Assembly: GCA_963924815.1 (NCBI GenBank)
Contig: CAWURO010000092.1
Span: forward strand, 1-57,888
Length of the DNA stretch: 57,888 nucleotides
Origin: an uncultured Bacteroidia bacterium
GTDB taxonomy: Bacteria; Bacteroidota; Bacteroidia; NS11-12g; UBA9320
Reading direction: 5' to 3'
Both the position numbers and the translations under genes were made by a program. Position 1 is the stretch's first letter; the number at the start of each line of letters is the position of its first letter. Below are positions 1 through 57,888 of this stretch, in pieces. The notes below the pieces were generated by a model. It did no database searches and was not told the DNA's origin. It saw only the letters and a program-made list of their open reading frames with translations.

Positions 1-26
1 TGTGCTACAGTCCATCAATAAGCCTG

Positions 27-34
27 TATATTTG
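27..34 (+). promoter_or_regulatory. Bacteroidota -7 promoter box TATATTTG (TAnnTTTG), 10 nt upstream of the ATG at 45
   Basis: Exact match to TAnnTTTG read directly at 27-34. Confidence 0.4.
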
Positions 35-44
35 TGGGCATTAT

Positions 45-533
45 ATGTTTCATTTTATTGTATCGCTACTCTTCTATATACTGGTTCCTCAGCATGACTT
101 TCATACCTCGTGGATGAATCTTACGTTTAATGAAAAAAACAATCAATTTGAGGTATCTTGGCGCACAGATACAGAACACTTAGAGGGAGTACTTACCTCT
201 TTTTCGGGCATGGAAATTAAATTAGAAAATACTTCAATAGAAGATCATAAAGTGTTACTAAACAATTATATAGACAAGAATACCTCTCTCTTGTTCAATC
301 AGCAAATGCAGCTGCTGGAGATAGATGTAGTAGAGGTCACATTTGCTGAGGTAGTTGTCCATTTTAAACCTATAAAATACAAACGAAAATTAAAATCGGT
401 AACAGTAGCTAGCACGTTATTACAGTTGGTTTTTCCTAATCAAAAAAACATGGTGCAGGTAAACTACAAAGGAAAAATGTACAGTATGCTTTTAGGTGGA
501 AGTAAGACCGTTGAGGAGGTATTCTTAGACTGA
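45..533 (+). CDS. Hypothetical exported protein, possibly DUF6702-like
   Basis: 162-aa ORF with a hydrophobic N-terminus followed by HDFHTSWMNLTF..., which resembles the H-x-F/Y-x-S start of DUF6702 proteins. This is recalled from memory and is weak. Confidence 0.5.
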   Translation: MFHFIVSLLFYILVPQHDFHTSWMNLTFNEKNNQFEVSWRTDTEHLEGVLTSFSGMEIKLENTSIEDHKVLLNNYIDKNTSLLFNQQMQLLEIDVVEVTFAEVVVHFKPIKYKRKLKSVTVASTLLQLVFPNQKNMVQVNYKGKMYSMLLGGSKTVEEVFLD

Positions 534-680
534 GTATGTCGTCCCTAAAATTCCTAGGGCTAAGACGGTTATCTAAAATGCCATGTTCATAAGATTTTAT
601 AAAACACGATCATGCAGATGTAATAATGGAGATTTCTTTAATCTACTTCTAAGGAATAATCGTCCGAGCAACTAAAAACT

Positions 681-688
681 TACCTTTG
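681..688 (+). promoter_or_regulatory. -7 promoter box TACCTTTG, only 5 nt upstream of the uvrB ATG
   Basis: Exact TAnnTTTG match. The spacing implies a leaderless or near-leaderless mRNA. Confidence 0.45.
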
Positions 689-693
689 CAGCT

Positions 694-2718
694 ATGCCAT
701 TTGAATTAAAATCACCCTTTCAGCCAACAGGAGATCAGCCTGCTGCTATAAAAAAACTTGTGCAAGGGGTGAAGGATGGACTGCCCGCACAAACCCTTCT
801 AGGGGTAACAGGCAGCGGTAAAACCTTTACCATGGCAAATGTTATACAACAAACACAAAAACCAACCTTAATTGTAAGTCATAATAAAACATTGGTTGCT
901 CAGCTTTATGGCGAATTCAAGCACTTTTTCCCCAATAATTCGGTACAATATTTTGTGTCGTACTATGATTATTATCAGCCAGAAGCATTTATACCTAGCA
1001 GCAATACGTACATTGAAAAAGATCTAAATATCAACGAAGAGATAGAAAAAATGCGTTTGCAAACCAGCTCAGCTTTGCAAAGCGGCCGAAGAGATGTGAT
1101 TGTGGTTGCATCGGTAAGTTGTATTTACGGTGCGGGAAATCCAAATGACTTTGAGGATAATATTATTCGCATAGAACGCGGACAAAAAATAGCGAGGAAT
1201 ACACTTTTACAGGCATTGGTTTCAAGTCTTTATTCAAGGACTACTGCAGATTTTAAAAGAGGAACGTTTAGAGTAAAAGGAGATACCGTAGATGTGTTTT
1301 TAGCCTATGATGATGTAGCCTTGCGAATTGGTTTTTTTGGGAATGAAATAGAAGATATCGAAACCATAGACCCCATGACGGGTCAGCGTATAGAGGTGAT
1401 GGAAAACGCAGCAATTTTCCCGGCGCAACTTTTTGTAACCCCTAAAGATAGATTGAATCAAGCCATTATTCACATACAAGATGACATGGTGGCGCAAGTG
1501 GAATACTTTAAGAGTATAGGCAAATCATTGGAAGCAAAACGCCTCCAAGAACGCACGGAATTTGATATGGAAATGATGCGTGAATTGGGTTATTGCAGTG
1601 GTATAGAAAACTACAGTAGATATATGGATGGAAGGGAGCAAGGACAGCGACCATTCTGTCTAATAGACTATTTCCCGGACGATTACCTTATGATAGTGGA
1701 TGAAAGTCATGTGACACTACCCCAAGTAAGGGCTATGTATGGTGGCGATAGAAGTAGAAAAGTCAACTTAGTAGATTATGGATTTAGGCTTCCTGCCGCT
1801 ATGGATAATAGGCCACTAAAGTTTGATGAATTTGAGTCTGTAACCAATCAAGTAGTTTACGTAAGCGCTACTCCTGCAGATTATGAAATTACCAAAAGTG
1901 AAGGTGTGATAGTAGAACAAGTAATTCGTCCGACGGGACTGCTTGACCCCGTAATAGAAGTAAGGCCTTGCGTAAACCAAGTAGATGATTTACTAGAACA
2001 AATTGATGAACGCATACAAATGGGGGATCGTGTTCTTGTAACAACACTTACTAAACGGATGGCGGAAGAATTGGATAAATACATTCGGAATTTAGGAATA
2101 TCGGCGACCTACATTCACTCGGAAGTAAAAACACTCGATAGGGTGGAAATACTCGATAGATTGCGTGCAGGGGATATTGATGTGCTTATTGGGGTGAATT
2201 TATTACGAGAAGGATTGGACTTGCCAGAAGTGAGTTTAGTCGCAATTTTAGATGCTGACAAAGAGGGCTTTTTACGAAGCGAAAGAAGTTTAGTGCAAAC
2301 CGTAGGACGAGCGGCTCGTAATGTAAATGGTAAGGTAATAATGTATGCTGATAAAATAACAGAAAGCATGCGACGCACTATAGAGGAAACCGAGCGCAGA
2401 CGACTCGTGCAAATGAAACATAATGAGGAACATGGCATTACTCCTCAAACCAGTATCAGAAGTACCGAATCTGTTTTTGACCATAAAGATAAATCAGCTT
2501 TAGAACGGGTGACGAATCCGTACCAACGACGCGAAAACGAAATGAGTATAGCGGCAGATCCTGTGATGCAATACATGAGTAAAGAGGGTGTTAAAAAAGC
2601 GATTGAAAACACCAAGATGCAAATGTTAAAAGCAGCCAAAGAAATGGACTTTATGGAAGCTGCTAGATTACGAGATGAAATGAATCAGCTGGAGGATAAG
2701 CTGAAAGGGATGAAGTGA
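694..2718 (+). CDS. uvrB: Excinuclease ABC subunit B
   Basis: 674 aa. Walker A GVTGSGKTFT, helicase motifs (VDESHVT, LLREGLDLPEV, QTVGRAARN) and a C-terminal UVR motif (MDFMEAARLRDEMNQLE). Confidence 0.97.
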   Translation: MPFELKSPFQPTGDQPAAIKKLVQGVKDGLPAQTLLGVTGSGKTFTMANVIQQTQKPTLIVSHNKTLVAQLYGEFKHFFPNNSVQYFVSYYDYYQPEAFIPSSNTYIEKDLNINEEIEKMRLQTSSALQSGRRDVIVVASVSCIYGAGNPNDFEDNIIRIERGQKIARNTLLQALVSSLYSRTTADFKRGTFRVKGDTVDVFLAYDDVALRIGFFGNEIEDIETIDPMTGQRIEVMENAAIFPAQLFVTPKDRLNQAIIHIQDDMVAQVEYFKSIGKSLEAKRLQERTEFDMEMMRELGYCSGIENYSRYMDGREQGQRPFCLIDYFPDDYLMIVDESHVTLPQVRAMYGGDRSRKVNLVDYGFRLPAAMDNRPLKFDEFESVTNQVVYVSATPADYEITKSEGVIVEQVIRPTGLLDPVIEVRPCVNQVDDLLEQIDERIQMGDRVLVTTLTKRMAEELDKYIRNLGISATYIHSEVKTLDRVEILDRLRAGDIDVLIGVNLLREGLDLPEVSLVAILDADKEGFLRSERSLVQTVGRAARNVNGKVIMYADKITESMRRTIEETERRRLVQMKHNEEHGITPQTSIRSTESVFDHKDKSALERVTNPYQRRENEMSIAADPVMQYMSKEGVKKAIENTKMQMLKAAKEMDFMEAARLRDEMNQLEDKLKGMK

Positions 2719-2784
2719 TTTTGTGCCTAGTATGCTATTGTGTTTGTGCCACGAAGTACAACAAGAGACAAGACTTTAACGCTA

Positions 2785-4743
2785 TTATAACTTCATCTGA
2801 AAATAATTAAAGTTCCATCGAATACCCCCTAGAATCCATCTGCTTGGCATACGAGCACCTAAAATCTCTTGGTACTGCGTGTCTAGGATGTTGCGTACAT
2901 CTACGTATACACTTACGGGGAAGTCTTTTAGCGTATAGCTTACTTTAGCGTTGAGCACTGCATACTGATTTTTAATCTCAGCATTTATTGCTTCTACAGC
3001 TTCTTCATTTCGAGTGATGAATGCACCGCCTATGTTGATCCCAAAACCGTGAATACTATAGTTTAAATTTCCGTTGATATTGTGCAGTGGATGATTAGCT
3101 ATGTACTTAGACACTACACTATCTGGAGTAGTAGTTTGTATGAAGGTATAGTTAAGTACTGCATTTAGTTTACCATGTGCAAGGTCACTTGTATATTTTA
3201 CTCCAAGTTCATTTCCCCAAGTGAATGCTTCTGAGATATTATTGGCATATAGATAATTAGTGCTGTCTCTTAGATTGGGTAGGTTATTTATTTCCAAAGA
3301 ATTAGTGAGCGTATAGTCTATTAGGTTGCTAGATTGACGAGCAAATACGGTGTTGGATATTTGCAGGTGCTTATTCAAATATGCATCTACTCCTATGTCA
3401 AAAGTGTACGCACTTTCTGCTTCTAGGTCCGGGTTTCCTGCGTTTCTTCCTCCTCCTAGATTAGCTATTTTATACGAAACAAACCGCTCTGTGAAATCTG
3501 CCTGGCGAATGCTACGTCCTAGAGATGAGCGGAATACTAGATTTTGATGTATGTAAGCGGCATTAATCTGCGGTACGAGCTGTACGCCTATTTTCTCAGA
3601 TTGCTCTACTCTAAGACCTCCATTAAGGCTTAGTTTATTGACGTTTTTGTGTGCCACCACGAATAGAGCGTTAGAATTGAGCTTATGATCTCCACGGTCT
3701 GTGCTCACTATATCTTGCCAGTCGGATTGAAAGCCATAGTTGAGGTCAATATTCCCTACTTTTCTTTGTTGAGATAGTGTGGCATTTACACGTTGAGTGG
3801 TATGCACATTCGCTGCAAAAGCTGGATTAAAAGCAAAGCTATCTGAGTTGTTTCTGTAGCTTACGTTTAGTTCTGTTCTAGATTCATCATCCCCATCAAA
3901 GATGAATGCTGCTTGTGTCCAGTAGGCATTCACACGCTCTATACTTTCGTCATAAGCACTTGCAGTATAAAAGTACTTAGCCCCAAAATCTCTGTAATCT
4001 ACTCCGCCTCTGGCATACATTTTCAGTCTCTTAGTGCGGTAGGTAATTGCTCCGGTGTATGTCTTTAGATCAAAGTAGTTATTGTATAAGCTATCGCCCA
4101 ATCCTTTTTGTATGAAATTTGGATTTACAAACTGCTCACCGATAGATTGACTTGATTTCATAGCAGCGGAGTAACCTAGTTTTTTGCGTTGTTGGTACAC
4201 ACCTATATCCGTCATAGTCAGATTGTGCTGACCGAAAGCTACGTTTCCGTTTATTTCAGAAGTCTGCTCAGTACTATTCATCATACCTTCATAGGCCTTT
4301 GTCTTCACGTGAATAATGCCACCTACTGCATCTGCTCCATAAGAAGCTGCTGCAGAACCGCGTACTATTTCTATGTGGTGTATTTCGCTGAGTGGGATGG
4401 GGACATTACTATTAAAGTGTGCGGTAAGTGGATCGTTGATTCGCTGGTTATCTACTAGAATAAGTACTTGAGAAAAGGTACTTCCTCTCATACCTATATC
4501 TGCTTGTACTCCAAAACCACCACGACTATTTACATTGATGCCGCCCACATACTGCAGTAGTTCATCTACAGTGGTAACAGGGAGTTGCTGTATTTCTTGC
4601 TGAGATAGTACGGTGATGTTTTTGCCACTTTCGTACTTTTTCACGGCTAGTCGAGTAGCAGACACTGTTACGGAGTCTAGGTTGGTTTGTGCAAAAAGAG
4701 ATAGAGTAAACAGAGTTGTGCAGGTTAGAATTAGCTGACGCAT
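2785..4743 (-). CDS. TonB-dependent receptor (small, about 650 aa, plug plus barrel)
   Basis: Signal peptide ...FTLSLFAQ, plug region (VTVLSQQEIQQLPVTTVDELLQYVGGINV, RGSTFSQVLILVDNQRINDP) and a beta-barrel C-terminus. I moved the start from TTG 4764 to ATG 4743 (MRQLILT...). Confidence 0.85.
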   Translation of the reverse strand: MRQLILTCTTLFTLSLFAQTNLDSVTVSATRLAVKKYESGKNITVLSQQEIQQLPVTTVDELLQYVGGINVNSRGGFGVQADIGMRGSTFSQVLILVDNQRINDPLTAHFNSNVPIPLSEIHHIEIVRGSAAASYGADAVGGIIHVKTKAYEGMMNSTEQTSEINGNVAFGQHNLTMTDIGVYQQRKKLGYSAAMKSSQSIGEQFVNPNFIQKGLGDSLYNNYFDLKTYTGAITYRTKRLKMYARGGVDYRDFGAKYFYTASAYDESIERVNAYWTQAAFIFDGDDESRTELNVSYRNNSDSFAFNPAFAANVHTTQRVNATLSQQRKVGNIDLNYGFQSDWQDIVSTDRGDHKLNSNALFVVAHKNVNKLSLNGGLRVEQSEKIGVQLVPQINAAYIHQNLVFRSSLGRSIRQADFTERFVSYKIANLGGGRNAGNPDLEAESAYTFDIGVDAYLNKHLQISNTVFARQSSNLIDYTLTNSLEINNLPNLRDSTNYLYANNISEAFTWGNELGVKYTSDLAHGKLNAVLNYTFIQTTTPDSVVSKYIANHPLHNINGNLNYSIHGFGINIGGAFITRNEEAVEAINAEIKNQYAVLNAKVSYTLKDFPVSVYVDVRNILDTQYQEILGARMPSRWILGGIRWNFNYFQMKL

Positions 4744-4841
4744 GTTGTTTGATTTTCGGGGCAATAGTAAAGAGATTTTTTGAAGGGTGCAAAAGGAAGG
4801 GTTCTCTTGTTTTAGAGATTTGGGAGAACAACGACTTGAAA

Positions 4842-4859
4842 GTTCGTGAAGACACGAAC
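4842..4859 (-). terminator. Hairpin GTTCGTG-n4-CACGAAC followed by TTT on the minus strand, just after the serS stop
   Basis: 7-bp perfect stem read directly. The T tract is short. Confidence 0.45.
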
Positions 4860-4865
4860 AACTTC

Positions 4866-6134
4866 CTAATCTATCACATCAAAACCGCAATACGGTCTAA
4901 GCACCTCTGGCACGATAATGCCATCAGGAGTTTGGAAGTTTTCTAAGATACTCGCCATAATACGCGGAAGAGCCAAAGCACTTCCATTGAGCGTATGAGC
5001 ATACTCATTTTTACTTTCACTGTTTTTGAAACGTAGCTTTAGTCTATTGGCTTGGAAGGTTTCAAAGTTGGATACAGAACTTACTTCGAGCCACATCTCT
5101 TGTGCAGCACTCCATACTTCCATATCGTAAGTCATAGCACTGGCAAACCCAGTATCTCCACCGCATAGCAGCAATACGCGATATTGTAGCCCAAGGTCTT
5201 TTAGAAGGCCTTGCACGTAGCTGCTCATTTCTTCTAGCGTTTCGTATGACTTGTCTGGGTGTACTACTTGTACTATCTCTACCTTGTCAAACTGGTGCAG
5301 TCTGTTGAGCCCACGTACATCTTTACCGTAGCTGCCTGCCTCTCTTCTGAAACAAGGAGAGTGGCCGCAGTTTTTGATCGGAAAATCTGCTTCCTTCACT
5401 ATTACGTCTCTGTAAATGTTGGTTATAGGAACTTCTCCAGTAGGTATAGCATACAGATTATCTACTTCCATGTGGTACATCTGTCCTTCTTTGTCTGGCA
5501 GTTGCCCTGTACCTATTCCACTAGCTTCGTTTACGAGTATGGGTGGTTGTATTTCTTCAAAACCAGCATCACGTCCTTTGTCTAGGAACCAATTGATTAA
5601 TGCTCGTTGTAGTCTTGCTCCTTTGCCTCTGTACACAGGAAATCCCGCTCCTGTTATTTTTACTCCGAGTTCAAAATCGATAAGATTATATTTTTCGCAC
5701 AGTTCCCAGTGTGGCTGCTTTTGAGTAAGGTTTGGCTTCTCCCCGTGTTCAAAAATAATTTTATTGTCTGCTTCACTTTTTCCAGCGGGCACCGCGGCTC
5801 CTGGTGCATTAGGTATTTGGTACAGCACCTCAAGTAAGTCTGTTTCTACACTTTTAAGCTGTTCGCTTAGTTCATTACTTTTTTCTTTGAGTTCGCCCGT
5901 TTTTGCTTTCATAGCATTGGCTTCCTCTATTTTTTTATGAGCAAATAGTTGACCTATTTCTTTTGAAATTTTATTGCTCTCCGCCAAGATAGTATCAAGC
6001 TCTACTTGGGTTGATTTACGTTTGTCATCTAACGTTAATGCCCGATTTACAAGGTCGGTAAAATCCTTACCTCGTTTGGCTAATCGAGCGATTATTCCTT
6101 CTTTATCTGCGCGTATATCGTGTATTAATAGCAT
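4866..6134 (-). CDS. serS: Serine--tRNA ligase
   Basis: 422 aa. N-terminal coiled-coil arm and class II aaRS core (FRREAGSYGKDVRGLNRLHQFDKVE, GSALALPR). Confidence 0.96.
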   Translation of the reverse strand: MLLIHDIRADKEGIIARLAKRGKDFTDLVNRALTLDDKRKSTQVELDTILAESNKISKEIGQLFAHKKIEEANAMKAKTGELKEKSNELSEQLKSVETDLLEVLYQIPNAPGAAVPAGKSEADNKIIFEHGEKPNLTQKQPHWELCEKYNLIDFELGVKITGAGFPVYRGKGARLQRALINWFLDKGRDAGFEEIQPPILVNEASGIGTGQLPDKEGQMYHMEVDNLYAIPTGEVPITNIYRDVIVKEADFPIKNCGHSPCFRREAGSYGKDVRGLNRLHQFDKVEIVQVVHPDKSYETLEEMSSYVQGLLKDLGLQYRVLLLCGGDTGFASAMTYDMEVWSAAQEMWLEVSSVSNFETFQANRLKLRFKNSESKNEYAHTLNGSALALPRIMASILENFQTPDGIIVPEVLRPYCGFDVID

Positions 6135-6194
6135 GTTTCTTACCTGAGTTGCAAAGGTTATCTTTTTTGTGAAAAAGGAAAGGATGTATTTTCT

Positions 6195-7286
6195 CTAATG
6201 ATTAAGTAAATAATGCTCTAGCTCTGTAATTCTATCTATCATCATAAAACGATCAATGACGCTTTGTTTTGCAGCAGCTCCCATGTGCTGTCGCAGGTTA
6301 GCGTCTCGAATAAGTTGAGCTAGCTTATTGGAGAAGTCATCTATATCTAGATGCTGTGCAAGTAGTCCTGTTTGCCCATTGGTAATTATTTCAGGATTAC
6401 TGGTAATATCAAAAGCAACTACTGGTTTTTCTTTTGCCATAGCTTCTACCAATACAAAGCCAAACCCTTCCCAACTCGAACCTAAAACAAAAATGTCGAT
6501 ACTTTGCATAAAGACGTCCATATCTGCCACAAAGCCAAGTAATACTACTTCATTTTCAAGATTTTCGTCTTTTATACATTGTTGTAACTCATCTTGCAAT
6601 TCACCAGTTCCCGCAATAAAAAGCGTAAATTCTAAACCTTGATCCTTTATTTTTTTGGCAACTTGTATAAGGTATTTTTGGCCCTTTTGATGGGTTAGCC
6701 TACCTGCGTTCCCTAGTATCACTCCTTTGCCAAGTTCTTTAATTTGCGGCAATATTTCATGGGCATTGTTTAAGATAGTTGAATCCAATCCATGGTAAAT
6801 GACCGGTATTTGTACGGCATCTAACGTATTATGTAAGTAGTGTAAAATAGTACGCTTGGTTTCTTCAGAATTAGCAATAATATGCGTCGTTGCTTTACCC
6901 AAACAATATCTATTTACTACACTATTTTTAATAGGAGTTGCCAAACCACGCAGGTATACTCTACGTGGAAGATGCGCCATTTGTCCTGCTATACTGGCTA
7001 TTTTAGCATCTTGGGAAGTCGTAAAAATAACGGTGTCTATTTCTTCTTTTAAGAAGTAGGATTTAATACGAAGCAGCTTGAAAATGTGGAGGAACGAAAT
7101 GCTTTTGACTTCTACAGGAAAGAGGTTAAAACCAGCTTCTTGCCCGCGTTCCCACAAAGGAGACATGGGATGTGCTGCTATAGTTACACTATACCCTTTT
7201 GCTCTAAATGCTTTTGCATTTTCAAGATGAAGCTTTTCGCCACCGCCCCAAAAATTGGAACTATTGAAGAAGCATATCTTTTTCAA
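6195..7286 (-). CDS. Glycosyltransferase family 4
   Basis: 363 aa. N-terminal FWGGGEK and a C-terminal GT-B motif SSWEGFGFVLVEAMAKEKPVVA. TTG start 3 nt after the stop of the upstream YebC gene. Confidence 0.85.
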   Translation of the reverse strand: MKKICFFNSSNFWGGGEKLHLENAKAFRAKGYSVTIAAHPMSPLWERGQEAGFNLFPVEVKSISFLHIFKLLRIKSYFLKEEIDTVIFTTSQDAKIASIAGQMAHLPRRVYLRGLATPIKNSVVNRYCLGKATTHIIANSEETKRTILHYLHNTLDAVQIPVIYHGLDSTILNNAHEILPQIKELGKGVILGNAGRLTHQKGQKYLIQVAKKIKDQGLEFTLFIAGTGELQDELQQCIKDENLENEVVLLGFVADMDVFMQSIDIFVLGSSWEGFGFVLVEAMAKEKPVVAFDITSNPEIITNGQTGLLAQHLDIDDFSNKLAQLIRDANLRQHMGAAAKQSVIDRFMMIDRITELEHYLLNH

Positions 7287-7289
7287 AAT

Positions 7290-8000
7290 TTAGAGCACGG
7301 CGTTATGAAAAATGTTTTGTACGTCTTCGTCTTCTTCCAGTTTTTCTATGAGCTTATTGCATTCTTCTTTTTGCTCTTCTGTTAGGTCTAGGGTGTTGTG
7401 AGGAATGCGCTCAATATCTACGGAGTCTATTTCAATGCCAATATTTTCAAGTCCCTTTTGCATATTGCCGTAATCGGTGAAAGCAGTATAAATCAACGTT
7501 TCATCTTCTACTTGCTCTATTTCATCTAGCCCAAAGTCTATTAACTCAAGCTCTGCATCTTCCATGTTTAGTTCTCCAAGGTTGACCTTGAAAATACATT
7601 TACGATCAAAGTTAAATTCCTGCGATCCACTGGTCCCCAGTTCTCCGCCATTTCTGCTTAAGATGGCGCGCATGTTAGCAACTGTTCTATTAATATTATC
7701 GGTAGCAGTTTCAATCATTAAACTTAAACCAAAAGGACCTTTAGCTTCATAAAGAATCTCCTCGTAGGAGCTACTGTCTTTGTCAGATGCTTTTTTTATG
7801 GCAGCATCTACTCTGTCTTTAGGCATATTTTCAGACTTGGCATTTTTCATAGCCATGCGCAGTCTGGAGTTGTTGTCTGGGTCTGGACCGCCTTCTTTTA
7901 CGGCCATTGCTATTTCTTTGCCTATACGCGTAAACGTTACCGCCATTTTGCCCCAGCGTTTCATCTTACGGGCTTTTCTGAATTCGAATGCTCTTCCCAT
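7290..8000 (-). CDS. YebC/PmpR family DNA-binding transcriptional regulator
   Basis: MGRAFEFRKARKMKRWGKM... is the typical family N-terminus. I chose ATG 8000 over TTG 8009. Confidence 0.9.
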   Translation of the reverse strand: MGRAFEFRKARKMKRWGKMAVTFTRIGKEIAMAVKEGGPDPDNNSRLRMAMKNAKSENMPKDRVDAAIKKASDKDSSSYEEILYEAKGPFGLSLMIETATDNINRTVANMRAILSRNGGELGTSGSQEFNFDRKCIFKVNLGELNMEDAELELIDFGLDEIEQVEDETLIYTAFTDYGNMQKGLENIGIEIDSVDIERIPHNTLDLTEEQKEECNKLIEKLEEDEDVQNIFHNAVL

Positions 8001-8201
8001 TGGGTGCAAATTTAAGGCTAATTTTAAGTCTACGAAAAATCAGTTAGTATAGATGGGGGTTTTCTGTAGAGACCCTTGGAAATAGACGGAGTCAATAGTA
8101 TTGCTATAGAATAAAGAGTGATATTTTAATGATATACAGCTCATACAAAGGAATGTTCCTACAGAAAAAATTCCTTTCTTTGCACCGCAAAGAACAAACT
8201 T

Positions 8202-9587
8202 ATGAATTTTGACGTAATAGTAATCGGAAGTGGCCCAGGTGGATATGTAGCAGCCATTCGTGCAGCACAACTTGGACATAAAGTAGCGGTGGTAGAAAAA
8301 TCGGAGCTTGGCGGAGTATGCCTTAATTGGGGATGTATTCCAACCAAAGCATTGTTAAAATCGGCTCAAGTATTTGAATATATAAATCACGCAAGTGATT
8401 ACGGAATCTCAGTTAGTGAGGCAAAACACGACTTTGGTGCGGTTATAAAACGTAGCCGTGGAGTTGCAGACGGCATGAGCAAGGGCATACAGTTCTTGAT
8501 GAAAAAGAATAAAATTGAAATTCTAACAGGTTTCGGTAAACTAATAGCCAAAGGCCAAGTAAGCGTGGATAATGAAGGCAAGAAAGAAACCCATTCTGCG
8601 AAACACGTTATCCTTGCAACTGGTGCTCGTGAACGTCAATTACCAAATTTACCAATAGACGGTAAAAAAATAGTAGGCTATCACGAAGCAATGGTGTTAC
8701 CAACTCAACCTAAAAAAATGGTTGTAGTGGGAAGTGGTGCTATTGGAATGGAGTTCGCTTATTTCTATACGGCTATGGGTACAGAAGTAACAGTAGTAGA
8801 ATTTATGCCTAACATCGTTCCCAATGAGGATATAGATGTTTCTAAAGAGCTTGAAAAAATCTACAAGAAAAAAGGAATGACTATTATGACCAATAGTTCT
8901 GTGGAGGCAGTAGATATAAAAGGTGCTGGCTGTAAAGTGAGCGTGAAAACAGCAAAAGGAATGGAAACCATCGAATGTGATGTAGTTTTATCTGCAGTTG
9001 GAATTGAAACAAATTTAGAAAACATTGGACTGGAAGGTCTAGGCGTAAAAACGGAGAAGGGTAAAGTAGTGGTAGATGATTTCTATCAAACGAATGTGCC
9101 GGGCGTTTATGCTATAGGCGATATAGTACACGGACCAGCTCTAGCTCACGTAGCTAGTGCAGAAGGAATAATCTGTGTAGAAAAAATAAGTGGACAACAC
9201 GTTGCCCCATTGGATTATGGAAACATACCAGGATGTACCTATACTTGGCCAGAGATAGCATCAGTAGGGTACACAGAGGCAAAAGCGAAAGAAGCTGGAT
9301 ATGATATAAAAGTAGGTAAATTCCCGTTCTCTGCATCGGGTAAAGCCAGTGCAAGTGGAGCTAAAGAAGGTTTTGTAAAAGTAATATTTGATGCGAAGTA
9401 CGGTGAGTTCCTAGGAGCGCACATGATAGGTGCTAACGTTACGGAGATGATAGCAGGAGTGGTAACAGCTCGTAAGCTAGAAACTACAGGTCATGAAATG
9501 ATAAAAACAGTACATCCACACCCGACGATGAGTGAGGCTATCATGGAAGCATGTGCCGCTGCTTATGACGAGGTGATACATTTATAG
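8202..9587 (+). CDS. lpdA: Dihydrolipoyl dehydrogenase
   Basis: 461 aa. FAD motif GSGPGGYVAAIRAAQLG, redox disulfide GGVCLNWGCIPTK and C-terminal HPHPTMSE. Confidence 0.95.
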   Translation: MNFDVIVIGSGPGGYVAAIRAAQLGHKVAVVEKSELGGVCLNWGCIPTKALLKSAQVFEYINHASDYGISVSEAKHDFGAVIKRSRGVADGMSKGIQFLMKKNKIEILTGFGKLIAKGQVSVDNEGKKETHSAKHVILATGARERQLPNLPIDGKKIVGYHEAMVLPTQPKKMVVVGSGAIGMEFAYFYTAMGTEVTVVEFMPNIVPNEDIDVSKELEKIYKKKGMTIMTNSSVEAVDIKGAGCKVSVKTAKGMETIECDVVLSAVGIETNLENIGLEGLGVKTEKGKVVVDDFYQTNVPGVYAIGDIVHGPALAHVASAEGIICVEKISGQHVAPLDYGNIPGCTYTWPEIASVGYTEAKAKEAGYDIKVGKFPFSASGKASASGAKEGFVKVIFDAKYGEFLGAHMIGANVTEMIAGVVTARKLETTGHEMIKTVHPHPTMSEAIMEACAAAYDEVIHL

Positions 9588-9627
9588 GAACTAGTTACTG
9601 GGTATTAGTTGCCAGTTAATAGATATT

Positions 9628-9664
9628 AGGCCTTCGGTTTGTAAAATAATCGGAGGCCTTTTTT
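9628..9664 (+). terminator. Rho-independent terminator after lpdA
   Basis: AGGCCTTCG...CGGAGGCCT gives a 9-bp stem (one G-U pair) followed by TTTTT. Confidence 0.6.
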
Positions 9665-9682
9665 GTGGAATTTTCTTTTGAG

Positions 9683-9690
9683 TATCTTCG
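9683..9690 (+). promoter_or_regulatory. -7-like box TATCTTCG (one mismatch), 5 nt upstream of ATG 9696
   Basis: Read directly. The same variant box and spacing occur at 47126-47133 and 42423-42430. Confidence 0.3.
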
Positions 9691-9695
9691 CCGCA

Positions 9696-12599
9696 ATGCG
9701 TTTCTCACTTGTCTTTATTCTTTTCTCTCAGTTAGCTATTGCGCAAAAACCTAGCAACTATGTAAACCCCTTTATTGGAACAGGCGGACACGGGCATACA
9801 TTCCCAGGAGCCACGGTTCCTTTCGGAATGGTACAGTTGAGTCCAGATACTCGTGTAGATGGAAGTTGGGATGGCTGCGGAGGCTATCATTATTCAGACT
9901 CTTTTATTTATGGTTTTTCGCATACACACCTAAGTGGCACAGGCGTAAGTGATTACGGCGATATTTTATTGCTGCCTTCAGCAAATCCCATCTCCTTTAA
10001 TCCTGAAGAGTACAAAACCAAGTTTAGTCATGCTGACGAGGTAGCCAAAGCCAATTATTATGCGGTAAATCTGCCAGGTAATGGGGTGAAAGTAGAATTA
10101 ACCACTTCTACTTGGGCAGGATACCATCGGTATACCTTTGATAAGAATAAAGGTTATGTTTTACTTGACTTGAAACACCGAGATAAAACACTTGATTTCA
10201 TCATAAAAGAAAGAGGAAAACATACCCTAGATGGATTTAGAATAAGTGAAGGTTGGGCTAAGGAGCAACATTGCTATTTTTCGATGGATTTTACTCAGGA
10301 AATTTCTTCCATTGCTTACAATGCTGATAGTAGCAAAGCAGTTTTGCATTTTGATAGATTAGAAGACAATCAATTGGAAGTGTATGTAGGGCTTTCATTT
10401 ACCTCTATTGCAGGAGCACAATTAAACCTTAACTACGAAACTTCAAAAACATACGAAGAGGTACAATTTGATGAAATAGTAACAGGCGGACAAGCCTATT
10501 GGGACACCGAACTTTCCAAAATAGAAGTATTCACCCAAGACGAAAACAAGAAGCACATATTTTACACGGCACTGTATCACTGCATGATTCACCCCAATAT
10601 AGCTGAAGATGCCGATGGTAAATACCGTGGACACGATATGAAGATTCATAACAGTCCCAATCATACACAATATACCGTCTTTTCATTGTGGGATACGTAT
10701 AGGGCACTGCATCCGCTGATGACGATTATAGATGAGCAACGAACTACAGATTTCATCAATAGTTTTTTAGAAATATACAAGCAAAGTGGTCGACTACCTG
10801 TATGGGAACTAGCCAGTAACGAGACCGATTGTATGATTGGTTATCACAGCGTAAGTGTGATAGCCGATGCGTATATGAAAGGCATTCGTGGTTTTGATAC
10901 TACTCTTGCTCTAGAAGCGATGGTGGCGAGTGCCAATACCGATTTATTTGGTTTGCCGAGCTACCGCAAATATGGATTTGTACGAGCAGAAGACGAATCA
11001 GAGAGTGTAAGTAAGACCTTGGAGTATGCGTACGATGATTGGTGTATTGCCCAAATGGCAAATGAAATGGGAGAAGACAGCTTAGCAGATGTCTTTTACA
11101 AACGGTCAGAGTCATGGCGAAATATCATTAATCCTGAAACCGGTTTTGCTACTCCAAGACTAAACGGCGATTGGCTACCTAACTTTGATCCCAAAGAAGT
11201 GAATTTGCACTTCACAGAAGCCAATAGTTGGCAGTATAGTTTTGTGCAACAAGAAGCGGGTATGATGGGTTCTTCAAAAGATTTAGAAAAACGACTGGAT
11301 GCTCTATTTTCTGAAAAGGAACAAACCACAGGGAGAACACAGTCGGATATTACTGGATTAATTGGTCAGTATGCGCATGGAAATGAGCCAAGTCATCATA
11401 TTGCATATTTGTATAATTATACCCCTCACCCTGAAAAAGGACATCGAATTATTAAACAGATTTGTGATTCGTTTTATACGAATTCTCCAGATGGATTAAT
11501 CGGAAATGAGGATTGTGGACAGATGAGTGCGTGGTATATTTTGAGTAGTACGGGGATATATCCCGTTAGTCCAGGGTATGAGTTTTACTATTCAGGCCTA
11601 TGTCAATTTGATAGTGTAAAATACCATTGTAATTCTGATGAAATGTTTTCAATAATCAGCGATAAGAAAGTCGGGAGTAAATTCTACATTCTGGACACTT
11701 TGATGTTAGATAATAATAAGATAATTGGATGTTTTACTACCTTTCCTTCTATGGTTGATCATCGCTCGATAAAAGAGCACAAGAAGGTTGTATTTGCTTC
11801 CAGATTTAATTGCAGTGGACCTTATTCAGAATTTGAGCAAAAAACTACTACCTCAAATTTTATTGCGACCCCAACAATATCAGCAAATTCTATTTTTGTT
11901 GATTCAGCCTTGGTGTCCATAAAGTCAGGTGAAAAAAATTTAAGAATTGTGTATAGTATAAATGATAGTGCTGATTGGTTAGAATACTATAGACCTTTCA
12001 AGATTGATAATACAAGCCTAATTTATGCTAAATCTCAGATTCCTTTAGACACAATTTGCTTTGGGAAGAATTATTATTATGGGATGTGGATTAATTACAG
12101 CAACAGCCCCACTATCTCTGCCACCTTCTACAAAAAACCAAATAATTGGACGTGCACGCCAAGCATTCCACCTAATACGCAATACACAGGCGGCGGAGAT
12201 GATGCACTCATAGATGGCATAAATGGCACTACCAACTGGCAAGCAGGCAGATGGCAAGGATTTCAGAATAAAGAGGTTGAGTTTATAATTGATTTAAAAG
12301 AAGAAAGGAAAATCAGCGAGGTAAGCCTTAATTTTCTGCAAGATGCTCGCTCGTGGATATTGCTGCCAAAAGATGTTTCGGTATATGTAAACGGTAAATT
12401 AGTGGCTACTGACATTCTTAATGTAGATGCGTTGAGAGAAGCAAATTTTACCCAAATGGTAAAATTGAAAATCCCAAAATGCAAATCTCAAATGGTGAAA
12501 ATTGTGGTCCATTCGGCAGGCAAGCTTCCCGAAGGTCATCCCGGTTTTACGATGGATGGCGATGCATTTTTCTTTATAGATGAAATAAAAGTGAACTAA
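9696..12599 (+). CDS. GH92 family glycoside hydrolase (alpha-mannosidase-like) with a C-terminal non-catalytic extension
   Basis: GH92-typical stretches VNPFIGTGGHGHTFPGA, GFSHTHLSGTG, GNEPSHHIAYLY and GNEDCGQMSAWY. The last roughly 250 aa resemble a CHB_HEX_C-type Ig domain plus a discoidin-like domain (GGDDALIDGINGTTNWQAGRWQGF). I chose ATG 9696 (signal peptide MRFSLVFILFSQLAIAQ) over TTG 9663. Confidence 0.88.
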   Translation: MRFSLVFILFSQLAIAQKPSNYVNPFIGTGGHGHTFPGATVPFGMVQLSPDTRVDGSWDGCGGYHYSDSFIYGFSHTHLSGTGVSDYGDILLLPSANPISFNPEEYKTKFSHADEVAKANYYAVNLPGNGVKVELTTSTWAGYHRYTFDKNKGYVLLDLKHRDKTLDFIIKERGKHTLDGFRISEGWAKEQHCYFSMDFTQEISSIAYNADSSKAVLHFDRLEDNQLEVYVGLSFTSIAGAQLNLNYETSKTYEEVQFDEIVTGGQAYWDTELSKIEVFTQDENKKHIFYTALYHCMIHPNIAEDADGKYRGHDMKIHNSPNHTQYTVFSLWDTYRALHPLMTIIDEQRTTDFINSFLEIYKQSGRLPVWELASNETDCMIGYHSVSVIADAYMKGIRGFDTTLALEAMVASANTDLFGLPSYRKYGFVRAEDESESVSKTLEYAYDDWCIAQMANEMGEDSLADVFYKRSESWRNIINPETGFATPRLNGDWLPNFDPKEVNLHFTEANSWQYSFVQQEAGMMGSSKDLEKRLDALFSEKEQTTGRTQSDITGLIGQYAHGNEPSHHIAYLYNYTPHPEKGHRIIKQICDSFYTNSPDGLIGNEDCGQMSAWYILSSTGIYPVSPGYEFYYSGLCQFDSVKYHCNSDEMFSIISDKKVGSKFYILDTLMLDNNKIIGCFTTFPSMVDHRSIKEHKKVVFASRFNCSGPYSEFEQKTTTSNFIATPTISANSIFVDSALVSIKSGEKNLRIVYSINDSADWLEYYRPFKIDNTSLIYAKSQIPLDTICFGKNYYYGMWINYSNSPTISATFYKKPNNWTCTPSIPPNTQYTGGGDDALIDGINGTTNWQAGRWQGFQNKEVEFIIDLKEERKISEVSLNFLQDARSWILLPKDVSVYVNGKLVATDILNVDALREANFTQMVKLKIPKCKSQMVKIVVHSAGKLPEGHPGFTMDGDAFFFIDEIKVN

Positions 12600-12744
12600 T
12601 TCTTTCAATAGTCGGGTGTCTTAAGACCAGATTAAACCAAACATGTTTTATTTTTACATGTTTAAATCGTAATATTAGAAATATCGTGCTTATAGTTGTT
12701 TTTACTATAAGTTTTTTATATTCGCGTTTACAAAAAATAATTCT

Positions 12745-15700
12745 ATGCATAAAAGAATACAATTAATACTGATTGCACTCACCTTTTATTCGGCAATATT
12801 TGCCCAAAAAGCTACCATTTCTGGTAGAGTTATTGACACTTTAGGTCAAGGACTTATAGGAGCAATAGTGGTCGAAAAAGGAACGTCTAACGGTGCGGTA
12901 GTTGGTGAAAATGGGAAATTTTCTATTAATGTAAATGATGCTAAAACCGCATATATTACAGCTTCATACTCTGGTTACGCTAATTCAACAGTAGCCTTAG
13001 GTGGCAAAACTACCATTACCATAACGTTAAGAGAAAACGCAGTAGGCATTGGAGAAATTATGGTAGTCGGTTATGGAACTGCCACTAAAAAGGAATTTAC
13101 GGGAGCTAGTGCTTCAGTACGAGGAGAAAGTTTAGAAAAGCTAAATATACCTAGAGTAGACCAAGCGCTTCAAGGACAAATTGCAGGTGTTAGTATAAAC
13201 ACAAACTCAGGATCACCAGGAGGAGCATCTAGTATTAGAATTAGAGGTCTTTCTACCTTTGGGGATAATGACCCTCTTATATTAGTAGACGGTGTGGTTT
13301 ATGATTCGGAAGGCCTTAACGCTTTAAATCCAAATGACATTGCAAGTATAAACGTACTGAAAGATGCTACAGCCGGTATATATGGTGTGCGTGCAGCAAA
13401 TGGAGTTATCCTTATAGAAACCAAAAAAGGCAGAAAAAATTCTGCTCCAAGTATTGAGCTATCTGGATACGTAGGGATGCAACAAGCATCTAAGAAGTTA
13501 AATCTGCTAAATGCAAATGAATATGCAGTTTTGAAAAATGAAATGTTTGCAAATGGAAATCAAGCATTACCATTTAGTAATACAAATTTGGGAGAAGGAA
13601 CTAACTGGCAAGATTCTGTTTTTAAAACAGCTATGGTTAGAGACTATAATATTAACGTTTCAGGGGGTTCAGACAAAACAACCTATTCCATTGGCGGTAG
13701 TTATTTTAATCAAGACGGTATAGTTGGGCTGGATAAAGCGAATTTTAATAGAATAAACGGACGTGTAAACTTAAGTACAGAAATGAGTTCTAAACTTAAG
13801 CTCAATAGTGTTTTCTTGTACACTAAAGAAGAGAGAAGTGCCTTGCCTGAAAACGGCATTGGTTCTGTTTTATATAACACCGTTAATGCTTTTCCAACTG
13901 ATCCTGTCCGTGATGCAAATGGTAATTTCACCTATTTGGAAGAAGTATCTGATATTATCAATCCAATTGCTCAAATGCAAAACACCTACAATTCATCTCG
14001 TGTAAACAAGTTCGTCGGGAAAGAAGAGTTAGTGTACGATATACTTCCAAATCTAAGTTTCACCAATAGATTTAACTATAACTATGCGTTAGTAGATGGT
14101 AAAACATTTTCACCTTTAGTATGGTTTGGTCCTGGTAAAGCACAAAATACAGCTATCAATTCAAATCTAGATCCTACTCAAGTAGAGATCGCCCCAGGAA
14201 CGTTTATTGAGCGTGGTGCAAGTGTTACAGAGCAACGTAGCTCATACAGCGACCTTAATTTTGAGTCGTTTTTTAATCATGAAAAGGTATTTAATGCGAT
14301 TCATACGGTTAAAACTACGCTAGGAGCTTCTATCTTTAGCCGAAACGGAAGTGCGCTAGGAGGTACAGGGTATAACATCCCAAATAACTCTATTGATTAT
14401 GCCGATATTTCTGCTAATCAAGCCCCAGGAGGGTTTTTAAATAACGTGTATTCATTTCAATTTCAAGAAAGACTGTTATCTACATTCCTTAGAGCAGAAT
14501 ACAAGTATAGTTCTAAGTATTTTGGTTCAGCTATTTTGCGCAGAGACGGATCTTCTAAGTTTGGACCTAATAGTCGTTACGGAATATTCCCAACCGTTTC
14601 TGGTTCTTGGGTAGTTTCTGAAGAAGATTTTTATGACAATAAAGCTTTTGACTTCTTAAAAATAAGAGCCAGTTATGGAATAAGTGGTAATGATCAAATC
14701 GAAAATTTCGCTTATCGAGGTCTTCTAACTGGAGAAGGTGTATATGTTTTTAATGATGTAATAACTAGCGGTGCGGCGATAGGACGTGCTTCTAATCCGG
14801 ATTTGAAATGGGAAACAACTCGTCAACTTAATATAGGCGCTGATTTTAGTTTGTTTAAGAATTTAAGTGTTACGCTTAACTACTTTATTAAAAATACTAA
14901 AGATCTATTGTTTCAGCCAGATGTGTCTGGTGTGCTAGGTACTGCAGGTGCAGGAAGCTATCCTCCAATTATTAATGCTGGCGATGTTTCGAACAAAGGT
15001 CTTGAGATAGAAATGTCTCATGACGCAAAAATTAGTAAAAACTGGAGTATTACCAATAGCTTGAATGCTACCTTTATTAAAAATGAGGTAACGGCTATTC
15101 CTGAAGGAGTAGATTTTATACCTGGTGCGGCATTCGGAATTGGCGGGGGTATCGCTACTCGATTTGAACAAGGATACTCAATTGGTTACTTTATTGGATA
15201 TGAAACAGACGGAATCTTCCAAACACAAGCAGAAATTGATAACTCTCCAGTTAAACAAGATGGAGCAAAACCTGGGGATTTGCGATATGTAGATCAAAAT
15301 GGAGATGGTAAAATTAGTTTTGGAGATGATTTAGATAAAACTGAGCTAGGCTCTCCTATACCAACAGTAACTATTGGTTATAATCTTAATGTTAGATATA
15401 AAGGTTTTGACTTAGCAGGAAACTTATATGCTGCATTAGGCCAAGAGATAGTGCGCAACTATGAGAGACAGCAGCCGTATGCAAATCAACTTTCATACAC
15501 CATTAACAGATGGACGGGTGCAGGAAGTACTAACGAAGATCCAAGGCTAACGACAGCACTTAATAGAAATAATGTTTTTTCTGATTACTATGTTGAAAAG
15601 GGATCTTTCGCAAGACTGAAAAATTTACAAGTAGGCTATACTTTTTCAAATAAGAAGTTAGAAAAACTAAAAATTTCGTCTTCTAGAATTTACATAGCTG

Positions 15701-15843
15701 CCAATAATCTAGTCACTCTAACTAAGTACCAAGGTTATGATCCAGATATTGGATCAGCTGGCGGAGCACTAGGAGCAGGTATAGACTACGGATTTTATCC
15801 GCAAGCAAGAACAATAATGACAGGTATTTCTATTAAATTTTAA
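12745..15843 (+). CDS. SusC/RagA family TonB-linked outer membrane protein
   Basis: 1032 aa. Signal peptide, carboxypeptidase-regulatory-like domain (ATISGRVIDTLGQGLIGAIVV), the SusC hallmark MVVGYGTATKKEFTGA, a plug, and a barrel ending ...GISIKF. Confidence 0.95.
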   Translation: MHKRIQLILIALTFYSAIFAQKATISGRVIDTLGQGLIGAIVVEKGTSNGAVVGENGKFSINVNDAKTAYITASYSGYANSTVALGGKTTITITLRENAVGIGEIMVVGYGTATKKEFTGASASVRGESLEKLNIPRVDQALQGQIAGVSINTNSGSPGGASSIRIRGLSTFGDNDPLILVDGVVYDSEGLNALNPNDIASINVLKDATAGIYGVRAANGVILIETKKGRKNSAPSIELSGYVGMQQASKKLNLLNANEYAVLKNEMFANGNQALPFSNTNLGEGTNWQDSVFKTAMVRDYNINVSGGSDKTTYSIGGSYFNQDGIVGLDKANFNRINGRVNLSTEMSSKLKLNSVFLYTKEERSALPENGIGSVLYNTVNAFPTDPVRDANGNFTYLEEVSDIINPIAQMQNTYNSSRVNKFVGKEELVYDILPNLSFTNRFNYNYALVDGKTFSPLVWFGPGKAQNTAINSNLDPTQVEIAPGTFIERGASVTEQRSSYSDLNFESFFNHEKVFNAIHTVKTTLGASIFSRNGSALGGTGYNIPNNSIDYADISANQAPGGFLNNVYSFQFQERLLSTFLRAEYKYSSKYFGSAILRRDGSSKFGPNSRYGIFPTVSGSWVVSEEDFYDNKAFDFLKIRASYGISGNDQIENFAYRGLLTGEGVYVFNDVITSGAAIGRASNPDLKWETTRQLNIGADFSLFKNLSVTLNYFIKNTKDLLFQPDVSGVLGTAGAGSYPPIINAGDVSNKGLEIEMSHDAKISKNWSITNSLNATFIKNEVTAIPEGVDFIPGAAFGIGGGIATRFEQGYSIGYFIGYETDGIFQTQAEIDNSPVKQDGAKPGDLRYVDQNGDGKISFGDDLDKTELGSPIPTVTIGYNLNVRYKGFDLAGNLYAALGQEIVRNYERQQPYANQLSYTINRWTGAGSTNEDPRLTTALNRNNVFSDYYVEKGSFARLKNLQVGYTFSNKKLEKLKISSSRIYIAANNLVTLTKYQGYDPDIGSAGGALGAGIDYGFYPQARTIMTGISIKF

Positions 15844-15849
15844 GAAACC

Positions 15850-17334
15850 ATGAGAAATTTAAAAAACTCCATAAAAGCAATATTCTTATTTACTTTACTA
15901 TCGTTTAGTTTTGGGTGTAATAAGTTTTTAGATATCAATCCTTTATATACTCAAGATGCAGAGAATTTCTTCGAAAACAAAGAAGATTATGAACGCGCAT
16001 TAATCGGAGCGTATGATTTACTACAATCTTCTTTTGCCACCCTGTGGGTGGGAGAAATAGCTTCTGATAATGCGATAGCAGGCGGAGAAAGTGTTAGTGA
16101 CACGAGAGGCTTACACGAGATTGAGGCAATGAATCATAATGCGGTAAATAACGAATTAAGAAGTATATTTAGATGGAATTACGCTGGGATTACGCGTGCT
16201 AATTACCTTCTTGAGAATAAAAATAAAATAGATTTTGCAGGAAAAGACAAAATAATAGCAGAAGCTACTTTTCTTCGAGCCTACTATTATTTTGAATTAG
16301 TGAAATATTTTGGCGATGTGCCTTTAGTAGTAGACAAAAGATTAGGAGCGGACGAAGTGACTAAAATAGCTAGAACGCCTAGAAGCGAAGTTTACGCACA
16401 AATAGAAAAAGACCTGAATGATGCAGCTGCAGTTTTAGAATGGAATAATCCCGTTAAAGGCAGAATTACTAAAGGAGCTTGTTTAGCCTTGCTAGGTAAA
16501 GTGTATTTATATCAAGATAAATTTGCGCAATCGGCAGCAACTCTAGATATCGTAATCAAGCAAAATAAATATGCATTAATTGCAGATTATACTGATTTGT
16601 TTTCAGTAGCTAATGAAGGAAATTCGGAAACGGTTTTTGATGTTGAATATTCGGGAGCAGAAGGTGGAAGCTATGGTTGTTTAATTTGCTTAGAGGGAAA
16701 TGCCGCTGTAGGTTTTCAAGGGATAAGACAATATAATGGTCCCGTATATGGAGATGGAAATAGCTACAATCTTCCCACTCAAGATTTATATGATGCCTTT
16801 GCTGCGAATGACATAAGAAGAGATGCAACAGTGCTAGACATAGATGCATTTATTGCTAAGCAACCAAATGCAGCCAACATAACCTATGCTAAAGGCGCTG
16901 GAGGACATACAGGCTTCTACAACAATAAATATATCAAACGCCAAGGCGAAATAGGTTTGCCCGACAATGATTTAACTAGTCCTGTGAATTACAGATCAAT
17001 ACGATACGCAGATGTATTACTTATGGCTGCAGAAGCACATAACCGATCTAGTTCTCCTAACGACATTCTGGCTAAAAGTTACTTAAATGAAGTAAGAAGT
17101 AGAGTAAATATGCAAGATATTACTTCTAGTGGAAGTCAGCTGACAGAAGATATATGGTCTGAACGTAGATTTGAATTATCAGGGGAAGGTCATCGATTTT
17201 TCGACCTCGTAAGAACAGGAAAAGCTGCAGCAGCAATAACTGGGTTTACTCCTGGCAAAAATGAATTATTCCCTATTCCACAGGTTGAGATTGACTTAGC
17301 GGGTGGTAATTGGTCACAAAACAATTATTATTAA
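15850..17334 (+). CDS. SusD/RagB family nutrient-binding outer membrane lipoprotein
   Basis: Lipobox FSFGC. Also RAYYYFELVKYFGDVPL and ERRFELSGEGHRFFDLVR. Starts 6 nt after susC. Confidence 0.95.
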   Translation: MRNLKNSIKAIFLFTLLSFSFGCNKFLDINPLYTQDAENFFENKEDYERALIGAYDLLQSSFATLWVGEIASDNAIAGGESVSDTRGLHEIEAMNHNAVNNELRSIFRWNYAGITRANYLLENKNKIDFAGKDKIIAEATFLRAYYYFELVKYFGDVPLVVDKRLGADEVTKIARTPRSEVYAQIEKDLNDAAAVLEWNNPVKGRITKGACLALLGKVYLYQDKFAQSAATLDIVIKQNKYALIADYTDLFSVANEGNSETVFDVEYSGAEGGSYGCLICLEGNAAVGFQGIRQYNGPVYGDGNSYNLPTQDLYDAFAANDIRRDATVLDIDAFIAKQPNAANITYAKGAGGHTGFYNNKYIKRQGEIGLPDNDLTSPVNYRSIRYADVLLMAAEAHNRSSSPNDILAKSYLNEVRSRVNMQDITSSGSQLTEDIWSERRFELSGEGHRFFDLVRTGKAAAAITGFTPGKNELFPIPQVEIDLAGGNWSQNNYY

Positions 17335-17345
17335 TACTAAACAAA

Positions 17346-18683
17346 ATGAAAAAAACGACACTTATTTTATTTGCAATTGCAGTGATACTAGGAGTATCTA
17401 GCTGTAAAGAAAAAGACACGCCTACTCTTGGCACAGCGCCTACTGAAGCAGATGCAGCTTTTACCTATGCTCCGTCAGCGGGTAATGCTAACATCATTGA
17501 TTTCATGGCAACCAACACTACGATGACGTCTAAATGGGATTTTGGAAACGGAATACTAGGCGAGGGAACTACTGCGCAAGGGACTTACCCAAACAAAGGG
17601 ACTTACACGGTTACTCACACGGTATTTAATTCTGGAGGTAGCGCAAGCTCTTCACAAGATATCGTGATAGCTCAAGATGATCAATCTTTATTAAGCAACC
17701 CACTTTTTACACTTCTTACGGGAGGTATAGCAGGCGGAGGTAGCAAAACATGGGTATTAGATTCTACCCGTGCTGGTCATATGGGAGTAGGTCCTGTAGC
17801 TGGCAACTGGCCTGAGTGGTGGTCTGCTTTAAGTCTTGATAAGGCTCAAACAGGTCTTTATGATGACCAATTCGTTTTCAAATTAGATGGATTTAAATTT
17901 GACCAAATCACAAATGGTGACATCTACGTAAAGACGGGACATGAAACAGATTTTGCAGATCCTTTTATAAATAAAGGTGATTTTACAGCGACGTATGCAA
18001 ATCAAATGAACCAATCTTGGACAATAATAGAAGGTACTGATACTACAATAGAGGTTTCGGGAACTGCATTTATTGGGATGTACACAGGTGTTAGATCGTA
18101 TAGAGTAGAAACTATTTCTGAAAATGAGTTAACGTTAAGTTATGTTGACACTAAAGACGCTACGGTTAGATGGTATGTTAGACTAGTTCCAGAAGACTTC
18201 CCAATTGATGGTGGAGGCGGAGGAAACACCTCTACCGTTACACTTCCTATTAATTTTCAAGAAGCAACAGAAGTTGCTTGGACTGTATTCGGCGGTAGTA
18301 CGTACTCAGTTATTGCAAACCCACATAGCGGAGGTATAAACACAAGTGCTAAAGTTTTAGAAACTGTTCACGGTGGAGAAACTTGGGCTGGTTTATTTGT
18401 GGACTTAAAAGATAATCTTGATTTCACAGCAGGAAAGCCAACAATTAGTGTTAAAGTATGGGCCCCAGTAACTGGGACTATGCGTATAAAAATAGAAAAT
18501 ATCGCAAATTCTGCTGATGTTTTTGAAAAAGACGTTGAGATTACTACAGCCAATGCTTGGCAAGAAGTTAGTGTTGATTTTAGCGAGGCTGCTGCAGGCA
18601 CTTATGCTAGAGTTGTATTATTTCCAGGATGGAATGTGGCTAACGCAGGAACTTTCTATATTGACGACGTAACTCAAAAATAA
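17346..18683 (+). CDS. PKD-domain surface glycan-binding lipoprotein with a C-terminal CBM-like domain
   Basis: Lipobox LGVSSC. PKD-like WDFGNG...GTYTVTHTV, a G-rich linker (DGGGGGNTS) and a C-terminal beta-sandwich ending FYIDDVTQK. Its position after susD is typical of SusE/F-like proteins in laminarin PULs. I chose ATG 17346 over the overlapping upstream start at 17310. Confidence 0.8.
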   Translation: MKKTTLILFAIAVILGVSSCKEKDTPTLGTAPTEADAAFTYAPSAGNANIIDFMATNTTMTSKWDFGNGILGEGTTAQGTYPNKGTYTVTHTVFNSGGSASSSQDIVIAQDDQSLLSNPLFTLLTGGIAGGGSKTWVLDSTRAGHMGVGPVAGNWPEWWSALSLDKAQTGLYDDQFVFKLDGFKFDQITNGDIYVKTGHETDFADPFINKGDFTATYANQMNQSWTIIEGTDTTIEVSGTAFIGMYTGVRSYRVETISENELTLSYVDTKDATVRWYVRLVPEDFPIDGGGGGNTSTVTLPINFQEATEVAWTVFGGSTYSVIANPHSGGINTSAKVLETVHGGETWAGLFVDLKDNLDFTAGKPTISVKVWAPVTGTMRIKIENIANSADVFEKDVEITTANAWQEVSVDFSEAAAGTYARVVLFPGWNVANAGTFYIDDVTQK

Positions 18684-18702
18684 ATAACATATATATGACG
18701 AA

Positions 18703-18736
18703 GGGAGTAGTAGGTATGCTTACTACTCCCTTTTTC
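18703..18736 (+). terminator. Strong rho-independent terminator between the PKD/CBM gene and GH16
   Basis: GGGAGTAGTA-n8-TACTACTCCC is a perfect 10-bp stem, followed by TTTTT. Confidence 0.75.
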
Positions 18737-18755
18737 TTTGTAATGAGTATATAAA

Positions 18756-19862
18756 ATGAAATATTTAACCATAGCACTTTTTCTTTTAATCACAACACTT
18801 GGGTGTAAGGAAGAGCCAAAGCCCATAGTAGTACTTCCAACCAACCTAATGGTAAAACTTGAGTTACAAGCAGGAGTACCTGGAAAAGTAAACGTAACGG
18901 CTACTGCAGATAATGAAAATTTTTATACCATTATTTTTAATGATGGTATAAATACAGAGTCTAAAGAGGTAAATGACGGGAAAGCGTCACACACCTACGG
19001 TGAGTCAGGCACTTATATTGTTACGGTAAGGGCTCATACACTTGCCGCAAACTTTATTGAGTCTAACGATACCATAGTCATAAATATAGACCCTACTACC
19101 ACAGCGGATGGAAGACCCTTAAAAGGGTATACCACGCCACTTTCACAACCAGGGTACAGTTTGGTTTGGAATGATGAATTTGAAGGGTCTAGCTTAAACG
19201 AAAATGACTGGAATTTTGAGACTGGCGCTGGAGGTTGGGGTAATAACGAGCTACAATATTACCGAAAAGAAAACACAACGGTAAAGGAAGGCTTTTTAAG
19301 TATCGAAGCTAAAAAACAGAGTGCAGGTAGCAGTATGTACACATCTTCGAGGCTTACTACGCAAGGTAAAAGAAATTTTAAATACGGAAGAGTAGATATT
19401 AGAGCCGCGCTTCCAGAGGGGCAAGGTATGTGGCCAGCATTATGGATGTTAGGTGAAAACATTAGCTCAATTGGGTGGCCCGCATGTGGCGAAATTGATA
19501 TTATGGAAATGATAGGGGGGGCATCTAATGGTAGATCTGATAGAACTACCCATGGCACTATTCACTGGGAAGGGAATAATAAGGACCATGCGTCTTATGG
19601 AACGAGTAAAACGATAGCTAAAAAGCTTTCGGAAGAGTTTCACGTGTATTCTATTGTATGGGATGCTAATAGCATAAAGTGGTATTTTGACGATGTACAG
19701 TTTAATACCGCAGATATTAAGCCTTCGTTATTAAGCGAATTTCATGAAAATTTCTTTTTTATAATGAACGTAGCTGTAGGCGGTAATTGGCCTGGCTCAC
19801 CTGATGAAACAACCGTTTTTCCACAAAAAATGTGGGTAGACTATATTAGAATGTATCAATAA
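18756..19862 (+). CDS. GH16 beta-glucanase (laminarinase-type) lipoprotein with an N-terminal Ig/PKD-like domain
   Basis: Lipobox TTLGC. GH16 catalytic motif GEIDIMEM (E-x-D-x-x-E), plus WPALWMLG and the C-terminal VDYIRMYQ. Confidence 0.92.
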   Translation: MKYLTIALFLLITTLGCKEEPKPIVVLPTNLMVKLELQAGVPGKVNVTATADNENFYTIIFNDGINTESKEVNDGKASHTYGESGTYIVTVRAHTLAANFIESNDTIVINIDPTTTADGRPLKGYTTPLSQPGYSLVWNDEFEGSSLNENDWNFETGAGGWGNNELQYYRKENTTVKEGFLSIEAKKQSAGSSMYTSSRLTTQGKRNFKYGRVDIRAALPEGQGMWPALWMLGENISSIGWPACGEIDIMEMIGGASNGRSDRTTHGTIHWEGNNKDHASYGTSKTIAKKLSEEFHVYSIVWDANSIKWYFDDVQFNTADIKPSLLSEFHENFFFIMNVAVGGNWPGSPDETTVFPQKMWVDYIRMYQ

Positions 19863-19881
19863 GAGAGATTATGTAAAATAC

Positions 19882-19911
19882 AAAAGCATCACTATAAACG
19901 ATGCTTTTTTT
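19882..19911. terminator. Bidirectional terminator between convergent GH16 and methyltransferase genes
   Basis: AAAAGCATC-n9-GATGCTTTT stem flanked by A and T runs. Confidence 0.65.
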
Positions 19912-19924
19912 ATATCCTGAGAGT

Positions 19925-20566
19925 TTACTTTTTAGCAATCAAATAGTCTGCAAATCCATACCAATCCCAATATACTCCTCCGCGAACATATCCCTTAGTA
20001 AGTAGCTGTAAGGGGATTTTAATTGGCATTAATGCAATATTGATCCAGCTTCTATTTTTACCTGCCATCTGCACCTTAAAACGGTGATTCATGAAAATGT
20101 TGGCTACCTCTTTTAAGGAGTATATGCGTACATGGGTAGCATCATCAAAAAAATTAAGCGTTTCTTTTTTACTAGGGAAGGTAGCGCTAGCTTCACAAGG
20201 AAACTCAATATAAAAAAGTCCGCCTTTTGAGAGTTTCTGAAAAAGTAAAGGAAGTACTTTATCTCCGTTGTACAAATGCTCTATCACATGACTCATGATA
20301 ATTACATCATAGGTGTCATTTGGGATTGCATCAAAGTTTAATTCTGTTAGATCTAGTTGAATAAACTCATCCATATTGCGAATATCCTCTTCCGTATTAT
20401 CGTAGCTTACATCGCGGTCTACACCCGTATAATGACAATTAGGGAGCCACTTCTTAGTAATAGTACTCGAGTGACTTCCAGAGCCAATATCCAGTATTCG
20501 GAGGTCTTGTTTCGCTGTGTATTTACCGATGGTTTTGAGCCTAAAAGGCTTTAATTTAGTGCTCAT
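19925..20566 (-). CDS. Class I SAM-dependent methyltransferase
   Basis: 213 aa. Motif I ILDIGSGSH and a later IIMSHVIEHL. Starts 3 nt after the fumC stop. Confidence 0.8.
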   Translation of the reverse strand: MSTKLKPFRLKTIGKYTAKQDLRILDIGSGSHSSTITKKWLPNCHYTGVDRDVSYDNTEEDIRNMDEFIQLDLTELNFDAIPNDTYDVIIMSHVIEHLYNGDKVLPLLFQKLSKGGLFYIEFPCEASATFPSKKETLNFFDDATHVRIYSLKEVANIFMNHRFKVQMAGKNRSWINIALMPIKIPLQLLTKGYVRGGVYWDWYGFADYLIAKK

Positions 20567-20569
20567 GAT

Positions 20570-21973
20570 CTAAAATCCGAGTTCCATGTCTCCACACATA
20601 TCTGCAGGCACAACCCATTCGTCAAATTCTGCTGCTGTGAGATAACCTAACTCAACTCCAGCTGCTTTTAGTGTTGTGTTTTCTTGGTGTGCTTTTTTAG
20701 CAATTTTAGCGGCTTTGTCATAACCAATGTGGGTGTTTAAGGCGGTTACCAGCATAAGCGAACTATCTAATTTATTTTTTATTTCAGTAAGATTTGGCTC
20801 AATACCTACTACACAGTTATCGTTAAACGATAGACATGCTTGACCCAATATACGGGCAGATTGAAGAACATTGGCAGCAATTAGAGGCTTAAAAACATTA
20901 AGCTCAAAATGACCATTAGAACCTCCTATGGTAACGGCAACGTCATTTCCCATAACTTGAGCACACACCATTGTAAGTGCTTCACATTGTGTTGGGTTTA
21001 CCTTACCCGGCATAATACTAGAGCCAGGTTCATTGCTAGGGATTAAAATTTCTCCAATTCCGCTTCTTGGACCTGAGCTTAGCATACGAATATCATTTCC
21101 AATTTTCATACAGCTTACTGCGGCTCTTTTCAGAGCACCATGAAGTTCTACCATTGCATCATGTGCAGCAAGTGCTTCAAATTTATTAACTGCCGTGCGG
21201 AAAGGCATTCCCATCTCTTCCGCTATTTTGCTTGCGACAAGTTCCGCATAATCTTTTGGAGCATTAAGCCCAGTGCCTACAGCAGTGCCACCCAAAGCTA
21301 ATTCTTGTGCTCCTATCATTGCATTTTCAATAGCGATTATACTCATTTCAAGTTGTCGTCGGTAGCCGCTAAACTCTTGCCCAAGTGTAAGTGGGGTAGC
21401 ATCCATAAAATGTGTACGACCTATTTTTACGATATGCTTAAACTCGCGTGCTTTTTTCTTAAAAGTATCTTTTAATACTTGCAACCCAGGTATACTAAAA
21501 TCTACTACTTCCTTATAGACGGCAATACTCATAGCCGTTGGGAATGTATCATTACTGCTTTGCGATTTGTTTACATCATCATTTGGGTGAAGAAATTTGT
21601 CGTTATCCATTAAACTGCCGCCTTTCAATACATGACCTCGATTTGCAATCACTTCGTTCACATTCATATTACTTTGTGTTCCGGAGCCTGTTTGCCAAAT
21701 AACCAATGGAAACTCATCGTTTAGCTTCCCAGCAATTATTTCATCGCATACTTGTGCGATAAGTTCTGCCTTTTCTTTAGGAAGTATGCCTAATTCATAG
21801 TTGGTAAGCGCAGCGCATTTTTTTAGAACTCCAAAAGCCTTTATAATTTCTAGGGGCATTACTTGGTTACCAATTTTGAAGTTTTCTAGAGATCGTTGGG
21901 TTTGGGCTGCCCAATATTTTGTGGACTCTACTTTTACTTCTCCTATACTGTCTCTCTCTATTCTGTATTCCAT
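20570..21973 (-). CDS. fumC: Class II fumarate hydratase
   Basis: Signature [15 protein letters not shown] and the typical N-terminus [14 protein letters not shown] chose ATG 21973, because TTG 21994 lies inside the predicted -7 box. Confidence 0.96.
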
Positions 21974-21991
21974 TGTTGTTTGATAAAGCTC

Positions 21992-21999
21992 CAAAGATA
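21992..21999 (-). promoter_or_regulatory. -7 promoter box TATCTTTG (minus strand), 18 nt upstream of the fumC ATG
   Basis: Exact TAnnTTTG on the reverse complement. Confidence 0.45.
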
Positions 22000-22165
22000 A
22001 TTATTTGACCAGCTAAAATTGCAGCCTTAGCTTCAAATAAGTGAAAGCATATAAAAACATCTTTCTGAGCTATTGTCTAATTTTTGTACACAAAGTTGCA
22101 GACCCTTATTAATTGTGGGATGTGAAACACTAAAAACATTAATATTTGTATTATTAATAACATAT

Positions 22166-22750
22166 ATGAAATTAAAACAAATTTTAATAACATTAGTAGC
22201 TTTGCTTTTCGTATGTTTTGCTACCGTTTCCGAAGCTCAAACCTTGAGTAAATCAGAAAAGAAGATCTTAAAAAAGGAATTGAAGACGTATAAGAAAAAT
22301 CCTGAAGATTATTCTTCAATGAAGGAAAGAACAAAAACTCAAATACAGGAGCTGAATGACGAAGTGGAAAGTCTGAAAGCTAAATTAGCTACGTCAAATA
22401 AAGAAACACAGAATTTATCTGATAGATATGCTAGCTTAGAAATGCAATATGCTAAACTTAAAAAGAGCTGCGTTACTAGCGAATTACCAGTAGGAACTGT
22501 TTATCAGGTGCAAATGGGTTACTACGAATATTTAGATTTAATGTCATTTAACTCAAAACTTAAGTCAGTAAAGGCTGAGGAAATTGACGGAGGTAAAAGA
22601 TACATAATTGGTTATTTCGACGATGTAATGGAAGCGGTACAATTTAGCAATGATATAAAGAATCTTGGAATCAATGATGCTTTTGTAACTGAATATACCA
22701 ATGGTAAAAGAAATATGAATTTTGATGCTCTCAAAAGCATTTCAAAATAG
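22166..22750 (+). CDS. Secreted coiled-coil protein with a C-terminal SPOR-like domain
   Basis: Signal peptide MKLKQILITLVALLFVCFATVSEAQ, a K/E-rich coiled coil and a C-terminal YQVQMGYYEY...RYIIGYFDDVMEAVQF. I chose ATG 22166 over the upstream start at 22073. Confidence 0.7.
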   Translation: MKLKQILITLVALLFVCFATVSEAQTLSKSEKKILKKELKTYKKNPEDYSSMKERTKTQIQELNDEVESLKAKLATSNKETQNLSDRYASLEMQYAKLKKSCVTSELPVGTVYQVQMGYYEYLDLMSFNSKLKSVKAEEIDGGKRYIIGYFDDVMEAVQFSNDIKNLGINDAFVTEYTNGKRNMNFDALKSISK

Positions 22751-22771
22751 AAAAATACAGTTGTTAAAATT

Positions 22772-22807
22772 AAAAGCCCATTGCTTTACAAGTGATGGGC
22801 ATTTTTT
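22772..22807. terminator. Hairpin terminator between convergent genes
   Basis: AAAAGCCCAT-n13-ATGGGCATTTTTT has a 6-bp GC-rich stem flanked by A and T runs. Confidence 0.5.
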
Positions 22808-22862
22808 GTGTCTTAGAACAAAGAAATAGTATATCAGCCGTTCAGTTATCTATCACTTGTTT

Positions 22863-23519
22863 TTAGGATGTAAAACCTTTCAGATATTCGGTTTTTAGCA
22901 ACGAACAAATCTTATATCGCTCATCTTTAGTGTCTTGGTAAAGAGCTTCTAGCGTTTCGTATACATGCTCTAGTCCTATTTCTTTACTCCACTCAAATGG
23001 ACCTTTAGGATAGGCTGTGCCTAACTTCATGCCCAAATCAATGTCTTCTCTGGAGGCCGTTCCCTCTTGCAATGTAAAGTAAGCTTCGTTTATTATCATG
23101 CATATAATACGAGGGGTAACCAATCCTACTCTACTAGCCACAAATCGGTATTCTAAGTCTAGAGACGATAAAATAGCGGATGCAATACCCTTATCATCTT
23201 CGTTTAACGCACATAGTTCGAGTAAGCTTCTGTTGATAAAAGTAGGGAGTGTATTCATGCCAATAATAGGGCAGCTAGGCAACTCGCCTATTTCTGCAAG
23301 TATCTCTTCTAACTGTACTTTTACTGCGCCTACTACTATTAGTTTCCCCTCAAGCTCCATGTAGTATTGTATCTGTTCTGGAGTATCGTCAAAATCTAAA
23401 TCAAATATGACATCATAGCTCTCAATTTCATTAATTTTGAAAGGTAGAATAGTGTACTTGTTCAAGAGTTGTTCAAGTTCTGCTATTTGATTGGGCTGAC
23501 CTTTAGCTGCTATATTCAT
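22863..23519 (-). CDS. 3-hydroxyacyl-CoA dehydrogenase family protein (C-terminal domain intact, N-terminal Rossmann motif not seen)
   Basis: 218 aa. 3HCDH C-domain-like PRIICMIINEAYFTLQEGTASREDIDLGMKLGTAYPKGPFEW. I saw no GxGxxG in the N-terminal 100 aa. Confidence 0.7.
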   Translation of the reverse strand: MNIAAKGQPNQIAELEQLLNKYTILPFKINEIESYDVIFDLDFDDTPEQIQYYMELEGKLIVVGAVKVQLEEILAEIGELPSCPIIGMNTLPTFINRSLLELCALNEDDKGIASAILSSLDLEYRFVASRVGLVTPRIICMIINEAYFTLQEGTASREDIDLGMKLGTAYPKGPFEWSKEIGLEHVYETLEALYQDTKDERYKICSLLKTEYLKGFTS

Positions 23520-23578
23520 CGATTAGCAAAGGTATGTGTCCTTGGTAAAAAACTTAACACAAGATAAAAATTAATAAA

Positions 23579-23959
23579 ATGACCAAAAAAATAATTAGTA
23601 CTTCGGATGCTCCAGCAGCCATTGGTCCCTACAGTCAAGCAATTCTTGCCGGCGATACTTTATATTGCAGTGGGCAGATAGCTATCAATCCTAGCACGGG
23701 AGAGTTGGTTTTAGATTCGATTCAAACGGAAACCGAGCAAGTAATGAAAAATATAAAAGCCGTATTAAAGGCCGCGGAAATGGATTTGAGTAATGTCGTA
23801 AAATGCACTATTTTTATGAGTAGCATGGAACATTATGGAGATATTAATACGGTTTATGCTGCTTATTTTTCTGAAAATCCTCCGGCTAGAGAGGCTGTAG
23901 CTGTTAAAACATTGCCCAAAGAGGTCAATGTGGAGATTAGCGTAGTGGCCGTTCGGTAG
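23579..23959 (+). CDS. ridA: RidA family reactive-intermediate deaminase
   Basis: 126 aa. APAAIGPYSQA, FMSSMEHYGDINTVY, PAREAVAV. Confidence 0.93.
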   Translation: MTKKIISTSDAPAAIGPYSQAILAGDTLYCSGQIAINPSTGELVLDSIQTETEQVMKNIKAVLKAAEMDLSNVVKCTIFMSSMEHYGDINTVYAAYFSENPPAREAVAVKTLPKEVNVEISVVAVR

Positions 23960-23984
23960 TTAAATAAAATGAGCTATAACAAAA

Positions 23985-24010
23985 AAGGAGAACATTTCTG
24001 TTCTCCTTTC
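23985..24010. terminator. Bidirectional hairpin shared by ridA (+) and tRNA-Phe (-)
   Basis: AAGGAGAAC-n6-GTTCTCCTT with an upstream A run and a downstream TTTC. Confidence 0.6.
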
Positions 24011-24013
24011 AAG

Positions 24014-24086
24014 TGGTGTGGGGCGGGATCGAACCGCCGACACAAGGATTTTCAGTCCTTTGCTCTACCGACTGAGCTACCGCACC
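24014..24086 (-). tRNA. tRNA-Phe (anticodon GAA)
   Basis: The reverse complement reads GGTGCGGTAGCTCAGTCGGTAGAGCAAAGGACTGAAAATCCTTGTGTCGGCGGTTCGATCCCGCCCCACACCA. This folds as a cloverleaf with D-loop AGTCGGTA, anticodon loop CTGAAAA and T-loop TTCGATC. There is one C-A mismatch in the acceptor stem, and no encoded CCA. Confidence 0.9.
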
Positions 24087-24224
24087 AAAATCGATACTTA
24101 CTGCTAAATGGCACAAAATAAACCTATCAACTCCGTAAGCGGGTGCAAAAATAATCCTATAATTCACTTTTAAAAATAAATTATGGTTTCGGTATTTAAA
24201 ATATTTCTAAGTGCCGAAATTTTC

Positions 24225-24232
24225 TAATTTTG
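24225..24232 (+). promoter_or_regulatory. -7 promoter box TAATTTTG, 12 nt upstream of ATG 24245
   Basis: Exact TAnnTTTG. The alternative TTG start at 24230 lies inside the box. Confidence 0.45.
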
Positions 24233-24244
24233 AACTTCATACAA

Positions 24245-25552
24245 ATGCAGTATATAGAACAAATTTTATTCGTAGCCATCTTAGCCGTAGCCATCTATTT
24301 CTTTGCCCAAAAAGTAAAGCAGATTCGTAGAAATATTCTAATTGGCAAAGATCAAATAATCAATGATAACAAACCAGCCCGTTGGCTGATGATGGCTAAA
24401 GTAGCCTTGGGACAAAGTAAAATGGTAGTAAGACCAGTAGCTGGATTTTTTCACATTCTAATTTATCTAGGTTTTGTGCTTATCAATATTGAAGTGTTAG
24501 AAATAGTAATTGACGGTATTTTTGGGACTCATAGAGTTTTATCTTTTATGGGGCCAGTATATGACGCCGCTATCGGTTTCTTTGAAATTTTAGCAGTATT
24601 GGTTTTGGTATCTTGTTTGGTCTTTCTGGGTAGAAGATTTATTGCAAAAATTCCACGGTTTCATTCTCCCGAAATGAAGGGTTGGGCGACTAAAGACGCT
24701 ACGTATATTCTTGTCATAGAAATTGTTTTAATGGGTGCCTTACTTAAAATGAATGCTGTAGATCAAGTATTACAAAGCAAAGGTGCTGATCATTATGTGG
24801 CCGCGGGTAGTTTCCCTGTTTCGCAGTATTTAATTGGCTTTTTTCAAAATTATAATATTTCAACACTAATTGTTTTGGAGCGCATTTTTTGGTGGTTTCA
24901 TATTTTGGGAATTTTATTTTTTCTTAATTATGTTCCATACAGCAAGCACTTGCATATTTTCTTAGCCTTCCCTAATACGTGGTATGGTAGACTTCAACCT
25001 GCCGGACAGTTTGCGAATATGCCAGAAATTACCAATGAAGTGAATTTAATGCTTGACCCAAGTAAAGCCGACCCCAACATGCCTCCGCCAGATAAGTTCG
25101 GGGTAAGCGACGTCACGGACCTTTCTTGGAAGAATTTGTTAGACGCGTACTCGTGTACCGAATGTGGTAGATGCACTAGCTCATGCCCTGCCAGTATTAC
25201 GGGTAAAAAACTAAGCCCTCGCAAGATTATGATGGATACGCGCGATAGGGCAGATGAGCTAGGTAAAGCAAAGGATGCCAATGGAGCGGATTATCATGAC
25301 GGGAAGTCTCTCCATGATTATATTTCGCAAGAAGAATTGCTCGCCTGTACTACCTGTAATGCTTGCGTGGATGCTTGTCCTATTAATATTAATCCTTTGG
25401 AAATAATATTTGGAATGCGTCAGTATCAAACCTTGGAAAAATCGAATATGCCAAGCGAATGGGCCATGATGAATAGCAACATCGAAAATAATCAAGCGCC
25501 ATGGCAGTTTTCGCCAAGCGACAGAGCAAATTGGACAAACGACATAAAATAG
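24245..25552 (+). CDS. Membrane-anchored (Fe-S)-binding protein (polytopic N-domain fused to a 2x[4Fe-4S] ferredoxin domain), HdrD/DsrMK-like, part 1
   Basis: About 6 hydrophobic helices, then CTECGRCTSSCP and CTTCNACVDACP (C-x2-C-x2-C-x3-CP). Confidence 0.85.
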   Translation: MQYIEQILFVAILAVAIYFFAQKVKQIRRNILIGKDQIINDNKPARWLMMAKVALGQSKMVVRPVAGFFHILIYLGFVLINIEVLEIVIDGIFGTHRVLSFMGPVYDAAIGFFEILAVLVLVSCLVFLGRRFIAKIPRFHSPEMKGWATKDATYILVIEIVLMGALLKMNAVDQVLQSKGADHYVAAGSFPVSQYLIGFFQNYNISTLIVLERIFWWFHILGILFFLNYVPYSKHLHIFLAFPNTWYGRLQPAGQFANMPEITNEVNLMLDPSKADPNMPPPDKFGVSDVTDLSWKNLLDAYSCTECGRCTSSCPASITGKKLSPRKIMMDTRDRADELGKAKDANGADYHDGKSLHDYISQEELLACTTCNACVDACPININPLEIIFGMRQYQTLEKSNMPSEWAMMNSNIENNQAPWQFSPSDRANWTNDIK

Positions 25553-25593
25553 GGAACAATAAAAACAGCTATGGGGTGTTATAATTCCTTGAT

Positions 25594-28311
25594 ATGATTA
25601 AAACTTTATTTCTTGTTGTTTCCCTACAGCTTGTGGGGCTCTTATCTTCAGCACAAACATATACTCTATCAGGGCGATTAATAGATGCCAATGGTCAAGG
25701 TATAGCATACGCTAGCATCGCGTTAAGTGATAGGATAGATACCTCTACGATACAATTTTCCATTGCCAAAGAGGACGGAAGCTTTATGATGAAAGGCATC
25801 GTAGCTGGCGATTATATTATTCTCGCAGCTTCAGTTGGATACGAGGTGGAGCATAAATTCGTTGCAATCGATAGTGATTGGTCTAATTTTAAATTAGAGA
25901 TGACGAGTTCTGATATTTCTATGAAAGAAATTCTGGTGCGTGCTAAAAAAATACCGGTGCTTATAAATGGCGATACTGTGATTTATAACAGTAGCAGTTT
26001 CAAAACACAATCAAATGCGAATGTGGAAGATCTAATCAAAAAAATGCCTGGTATTCAAGTGAATAAAGACGGATCAGTTTCGGTAGAAGGGCAGGCTGTA
26101 ACTAAGGTTTTGATTAATGGTAAAGAATTTTTTGGAGGCAATATCGAAGCTGCTACTAAAAATCTTGACGCTTCACTGGTAGACAAAGTGGAGGTAATAG
26201 ATAAAAAAACCGATGATGATGAGTTTACAGGAGAAGAAGGAAACCAGCGTGAGAAGGTCATTAATTTAGTGCTTAAAGAAAATAAGGCGCAAGGTTACTT
26301 TGGAACAGTTAGAGCCGGTTATGGCAGTGATGATTACTATGATGTGCAAGGGAATGTCAATTTTTTTAAAGACGAAACACAGCTCTCTATAATTGGCGGA
26401 TTAAACAATATAAACCGCAATTTGTACGGATGGAATGATATGCAGACGCTCAATACGTTTGAAATCACCCCATTCAATAATAGTCAGAACACCTGGTGGT
26501 GGAATAGTGGCGTTAAAAGTTACGAGGGTGCGGGAGCAAATTTGCACCTTGAACCGATTAAAGGCATGAAAACCGATGTAGCCTATGTAATCACCAATGA
26601 ACATAACATAAATGAAAGTTCGACCAATTCTGAGTTGTATCTTACCAACAATAACTTGTTCTCTGACAGATTAGAACTGGGAAATGGAGATAAAGGGAAT
26701 CACCAATTAAATATTAAAACAGAGTATGAGCCAGATACCTTGAATAGGCTTGTTTTTAGAGCACAGCTCAGTAAGGAAGTGGGACAAAATTTTGACGGTT
26801 CCCTTACGTTGAATATGGATAGCTTAAGGCGCGTACTTAATACAGGAGTTACGAGAAATGTAAAGGATTTAGGTAATGAAAAATCAATTTCTAAAATTCA
26901 CTGGACGAAAAAAAGCAGCGAGAAAACAGGGAATATGCTGCTAGCATCATTGTATTACGGCGCATCAAAAAGTGGGAATAATGCGAGCAGTTTTTTTAAT
27001 ACAGTACCCTATATACTCGATTTTCCGACGAATGAGCCGGATTCACTTCGCAAAGAGCTTACCTCATCGGAAAATACGATAGCCACAACCGCAATGTACC
27101 AGTTTCAGTTAAACAAAAAATGGACCATAAAACCAGGTGTTAATTGGATGATAAGTGAGTATAATCATAATTTTTCGTGGTTACCAGCATCGCAAGAGAA
27201 GTTGCTCAATAACAGTCCTCAGGGTACGGTAAAAGCACAAAATTTAGAATATTATATACACATAAGTTACAAGCTAGATTCGTTTACGACCTTATATGTG
27301 ATCCCAGAACTAAATCAAGTTATTGAAAATAGAAGTTTTACTACGGACCAAGAAAATGCTTACTCGTTCCAGCAGTTTTATTTCATTCCTTATATGTTTT
27401 TAAAATCTGCAAAAGGACATAAATATGATTTCTCCTTAAATTTACGTGCTAATTTGAATAGACCGGATATTAGTCAAATTTTGCCTGTGATTGACAATAC
27501 AAATCCCTATAAAACTACGGTTGGTAATATCAAGTTGCAAAATTCTATGAACTACTCATCCAATTATCGTTATCAGCGTATATTGGGTTTAGGTAAAACA
27601 GTCTTTTTTAACGGGTGGAATTCATTAAGTATTAATCCCGTAATCAATAGCAATGAAATTACACCAGAGAATTATGCCGTATCTAGTGTTCTCAATTTTA
27701 AGAATAGAGTTTATTCAAATCAGTCAGCGGGTGTTACATGGCCCATTAGCGCAATAAAAGCGACTCTAGGTGTAGACGTTGACTACGACTTTGGGCAGGC
27801 TTATTTTATTCAAAATTCTATTGAAATAAGAAGTCTAAATCATACCATATCGGTAGGACCGAGGATACAGTTTAATGAGTTTGATATGTGGAGTTTAGAT
27901 GCGAATTATATGGTGAATAGACAAACTGGAAGTATCGGAGGCGTTAGCAATAACGGCTATTTCTATCACGAAATTGATGCAGAATTTGTTCTTACTCCCA
28001 TGGAAAGATTAGAGTGGAGTACGTCATTGTATTTAGAAATATATGGAGCAAACAATGCCGTGGGTGCTAAGAGTATACCTATATTAAGTTCAGAAATTTC
28101 CTTCTTTATAGATAAAGATCAAAAATGGAGCATTGGTGCAAAAGCATACGATATTTTGGATAAAAATCAGAATCTTTGGAGATGGTGGAGTAACAATGGG
28201 TTTATACAAAGTCAGAGTAATGCCATACAACGGTATGTAATGGGAACCTTGACGTATAAAATCAATAAGCCCAATAAAAAAGGTAAAACAGAATCAGAAT
28301 ACAATTACTAG
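25594..28311 (+). CDS. Outer membrane beta-barrel family protein (TonB-dependent-receptor-like, CarboxypepD_reg plus plug plus barrel)
   Basis: 905 aa. Signal peptide ...LLSSAQ, YTLSGRLIDANGQGIAYASI, plug-like NVEDLIKKMPGIQVNKDGSVSVEGQAVTKVLINGKEF, and a long alternating beta-strand C-terminal region. Confidence 0.85.
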   Translation: MIKTLFLVVSLQLVGLLSSAQTYTLSGRLIDANGQGIAYASIALSDRIDTSTIQFSIAKEDGSFMMKGIVAGDYIILAASVGYEVEHKFVAIDSDWSNFKLEMTSSDISMKEILVRAKKIPVLINGDTVIYNSSSFKTQSNANVEDLIKKMPGIQVNKDGSVSVEGQAVTKVLINGKEFFGGNIEAATKNLDASLVDKVEVIDKKTDDDEFTGEEGNQREKVINLVLKENKAQGYFGTVRAGYGSDDYYDVQGNVNFFKDETQLSIIGGLNNINRNLYGWNDMQTLNTFEITPFNNSQNTWWWNSGVKSYEGAGANLHLEPIKGMKTDVAYVITNEHNINESSTNSELYLTNNNLFSDRLELGNGDKGNHQLNIKTEYEPDTLNRLVFRAQLSKEVGQNFDGSLTLNMDSLRRVLNTGVTRNVKDLGNEKSISKIHWTKKSSEKTGNMLLASLYYGASKSGNNASSFFNTVPYILDFPTNEPDSLRKELTSSENTIATTAMYQFQLNKKWTIKPGVNWMISEYNHNFSWLPASQEKLLNNSPQGTVKAQNLEYYIHISYKLDSFTTLYVIPELNQVIENRSFTTDQENAYSFQQFYFIPYMFLKSAKGHKYDFSLNLRANLNRPDISQILPVIDNTNPYKTTVGNIKLQNSMNYSSNYRYQRILGLGKTVFFNGWNSLSINPVINSNEITPENYAVSSVLNFKNRVYSNQSAGVTWPISAIKATLGVDVDYDFGQAYFIQNSIEIRSLNHTISVGPRIQFNEFDMWSLDANYMVNRQTGSIGGVSNNGYFYHEIDAEFVLTPMERLEWSTSLYLEIYGANNAVGAKSIPILSSEISFFIDKDQKWSIGAKAYDILDKNQNLWRWWSNNGFIQSQSNAIQRYVMGTLTYKINKPNKKGKTESEYNY

Positions 28312-28342
28312 TCACGTAAAAAAATATAAATTGCAACCCGAA

Positions 28343-29134
28343 ATGAGTGAACCATTACACGTACCAACAGTAGCAGAATTAACCGCAAAAGGAGAAAAAC
28401 CAGATGTTTTGTTTTGGGTGGGTTGCGCAGGAAGTTTTGACGAAAGAGCCCAAAAAATAACAAAAGCCTTTGTCAAAATATTAAACAATGTTGGAATAAA
28501 ATATGCCATACTTGGAACTGAGGAAAGCTGTACTGGAGACCCTGCAAAACGAGCAGGTAATGAGTTCCTTTTTCAAATGCAAGCAATGGCAAATATTGCC
28601 ACACTTAATGCCTACGAGATCACTAAAATAGTAACCACTTGCCCACATTGCTTTAATACTATCAAAAACGAATATCCTAGTTTAGGTGGCACATATGAAG
28701 TGATTCATCATACGCAATTGTTGCAAGAACTAATTGACGAGGGCAAGCTAACCTTCGGTGCAGATCCCTTTAAAGGTAAAAAAATAACGTACCACGATAG
28801 TTGCTATTTGGGTAGGGCTAATGGTGTGTATGACGCGCCACGAAGAATACTAGAAGCTATGGATGCTGAACTAGTAGAAATGAAACGGTGCCGTAAAAAC
28901 GGCTTGTGCTGCGGTGCAGGGGGTGCGCAAATGTTTAAAGAAGCAGAGTCAGGCACAAAAGAGATAAATATCGAACGAACCGAAGAAGCGATCGCAACGG
29001 GAGCTAGCATAATATCTGCAAATTGTCCTTTCTGTACAACGATGATGGGCGATGGCGTGAAGCATGCAAATATGGAAGGTCAAGTTGAAGTCTTAGATAT
29101 AGCAGAACTAGTTGCGCAAGCCAAAGATTTATAA
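28343..29134 (+). CDS. (Fe-S)-binding protein with two cysteine-rich CCG domains, HdrD/DsrK-like, part 2
   Basis: VGCAGSF...TTCPHCFN and GLCCGAGG...NCPFCTTM fit the CCG-domain pattern. I chose ATG 28343 over TTG 28331. Confidence 0.85.
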   Translation: MSEPLHVPTVAELTAKGEKPDVLFWVGCAGSFDERAQKITKAFVKILNNVGIKYAILGTEESCTGDPAKRAGNEFLFQMQAMANIATLNAYEITKIVTTCPHCFNTIKNEYPSLGGTYEVIHHTQLLQELIDEGKLTFGADPFKGKKITYHDSCYLGRANGVYDAPRRILEAMDAELVEMKRCRKNGLCCGAGGAQMFKEAESGTKEINIERTEEAIATGASIISANCPFCTTMMGDGVKHANMEGQVEVLDIAELVAQAKDL

Positions 29135-29175
29135 AAATAGACTTTAAGGGATTTTAATATAAAGAGAGACTTAGG

Positions 29176-30024
29176 CTAAGCCTCGTCTTTCTTTTTCTTT
29201 TTGGCATATTCCAGCACTGCGTCAGCAGTAGTATACCAGTTTCTGCCTTCTTTATAGGCGTCTATTAGTCCTCTCCGAGCCAAAAGACTCACATATTCTT
29301 GCCCGTAAGGTACTAAATGTTCTTCCACAATTGAGCTAATAGGTTTATAATCCTCCACATAGTTTTCTATGTTGCTCAGGTATATGTCCAAACTACGCTC
29401 AGCAGCTTGACACATCATCAGTAGTAATTTGCCGTATTCGCCATTATTAGCATCATTCAGTGCTGTGTAATACTTCTTACGGTCTGCAGTAAGAATGATA
29501 GCCGGAGGATAACCCATGCTCATTAGAAAAAGATTATACATCAATCTTATTGTTCGTCCGTTACCGTCAGAAAATGGATGTATCCAAACAAATTTATGGT
29601 GAAACAAAGTCGCTAATACCATAGGATGAAAACTAGCAATTTGTGCATTAAAGCCCAATAGTAACTCATCCATTAAGTCGGGTACTTTAAGCATATTGGA
29701 CGGTGTAAAGTTAGCACCCGATATGCGCACACCCATAGTTCTGTAGCGGCCCGCATATTCGGGCATTATGTTTTTTAGCAATAGGTAGTGGATGTCACAT
29801 ATAGTTGCAGTTGTAAAGGTGAAGTTGTCTGAGACTAAGTCTTCGACTCTATTTATGGCTTCTTTATGATTTACCACCTCAAAGTGCTCTCGCAGGGATT
29901 TACCTCCTACGGTGATACCATCTTCTATAACTATTCTAGTTTCGGCAAGTGTAAGAGTGTTTCCTTCTATACTATTCGAATTATAAGTCCATTCGATAGC
30001 AAGTTCATTTCTTAAGCGCGACAA
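29176..30024 (-). CDS. Fic family protein, core ORF; the N-terminus is apparently detached by a frameshift
   Basis: Fic motif HPFSDGNGRTIR and Fic_N-like IEWTYNSNSIEGNTLTLAET. The ORF opens only at a TTG, and conserved-looking in-frame codons continue upstream to a TAA inside an A8 tract. Confidence 0.85.
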   Translation of the reverse strand: MSRLRNELAIEWTYNSNSIEGNTLTLAETRIVIEDGITVGGKSLREHFEVVNHKEAINRVEDLVSDNFTFTTATICDIHYLLLKNIMPEYAGRYRTMGVRISGANFTPSNMLKVPDLMDELLLGFNAQIASFHPMVLATLFHHKFVWIHPFSDGNGRTIRLMYNLFLMSMGYPPAIILTADRKKYYTALNDANNGEYGKLLLMMCQAAERSLDIYLSNIENYVEDYKPISSIVEEHLVPYGQEYVSLLARRGLIDAYKEGRNWYTTADAVLEYAKKKKKDEA

Positions 30025-30134
30025 TCCGTCTGCTCGCAGCGGTCTGTATTGGTCCAGTTGTTTTTTTTAGTTGAAAGTCGGTCAAGATGCACTTGTACCT
30101 TTGTCAAGTCTTTTTTATGTATCTCCCATTTCAT
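30012..30134 (-). other. 40-codon ORF likely encoding the displaced N-terminus of the same Fic gene, in a different frame
   Basis: ATG at 30134 opens MKWEIHKKDLTKVQVHLDRLSTKK, which reaches the A8 tract. Downstream of the tract it reads nonsense (NNWTNTDRCEQTDCRA*). Confidence 0.55.
30061..30068 (-). repeat. A8 homopolymer (T8 on the + strand) at the Fic frame break; it includes a potential -1 slippery heptamer A_AAA_AAC
   Basis: Counted directly. It is consistent with the ORF track, which places the in-frame stop here. Confidence 0.7.
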
Positions 30135-30178
30135 TCCACAAATATATCGGATAACTTATAAATTAACACAATCCGATA

Positions 30179-31273
30179 TTATTTTTTACAAACTATGACC
30201 TCATATTTACCATTTTCGGCTACTTGCACTACTTCCGTAAATAACTTGGCCAGATGCGTAGCGTAATTAAGGTGTGTGTTGGCTACCACATAAAAGGAAC
30301 CATTTATATTAAGTGCGTCAGTTGCTTCGCTGAAAAGTTTAAGTGAAATCTCGATGGTGTTTTCATATTCAAAATGAAATGGAGGATTGCAAAAGATAAA
30401 ATCAAATTTCTCGTTTCGGCAGGCATTTACGGTATCAGACCAATGATAGGTTACGTCATCCTTACCTAAGTTCAGCTTTGCAGATGCAATCGCTAAAAAA
30501 TTATCGTCTAATACACTAATGAATGATCGTGGTGCTTTTTTTCTTGCGTAGGTTGCTATTATACCATTGCCACATGCCAAATCTAGGATTTTATGATCGT
30601 TTATAAACTCAGGCATATTATCCAATAAAAGACGAGTAGCTACATCCACCTTACCAGAAGAAAATACGCCAGCATATTGTTTAAGTGTCAGGCCTAAATC
30701 ATTCGTTACAGAATGAAACAAAGGAACTTTTACAGGTGATTTTTTCGGTGATTTGAGTATTAGAAGACGCGCTTTTCGCTCTGCTAGGGACTGCGATACA
30801 TCGTCAAAATAGAGTTCTGCTATTTCAATCCATTTAGCGGTAAAATTTCGGGTGAGAAAACCGCATAGTACAACACTATTAGTACTAGATACGGCATGCA
30901 GTTGTTGCAGGTACAGTTGAAAAAGGTCGGCAGATTTTGGAACCTTAACTAAAGCTAAGTTTACATTGTTAGCTTGTATTTTAAGGGGATTACTGTGGAT
31001 CACTTCTTTGGTATCTAATCCGTTGTTTTCAAGGTTTTTGCGCAACGCTTTTAGTTGAGATGCTTGATTGATAATGGAATGAGGCCGGTAAGCATTTAAT
31101 GCAACGGCCATGGCTCCAAAAGTATCATGGGCAATAACAATTGATTTTTTATCTAATCCTAGAGTTAAGGCCGTTTTTAGAAGTAACTCATCGGCAGCGC
31201 TCCAAGGTCTAAGAGATTTATTACCGGTCTTTGGAAAACGCTGTAAGTTTATGGTTTTGTGGTCGAATTGCAT
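30179..31273 (-). CDS. RsmC/RlmG-type rRNA (guanine-N2) methyltransferase
   Basis: 364 aa, two-domain layout. Motif I ILDLACGNG and catalytic FIFCNPPFH (NPPF). Confidence 0.8.
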   Translation of the reverse strand: MQFDHKTINLQRFPKTGNKSLRPWSAADELLLKTALTLGLDKKSIVIAHDTFGAMAVALNAYRPHSIINQASQLKALRKNLENNGLDTKEVIHSNPLKIQANNVNLALVKVPKSADLFQLYLQQLHAVSSTNSVVLCGFLTRNFTAKWIEIAELYFDDVSQSLAERKARLLILKSPKKSPVKVPLFHSVTNDLGLTLKQYAGVFSSGKVDVATRLLLDNMPEFINDHKILDLACGNGIIATYARKKAPRSFISVLDDNFLAIASAKLNLGKDDVTYHWSDTVNACRNEKFDFIFCNPPFHFEYENTIEISLKLFSEATDALNINGSFYVVANTHLNYATHLAKLFTEVVQVAENGKYEVIVCKK

Positions 31274-31401
31274 TCAAGTTATTAATGGGCTCAAAGGTAG
31301 GCGTATTTCTTCATGTAGAAACTTGATTCTAAAGCGAGTTCGTACAAAGAGAGCAGAGGTGTTTAACGGCAATAAATAAAATCTATGTTCGTTTATCAAT
31401 T

Positions 31402-32328
31402 ATGAAAAAGCTGGGATATTTCTTACTGCTCTTACCTTTCCTATTTGCCTTCGGAAAAAATCAAAAACCACAACATTCTAAGTATCTTACCAAGCACTAT
31501 GTGAAGGTGCCGGCAGGTAAGGTGTACATGAATTCACAAGGAGATAATCGCCTATTGACTAAAGCCAAAGAATTAGGTTTAGATTCTACAGCTAAAAGAG
31601 CATATATAAGAGGCCTAGATTCTTGTTCAGAATTTTATGTGGCTAGCACAGAAGTTACCAACATCCAATGGAAAGAGTTCTTAATGTATTTAAAACAAGA
31701 AGGAAGAATGGAGGAGTACAGAGATAACATTCTTGATACAACCGTTTGGCGGCATCTGTTGGCCTATAATGAACCATTTGTAGATTACTACTACCAACAT
31801 AAAGCATATTCAGAATATCCCGCAGTAGGAATGACCTTAAAACAGGCAAAGGCCTATGCTAATTGGTTGACAGAGATTTACGCATTAAAAAACCAAGAGG
31901 TTAAGATTACCTTTTCCGTTCCAACCAAGAAACAATGGATACGGGCGGCTAGGGGAGAAAATATCTCTTTGTATCCATGGGGAGGGCCTTATCTGCGAAA
32001 TTCGAAAGGTGCTTATTTAACTAACTTTAAAAATTATGACGCTGCTAATATTCATTACAATACTGAAATAAATAAATATGAAGTGATCTCTATGAGTCAA
32101 TTTATGGATGGTGCCATCATAACAGCACCAGCAGAATCATACTATCCAAACAAATTTGGAATTTATAATATGTCTGGCAACGTCGCCGAGCTAGTATCTG
32201 ATGATACAGTAGCAATGGGTGGTAGTTGGAATGATACAGGTTACGATGTTCGAGTAGAAAGTGAGCAGCCTGCTACCCAGCCTAAAAGTACTATTGGATT
32301 TAGGATGGTGGTAACAATTGAAGAATAA
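31402..32328 (+). CDS. Formylglycine-generating enzyme (SUMF1/FGE-sulfatase) family protein, secreted
   Basis: Signal peptide, then YPAVGMTLKQAKAYANWL, FGIYNMSGNVAELV, GGSWND, GFRMV. Confidence 0.8.
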   Translation: MKKLGYFLLLLPFLFAFGKNQKPQHSKYLTKHYVKVPAGKVYMNSQGDNRLLTKAKELGLDSTAKRAYIRGLDSCSEFYVASTEVTNIQWKEFLMYLKQEGRMEEYRDNILDTTVWRHLLAYNEPFVDYYYQHKAYSEYPAVGMTLKQAKAYANWLTEIYALKNQEVKITFSVPTKKQWIRAARGENISLYPWGGPYLRNSKGAYLTNFKNYDAANIHYNTEINKYEVISMSQFMDGAIITAPAESYYPNKFGIYNMSGNVAELVSDDTVAMGGSWNDTGYDVRVESEQPATQPKSTIGFRMVVTIEE

Positions 32329-32438
32329 AGATTTAATCCCCTCTATCAGATTGTCGGTTTTGTCTGAATCTTTGATGTAGCTAACAAAACCGGTGTGTGT
32401 GTGACAGCAACAAACAGAACCACGAAAACCAATTTGTT

Positions 32439-33107
32439 CTAGAATGATACGTTCAGTGAAAAAATATTTATTCCTCTGAATTTCAGCTCATTGCTTTTGT
32501 CTTTATTCCACTCAACTCTGGTATTATTATCATAGCCTTTCCCAGTGGTTTGAAGCTTACTTAGCGCTAATGAAGGTTCTACCGCAAGTGAAAGTTTCTC
32601 CGTAAAATGATATTCGAGCCCAAACCCAATACGCAATCCCAAACTTTGAATTTCTTGCTGGTAATTATAAGAAGAAAAGCCCCAACCACTTACATAGTCT
32701 CTAGTTTCGTATTTGAATTGATAAAACAAATCGGTGTAACCGTATCCTCCAAATTTTCCAAAAGATCTTCCTGTTTCTGCCCCTAAACTTACTCCTGAAG
32801 TAACTGCAGTATGCGTAAAAGTGCTACAGTCATTGCATTCGTCTCTGTAATCAGGAAAAGAACTGGCATTTATTTCAGCGGTTGCTATTCCTCGTAGCTT
32901 TAACGCTTCATTTATTTTTCGTTTGTAAATAACACTGTTTATGGGGTTAATATAGCCTCCAAGTCCAAGATCATAGAGGTAATCACCTGGGCCGTATGCT
33001 TGTAACGAAAATAAACTAACGCCTAATTCATTTTTATTTTCTTGTGCTTTTACCAGAAAAGGAACGAATAGGAATGCTACGAAAAACAGTATGCTATTTA
33101 CTTTCAT
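32439..33107 (-). CDS. Small outer membrane beta-barrel protein (hypothetical)
   Basis: Signal peptide MKVNSILFFVAFLFVPFLVKAQ, alternating beta-strand pattern, C-terminal ...FSLNVSF. I chose ATG 33107. Confidence 0.65.
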   Translation of the reverse strand: MKVNSILFFVAFLFVPFLVKAQENKNELGVSLFSLQAYGPGDYLYDLGLGGYINPINSVIYKRKINEALKLRGIATAEINASSFPDYRDECNDCSTFTHTAVTSGVSLGAETGRSFGKFGGYGYTDLFYQFKYETRDYVSGWGFSSYNYQQEIQSLGLRIGFGLEYHFTEKLSLAVEPSLALSKLQTTGKGYDNNTRVEWNKDKSNELKFRGINIFSLNVSF

Positions 33108-33138
33108 GTATGCATATATAAACAAATAAAACTATATT

Positions 33139-34893
33139 TTATTGCCTTGTAGAATCACAGTAGACGCGAATTAGAAGTCCAATACTATGGGCATCCAATC
33201 CATACATAGCTCTAAGCTCATCGATCTCTCCGTGCTCTACAAATACATCTGGTAAGCCGAGTGAGGTAATTGTTCCTTTGTAAAGACTGTCCTGAGCCAA
33301 TGCTTTTACCTGCTGCCCAAATCCACCTAGAAGGCATGATTCTTCAATCGTGATTATCTTGTCAAAGGAGCGAAACAACTGTCCAACTTTTTGCAAGTCA
33401 ATCGGCTTCATAAAACGAGCATCCACGTGAGTTACATTAGGTGCTAAATCGTTTGTGTGGATTGCCTTTTGAACTTCTGTGCCTATTTCCCCTATGGATA
33501 TAATAGCTAGTTTATTGCCTGAAGTCAATGTGCGTGATGTACCCAATTGAAAGGGTTGTATTTCGTTTTGATAATCAATAAAACTCCCGTTACCTCTTGG
33601 ATAACGAATTACCACAGGTCCCTTCGTATAATCAAGGGCCCAATACATCATATTGCGCAGCTCGTGTTCATCCATTGGCGAGAGTATGATAATATTTGGA
33701 ATTGCATTTAAAAATGCCAAATCAAATGTGCCATGATGTGTTGGTCCGTCAGCGCCCACGATTCCCGCTCTATCTAAGCAAAAAATGACAGGAATTTTCT
33801 GTAAGGCTACGTCGTGTATTATTTGGTCGTACGCACGTTGAGCAAAGGACGAGTAAATATTACAAAATGGCCGTTTGCCTTGTAAAGCCAAACCGGCTGC
33901 AAAAGTGACGGCGTGCTGCTCTGCGATTCCAACATCAAAAACTCTGTGGGGCATAGCTTCCATCATTATTTTCATAGAACTGCCACTCGGCATTGCAGGA
34001 GTTATCCCTACCACACGATCATCTAGCTTAGCGAGCTCGAGTAACGTATGCCCAAAGACATCTTGAAACTTAAATGGTTTAGTCTCATTGGCAGCAGGTT
34101 GAAGCGGATTTATTTTTACGTAATTTACACTATGCCAATCCGTTTGGGCTTTTTCTGCGGCCTCATAACCTTTGCCTTTTATGGTTTTGATATGTAATAC
34201 ATTCGGTGTTTTATTTTCTCTTTGTTGTTCCAAAAAATCAACCAAGGCCACCACATCATGTCCGTCAAGTGGCCCACTATAAGGTAATCCGAGATTTTGA
34301 AAAAGATTTTGTTGGCTAAATTCTATTTTGGCCAAATGCGTGTTAATAGCTCCTAGATTGGGATCAATTCCCATTTGGTTGTCATTAATAATGACTAAAA
34401 CATTGGCTTTGCTCACGCCAAGATTATTTAGAGCTTCAAAGGCCATCCCTCCTGTAAGAGAGCCGTCTCCAATAACGGCGATGTGCTTTGTAGGCTCGCC
34501 ATCTAAAAGGGAGGCTTCGGCCATTCCCATGATAGCAGAGATAGATGTGGATGAATGTCCTGTACCAAAATGATCAAATATACTTTCATCTATCTTGGGG
34601 AAACCACTAAGTCCATGGTGTTTTCGGATACTATCAAATTCGCCTTTACGGCCCGTAAGCAGTTTATGGATGTAGGCTTGGTGACCTACGTCCCAAACTA
34701 ATTTGTCTGCAGAGAAGTCATATACATAGTGCAAAGCAACGGTTAGTTCAACTACGCCTAAGTTAGCACTAAAGTGGCCTCCGTTTTTTAAAATCTTCTC
34801 AATAAAAAAAGCGCGAATTTCTGAACAAAGTACTGTTAATTGATTCTTGCTGAGCTTTCTAAGGTCAGAAGGAAAGGTTATGGAATCTAACAA
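33139..34893 (-). CDS. dxs: 1-deoxy-D-xylulose-5-phosphate synthase
   Basis: 584 aa. GGHFSANLGVVELTVALHY, WDVGHQAY and the TPP motif GDGSLTGGMAFEALNN. TTG start. Confidence 0.95.
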   Translation of the reverse strand: MLDSITFPSDLRKLSKNQLTVLCSEIRAFFIEKILKNGGHFSANLGVVELTVALHYVYDFSADKLVWDVGHQAYIHKLLTGRKGEFDSIRKHHGLSGFPKIDESIFDHFGTGHSSTSISAIMGMAEASLLDGEPTKHIAVIGDGSLTGGMAFEALNNLGVSKANVLVIINDNQMGIDPNLGAINTHLAKIEFSQQNLFQNLGLPYSGPLDGHDVVALVDFLEQQRENKTPNVLHIKTIKGKGYEAAEKAQTDWHSVNYVKINPLQPAANETKPFKFQDVFGHTLLELAKLDDRVVGITPAMPSGSSMKIMMEAMPHRVFDVGIAEQHAVTFAAGLALQGKRPFCNIYSSFAQRAYDQIIHDVALQKIPVIFCLDRAGIVGADGPTHHGTFDLAFLNAIPNIIILSPMDEHELRNMMYWALDYTKGPVVIRYPRGNGSFIDYQNEIQPFQLGTSRTLTSGNKLAIISIGEIGTEVQKAIHTNDLAPNVTHVDARFMKPIDLQKVGQLFRSFDKIITIEESCLLGGFGQQVKALAQDSLYKGTITSLGLPDVFVEHGEIDELRAMYGLDAHSIGLLIRVYCDSTRQ

Positions 34894-35014
34894 TTTCAGA
34901 ATGCAAAGATGCGGATTTAAACCAAAAATTAAGTTTACTATAATACCTATTTATATATTGTTCTATTTTTCTCAACATTCCATTCAATTACAATGAAGGC
35001 TTAGAATGTGCGTT

Positions 35015-35022
35015 TACCTTTG
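35015..35022 (+). promoter_or_regulatory. -7 promoter box TACCTTTG, 20 nt upstream of the purL ATG
   Basis: Exact TAnnTTTG. Confidence 0.45.
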
Positions 35023-35042
35023 CCCTTCATTTATCTGCACGC

Positions 35043-38000
35043 ATGAATCAAAGAATTTTCGTAGAAAAGAAATCCGCGTTTGATGTCGAGTCTCAAAAAG
35101 TACTTGCCGAACTTCAAGAATTTACATCGCTAACTCGTCTTAAGCTTTACGTTATTTATGACGTGTTCGGTGCAGAGCAAGAGTCTTGGGAAAAACTACA
35201 AACGGTGTTATTGGATGCAGTGGCAGATACGGTGCATACATCTAATCCTGCAGCAGAAGAGAGCTCCTGGTTTGCCATGGAATACTTGCCGGGACAATAT
35301 GACCAGCGCGCAGACTCTGCTGAGCAAGCAATACAATTGGTAGTAGGTTATAAACCTTCTATTCGTACGGGTAAACTTTTTGTGTTTAATAAGGTGGATG
35401 ATTCCGAGCTATCTAAGGTGAAAGATTACCTTATTAATCATGTAGACTCACAAGAAAAAGATTTGCTGCTCATCGAAAAACCAAGTGTACCTCTGCCAAC
35501 AGAAGTGCTAACTATTCATGGGTTTACCGAACTAAACGAAGTTTCTCTTCTTCAATTTCATAAAGAATGGAGTTTTTCGTTTGACCTAGATGATTTAAAA
35601 TTTATTCAAGACTATTTTATTCAAGAAAACAGAAATCCAACCGAAACTGAACTTAAAGTTTTGGATACCTACTGGAGCGACCATTGCCGTCACACTACCT
35701 TTTTAACCGAATTAAAAGACATCCAATTCCAGGGAAATTTTGCACAAAAGTTAGAAGAAGTTTTTGAACGCTACTTAGCCTTACGAAAAGAGCTAGGAAG
35801 AGAGCATAAGCCTATTTCACTTATGGATATAGGAACCATAGCAGCTAAATATCTTAGAGCTAATGGTAAACTGGATGATCTAGTAATTACGGATGAGATA
35901 AATGCGTGTACCATAGAAATAGAGGTAGATGTAGAAGGAGAAAAACAAGATTGGTATCTGCTTTTCAAAAACGAAACGCATAATCACCCAACGGAGATAG
36001 AACCATTTGGTGGTGCATCTACGTGTGTAGGCGGTGCTATTCGTGATCCATTGAGCGGCAGAGCTTTTGTTTACCAAGCAATGCGGGTTACCGGAGCAGC
36101 TAATCCTTTGGAACGTATTGAAGACACCTTAGAAGGAAAATTACCTCAAAAGAAAATCACCAAATCTGCAGCTAAAGGGTATTCATCCTACGGAAATCAA
36201 ATAGGACTAGCCACTTCTCAAGTAGCAGAGATATACGACCCAGGATACAAAGCTAAACGTATGGAAGTGGGCTATGTAGCGGGTGCAGTTCCCAAAAATT
36301 GGGTGCGAAGAGAAGCTCCACTGCCAGGAGATAGAGTAATTATGGTTGGAGGTAAAACCGGCAGAGATGGTGTAGGTGGAGCATCTGGGTCTAGTAAGGT
36401 ACAAGATGAGACTTCTATCAATACCCTAAGTGCTGAAGTGCAAAAAGGTGATGCAGTAGAAGAAAGAAAAATACAAAGACTATTTCGTAAGCCCGAAGTA
36501 ACACGCCTGATCAAAAAATGTAATGATTTTGGAGCAGGTGGAGTTTCGGTAGCGATAGGGGAGATAGCAGACAGTCTACACATAAATTTAGACAAACTTC
36601 CTACGAAATACGCTGGACTAAATGGAACCGAGTTAGCCATATCAGAATCGCAAGAACGTATGGCGGTGGTTGTTGAGGCTAAAGATGTAGCGGCATTTAT
36701 TGAGCATGCTTCTCAAGAAAATTTATTAGCAGTTGAAGTAGCAGAAGTGACCGATAGCGGTAGAATGCAAATCTTCTGGAGAGGAGAGATGATCGTAGAC
36801 CTAGATCGCGAATTCTTAGATACCGCAGGTACTCACAAAACGATGCATGCTAAGGCAGTAAGCAATAGCTATGTAGAAACACAAGCAATCACTCCACTCA
36901 CCAATGATCAATTCAAAAAAGAGCTTTCGCAGCTGAATGTAGCTTCGCAAAAAGGACTGATAGAAAATTTTGACTCACACGTAGGACGTACTACAGTGCT
37001 CATGCCTCTCGGCGGTAAGTATCTAAAAACGCCTTCACTTGCGAGTGTGAATACGATACCTGTACTCAATAAATCTACCACAACAGTGGCTATTTCTACT
37101 TGGGGTTTCTCAGTAGATTTGGCAAATAAAAATCCATTTTTAATGGGAGGTTATGCAGTAGTAGAGTCATTAGCGAAACTAGTAGCTAGCGGTGGAAATC
37201 ATAAAAACGCAAGATTAAGTTTTCAGGAGTATTTTGAAAAGCTGGGTGCAGACGCAGTAAAATGGGGCAAACCATTACAAGCTTTATTGGGCGCACTTGA
37301 AGCTCAACTAGAATTTGAAACTGCGGCTATCGGCGGTAAAGACTCTATGAGCGGTTCATTTGAAAATCTACATGTGCCGCCTACACTTATTTCGTTTGCC
37401 TGTGCGGTGGGTGAGCTTAAAAATATTATTTCACCTGAAATAAAATCGGAAGGAAGTTACGTGTACTTAGCTGAGCATGTGCCTAATGCTAATGGTGGTG
37501 CCAATTACACTCAATTAAATGCAATGTATACGGACATTCATCAGCGCATTGTAAAAGGCGATATTATCTCAGCACAAACCGTCAAAGACGGTGGTCTTGC
37601 CGCTGCACTATTTAAAATGGCAGTAGGTAATGGCATAGGCGCAGTAATACAATATCATAGCGATTGCTTTATACCGCTTTTGGGTAGTTTGATTTTAGAA
37701 TCAAAAGTAGAATTAGCAGAATATACCCTACTAGGTAAAACGGGTGGTAATCACTTAAGCATGAATGACATTCATTTTGATATAGCGGAGCTGAGTATGG
37801 CATGGGAGCAAACCTTAGAGCCTATTTTTCCTGCAAAATCAAAAAATGTACAAGCTACAGAAGTAGCAAAGGCACTCTCAGCAACGACATCTATTAGTAA
37901 GCCTAATACGGTGCAAACACCACGTGTTTTTATTCCCATTTTTCCGGGGACTAACTGTGAGTATGAGACAGAGCATGTATTTGTAGATGCAGGAGCAGAA

Positions 38001-38708
38001 GTGCATACGGCATTATTTAGAAATTACAATGAGAAGGCAATTCAAGAGTCTATTGCTACATTTATAAGTGAAATAAGCGCAGCTCAAATCATGATGATAC
38101 CAGGTGGATTCTCTGCTGGAGATGAGCCAGATGGATCTGCTAAATATATTGTATCTGTACTTAAAAATTCCGAAATAAAGGAGGCTGTTCATGCATTGCT
38201 TAAACGTGGTGGACTTATACTAGGTATTTGCAACGGTTTTCAAGCGCTAGTAAAATCGGGATTACTTCCTTACGGACAAATACGCGATTTAGATGATAGC
38301 TCTGCTACTATGACGTTTAATACTATTGGAAGACATATTAGCCAAACTGCTCATGTGCAAGTAAAGTCGGATAAGAGCCCTTGGCTCAAGGGCATGAAGA
38401 ACAAGAAATTTATTGTACCTTTTTCTCACGGAGAAGGACGATTTTATGCTTCGGATACCATGGTTAAAGAATTGGCGGATAATGGCCAAATCACTACACA
38501 ATATATTGATTTTGAAGGAAATATAGCACTCGATATGCCGTATAATCCAAACGGATCTGTACACGGAATAGAAGGCATCACAGACGCTACAGGACAGATC
38601 TACGGTAGAATGGGACATCCTGAACGTTTCCGTGTAGGTCTAATGAAAAATATCCCTGAAATGGAGTTTATGGATATTTTCAAGAATGGTGTGGAGTGGT
38701 TTAAGTAG
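35043..38708 (+). CDS. purL: Phosphoribosylformylglycinamidine synthase (single-chain, large PurL)
   Basis: 1221 aa. ETHNHPTEIEPFGGA, and a C-terminal glutaminase domain with GICNGFQAL and HPERF. Confidence 0.96.
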   Translation: MNQRIFVEKKSAFDVESQKVLAELQEFTSLTRLKLYVIYDVFGAEQESWEKLQTVLLDAVADTVHTSNPAAEESSWFAMEYLPGQYDQRADSAEQAIQLVVGYKPSIRTGKLFVFNKVDDSELSKVKDYLINHVDSQEKDLLLIEKPSVPLPTEVLTIHGFTELNEVSLLQFHKEWSFSFDLDDLKFIQDYFIQENRNPTETELKVLDTYWSDHCRHTTFLTELKDIQFQGNFAQKLEEVFERYLALRKELGREHKPISLMDIGTIAAKYLRANGKLDDLVITDEINACTIEIEVDVEGEKQDWYLLFKNETHNHPTEIEPFGGASTCVGGAIRDPLSGRAFVYQAMRVTGAANPLERIEDTLEGKLPQKKITKSAAKGYSSYGNQIGLATSQVAEIYDPGYKAKRMEVGYVAGAVPKNWVRREAPLPGDRVIMVGGKTGRDGVGGASGSSKVQDETSINTLSAEVQKGDAVEERKIQRLFRKPEVTRLIKKCNDFGAGGVSVAIGEIADSLHINLDKLPTKYAGLNGTELAISESQERMAVVVEAKDVAAFIEHASQENLLAVEVAEVTDSGRMQIFWRGEMIVDLDREFLDTAGTHKTMHAKAVSNSYVETQAITPLTNDQFKKELSQLNVASQKGLIENFDSHVGRTTVLMPLGGKYLKTPSLASVNTIPVLNKSTTTVAISTWGFSVDLANKNPFLMGGYAVVESLAKLVASGGNHKNARLSFQEYFEKLGADAVKWGKPLQALLGALEAQLEFETAAIGGKDSMSGSFENLHVPPTLISFACAVGELKNIISPEIKSEGSYVYLAEHVPNANGGANYTQLNAMYTDIHQRIVKGDIISAQTVKDGGLAAALFKMAVGNGIGAVIQYHSDCFIPLLGSLILESKVELAEYTLLGKTGGNHLSMNDIHFDIAELSMAWEQTLEPIFPAKSKNVQATEVAKALSATTSISKPNTVQTPRVFIPIFPGTNCEYETEHVFVDAGAEVHTALFRNYNEKAIQESIATFISEISAAQIMMIPGGFSAGDEPDGSAKYIVSVLKNSEIKEAVHALLKRGGLILGICNGFQALVKSGLLPYGQIRDLDDSSATMTFNTIGRHISQTAHVQVKSDKSPWLKGMKNKKFIVPFSHGEGRFYASDTMVKELADNGQITTQYIDFEGNIALDMPYNPNGSVHGIEGITDATGQIYGRMGHPERFRVGLMKNIPEMEFMDIFKNGVEWFK

Positions 38709-38734
38709 AATAGATGTCATAACCGCTACTTCAT

Positions 38735-39181
38735 TTATAGCTCAAGAACACCAATATTTTTCTCCATCACAACGTGGTTTATCCCTACTTCTTGAAAAAC
38801 GTCTGAAGTGATTTGGTATCCTAGCTTTTCATAAAAACCTATTGCATTATGCCGAGCGTGAAGGATGATGCTCTTCATTCCATGTTCACTTGCAAATAGC
38901 TCAAGTGAACTTACCAGAAGTTTGCCATACCCTTGGCCTCTAACTTCTTCTGAGGTAGCCATTTGGCGAAGTTTACCCATACCACTTTTGTAGTGAGACA
39001 CCAAGACCACCACACCAAGTACTTGAGCTTTTTCCAAAGCCACAAAATGAATTTGATTGATCTCATCATTAAGATCTTCGTCAAATAAATTTTGACCAAG
39101 TGGTTCTCGGAGCACTTGGTTGCGAAGTTTTTGAGACTTTAAATAGAACTCCGATGTGAAGTCAATACATGCTATACTCAT
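38735..39181 (-). CDS. GNAT family N-acetyltransferase
   Basis: 148 aa. Acetyl-CoA motif VRGQGYGKLLV and FYEKLGY. Confidence 0.85.
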   Translation of the reverse strand: MSIACIDFTSEFYLKSQKLRNQVLREPLGQNLFDEDLNDEINQIHFVALEKAQVLGVVVLVSHYKSGMGKLRQMATSEEVRGQGYGKLLVSSLELFASEHGMKSIILHARHNAIGFYEKLGYQITSDVFQEVGINHVVMEKNIGVLEL

Positions 39182-39182
39182 T

Positions 39183-39692
39183 TTAAAACCGTATTCCTAA
39201 TCCAAACATTAATAAACTACCGCTGATGCCAGGATTCCTATTAAAAGTTCTGCTTGCTTGTAGGGATAAATCAAAAGTTTTATCAATAAGGTATCCCGTA
39301 TTTATCATTACTCTATTCCCCATAAAATTTTCACTTTTATTATTGCCTAACAGATTAAATCCTCCCCCTACATATAGATTGGTTTTACCTATAAATTCTT
39401 CAAAGGATAATCCAACTTCAAAGTTAGAAAGCTCCGTTTTTAAAGTGTCAATTCCTTGGCCATTGGTATCAAGACTCACAATTAAAAATCCCAGATTAAA
39501 TTTTATTGTATTACCAAAGCTGAGATAAGGATTATAGGCAAATCCCTGTATTTTTTGAGTAGGAGAGGACTGCCCATTAAAACTACCCAATTTTAACGTC
39601 GCGTTAAAATAGGAATTTCTACTGGTGCTATCACTTTGTGCTAACGAACTTATGGTAAAAAAAATAGCAACGAATAGTAAACTCTTTTTCAT
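39183..39692 (-). CDS. Small outer membrane beta-barrel protein (hypothetical)
   Basis: Signal peptide MKKSLLFVAIFFTISSLAQ, beta-strand periodicity, terminal ...GLGIRF. Its stop is 1 nt from the GNAT start. Confidence 0.6.
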   Translation of the reverse strand: MKKSLLFVAIFFTISSLAQSDSTSRNSYFNATLKLGSFNGQSSPTQKIQGFAYNPYLSFGNTIKFNLGFLIVSLDTNGQGIDTLKTELSNFEVGLSFEEFIGKTNLYVGGGFNLLGNNKSENFMGNRVMINTGYLIDKTFDLSLQASRTFNRNPGISGSLLMFGLGIRF

Positions 39693-39859
39693 TTCCCTCA
39701 AAAATAATTATTTATGCATATAAAGCAATAATCAAGTAAAGTAAATCAGAAATGGGTTTTTACTTAAGACTAATACATAAAATGACCTGTCTAAATATTT
39801 TAGAAGGGTATAATGTTTTGACTTATTAAAAAGCCGAGTGTTAGTATATGGATTCTTAA

Positions 39860-42127
39860 CTAAAAAAGTCCTTTTTTACTCTGCGCATCTACCACCGCAA
39901 GATTAACTACGTTCACTATTTCACGGACTGAGCTGCCCAATTGCAGCACATGTACTGATTTTCTAAAACCTAAAAGTATAGGCCCAATTGCTTCTGAAAT
40001 ACCTAAGCTCTGCACCATTTTGTAAGCAATGTTACCTGAATTTAAATCCGGGAAAATAAATACGTTGGCATTTTCATTTCCTAGTTTAGAAAAAGGAAAT
40101 AACTCTTGGCGTAAATCCGCATTTAACGCGGTATTTGCTTGCATTTCACCATCTACTAATATTTCGGGATTTTCTCTATTTAACTTGGCAAGTGCCGTCC
40201 GAATATTACTAGGGGTAGTTCCTTTAGCAGATCCAAAATTACTGTAACTTAACATAGCGATTCGGGGCTTTATCTGCAAGTTGGTTACCATTCTATGGGT
40301 CAGTTTTACAATATCTACTAACTCGTCAGAAGTAGGTGCAATATTTACGGTAGTGTCGGCAAAGAAAAGTGGTCCTTGCTTGCTCATGATTATATACATC
40401 CCAGCTACCTTCGTAACACCATCTGTTTTTCCGATAATTTCAAGTGCCGGTCGTATAGTGTCTGGGTAGTTGCTGTTTTGGCCGCTTATAAATGCGTCTG
40501 CTTGACCGAGTTCTACCATCATCGCACCAAAATAAGTGCGTTGTCTCATCTTCTTAACGGCTTGGTGTAAAGTAAGTCCTTTACGTTGTCTCTTTTCGTA
40601 ATACAGTTTCCCGTATTGGTCTATCAATTCTGGAGAGCGACTTGGATCAATAATGGTACAATCACCTAAGTTTAGTCCCAATTCATCAATCGTAGATCGT
40701 ATTTGGTCTTCAAAACCAAGTAAAATGGGGATGCAAGATCCTTCTTCTCGGGCAACGTGTGCAGCTTTTAGTACTTTTGGATTATCGGCTTCACCAAAGA
40801 CCACACGTTGAGGGTTTTGCTTTGCTCTGTTGGCGATATTGCTAAGGAAACGGTTATCAAGACCCATTCGCTTGCGCAGTTCTGTTTTATACGCTTCCCA
40901 GTCTGTAATTTCTATTTGAGCTACACCACTTTCCATAGCTGCTTTTGCAACGGCAGGAGATACGGTAGTAATTAATCTTGGGTCTAATGGCTTCGGAATA
41001 ATGTAATTTTTGCCAAAGCTCATATCCGGTTGATTATAAGCCAGTAAAACTACGTCGGGTACAGGTTCTTTGGCAAGTGCGGCTAGTGCTTTAACAGCTG
41101 CAAGCTTCATTGCTTCATTTATAGCAGTAGCGCGCACATCCAGTGCTCCTCTAAAAATAAATGGGAATCCCAGTACATTATTTACTTGATTAGGATAATC
41201 AGATCGGCCTGTAGCCATAATAACATCTTCTCGGGCTGCAATAGCTTCTTCATAAGGTATTTCAGGGTTAGGATTGGCCAAGGCGAAAACAATGGGGTTT
41301 GCGGCCATAGAACGCACCATATCTTGAGTCATGATATTGCCTACTGAAAGTCCTAGAAATACATCTGCATTTACCAGCGCTTCTGCTAGGTTAGCATATT
41401 TTTTAGGTCGCTTAAACTCGTCTTTCCATTGGTCTAAATCTGTTCGGTCGTCGCTTACCTGTCCGTCTCTGTCAAACATATAAAGGTTTTCTTTTTGTAC
41501 CCCAATGGCTATCCACATTTTAACACATGAGATTCCCGCAGCTCCAGCGCCGCTTACCACTACTTTTACTTCTGCTGCATTTTTACCTGCTACTTCTAAC
41601 GCATTGATAAGACCTGCGGTACTTATAATAGCTGTACCATGTTGGTCATCATGCATCAACGGGATTTTCATCTCTCGCTTCAGGGTTTCTTCTATCAAGA
41701 AACTTTCAGGCGCTTTTATGTCTTCTAGGTTTATGCCGCCAAAAGTGGGTTCTAAAGCTTTTACTACATCTATAAACTTTTGTGGATCATTGGCGTCCAC
41801 CTCAATATCAAATACGTCTATATCTGCAAATATTTTGAAGAGTACACCTTTACCTTCCATAACCGGTTTTGAAGCTAAAGGGCCTAAATTACCCAATCCT
41901 AAAACAGCTGTACCGTTAGATATTACGGCTACTAAGTTTCCTTTGGCTGTGTATTTATAAGCGTCTTGTGGGTTTTTAAAAATCTCCTCACACGGTTCGG
42001 CTACTCCTGGTGAATAAGCCAAACTTAAATCTCTTTTAGTTTGAGTTGGTTTGGTAGGTACTACCTCTATTTTTCCTGGTCTTCCTTGCGAGTGGTAATC
42101 CAGTGCATTGTCAAATTGGCTATCCAT
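39860..42127 (-). CDS. maeB: NADP-dependent malic enzyme (malic enzyme plus phosphotransacetylase-like domain)
   Basis: 755 aa. LSLAYSPGVAEPC, GGINLEDI, VVSGAGAAG and a C-terminal PTA-like half. Confidence 0.94.
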   Translation of the reverse strand: MDSQFDNALDYHSQGRPGKIEVVPTKPTQTKRDLSLAYSPGVAEPCEEIFKNPQDAYKYTAKGNLVAVISNGTAVLGLGNLGPLASKPVMEGKGVLFKIFADIDVFDIEVDANDPQKFIDVVKALEPTFGGINLEDIKAPESFLIEETLKREMKIPLMHDDQHGTAIISTAGLINALEVAGKNAAEVKVVVSGAGAAGISCVKMWIAIGVQKENLYMFDRDGQVSDDRTDLDQWKDEFKRPKKYANLAEALVNADVFLGLSVGNIMTQDMVRSMAANPIVFALANPNPEIPYEEAIAAREDVIMATGRSDYPNQVNNVLGFPFIFRGALDVRATAINEAMKLAAVKALAALAKEPVPDVVLLAYNQPDMSFGKNYIIPKPLDPRLITTVSPAVAKAAMESGVAQIEITDWEAYKTELRKRMGLDNRFLSNIANRAKQNPQRVVFGEADNPKVLKAAHVAREEGSCIPILLGFEDQIRSTIDELGLNLGDCTIIDPSRSPELIDQYGKLYYEKRQRKGLTLHQAVKKMRQRTYFGAMMVELGQADAFISGQNSNYPDTIRPALEIIGKTDGVTKVAGMYIIMSKQGPLFFADTTVNIAPTSDELVDIVKLTHRMVTNLQIKPRIAMLSYSNFGSAKGTTPSNIRTALAKLNRENPEILVDGEMQANTALNADLRQELFPFSKLGNENANVFIFPDLNSGNIAYKMVQSLGISEAIGPILLGFRKSVHVLQLGSSVREIVNVVNLAVVDAQSKKGLF

Positions 42128-42167
42128 TTTGTTTGTTGTTTGTTTGGTTGCAATGTGTGCAAGTAGG

Positions 42168-42175
42168 CAAAGGTA
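42168..42175 (-). promoter_or_regulatory. -7 promoter box TACCTTTG (minus strand), 40 nt upstream of the maeB ATG, followed by an A/C-rich leader
   Basis: Exact TAnnTTTG on the reverse complement. The leader reads CCAAACAAACAACAAACAAA. Confidence 0.45.
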
Positions 42176-42422
42176 TTTTTACAAACTGTAAGGCAAAATA
42201 GAAAAACTAACCTGATGCGTCTAAAATGAGACACTTCTGAAAGTATATTTGTACGTAGTGGAAACCAAATTTAATGGTAATATTTCTGCTCTGTGGCTTA
42301 CAGTATTACTTTCATAAAATGCCAGAGGGACTTACGAAATACTGGTTGCAGTGGAGGTCTACGAGCTTGCAATCGAAATGTGACAATTAACGAGCATACT
42401 CTTAAATCACTGAGAATGTAAT

Positions 42423-42430
42423 TACCTTCG
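42423..42430 (+). promoter_or_regulatory. -7-like box TACCTTCG (one mismatch), 5 nt upstream of ATG 42436
   Basis: Read directly. Confidence 0.3.
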
Positions 42431-42435
42431 TCGGT

Positions 42436-43548
42436 ATGAACTACTCCTATTGGGAAAAGGAATACTTACTAGCAAACATAGATTATCTTATTGTGGGAAT
42501 GGGTCTTGTAGGCCTACAATCGGCGATTGGTATCAAAGAGGCCAAGCCTAATGCTAAAGTAGTCGTGATTGATAAGCACAGCTGGGGATTAGGTGCGAGT
42601 ACGCGTAATGCCGGATTTGGTTGCTTTGCAAATGTGAGCGAAATACTGGATGACTTACAGCACGATTCGATGGAAAATGTATACGCCACCATCCGTAAAA
42701 GGTACAATGGATTACAAAAGCTAAGGAGTAAGTTTGGAGATGCCGCTATAGGATATGAAAATATAGGAAGCATTGAAATTTTTACCAAAGAAAACAAAGC
42801 CTATTTGCACAAAGGCATAGATAGCCTGCAAGGAATAAATACGATCCTATACACAGAATTAGGCCTAGATAACGTGTTTAGTTTCCGTAGTAATAATGCG
42901 TTGCCCAATACCATTGGGGCTATACATAATGCTTTTGAAGGTCAATTAAATACGGGTAAATTATACGAAACTGTTTATCAGTACGCTCAACAGTTAGGCA
43001 TAATGCTGTATGGAGGAATAGAGGTTACGGAATGGGAAGGAGATAACGATATACTGGTGCAAACCACGAATGATTTTAGGCTAAAAACTAAAAATTTGAT
43101 TCTCTGCACCAATGCATTTACCGCTAAATTAATTGATGAGGATATAGTGCCTCGTAGAGGGCAAGTAATCGTAAGTGAACGCATTGAAAATCTGCCATGC
43201 AAAGGACCCCATTTTTACGATAGCGGGTATTACTATTGGCGAGATATAGACCAAAGAATATTACTTGGAGGAGCACGTAACAAGGATGTGGAAGGCGAAA
43301 ATTCGTATGACCTCGTCCCAAATGATACAGTGTTGGCAGAATTGAAACGCTTTATGAACGAGCAAATTTTTGGCAGAGAAGTAGCCATAGATTATGAGTG
43401 GAGTGGTATTATGGGAATGGGAAAAAGCAATGAAAAACAACCCATAGTAAAACGATTATCAACGAATAGTATAGTTGCGGCAAGGCTAGGTGGTATGGGC
43501 GTAGCTTTAAGTGCGAACGTAGCAGAAGAAGTGGTTTCTTTGATTTAG
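42436..43548 (+). CDS. FAD-dependent oxidoreductase (DAO family)
   Basis: 370 aa. Dinucleotide fold DYLIVGMGLVGLQSA...VVVIDK and a C-terminal GMGVALS. Confidence 0.85.
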   Translation: MNYSYWEKEYLLANIDYLIVGMGLVGLQSAIGIKEAKPNAKVVVIDKHSWGLGASTRNAGFGCFANVSEILDDLQHDSMENVYATIRKRYNGLQKLRSKFGDAAIGYENIGSIEIFTKENKAYLHKGIDSLQGINTILYTELGLDNVFSFRSNNALPNTIGAIHNAFEGQLNTGKLYETVYQYAQQLGIMLYGGIEVTEWEGDNDILVQTTNDFRLKTKNLILCTNAFTAKLIDEDIVPRRGQVIVSERIENLPCKGPHFYDSGYYYWRDIDQRILLGGARNKDVEGENSYDLVPNDTVLAELKRFMNEQIFGREVAIDYEWSGIMGMGKSNEKQPIVKRLSTNSIVAARLGGMGVALSANVAEEVVSLI

Positions 43549-43663
43549 GACGTGAGATAAAAGAGTGATTACGCAATATTAGAAACGATTAAAATTACAA
43601 ATGTCCAACCAGACGGAATAAAAACCCGTCTTGAATCTGTTCTATCTCAAGTAATACACAATA

Positions 43664-43693
43664 AAAAACGCATCTCTCTCGAGATGCGTTTCA
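43664..43693 (+). terminator. Rho-independent terminator downstream of the FAD oxidoreductase gene
   Basis: AAACGCATCTC-TCTC-GAGATGCGTTT is a perfect 11-bp stem with an A run before it and a T-rich tail after it. Confidence 0.7.
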
Positions 43694-43702
43694 AAATATC
43701 TA

Positions 43703-43730
43703 AGGACAAGATTGTCTTAAATCTTGTCCT
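43703..43730 (-). terminator. Hairpin terminator downstream of the acyl-CoA dehydrogenase gene
   Basis: AGGACAAGAT-n8-ATCTTGTCCT is a perfect 10-bp stem, followed on the minus strand by ATATTTTGA. Confidence 0.6.
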
Positions 43731-43757
43731 ATATCATAAATCGGACAGTAAAGCCGA

Positions 43758-44900
43758 CTAATCCTTTAATATGCTTCTAGCAATAACGATACGCTGTACT
43801 TCGCTAGTTCCCTCGTATATCTGAGTTATCTTAGCGTCGCGCATCATACGCTCTACGTGATATTCTTTTACAAAGCCATATCCGCCGTGTATTTGTACTG
43901 CTTCTGTAGCTACCCACATAGCGGTTTCAGAAGCAAATAATTTTGCCATACTTGCTGCTTGAAGAAAATCTTCACCTTGATCTTTTAGGTAAGCTGCCTT
44001 AAAACAAAACAGTCTTGCAGCCTCTATTTTTGTGGCCATATCAGCTAGCTTAAATTGAATCACTTGGTGATTCATGATTTCCGTACCAAACGCTTTTCTT
44101 TCTTTTGAATATTTCAGTGCTCTCTCGTATGCACCACTTGCTATACCCAATGCCTGTGCAGCAATACCAATACGACCACCACTTAATACTTGCATGGCAA
44201 ACTTAAAGCCGAACCCTTCTTCTCCTATCCTATTTGCTTTAGGTACTTTTACATCTTGGAACATTAGCGAGTGCGTATCAGAACCTCTAATGCCGAGTTT
44301 GTCTTCTTTCTTGCCAACTTGGAAACCTTCCATGTCTGAAGTTACAATAAGGCAATTAATCCCTTTGTGTCCTTTTTCAACATCGGTTTGCGCCATTACC
44401 AAAAATGTTTTTCCGGTGCTACCGTTGGTAATCCAATTTTTGGTTCCATTTAAAAGATAATAGTCGCCCATGTCTATGGCAGTTGTGCGCTGGCTGGTGG
44501 CATCACTGCCAGCCTCTGGTTCACTTAAGCAAAAGCCACCATGAATTTGTCCGCTGGCAAGTGGACGTAAAAATTTTTCTTTCTGTTCCTCTGTTCCATA
44601 CTTTTCTAATCCCCAGCATACTAATGAATTATTTACACTCATTACCACGCTAGCACTTGCGTCTATTTTAGAGATTTCTTCCATTGCTAGCACATAGCTA
44701 ATGGTATCCATTCCGCTGCCTCCCCACTTAGGGTCAACCATCATGCCTAACATACCAAGTTCGCCCAGCTTTTTGATTTGCTCATACGGAAATCGTTGCT
44801 CATTATCTCTTTCGATAACGCCTGGCAGTAATTCTGTCTCAGCAAAATCACGCGCAGCTTGCTGTATCATTAAGTGTTCTTCAGATAGTTCGAAATTCAT
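43758..44900 (-). CDS. Acyl-CoA dehydrogenase (short/medium-chain type)
   Basis: 380 aa. GFCLSEPEAGSD, QIHGGYGF, YEGTSEVQR. Confidence 0.93.
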   Translation of the reverse strand: MNFELSEEHLMIQQAARDFAETELLPGVIERDNEQRFPYEQIKKLGELGMLGMMVDPKWGGSGMDTISYVLAMEEISKIDASASVVMSVNNSLVCWGLEKYGTEEQKEKFLRPLASGQIHGGFCLSEPEAGSDATSQRTTAIDMGDYYLLNGTKNWITNGSTGKTFLVMAQTDVEKGHKGINCLIVTSDMEGFQVGKKEDKLGIRGSDTHSLMFQDVKVPKANRIGEEGFGFKFAMQVLSGGRIGIAAQALGIASGAYERALKYSKERKAFGTEIMNHQVIQFKLADMATKIEAARLFCFKAAYLKDQGEDFLQAASMAKLFASETAMWVATEAVQIHGGYGFVKEYHVERMMRDAKITQIYEGTSEVQRIVIARSILKD

Positions 44901-45056
44901 TTTGAAAAATATTATTGCAAATGTAACAGATTAGGTGACCAAATAGGTGTGTAAATAGGCGAGTAACCTTGTTTAAATTGGGTTAAAATAATGAAAACGT
45001 GGATTCAAACGTATTCTAAATGTATGATAACTAGGGTTATAAACGCGGAAATAAGT

Positions 45057-45087
45057 AAAAAAATGCCCGCAAAAGGGTGCAGGCATC
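45057..45087 (-). terminator. Rho-independent terminator after the MFS transporter gene
   Basis: The minus strand reads GATGCCTGCACCCTTTTGCGGGCATTTTTTT: an imperfect GC-rich stem plus T7. Confidence 0.6.
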
Positions 45088-45112
45088 TAAGTTGTCTATT
45101 AGGCTAGTATTT

Positions 45113-46849
45113 TTAGTGACTTGCTTCCATTTCTACATGGTCTATGTCAATATGTTGCTTTTTCAAAATACCTTTTACTAAAAAGGCAAATAAGGTCAAA
45201 TACGCAAAGCAAACTATGGCAACAATAAATGATTGGTGTATACCAATAAGATCTGACAATTTTCCTTGTATTGGAGGAATAATACCGCCGCCTAAAATCA
45301 TCATCACTAAAAATGCTGATCCTTGAGATGTGTATTTTCCCAGCCCTATGATAGAAAGACTAAAAATAGCAGGCCACATAATACTGCAAGCTAAACCACC
45401 CGCTAGGAAAGCGTAAATGGCTACAGTGCCGGTAGTAGTTAACCCTATAAGCATTGCCAAAATACCTAATGCTCCAAAAACCATAAGTGTTCTAGCTGGT
45501 TTATCCTTGCTAAAAAAGAAGGCTCCAATTTGCAGGAAAACGCACAATACATAGTAATAAAGAGGAGTCATGTCTTTGCCTGAAAGTATATTTACCCCGA
45601 GAATAAGCGCGAACGCTACTAAGGGAACAATGATTACGGCAATAGTTCTTTTAACCCCTTTCAGGTTAAACACACTAATGGCTCCTGCCCAGCGTCCTAT
45701 CATTAAACTGCCCCAGTACATAGAGATATATGGAGCAATCTCTGATGATTGTAATCCTCCAAAGGAATCTAGTTTTAAGAGCTCACCCAGATTAGAACCT
45801 ATGGCAACCTCTACGCCAACATAAGTAAAAATGGCAAGCATCCCAAGTACCAACTGAGGGTATTGCATCGCACCCCAGCCATCTGGTTTTTTCTTAGCTG
45901 CAGTATATGAAAACAATAAACCTCCCACAACCGTAATTAAGGCTCCAATCAACCAGGTCATTCTATAGTTTTCTAATCCTTTACTTAATTCTGTAATTCT
46001 TGTCTCCTTTGAGGAAATTAAATCAAGATTGATATTGTCTAAATTAGCCTCTTTTAGTCCAACTATTTCACTCCCTAAGGTTATTAGTTCAGCTGCTTCA
46101 GCACTTTTATAACTGCTAAATACGGGAACAAACATAATGGCCAATAATACAGTCATTACGGATAAGGTGATGAGTGCTTTGTTTGCTTTTTCAACAGGCT
46201 CCGTGGTAATACCGTCAGGTACTTTTTTGGAGAAAAAGAAAAGACCTGCAGCTAGAACAAATAGCAATCCAACACCTACATATAAGTATATAACCTTGCT
46301 AAGTTCCAACATTTTTATTTGTTCATCCGTAATGGTAGCTGCTGTGCCAAATAAGGCTAGTGCAACTACGATTGGGCCTATAGTGGTCCCTAAAGAGTTA
46401 ATCCCGCCTCCTAAATTAACACGACTAGCTCCTGTTTTAGGGTCGCCTAGTAAGATTGCAAATGGATTAGCTGCAGTTTGTTGCAATGAAAAACCGAGTG
46501 CTACAATAAATAGACCTACTAGCATTCCTGCATATAGATTGGCTTGCACTGCAATGATCATTGCCCCAGCTCCAAGAGCAGAAAAAAGTAATCCATAAAC
46601 GATACTTTTTTTATAGCCCCACTTACCTACAATTTCAGTGCCGCCTAAGGTGCCAAATGCAAATAGTAAAAGTGCACCTAAATAGTACGCCGTATAAAAG
46701 GCAAAGTCTACTAGCTGTGACTGAAATTGGTCTAGCGAAAAGTACGATTTACAAAAGGGAATAAAGATGCTATTCCCTGCGGCAATAAAGCCCCAAAAGA
46801 AAAATACGGTTATCAGTGTATACAGTGCTGGGTAGTTGGTTTTGGTCAT
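45113..46849 (-). CDS. Sugar MFS transporter (FucP / glucose-galactose type) with an extra central two-helix insertion
   Basis: N-terminus [34 protein letters not shown] is typical of FucP-family permeases. There are at least 14 hydrophobic segments. The ATG at codon 17 of the track ORF is preferred over TTG 46897. Confidence 0.8.
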
Positions 46850-47125
46850 TTTGTGATTAAAAAAGTGGTTAACAATGGAAACGAATATACATACCAAATT
46901 GAAAAGAAAAAGAAAAATCGAAATTACTTGTAGTAAAATATACTATAAGCGAATATCGTTTTAGGTGAATTGCATTATTATTTTTTTTTACTTAAAACCC
47001 ATATTCTGTTATTTGTAAAGCTAAGTAGACTGTTTTTAGTGAAGTTGTAATTACAAGCTTTATAGGGCTCTTCATATAGGGATAACAACCTTCTTTTTCA
47101 TTTGCTAGTTGAATAGGTTTCCCGC

Positions 47126-47133
47126 TATCTTCG
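47126..47133 (+). promoter_or_regulatory. -7-like box TATCTTCG (one mismatch), 4 nt upstream of ATG 47138
   Basis: Read directly. Confidence 0.3.
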
Positions 47134-47137
47134 CAGC

Positions 47138-47629
47138 ATGTTCCCAACACTTACAGGAAATGGACGAATATGGATTTATGTAGCCAATAGACCTCTTACG
47201 GAAACCGAATCCTTAACTATACAAGAAAGACTTTCGGTGTTTTGTGAAAACTGGGCAGCTCATGGTAATCAACTTACAGCTGAATTTGTCATTTTTCATA
47301 ATCAACTCTTGGTATTAGGTGTAGATGAGGAAGTAGAAGCAGCTTCAGGTTGCAGCATAGACCAGACTTCTGCCATATTTAGACAAATTGATAAGGAAAT
47401 GAACTTGGACCTTTTTAACAGAATGAATCTCGCCTTTTTAGATGAGGATAAGGTTCGATTGGTACAGCTTCCAGAAATTACGCAAGCATTTCGTGTAGGG
47501 ATTATCCATCCTCAATCTACATTCCTAGATAATACCATAGGAGTTCTTTCTGATCTTCGGATTAGATGGCAAGTTCCTTTTGAAAAATCATGGGCGTTTA
47601 AAAGAGTTAAATCTTTAGAAAGCAGCTAA
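47138..47629 (+). CDS. Conserved hypothetical protein
   Basis: 163-aa ORF with no signal peptide. I recognise no motif. Followed 13 nt later by tsaB. Confidence 0.6.
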   Translation: MFPTLTGNGRIWIYVANRPLTETESLTIQERLSVFCENWAAHGNQLTAEFVIFHNQLLVLGVDEEVEAASGCSIDQTSAIFRQIDKEMNLDLFNRMNLAFLDEDKVRLVQLPEITQAFRVGIIHPQSTFLDNTIGVLSDLRIRWQVPFEKSWAFKRVKSLESS

Positions 47630-47642
47630 TCAATCCTAAAAA

Positions 47643-48323
47643 GTGCCTAAATTAGTTTTAATAGAATCTTCTGGAGATGTTTGCTCCGCAGCAGTATCTC
47701 ATGGTAGTCAGATTATTGCTGAAAAATCTATTCAAGAGCCCAACTCGCACTCCATTTATTTAGCACGATTTGTAGATGATGTCTTAAAAGAAAGCGGAAT
47801 AGAAATAGCGGAACTTGATGCGGTTGTTATTGGTGGGGGGCCGGGCTCGTATACCGGATTGCGAATTGGCTGTAGTTTAGCCAAAGGTCTTTGTTTTGGT
47901 TCAGGTTTACCTCTTATTGCATGTTCTACATTAGCTGCATTTGCAGCTTCAGCTCAATTACAATTTCCAAAAGCAGAACGTTTTATTTCATTGATAGACG
48001 CACGCAGAATGGATGCATATTTGGGAGTATATGATGAAAACCTAAATTCTATTGCTGAAGAGCAGTTTATCACAATAGATACACAACTGGCTGTTGATTA
48101 TACTCATGGGCAAACTATCGCTTGTGGATCGGGGGCGCTAAAATGGGTGCAAGAATTTAATCCTACAAATATTTTAATCAATTCACATACAGGTATTTAT
48201 GCTCGCAATTTGCTTCCTGAAGCACTTAAAAAATGGGAATCGGGGGAGTTAGAAAACGTGGTGTACTATGAGCCAAATTATATTAAATCAGTTTTTGTGA
48301 CAAAACCCAAGCCTAAACTTTAA
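47643..48323 (+). CDS. tsaB: tRNA threonylcarbamoyladenosine (t6A) biosynthesis protein TsaB
   Basis: 226 aa. LIESSGDVCSAAV and GGGPGSYTGLRIG. GTG start. Confidence 0.9.
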   Translation: MPKLVLIESSGDVCSAAVSHGSQIIAEKSIQEPNSHSIYLARFVDDVLKESGIEIAELDAVVIGGGPGSYTGLRIGCSLAKGLCFGSGLPLIACSTLAAFAASAQLQFPKAERFISLIDARRMDAYLGVYDENLNSIAEEQFITIDTQLAVDYTHGQTIACGSGALKWVQEFNPTNILINSHTGIYARNLLPEALKKWESGELENVVYYEPNYIKSVFVTKPKPKL

Positions 48324-48355
48324 CCCTAGGTTGCAGAAGACTAGCGCTCCTCTCT

Positions 48356-48363
48356 TATATTTG
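48356..48363 (+). promoter_or_regulatory. -7 promoter box TATATTTG, 12 nt upstream of ATG 48376 (start of the four-gene operon)
   Basis: Exact TAnnTTTG. It lies inside the TTG-extended version of the ORF, which supports the ATG start. Confidence 0.45.
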
Positions 48364-48375
48364 CAGCTATATCAA

Positions 48376-50499
48376 ATGAAATTAAGTGCTTTTATAGCTT
48401 TCCTCTTGTTTTCGTTTTGGGCATCTGCGCAAACTTTTAGTGAGAAAACTACCACGGCCTCTAATGTGCGTCTAAATGTATCCAACTCCGGTACGTTTGG
48501 AAATGCATTTCGAGGATATCGCGATGGTTCAGGTAATCCTTCTGGTGAATATCCCGCAGGAAGTGGGGTAGAACATCTGTTTGAAAGTGGCATTTGGTTT
48601 GGCGGTTTAATAAATGGGTCTACGGTGGCGGTGAGCACTGCAGCTGTAGATGCTCCCCAAGGATACAGCACGGGTTCTGCTGGCTTTGAGTTTTATCCTG
48701 AGCCTGGAGCCACACTCAAAGAAATCTCATCACTTCGAAATAGCCCATACTATAATACATTAGCGGTTTCTCACCAAGATTTTGTGGCTACATTTTCCGA
48801 TAAAAATGTCAAAGTACCAGGTACGAATACTCAAATAGGGTCTCATCTTGATCCTCTTTTTGTTAAAGTAACGGCGAAGTCGTATAACTGGAATTATAGT
48901 TTTAGTGATTTTTTCGTTATTTTAGATTACGAACTAGAAAATATTGGTGCTAATACCATAGATAGTGCCTTTTTTGGGCTATGGGCTAATACAGTTGTTC
49001 GAAATATTAATGTTACACCTGCAGGAAGTGGCGGTGCCGCTTTTTATAATAAAGGAGGCAATGGCTATTTTGATAGCTTGCAAATGGCTTACTGCTATGA
49101 TAACGCTGGGGATGTAGGTTTTACCGATAGTTATGTGGGACAAAAATTTTTAGGCGCAGAAGATAAAAATGGCTTCCATCATCCTAATAATGCTTCGTCA
49201 TTTAAAGCTAATTATAATGCTTGGCAGTTTAATAGTACTACAGATCCTATATACTTCCAACCTACTAATGATAATACGCGTTATCAAAAACTAACCCGTG
49301 GATTGAACCAACATCAATGTTGGGATGAAAATAATACCACAAATTCAAGTTGCGGAACTAAAAGCTATCAGCAACAGTTGAATGAAGCTGGTAATCGTTC
49401 AGATTTAGTCTCCGTTGGCCCTTTTAGAGATTTTAAACCAGGAGATAAAATAAAGGTTAGTTATGCCTTTATTTTTGGTAGAAAGAAACAAGATGGCAAT
49501 GCGAATAGCGCCAATAATTTGAAGCAACAGAGTATTTTCTTAGCCAATGCTTCTTGGGCGCAAACTGCATATAATGGTGAAGATGTTAATGCAAATGGCC
49601 TTTTAGATGCTGGTGAAGATATAGACGGAAACGGAAAACTTACACGCTTTATACTTCCTGCACCTCCTGAAATTCCAGAAACCAAGGTGTTGACTTCCGA
49701 AAATAAAATTGAGATTTATTGGGCGCAAAATGCAGAGTCTAGTATAGACCCTATAAGTCAAACCATGGATTTTGAAGGATACAGAGTCTATATGACTAAG
49801 TTAGGTTTTGATGTAAGTTCTGTTCCCAACTTACAACGCGATTTGGTTAAAATAGCGGAATATGATATAGCTAATAATGGGTATAATTACGAGACCGGCT
49901 TTGGCGCGGTAAGACTAGAACAACCAGTTAAGTTTGAAGGAGATGATACCGAATATTGGTATAAATATACCGTTAACAATGTGTTAAACGGCTGGCAATA
50001 TGCTATATCGGTAACCGCTTTTGATAGAGGAAATGCGGCAAGTAACTTAGAGAGTTTAGAGAGTAGTACACTTGCTAATAATTATAGAGCTTATGCAGGC
50101 AAACCAGCTAATGAGAACTTAGGTGTCAATGAGCCGTTTGCATATCCTAATCCCTACATCGCAGGAGCAAGTTGGGAAGGTAAAAGTTCCTTTCAAGAAC
50201 AAAGTCGTAAGTTATACTTTGCTAACCTACCCGCTAATTGTGAAATATATGTTTATACGGCAGCAGGAGATTTCTTAGATAAAATAACACATAATGCGCA
50301 ATACGATGGCAGCGATATTCGCTGGAATCAAACATTTGGCGCAGAGAATACAGATCAAAATGTATTTGCAGGGGGTGAACATGCATGGGACTTGCTTACA
50401 GAGAACACACAAATTATAGCTCGAGGGTTATATATTTTTACGGTAAAAGATTTAGATACAGGCAAGTTATACAAAAGCAAATTTGCGGTAATAAAATAA
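48376..50499 (+). CDS. Secreted multidomain protein of unknown function (unknown N-domain, Ca-binding TSP3-like loop, FN3-like domain, long FlgD-Ig/T9SS-CTD-like tail)
   Basis: Signal peptide MKLSAFIAFLLFSFWASAQ. Also DVNANGLLDAGEDIDGNGKLT, FEGYRVYM, and a C-terminal FAYPNPY...GLYIFTVKDLDTGKLYKSKFAVIK. Confidence 0.8.
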   Translation: MKLSAFIAFLLFSFWASAQTFSEKTTTASNVRLNVSNSGTFGNAFRGYRDGSGNPSGEYPAGSGVEHLFESGIWFGGLINGSTVAVSTAAVDAPQGYSTGSAGFEFYPEPGATLKEISSLRNSPYYNTLAVSHQDFVATFSDKNVKVPGTNTQIGSHLDPLFVKVTAKSYNWNYSFSDFFVILDYELENIGANTIDSAFFGLWANTVVRNINVTPAGSGGAAFYNKGGNGYFDSLQMAYCYDNAGDVGFTDSYVGQKFLGAEDKNGFHHPNNASSFKANYNAWQFNSTTDPIYFQPTNDNTRYQKLTRGLNQHQCWDENNTTNSSCGTKSYQQQLNEAGNRSDLVSVGPFRDFKPGDKIKVSYAFIFGRKKQDGNANSANNLKQQSIFLANASWAQTAYNGEDVNANGLLDAGEDIDGNGKLTRFILPAPPEIPETKVLTSENKIEIYWAQNAESSIDPISQTMDFEGYRVYMTKLGFDVSSVPNLQRDLVKIAEYDIANNGYNYETGFGAVRLEQPVKFEGDDTEYWYKYTVNNVLNGWQYAISVTAFDRGNAASNLESLESSTLANNYRAYAGKPANENLGVNEPFAYPNPYIAGASWEGKSSFQEQSRKLYFANLPANCEIYVYTAAGDFLDKITHNAQYDGSDIRWNQTFGAENTDQNVFAGGEHAWDLLTENTQIIARGLYIFTVKDLDTGKLYKSKFAVIK

Positions 50500-50520
50500 A
50501 GAATTAACACTATATAAAAA

Positions 50521-52734
50521 ATGAAAAAACAATTACTAACACTAGCATTGGGATTATTTAGTATCCTATTTTCATCTGCTCAAACAACTGTGTCTGTCCG
50601 TGACATACAGTATGTAAGTCCTAGTGACTTAGCAAGTTGTAAAGACATAAGTACTTACAATGGTCAAGAAGTAAAGACTGTAGGTGTAGTAATGCATGAT
50701 GGCGGTCTTACAGAATTAGCATCAGGTTCAGTTACTGGAGGTTACAGGCCAGGTGTACACATTATGGACACCGCTGCGGGTGGCGTAATGGGCAATTTTG
50801 CAGGTATTCAAATTCACGGGGTATATTCTGGTCAACTATCTCAGCCGGTAACTGCACTTAATAATCTAGTAGCAGGTATGATTGTAGAAATCGTGGGAAC
50901 AGTAAATAACTTCAGCGGTGAAACGCAAATCTATCCTAAAGATAATTCGTCAGTAACTGTTATAGGAACAACCTCTGCTCCTACTCCTAAAGTAATAAAC
51001 TTGGGTGTACTAAATGACAACTCAAGAAGTAATATATATACGACAGGAGAAGAATATGAAGGTTCGTTAGTGACTTTAGAAAACGTAACCGTGGTTGGTG
51101 TTTCTATTTTCAGTGGCAATAGAGTTAGTTTTGATGTGAGTGATGTTAACGGTAATTTAATTAACGTTTCTGACAGATTTATTGCTCAAAAACAAGGAAA
51201 TTGGAATGCACTTAACGGTTCATCTCCGCAAACAACAGGGCAGTTTGTTCCGCCAGTTGTAGGTACCAAATACGAATCTTTGTCAGGTATAGTGCTTCAT
51301 TCACAAAACGGTTGTTCAGGTGGAACGGGAAGAGGGTATGAATTAAATCCATTCTCTGCGGATCATTACAAAGTAGGGGATACACCTCCAAGCATTACGC
51401 AGGTGAGCAGAAGCCCATTGGTTCCTGCTAGCGGCAATGTAGTTACGCTTTCAGCTAAAATTGTTGATTTTAATGGTACCGTAGTGGACCAAAAATTATT
51501 TTACTCAACAGATTTAAATCAAGACAATACAGCCTTTACTTCGGTTGCTCTGACGCTTAAATCAGGTTCAACCGATGAATTTGAAGCGACTATCCCAGCT
51601 TTTACAGATGGTACAATAGTGAGATACTATATAACTGCAGATGATAATGATGGTAATAAAAGCTACGAGCCTTTTAGTGCTGCAAATGCATCAGGTTCTA
51701 CTTCTTTTTATACCGTTAGAGATAATGGCTTAAGTATTATTGACCTTCAAAAAGTATTAAACCCTCTTCAAGATGCGAGTCCATACAGAGATCAAACAGT
51801 TACCGTAAAAGGATATGTTATCGCAAGTGCTAAGCCTTACGACCTTGAAGATATTTACATTCAAGATAAAGACGCAACAGAGTTTGCAGGCATAAAATTA
51901 ACAGGCAATGCAGACTTGTTAGACTTATGGAGAACTGAAGAAGTAGAAGTAACTGGTAAAGTGGTAGAATCCTTCGGAAACACCCAACTAGAAGTAACTT
52001 CAGTATCTAAAACAGGTAAAACATTTGATGTAGCGCCTATAGAATTACCAGTAAGCGATAGTGCAGGCAGAGCAAATGGAGGAATGGAAAAATACGAATC
52101 TATGCTTGTAAAAATGGTTAATACAGGAGGTAAAGTAAAAATAGCTAACCCACGTTTAAATCCATTTGGAGAGTTCATGATTTCTAATGATACTGCTGCT
52201 AATTTTGCCAATAGTACTAAGGTTCAAACCGGCGTAAAAAATAGCAATAATAATTCTTCGCTTTGGGTGTCTTTAGTGTCTAACGATACTTTTGCCAACA
52301 TAGATGGTATCATGGAAGTAGCAGCAGTGGAAGCTACCAAAGACATGGATATGGACGCTATAGTTGGTGTTATTTATTATGGATTCAGCCAGTTTGCACT
52401 TAAGCCAAGAAATAACGACGATATTATAGGTTTTAGCCAAACACTAGAATCTGCAAAATATGCGAACGATACCGCTAAAAATAGTGTGGTAGAACTTACC
52501 AATTTAGGTGTTTCTTTCTACCCTAATCCTGCCAATAATGTGTTAAATATTCAGGTAGGAAACAATGGTAATGGCACACTTGCAATACGCAGTCTTGAAG
52601 GAAGATTAGTTAGTCAAACTGAAATACTTGGAAGCACCTCTGTGAATATAAGTTCATTATTAAGTGGTGTTTATTTTCTAGAATATACCAACGCAACTGG
52701 GCAGAGAGCTTCTGCTAAGTTTGTGAAACTTTAA
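50521..52734 (+). CDS. T9SS type A sorting domain-containing protein of unknown function with two copies of an OB-fold-like module
   Basis: Signal peptide ...LFSSAQ. Canonical C-terminal sorting domain VSFYPNPANNVLNIQV...LLSGVYFLEYTNATGQRASAKFVKL. The internal repeat is described in the findings. Confidence 0.85.
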   Translation: MKKQLLTLALGLFSILFSSAQTTVSVRDIQYVSPSDLASCKDISTYNGQEVKTVGVVMHDGGLTELASGSVTGGYRPGVHIMDTAAGGVMGNFAGIQIHGVYSGQLSQPVTALNNLVAGMIVEIVGTVNNFSGETQIYPKDNSSVTVIGTTSAPTPKVINLGVLNDNSRSNIYTTGEEYEGSLVTLENVTVVGVSIFSGNRVSFDVSDVNGNLINVSDRFIAQKQGNWNALNGSSPQTTGQFVPPVVGTKYESLSGIVLHSQNGCSGGTGRGYELNPFSADHYKVGDTPPSITQVSRSPLVPASGNVVTLSAKIVDFNGTVVDQKLFYSTDLNQDNTAFTSVALTLKSGSTDEFEATIPAFTDGTIVRYYITADDNDGNKSYEPFSAANASGSTSFYTVRDNGLSIIDLQKVLNPLQDASPYRDQTVTVKGYVIASAKPYDLEDIYIQDKDATEFAGIKLTGNADLLDLWRTEEVEVTGKVVESFGNTQLEVTSVSKTGKTFDVAPIELPVSDSAGRANGGMEKYESMLVKMVNTGGKVKIANPRLNPFGEFMISNDTAANFANSTKVQTGVKNSNNNSSLWVSLVSNDTFANIDGIMEVAAVEATKDMDMDAIVGVIYYGFSQFALKPRNNDDIIGFSQTLESAKYANDTAKNSVVELTNLGVSFYPNPANNVLNIQVGNNGNGTLAIRSLEGRLVSQTEILGSTSVNISSLLSGVYFLEYTNATGQRASAKFVKL

Positions 52735-54191
52735 TGATAAATACGATCTTATCATATACAACAAAAGGACTGAGCACTCTCGTGCTCGGTCTTCTTGTTT
52801 TTATTTTTTCCTGTAAAACGGGAGAGGAGTTACCAAACATGGCACCCGAAACTAAATTGTCTGTAGAAAATATCAACCTTTCAGGAGACAAACGGCTAAA
52901 TAGCACAGTTAACCTTACGTGGTTTGGTACAGACGTAGATGGCTATGTTCGGCATTATGAAATTAAAATAAATGAAGGTGAATGGCTTAAAACTCAAATA
53001 CAAGATAGTACATTTTTATTTGATATTGATCCAGACGCAGACTCAACAGATATTGAGTTTTATGTACGAGCGGTGGACGATGAAAACGTTGCTGATCCAA
53101 CACCTGCTTACATAAAAGTTCCTCTTAAAAATAGTCCACCGATTGTGTCATTTGACAAAGCAAGTGTAACCGAAGATACCACAAATCTTGTTATATCTTT
53201 TCGTTATCGAGCCAGTGATCCAGATGGAGATGCTACGCTAAAAAAAGGCTTTGTACGCGCCAATGATGGAGCATGGTTAGAGATTGATCTCAATCAAAAA
53301 TTAATTTCACTCATCGCAGAAAACACTTCTACGTTAGGCAAAGGCAATGCGAAACTCTATTACGGAATTGAAAAAAATGCTAGTCTGACTATAGATGGTT
53401 TTGTAAATGGGGGTGATAATATCATCCAACTTAAAGTTTCCGACATTGCTAATTCAGAAAGTAAAGTAGATAGTACCATAAATATTTACACCAAGGCTAA
53501 AACAAGTGATTTGCTTGCAGTGGGTGGACACAACAAAAGTTTATCGGCTACATACAATGCCCTAATTGCAACTAATTACCAAGACCTAGACGTAGTAGAT
53601 TATGCCCGTGATGGCGGCAAATACCAACCTAAGTTTTGGGATCCCACATTCCGGCTTCTTGCCATGGAATACGATAAAATTTTCTTTCATACCGAAGAAG
53701 GCACTACAAGTAATCCTTTCTCAGGTCTTGATGGCACTTTGTTAGATTTTGCTGCGCCGGTTATTCAGCAACTTATTGATAATAACAAAAAAGTAATGGT
53801 TTCTACTTCGTTTTCAAATGGAGCCGATTTAAGCATAATTGGAGATATACTATCTATTGATAGTTTTAGCTCGGCTAGAGGACAAGCATTTTTTACTAAC
53901 GACAGTTCTGCGTTAAGTACGGATGCTACATATCCTATAGTACAACCTGCTAATTTCTTACTCGCTGCAGATCCTTTTTACCCCGGAGTAAATGCAGAAG
54001 TATTTTATAATGCTCAACTTACACCTAGTGGTGGTTGGAGTGGTCCAAGATGCGTTGCCATTAGAAGAAGAAACAATAATAATCAAGTGAATTTAGTGCT
54101 CTTTTCTGTTGAACTACATAAGCTTAATAAAAATAGTATTAACCAAAATCAATTAATCTCTAAAATACTGAATGAAGCGTTTAACTGGTAG
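52734..54191 (+). CDS. Lipoprotein of unknown function (two Ig-like repeats plus a C-terminal alpha/beta-like domain)
   Basis: Lipobox LVFIFSC. Repeats carry WFGTDVDGYV...VRAVDDENVADPTPA and ASDPDGDA. The ATG overlaps the upstream stop (TAATG). Confidence 0.75.
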   Translation: MINTILSYTTKGLSTLVLGLLVFIFSCKTGEELPNMAPETKLSVENINLSGDKRLNSTVNLTWFGTDVDGYVRHYEIKINEGEWLKTQIQDSTFLFDIDPDADSTDIEFYVRAVDDENVADPTPAYIKVPLKNSPPIVSFDKASVTEDTTNLVISFRYRASDPDGDATLKKGFVRANDGAWLEIDLNQKLISLIAENTSTLGKGNAKLYYGIEKNASLTIDGFVNGGDNIIQLKVSDIANSESKVDSTINIYTKAKTSDLLAVGGHNKSLSATYNALIATNYQDLDVVDYARDGGKYQPKFWDPTFRLLAMEYDKIFFHTEEGTTSNPFSGLDGTLLDFAAPVIQQLIDNNKKVMVSTSFSNGADLSIIGDILSIDSFSSARGQAFFTNDSSALSTDATYPIVQPANFLLAADPFYPGVNAEVFYNAQLTPSGGWSGPRCVAIRRRNNNNQVNLVLFSVELHKLNKNSINQNQLISKILNEAFNW

Positions 54192-56985
54192 CATTCTAGG
54201 CTTATTATGTACATTGTTTAGCATTGCTCAAAACGGCACTCTTAAAGGGGTGCTTACTGATCAAGAAAGCGGTGAAAAGCTGGTAGGCGCATATGTAAGA
54301 ATAGTAGGTACCTATGGAGCAGCTATCTCAGAGGTAGACGGATCATTTAAAATAGCCAATATAAAACCAGGATCGTATACTATAAACATATCGTTTATGG
54401 GGTATCAGCAGAAGGTCTATAATGATATAGAGGTTCAGGCTGACAAATCAACTGGGCTCAATGTTAAAATGACGGCGCAAACCAATTCCTTTGAAACAGT
54501 TAAAATCGTTGGCAGGAAAAAAGTTGTCGAACTAGATGATGCTAAAAGCACAATAACGTTAAATAAAAAAGACATCGAGGAGATGAATGTGCGAGATGTT
54601 CAAGAGGTGGTTGCAATTCAAGCAGGTGTATCGAAGTCTCCAGATGGTATCCAAATTAGAGGAGCTCGTGTCTATGAAACGTCATTTAATATAGATAACA
54701 TAAGCGCACAAGATCCGCTGGCAGGTACAGGCTTCGGGGTACAAGTATCGAGTGGTTCAATTGGTGAACTAGAGTTGATAACAGGTGGCGCAGGAGCAGA
54801 GCATGACGGGGGTACCGCCGGTGTTATTAGCACATCTATAAAGGAAGGTTCAGATGAATTTCAAGTTGCGGGAAGCTGGCAAAGAGATAATCTCGGAGGG
54901 AATACTAATTCGGGTTGGAATACAGACATAGGCGAATTCTCATTCGGAGGAAAACTTAAAGTGAAGAACAGAAAATTTTATTTCTTCAATAATGTTACGC
55001 TAAACCTTACCGACGATTATTTTGGTCCTACTGCAAAGCAATTGCATAGTTCATTACTAACTGCAAACGATAGTTTTTGCGCACCAAGACAATCCAATCA
55101 ATTTACGCATACCTTAAAACTTTCGCACGAGCTTAATCAAAAAACGAAAATTACGATAACCAACCAACACAGCTTAACCGTAAATCAAAGTACACGGTCA
55201 TTGCAAATTGTGGGATTTGATGCGATTTTAGCCCCAGGTTATCAGTTTGATAGAAGTTTAAATTTAGATAATGCGACTACCTACACACATTCCTCTAATC
55301 TTACAGCTATAAATATAAGACGTACTATCACCGAAAAATTAGTGGGGACACTTACGTTGGGACGACTTTTTACCAATCTGAGAGCAGACGCCAACGGAAG
55401 ACCTTTTAGAACAAATTCAGTAGACCAAGTGTACGACGAGCAAAGCATAGTAACGAATCCAGTGCAAGTTTTTAACCCCAATGGTTTTATTCAATATGTA
55501 CTGCCAGGTCCTGGTTTAATAAATAACGGAGGTATTAGTTCTACCTGGCACGATCACTTTGCTAGTGAGCATACCATCAAAACGAATTTTAAATATTATC
55601 CTAAGGATAAAACCCATCAGATGAACTTCGGGTGGGAGCATAAGCTCAATGAATATCAGTGGGTAGATGTGACAAGACCATGGGTTGGCGCACCTATACA
55701 AATCAATGACAGTATAAGTACTCCGAGTATTAGCATTGGGTCTAGTAATGACATTTGGCGTGTAAAACCAAATAATGGGGGACTATTTTTCAGTGATAAG
55801 ATACAGTATAAAGGCATTATCGCCAATTTAGGAGCGCGTTTCAATTATTGGGCGCCAGGTAAGTTTGTGGATGATGCAGTTAATAATCCAACAGCACCTG
55901 TAATCGATCAAGTAAGAGAAGATTACAAAAGCCACACGGTAAAGGTATTTGGGCTTCGTTATAAAGCTAGAGTATTGCCTAAAATCAATGTGTCGTTCCC
56001 GGTAACCAATAATAACGTACTTTACTTTAACTATAGCCACAGTATGCGTTTACCGCATCCTCGTTTTGTATATGCAGGCTTAGATCCAGAGTATCAGGAT
56101 AGAAGTTTTCTTTCGTTTTTGGGTAATCCAGACTTAAATCCAGAGGTAAATGTAGCTTACGAAATAGGGTTTAAATCGCAGATTAAGAAAAATTTAGGCC
56201 TAACATTAGCGGCCTATAATAACAATCGTTTTGACTACATCGTAAGCCGCAAGGTTATTGTAACGGATCAAACGGGAAGACCTGTAAGTAAGACCATGTA
56301 CATTAACCAGGATTATGCGAAAGTGCAAGGCGCAGAGGCTAATGTTATATGGCGAATGACGTCCTACTTGCGAACATTTACCAACGTAGCCTACCAGCTC
56401 GCCAAAGGTAAAAGTAACAGTGCGAGAGAAAGTAGTTTGCAAATAGAGCAAAATGGGGAAGTGCCGCTCAGCACAGAGCAGTACTTGGCTTGGGATAGAC
56501 CTTGGAATATTAATCTTGGGGTGGTCTTTGCACCAGATACTAATTTAAGCATCTATCGAAAATGGATGAAAGGAACGCAAATTTACTTTAGCTCATCGTA
56601 CCAGAGTGGATTTAGATATACGCCAATGCTTTTAGAAGGATATAATGATTTAGGTAGACCGCTGTATGTTTCAGATCTGAATAATTATTTAGCTGAACGA
56701 GCTACGCCATGGGTAAACAGTGATATTAAACTCACAAAGACATTTGCACAAGGCAAGGGTAAAGGCGTTACACTGAGTGTGGAAGCAAGAAATTTATTTA
56801 ACTATAAAAATGCGCAGGTTATTAATCCCGTAACAGGCAGAGCCTGGGAGCCCGGAGATGATTTGCCCAATAACCAGCGAGATGATCGCTACCTTGGACC
56901 AGAGGAAAGCGGGACACCTCCTAACAATCCTGCTCGTTATACCGCTCCTAGACAAATACTATTCGGCGTTAGCTTTAAATTATAA
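54172..56985 (+). CDS. TonB-dependent receptor with an N-terminal carboxypeptidase-regulatory-like domain (no SusD partner)
   Basis: 937 aa. Signal peptide ...LFSIAQ, GTLKGVLTDQESGEKLVGAYVRI, plug (VQEVVAIQAGVSKSPDGIQIRGARVYE) and a long barrel. Overlaps the upstream gene by 20 nt. Confidence 0.88.
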   Translation: MKRLTGSILGLLCTLFSIAQNGTLKGVLTDQESGEKLVGAYVRIVGTYGAAISEVDGSFKIANIKPGSYTINISFMGYQQKVYNDIEVQADKSTGLNVKMTAQTNSFETVKIVGRKKVVELDDAKSTITLNKKDIEEMNVRDVQEVVAIQAGVSKSPDGIQIRGARVYETSFNIDNISAQDPLAGTGFGVQVSSGSIGELELITGGAGAEHDGGTAGVISTSIKEGSDEFQVAGSWQRDNLGGNTNSGWNTDIGEFSFGGKLKVKNRKFYFFNNVTLNLTDDYFGPTAKQLHSSLLTANDSFCAPRQSNQFTHTLKLSHELNQKTKITITNQHSLTVNQSTRSLQIVGFDAILAPGYQFDRSLNLDNATTYTHSSNLTAINIRRTITEKLVGTLTLGRLFTNLRADANGRPFRTNSVDQVYDEQSIVTNPVQVFNPNGFIQYVLPGPGLINNGGISSTWHDHFASEHTIKTNFKYYPKDKTHQMNFGWEHKLNEYQWVDVTRPWVGAPIQINDSISTPSISIGSSNDIWRVKPNNGGLFFSDKIQYKGIIANLGARFNYWAPGKFVDDAVNNPTAPVIDQVREDYKSHTVKVFGLRYKARVLPKINVSFPVTNNNVLYFNYSHSMRLPHPRFVYAGLDPEYQDRSFLSFLGNPDLNPEVNVAYEIGFKSQIKKNLGLTLAAYNNNRFDYIVSRKVIVTDQTGRPVSKTMYINQDYAKVQGAEANVIWRMTSYLRTFTNVAYQLAKGKSNSARESSLQIEQNGEVPLSTEQYLAWDRPWNINLGVVFAPDTNLSIYRKWMKGTQIYFSSSYQSGFRYTPMLLEGYNDLGRPLYVSDLNNYLAERATPWVNSDIKLTKTFAQGKGKGVTLSVEARNLFNYKNAQVINPVTGRAWEPGDDLPNNQRDDRYLGPEESGTPPNNPARYTAPRQILFGVSFKL

Positions 56986-57075
56986 AATGCCACTTATCGT
57001 ATTACTTGTTATCAAGTATATCAGAAAAAGAAGAAAACGCAGGGCTGATTAGGGTTTTGCTGAGAGGAATTGATA

Positions 57076-57558
57076 CTATTTTTGCTTTAATCGTAAGCTG
57101 GAGCTTCCACAAATGAAGAATGGTGTTTTACTTTCATAATTAACCTTCCTACCTTCTATAAATTCTTCGAGAAGCATTGCATACCTTCGAGTAGTCCTAT
57201 TGCTCAATTTGGAATGGGCAAAAAAAGTACAATATTCAATCTCTCCTTTTGAATTAACATAGTACTTGTGAATTAGAGTAACTACACTATCCTTAGTTTT
57301 GAAATCAAATTTTTCCCGTCCTATAAATCCAGCGAGTTGAATATTAATTGGTTGCAATGCTTGTAAGATTTTGTTTTGCTCTAAAGTGTCATCATCTATA
57401 CTTCTGCAATTAGAATAGTGTTCTACTATACCTGTTTTATTTAAGTATATGGTATCTCGAGTATTGTGACTATCAAACACTTTCTTGTTTTGCTGGGCAA
57501 AAACAAAAGTTGTAGATAGTAGAATGACTATGCTTATAAGTTTTCTTAGATTAATCAT
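57076..57558 (-). CDS. Hypothetical secreted protein
   Basis: 160 aa. Signal peptide MINLRKLISIVILLSTTFVFAQ. No recognisable motif. Confidence 0.55.
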   Translation of the reverse strand: MINLRKLISIVILLSTTFVFAQQNKKVFDSHNTRDTIYLNKTGIVEHYSNCRSIDDDTLEQNKILQALQPINIQLAGFIGREKFDFKTKDSVVTLIHKYYVNSKGEIEYCTFFAHSKLSNRTTRRYAMLLEEFIEGRKVNYESKTPFFICGSSSLRLKQK

Positions 57559-57622
57559 TATACAAAGTTACCTATAGTTTTTAAGTCTACTTTAAACTTT
57601 AGCTTATTCTTACATTTTTGGT

Positions 57623-57888
57623 CTACCCCTCGTACTCACTCAGCACTAGCCATCGGTCACTCTTTGTAGTGATTTCTTGGAGTATTGTTCCCAATCGTTC
57701 GCTTGCTTTAGCAATGATGTCAAAATCTGAAGGATTATTCGCTAGTCGAGATTCTAATTGCTCTTTCTCGGTTTCTAAATCTTCCAATTCTTTTTCCAAG
57801 GTTTCCAATTCGTATTTTTCTTTAAAACTAAGTTTAAGCTTAGGCGCTTCAGTCTTGGCTTTTTCTAACACTAAGGGTGCCGCTTTAG
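57623..57888 (-). CDS. ABC-F family ATPase, C-terminal coiled-coil end (partial, continues beyond the window)
   Basis: The frame is open to the window edge; the 'M' in the ORF track is an internal GTG. The tail KLSFKEKYELETLEKELEDLETEKEQLESRL...RWLVLSE is typical of Uup/ABC-F C-termini. Confidence 0.7.
   Translation of the reverse strand, partial: KAAPLVLEKAKTEAPKLKLSFKEKYELETLEKELEDLETEKEQLESRLANNPSDFDIIAKASERLGTILQEITTKSDRWLVLSEYEG

Follow-up and report, generated by a model that had tools for sequence, protein, structure and literature searches.

A conserved SusD-less gene block of Bacteroidia predicted to link type IX secretion to TonB-dependent uptake, possibly of nucleic acids

In B. 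thetaiotaomicron, the products of the ddb genes, among them a CarboxypepD_reg-type TonB-dependent transporter (TBDT), an OB-like DUF5689 partner and nucleases, mediate DNA depletion (10.1101/2025.03.18.642099), and in Riemerella the pair RA0C_RS04915/RA0C_RS04920 is required for natural transformation (PMC8459023). The four-gene block considered here, g1 to g4, appears analogous to ddbABCDEF in that both are PUL-like and include a TBDT but neither SusD nor CAZymes (10.1101/2025.03.18.642099). In both, an OB/HIN-like surface protein is proposed to bind DNA, namely DdbD (DUF5689) in the one and g2 in the other. Secreted nucleases are also common to both, but here they occur in relatives alone and not in the 58-kb window (the whole 57,888-nt stretch of DNA that was analysed). 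DdbD is a lipoprotein whose gene adjoins that of the transporter, whereas g2 is cargo of type IX secretion (T9SS), contains two ExeM-type modules and is separated from g4 by g3. Counterparts of g1, g3, the PorV-like barrel and the NHL lipoprotein described below are absent from ddb, the surface proteins of which are described as SPII lipoproteins, with no mention of T9SS in that study (10.1101/2025.03.18.642099). The Riemerella genes would be a similar analogue, since both systems combine a CarboxypepD_reg barrel with an OB-related surface protein of the DUF5689 kind and both are found in Flavobacteriales. That pair is, however, a two-gene core, RS04920 joins DUF5689 to DUF5017 (choice-of-anchor J) rather than ExeM-type modules to a Por_Secre_tail, and no member of the g1 family is described in the study (PMC8459023).

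Three better known architectures also bear comparison. SusC/SusD PULs likewise encode surface binders and a TBDT with an N-terminal CarboxypepD_reg-type domain, with the partner lipoprotein gene adjoining the transporter gene. Unlike them, the block contains no SusD, CAZyme or regulator, as the first-pass annotation had stated, its transporter is not of the SusC family, and two of its surface parts are not lipoproteins but are exported as T9SS cargo. The ExeM/NucH nucleases are single polypeptides; here the g2 modules resemble the non-catalytic N-terminal part (model positions of about 34-235) and a gene of relatives, encoding an EEP domain, resembles the catalytic part (230/281-545), in two separate T9SS cargo proteins, with the module duplicated, g2 devoid of a catalytic domain, and all scores far below the 300-bit family cut-off (NCBIfam NF033681, NF033680). 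In PorV/PorQ systems (e.g. PorQ-PorZ in the attachment complex), as here, the genes for a barrel and for proteins with sorting-type C-terminal domains are neighbours, but the window has no PorV-like gene, g1 would bind such a barrel only by inference, and pairing with a TBDT is not a described feature of T9SS.

The block consists of four forward-strand reading frames: g1 (48376-50499, 707 aa), g2 (50521-52734, 737 aa), g3 (52734-54191, 485 aa) and g4 (54172-56985, 937 aa). The start of g1 is placed at the ATG at 48376 and not at the TTG at 48331 because its homologues are 707 aa long. Successive genes are separated by a 21-nt gap, joined by a 1-nt overlap (TAATG) and joined by a 20-nt overlap, and together they hold 2,866 codons; the first-pass annotation had read the same junctions and counted about 2,860 codons. 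It was also right that all four products carry export signals, which are signal peptides ending in AQ for g1, g2 (both Sec type) and g4, and a lipobox for g3. Scans of the whole proteins and of domain slices found no catalytic Pfam or NCBIfam domain, in keeping with its report of no enzyme motif. The genes that flank the block in the window are housekeeping genes. A canonical PUL (GH92, SusC, SusD, PKD, GH16) lies elsewhere in the window, at 9663-19862, and is detected with the same tools.

The g4 product was correctly described as a CarboxypepD_reg TBDT without SusD: Pfam matches cover CarboxypepD_reg (residues 23-101), Plug (124-217) and the TonB beta-barrel (437-875), and there is a TonB-box-like motif, ETVKIVG. 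Assignment of g4 to the SusC family was rejected, as the SusC/RagA model matches residues 23-147 alone, at 50 bits against a cut-off of 368. Between Flavobacteriales families, g4 retains 55-67% identity and g1 59-67%; both are still about 60% identical at distances at which g2 and g3 have dropped to 35-45%.

The g1 protein has more than 2,000 homologues, all of them unnamed and without Pfam domains. It is made up of a beta-rich N-domain (about residues 20-400) with no assigned fold, a double Ca-loop at residues 403-420, FN3-like domains and a C-terminal domain (583-707, nt 50122-50496). Its AlphaFold model is of low confidence (pLDDT 66.8), and the FN3 domains are the sole Foldseek matches to it. 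The tail, which had been called CTD-like, gives no direct Pfam or TIGRFAM sorting-domain match, but in profile-profile alignment it pairs end to end, with two insertions, with the sorting domain of g2 (hhalign 93%, E 2.9e-7), and in one case (L087) a g1 N-domain and a canonical Por_Secre_tail form one fused protein. By this alignment, the g1 tail is a divergent T9SS sorting domain. Among 101 divergent representatives, the most conserved region of g1 is NVSNSG...ESGIWFGG, a motif described in the first-pass annotation as recurring across the FCB superphylum; this is borne out by homologues in Marinimicrobia, Calditrichaeota, Zixibacteria, LCP-89 and Delongbacteria. Next to one g1 homologue is a gene whose 5,703-aa product carries SprB, LTD and CotH domains.

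The g2 protein contains two OB-type modules (residues 21-290, nt 50581-51390, and residues 396-660, nt 51706-52500), which are internal duplicates, 28% identical over 165 aa. Between them lies an Ig-like domain resembling that of P. gingivalis peptidylarginine deiminase (1.7e-5), and residues 667-733 (nt 52519-52719) form the canonical T9SS type A sorting domain that had been claimed (Por_Secre_tail in Pfam, 2.3e-12; TIGR04183, 2e-13). The ExeM_NucH_DNase model, of 546 positions, is matched from 34 to 235 by residues 456-656 (1.5e-16), and all 29 g2 orthologues match approximately this non-catalytic N-terminal part, the best at 2.6e-20. The OB-fold nucleic-acid-binding family PF01336 is matched by 22/29 orthologues and DUF5689, the family of DdbD, by two of the 29 (6.5e-6); in a Pfam scan, the g2 of the window itself gives no significant match to either. 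Matches to nuclease families are all far under the curated cut-offs. The modules are acidic (pI 4.5-4.9), which is unexpected for a simple DNA binder.

The lipobox cysteine of g3 (Cys27, nt 52812-52814) is unchanged in 46 homologues. In the AlphaFold model (pLDDT 89), the stretch after it folds as a pair of FN3/Ig-like domains (about residues 39-250), and the C-terminal part (about 255-485) as an alpha/beta domain without family assignment; g3 has no sequence match in Pfam, NCBIfam or PDB. The W-x-G-x-D-x-D-G repeats that had been ascribed to it come down to a single complete copy and a partial one, each borne by an FN3/Ig-like domain. The Ig/FN3-like modules that had been proposed are seen in the models of g1 and g3 and the OB-like ones in the matches of the g2 orthologues; AlphaFold, Foldseek and profile searches yielded these domains and the ExeM/NucH and T9SS matches, and assigned no fold or function to the N-domain of g1 or the alpha/beta domain of g3.

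The cassette is kept together in hundreds of aquatic Bacteroidota relatives. Phaeocystidibacter luteus and Owenweeksia hongkongensis are carriers available in culture. In 80/80 fetched loci, wherever the contig reaches, the order and strand of g1-g2-g3-g4 are identical across several families while the flanks vary, so that the loss of synteny that would have counted against the block is not seen. In about 39 Flavobacteriales-type relatives, a gene for a protein with an EEP domain and a T9SS sorting domain lies upstream of g1. The EEP protein matches the MnuA nuclease over its full length and the catalytic part of ExeM/NucH; its orthologues match nucleases best, MnuA in 16/23 (4.6e-12) and ExeM/NucH in 11/23, and, weakly, sphingomyelinase in 3/23. 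With g2 matching the N-terminal part of ExeM/NucH and the EEP gene the catalytic part, such a nuclease thus has its two halves on separate cargo proteins of one cluster. The same relatives have an NHL lipoprotein gene downstream of the cassette, and also a PorV/PorQ-family gene, which follows g4 in 34 loci and whose match (6e-41) exceeds the curated cut-off. The window has no nuclease, PorV-like or NHL lipoprotein gene, and in the two clades of relatives closest to it these three are likewise missing beside the cassette. Beyond Bacteroidota, in Zixibacteria, in LCP-89 and at two further distant loci, g1-like genes adjoin g4-like transporters (23-29% identity) and PorV-like barrels. In Zixibacteria, LCP-89 and one distant locus (L082), beta-helix (NosD-like) proteins, not nucleases, accompany this g1/g4/PorV-like core, which is therefore not DNA-specific.

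A Bacteroidota-type -7 promoter box, TATATTTG, lies on the forward strand at 48356-48363 and ends 12 nt before the ATG of g1. As a motif, TAnnTTTG is at chance level across the window (83 seen, 74.5 expected), but its position is conserved: it occurs within 80 nt upstream of g1 in 42/79 loci and in 18/19 close relatives of the window clade, against a background of 3.6%. The same test gives 1/78 for g2, 5/66 for g3 and 0/64 for g4. In relatives, boxes head the block, before g1 or before the upstream nuclease gene, and almost none precede g2, g3 or g4.

The first-pass annotation saw no hairpin terminator inside the block, and on this point it was mistaken. Beginning 26 nt past the g2 stop, a 17-pair stem-loop (52760-52799, forward strand), followed by a U-rich run, lies inside g3 codons 10-22; it folds at -23.1 kcal/mol (z = -7.8, with 0/200 shuffles as stable) and was also flagged by a terminator scan. 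Across 14 sequences, 97% of cells in the core 10-bp helix are paired (34-50% in slid controls), three of the pairs have changed on both sides in a compensatory way among close relatives, and covariation exceeds that of 500/500 shuffles. Of 65 loci, 60 have a hairpin with a folding energy of -15 kcal/mol or lower after g2, compared with a background of 18%, and 45 of these 60 have a T-rich tail. Because this terminator- or attenuator-like element is conserved, the block is not a plain uninterrupted operon.

The block is best read as an apparatus that captures a ligand at the cell surface and imports it by way of TonB, with parts displayed by T9SS, and it differs from a SusC/SusD PUL; synteny, the boxes at the head, the sorting tails and the PorV/PorQ gene of relatives uphold this proposal of the first-pass annotation. 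Its view that the ligand is unknown and no function assignable proves too pessimistic, given the ExeM/NucH and MnuA/ExeM matches and the ddb and Riemerella precedents, although g1 and g3 are still without assigned functions. Nucleic acids are the ligand we consider most likely, at a confidence somewhat short of even. As to physical contacts, ligand and direction of transport, we infer the following. The g4 product would be the TonB-powered channel. As conserved as g4, and clustered with g4-like and PorV-like genes at distant loci, g1 is proposed as the core partner; exported by Sec and then T9SS, it would do on the outside of the channel the job that SusD does in PULs. A PorV/PorQ-type barrel, encoded within the cluster in many relatives and presumably elsewhere in this genome, may keep it on the surface by way of its unusually conserved sorting-type tail; such conservation would be expected if the tail stays bound and is not cleaved. 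The g3 product would be a surface lipoprotein, and its frame runs into the g4 start in 42/56 loci. Displayed by T9SS, g2 would capture the polymer by its two OB-fold modules, like those that precede the ExeM/NucH catalytic domain. The ligand would be extracellular DNA or RNA, or fragments thereof, imported as a nutrient, and the MnuA/ExeM-type secreted nuclease of relatives would cut the polymer. Transcription would begin at the box before g1, and the hairpin probably acts on part of the transcripts, either ending or stabilising them, which would raise the output of g1 and g2 above that of g3 and g4.

The same architecture, a TBDT with T9SS-displayed and lipoprotein binders, could instead serve some other ligand, such as a glycan, a protein or peptide, or a polyanion of another kind, a possibility to which we give distinctly less credence. 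OB folds also bind oligosaccharides, which would be the role of the g2 modules, and the EEP protein of relatives would then be a phosphatase or phosphodiesterase. The acidity of those modules, the beta-helix companions of the core in distant phyla, the lack of a nuclease in the cluster of the window clade and the weak contact of a few EEP orthologues with the sphingomyelinase model all suit such a ligand, but the modules that g2 matches are nuclease-associated, the EEP gene matches nucleases best, and no CAZyme or peptidase occurs in any Bacteroidia version of the cluster. That DNA is taken up for natural transformation rather than nutrition, as proposed for the Riemerella pair, seems improbable: the essential role there of a CarboxypepD_reg-type barrel and a DUF5689 protein (PMC8459023) and the presence of Flavobacteriales among the carriers speak for it, but g2 is only remotely related to DUF5689, ComEC, DprA and ComF are absent from the 20 window ORFs scanned, the secreted nuclease in the cluster of relatives better fits degradation, and the core is common to clusters without DNA-related genes.

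It is also rather unlikely that the block is not an importer at all but a surface structure, or a secretion or anchoring module in which the TBDT-like and PorV-like barrels export or anchor g1 and g2, for example in adhesion or gliding. Myxococcus Oar, which serves protein export, would be the model; PorV/PorQ proteins are known to carry or anchor T9SS cargo (attachment complex), g1 and g2 are built of scaffold-type domains, and the SprB/LTD/CotH neighbour of a g1 homologue would be in place. However, the complete Plug and TonB-box-like motif of g4 are typical of importers, the partner lipoprotein genes of which often overlap the start of the TBDT gene, as g3 does, and the association of nuclease and OB modules fits substrate processing. 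Finally, the four genes might be neighbours by chance or in one lineage only, without cooperating, and the strong terminator-like hairpin does divide g1-g2 from g3-g4. This is very improbable, being contradicted by the order and strand kept in all 80 loci with room amid changing flanks, by the near absence of promoter boxes before g2, g3 or g4, and by the co-occurrence of g4-like and g1-like genes in other phyla.

The block consists of four genes on the plus strand, all seen in an ORF scan: g1 (48376-50499, 707 aa), g2 (50521-52734, 737 aa), g3 (52734-54191, 485 aa) and g4 (54172-56985, 937 aa). The ATG at 48376 is taken as the start of g1 because many homologues are also 707 aa long and align over 100% of the protein. 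The first-pass annotation had read these genes as a coupled set, and the junctions that it listed are all present: a 21-nt gap between g1 and g2, a TAATG at g2/g3, and a 20-nt overlap between g3 and g4. The export signals that it had assigned to the products are visible in the translations as signal peptides and a lipobox, Cys27 of g3 being invariant in 46 homologues. It had also recognized no catalytic motif, and Pfam and NCBIfam find no catalytic domain in g1-g4, domain slices included; eight domain slices of the block proteins yielded no new Pfam family. Housekeeping genes flank the block, among them tsaB, an MFS transporter and an acyl-CoA dehydrogenase, and the GC content of the window is even (0.35-0.42), so that a foreign island is not suggested. 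A 163-aa ORF lacking a Pfam match (47138-47629) lies directly upstream of g1 and is conserved, together with tsaB, in the window clade only. Antisense ORFs of 81-116 aa occur on the minus strand inside g1, g2 and g4 (48372-48671, 51861-52211 and 56206-56451, respectively); these are probably spurious, since the plus-strand genes have thousands of homologues.

A scan covering one genome per species revealed g1 relatives in at least 500 species-level genomes. The 80 loci retrieved belong to uncultured Bacteroidia and to Flavobacteriales (Crocinitomicaceae, Salibacteraceae, Schleiferiaceae, Vicingaceae, Cryomorphaceae, Owenweeksia and Phaeocystidibacter luteus). In every fetched locus with enough sequence, g1, g2, g3 and g4 are consecutive and on one strand. 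Protein identity is 96-98% in the closest relative, a Bacteroidia MAG, and in the most distant loci it is still ~60% for g1 and g4 but falls to ~40% for g2 and ~35% for g3; tsaB is retained as the upstream neighbour in the closest clade only. The spacing is tight among loci, with median gaps of 21 nt at g1/g2 and 49 nt at g2/g3, and with the g3/g4 overlap present in 42/56. Carriers include one 2.4 Mb source contig and one complete MAG chromosome of 2.87 Mb.

The box noted earlier, TATATTTG at 48356-48363, is found upstream of g1. As a bare motif, TAnnTTTG is no commoner in the window than chance predicts (83 found versus 74.5 expected), but its placement over the related loci, counted within 80 nt upstream of each gene against a background rate of 3.6%, is conserved. 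The box precedes g1 in 42/79 loci, including 18/19 in the window clade, and in the longer version of the cluster considered below it precedes the extra upstream gene in 29/37. Upstream of the remaining genes it is found in 1/78 loci for g2, 5/66 for g3, 0/64 for g4, 1/34 for the PorV-like gene and 0/34 for the NHL lipoprotein gene. Such placement argues for a promoter ahead of g1, at the start of the block. Another box, TAAGTTTG at 52716-52723, whose end is 10 nt from the g3 ATG, was considered as an internal promoter; given the 5/66 count for that position, it is probably not a conserved one. Counts from a scan for sigma-70 promoters and terminators were overall at chance level.

Whereas the first-pass annotation had seen no hairpin terminator inside the block, a strong hairpin with a U-rich run is present at 52760-52799 (-23.1 kcal/mol, z = -7.8 by folding), and was also flagged by the terminator scan. 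It begins 26 nt past the g2 stop, within the signal-peptide codons of g3, and 13 close relatives retain it despite differing encoded amino acids. Pairing in its core 10-bp helix reaches 97% of cells, with compensatory double changes at three pairs; the covariation exceeds that of 500/500 shuffles, and slid controls are paired in only 34-50% of cells. Across all clades, a hairpin of -15 kcal/mol or lower lies within 130 nt after g2 in 60/65 loci, 45 of these 60 having a T-rich tail, against a background of 18% of windows and 0-30% at the other junctions; an equivalent structure is found even in clades with unrelated sequence at this position. The element matches no Rfam family over 47000-57888 and is not repeated within the window. 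The hairpin would act as an intra-operon attenuator or as an mRNA-stabilizing 3' structure, setting the expression of g1 and g2 above that of g3 and g4. The alternative, that g1-g2 and g3-g4 are two separate transcription units, is disfavoured, the one point against it being that promoter boxes are missing before g3. The conserved hairpin after g2 offers a concrete regulatory element that can be tested directly.

The signal peptide of the g2 product ends in SSAQ, there is no lipobox, and the type A sorting domain reported earlier is borne out at residues 667-736 (PF18962, 2.3e-12; TIGR04183, 2e-13). By its N-terminal Sec signal and C-terminal Por_Secre_tail, g2 is a predicted T9SS type A cargo. 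Two duplicated modules (28% identity, 165 aa) flank an Ig-like domain, with the sorting domain last. The protein gives a partial match to the ExeM/NucH model (positions 34-235/546; 60 bits versus a cut-off of 300), and the N-terminal non-catalytic stretch of this model is matched by 29/29 g2 orthologues, the best at 2.6e-20; the ExeM exonuclease model is matched by six of the 29. Further matches among these orthologues are to the OB-fold family PF01336 (22/29), to tRNA_anti-like (10/29) and to DUF5689 (2/29, best 6.5e-6), the last of which Pfam does not find in the window's own g2. Neither Pfam nor NCBIfam detects an Exo_endo_phos or other endonuclease catalytic domain in g2, and the ExeM/NucH match stops before the catalytic domain, so that g2 itself does not appear to be an endonuclease of this type. 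PDB searches, by profile for g1 and g3 and by single sequence for g4 and g2, yielded little that was informative: sorting domains, an Ig-like domain, and matches to the YhaM OB-fold that were not significant.

The catalytic part is found in relatives. In ~39 Flavobacteriales-type loci further genes on the same strand flank the cassette, upstream as well as downstream. The added upstream gene (~431 aa) encodes an endonuclease/exonuclease/phosphatase (EEP) domain joined to a T9SS sorting domain; among 23 orthologues, 16 match Exo_endo_phos, 16 match the MnuA membrane nuclease, some at full length, and 11 match ExeM/NucH over positions 230/281-545. The EEP gene thus covers the catalytic part of the ExeM/NucH model and g2 the non-catalytic part, and, going by the profile matches, one cluster distributes the two halves of such a nuclease over two of its cargo proteins. 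The genes added after g4 encode a barrel of the PorV/PorQ family (6e-41, above the curated cut-off) and a ~404-aa lipoprotein with a weak NHL repeat match. In L030, one of the fetched loci, the nuclease, barrel and lipoprotein genes occupy 8601-9896, 18693-19700 and 19687-20901, and 30-40 other loci carry the same seven-gene version. None of the three is present in the window, and they are missing beside the cassette in both the window clade and the next clade.

For g1, Pfam and NCBIfam give no match, and the structural model, of moderate to low confidence (pLDDT 66.8), suggests a beta-rich N-domain, a long helix, a double acidic loop of Ca type, FN3-like domains and a final beta-sandwich. Over 101 representatives the N-domain conserves the polar residues E66, E105, S118, S132, D135, D142, H157 and D299, suggestive of a binding or catalytic site, although no family could be named. 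The tail has no direct Pfam or TIGRFAM sorting-domain match, but a wide, more diverse g1 alignment compared with the g2 sorting-domain profile by hhalign matches with a probability of 93% (E 2.9e-7, full length with two insertions), whereas a narrow profile gives just 10%; one homologue carries the g1 N-domain ahead of a canonical Por_Secre_tail. Sorting domains are usually poorly conserved, yet few parts of g1 are better conserved than its tail, as would fit a tail that remains bound and is not removed.

The g3 product also lacks Pfam and NCBIfam matches. In its high-confidence model (pLDDT 89) the lipoprotein has two FN3/Ig-like domains, with an alpha/beta domain at the C-terminus. Foldseek returned only FN3/Ig arrays for the g1 and g3 models against PDB and for g3 against BFVD, FN3 matches having swamped the structure searches, and gave no assignment for the g1 N-domain or the g3 alpha/beta domain. 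In g4, Pfam identifies CarboxypepD_reg, Plug (1.3e-5) and a TonB-dependent barrel (2.7e-23), and a TonB-box-like ETVKIVG was picked out by eye in the translation; g4 is therefore predicted to be a full TonB-dependent transporter, with Plug, a 22-strand-type barrel and a putative TonB box. A 905-aa CarboxypepD_reg protein elsewhere in the window (25594-28311), in which Plug and barrel were not matched at the threshold used, was rejected as a g4 paralogue, its likeness being confined to the N-terminal 170 residues. The ORF that follows it (28331-29134) looks from its sequence like a cysteine-rich Fe-S protein.

The block was compared with a SusC/SusD polysaccharide-utilization locus component by component. 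The SusC/RagA model TIGR04056 aligns with g4 at positions 2-118 only, in the N-terminal domain, and scores 50 bits against a cut-off of 368, which places g4 outside the SusC family. No SusD_RagB or SusD-like match occurs in g1, g2 or g3, whereas the same scan does find the window's genuine SusD (15850-17334). As had been noted from the sequence, carbohydrate-active enzymes and a dedicated regulator are also absent from the block by Pfam scan. A canonical locus does occur on the plus strand of the window at 9663-19862 (GH92, SusC-like transporter, SusD, PKD-domain protein and GH16), so ordinary SusC/SusD systems are present in this organism as well.

Comparable systems that handle DNA have been described. 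The ddbABCDEF locus of B. thetaiotaomicron, which is needed for DNA depletion, encodes three nucleases, the TonB-dependent transporter DdbC and the DUF5689 protein DdbD, the latter predicted to sit atop the transporter and resembling the DNA-binding HIN domain of p202 (10.1101/2025.03.18.642099). Natural transformation in Riemerella requires both RA0C_RS04915, a CarboxypepD_reg barrel, and RA0C_RS04920, which combines DUF5689 and DUF5017 (PMC8459023). On paper, the cassette would resemble these systems in combining a transporter with a putative OB-type binder and, in relatives, a nuclease; the likeness of g4 to DdbC and RA0C_RS04915 is that of a shared CarboxypepD_reg-Plug-barrel architecture. 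The differences are several. The DUF5689 (PF18942) partner is a lipoprotein next to its transporter, whereas g2 is T9SS cargo with ExeM-type duplicated modules and is separated from g4 by g3; g1 and g3 have no counterpart, and a PorV-like barrel joins g1 and g4 relatives in the trio described below. The ddb locus contains secreted nucleases, whereas the window has none and ~39 related loci have the EEP protein with its sorting domain upstream of g1.

The general interpretation offered by the first-pass annotation, a surface apparatus for capture and uptake, is supported, and its observations were largely right apart from the missed hairpin. It had left the ligand open; with moderate confidence, we consider this to be probably extracellular nucleic acid. 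Against this reading, the window lacks both the nuclease and the PorV-like gene, all the family matches are remote, and the acidic bulk charge of the g2 modules lends no support to DNA binding. In water, dissolved DNA makes up a large store of phosphorus and nitrogen. If the cassette scavenges DNA or RNA, abundant, small-genomed planktonic Bacteroidia would have a route for using dissolved DNA, one present in at least 500 species-level genomes and entirely unannotated. The recently proposed DNA-utilization loci would then reach beyond gut Bacteroidales into environmental lineages, in which their architecture would differ in being T9SS-based.

The g1 family has 1,946 cluster-level relatives, and the earlier statement that its motif recurs across the FCB superphylum is upheld by these relatives and their own homologues, which include proteins assigned by name to Marinimicrobia, Calditrichaeota, Zixibacteria, LCP-89 and Delongbacteria. 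On a Marinimicrobia contig a g1 homologue is followed by a g2-like gene. In LCP-89, Zixibacteria and two further lineages, one same-strand cluster encodes a g1-like protein together with a PorV-like barrel and a transporter resembling g4, with beta-helix/NosD-like proteins taking the place of OB or nuclease genes. The trio therefore appears to be a general platform, to which the accessory genes would be substrate-specific additions. We tentatively propose, as a possibility that we rate well short of even, that g1, the g4-type transporter and the PorV/PorQ-like barrel represent a new FCB-wide class of TonB-dependent uptake system. The partner of the transporter would be not a SusD-type lipoprotein but a type IX secretion cargo, held on the PorV-like barrel through an uncleaved sorting domain, and the intra-operon terminator would set the ratio of binder to channel. 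Interchangeable accessory genes would set the substrate, with OB modules and a nuclease in Bacteroidia and beta-helix proteins elsewhere. Such a class would range over Bacteroidota, Zixibacteria and LCP-89, with g1-like proteins also named from Marinimicrobia, Calditrichota and Delongbacteria. Literature searches on the trio and on T9SS-linked transporters found no description of the cluster, and its recurrence in other FCB phyla suggests a general, apparently undescribed coupling of type IX secretion to TonB-dependent import.

Other settings of the g1 family were also seen. In L086 (12188-22112), a 5,703-aa protein bearing LTD, CotH, PKD and SprB domains is encoded after a g1 homologue (41% identical), in glycosyltransferase surroundings, and this is a different context for the family. 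Two tandem g1-like paralogues of 940 and 914 aa adjoin glycosyltransferase genes in L084 (1925-7647). In L087, a CarboxypepD_reg/Plug transporter gene and a DUF4249 gene (1089-4358) lie ~6 kb from a protein with the g1 N-domain, on the opposite strand, and constitute another SusD-less arrangement of transporter and partner.
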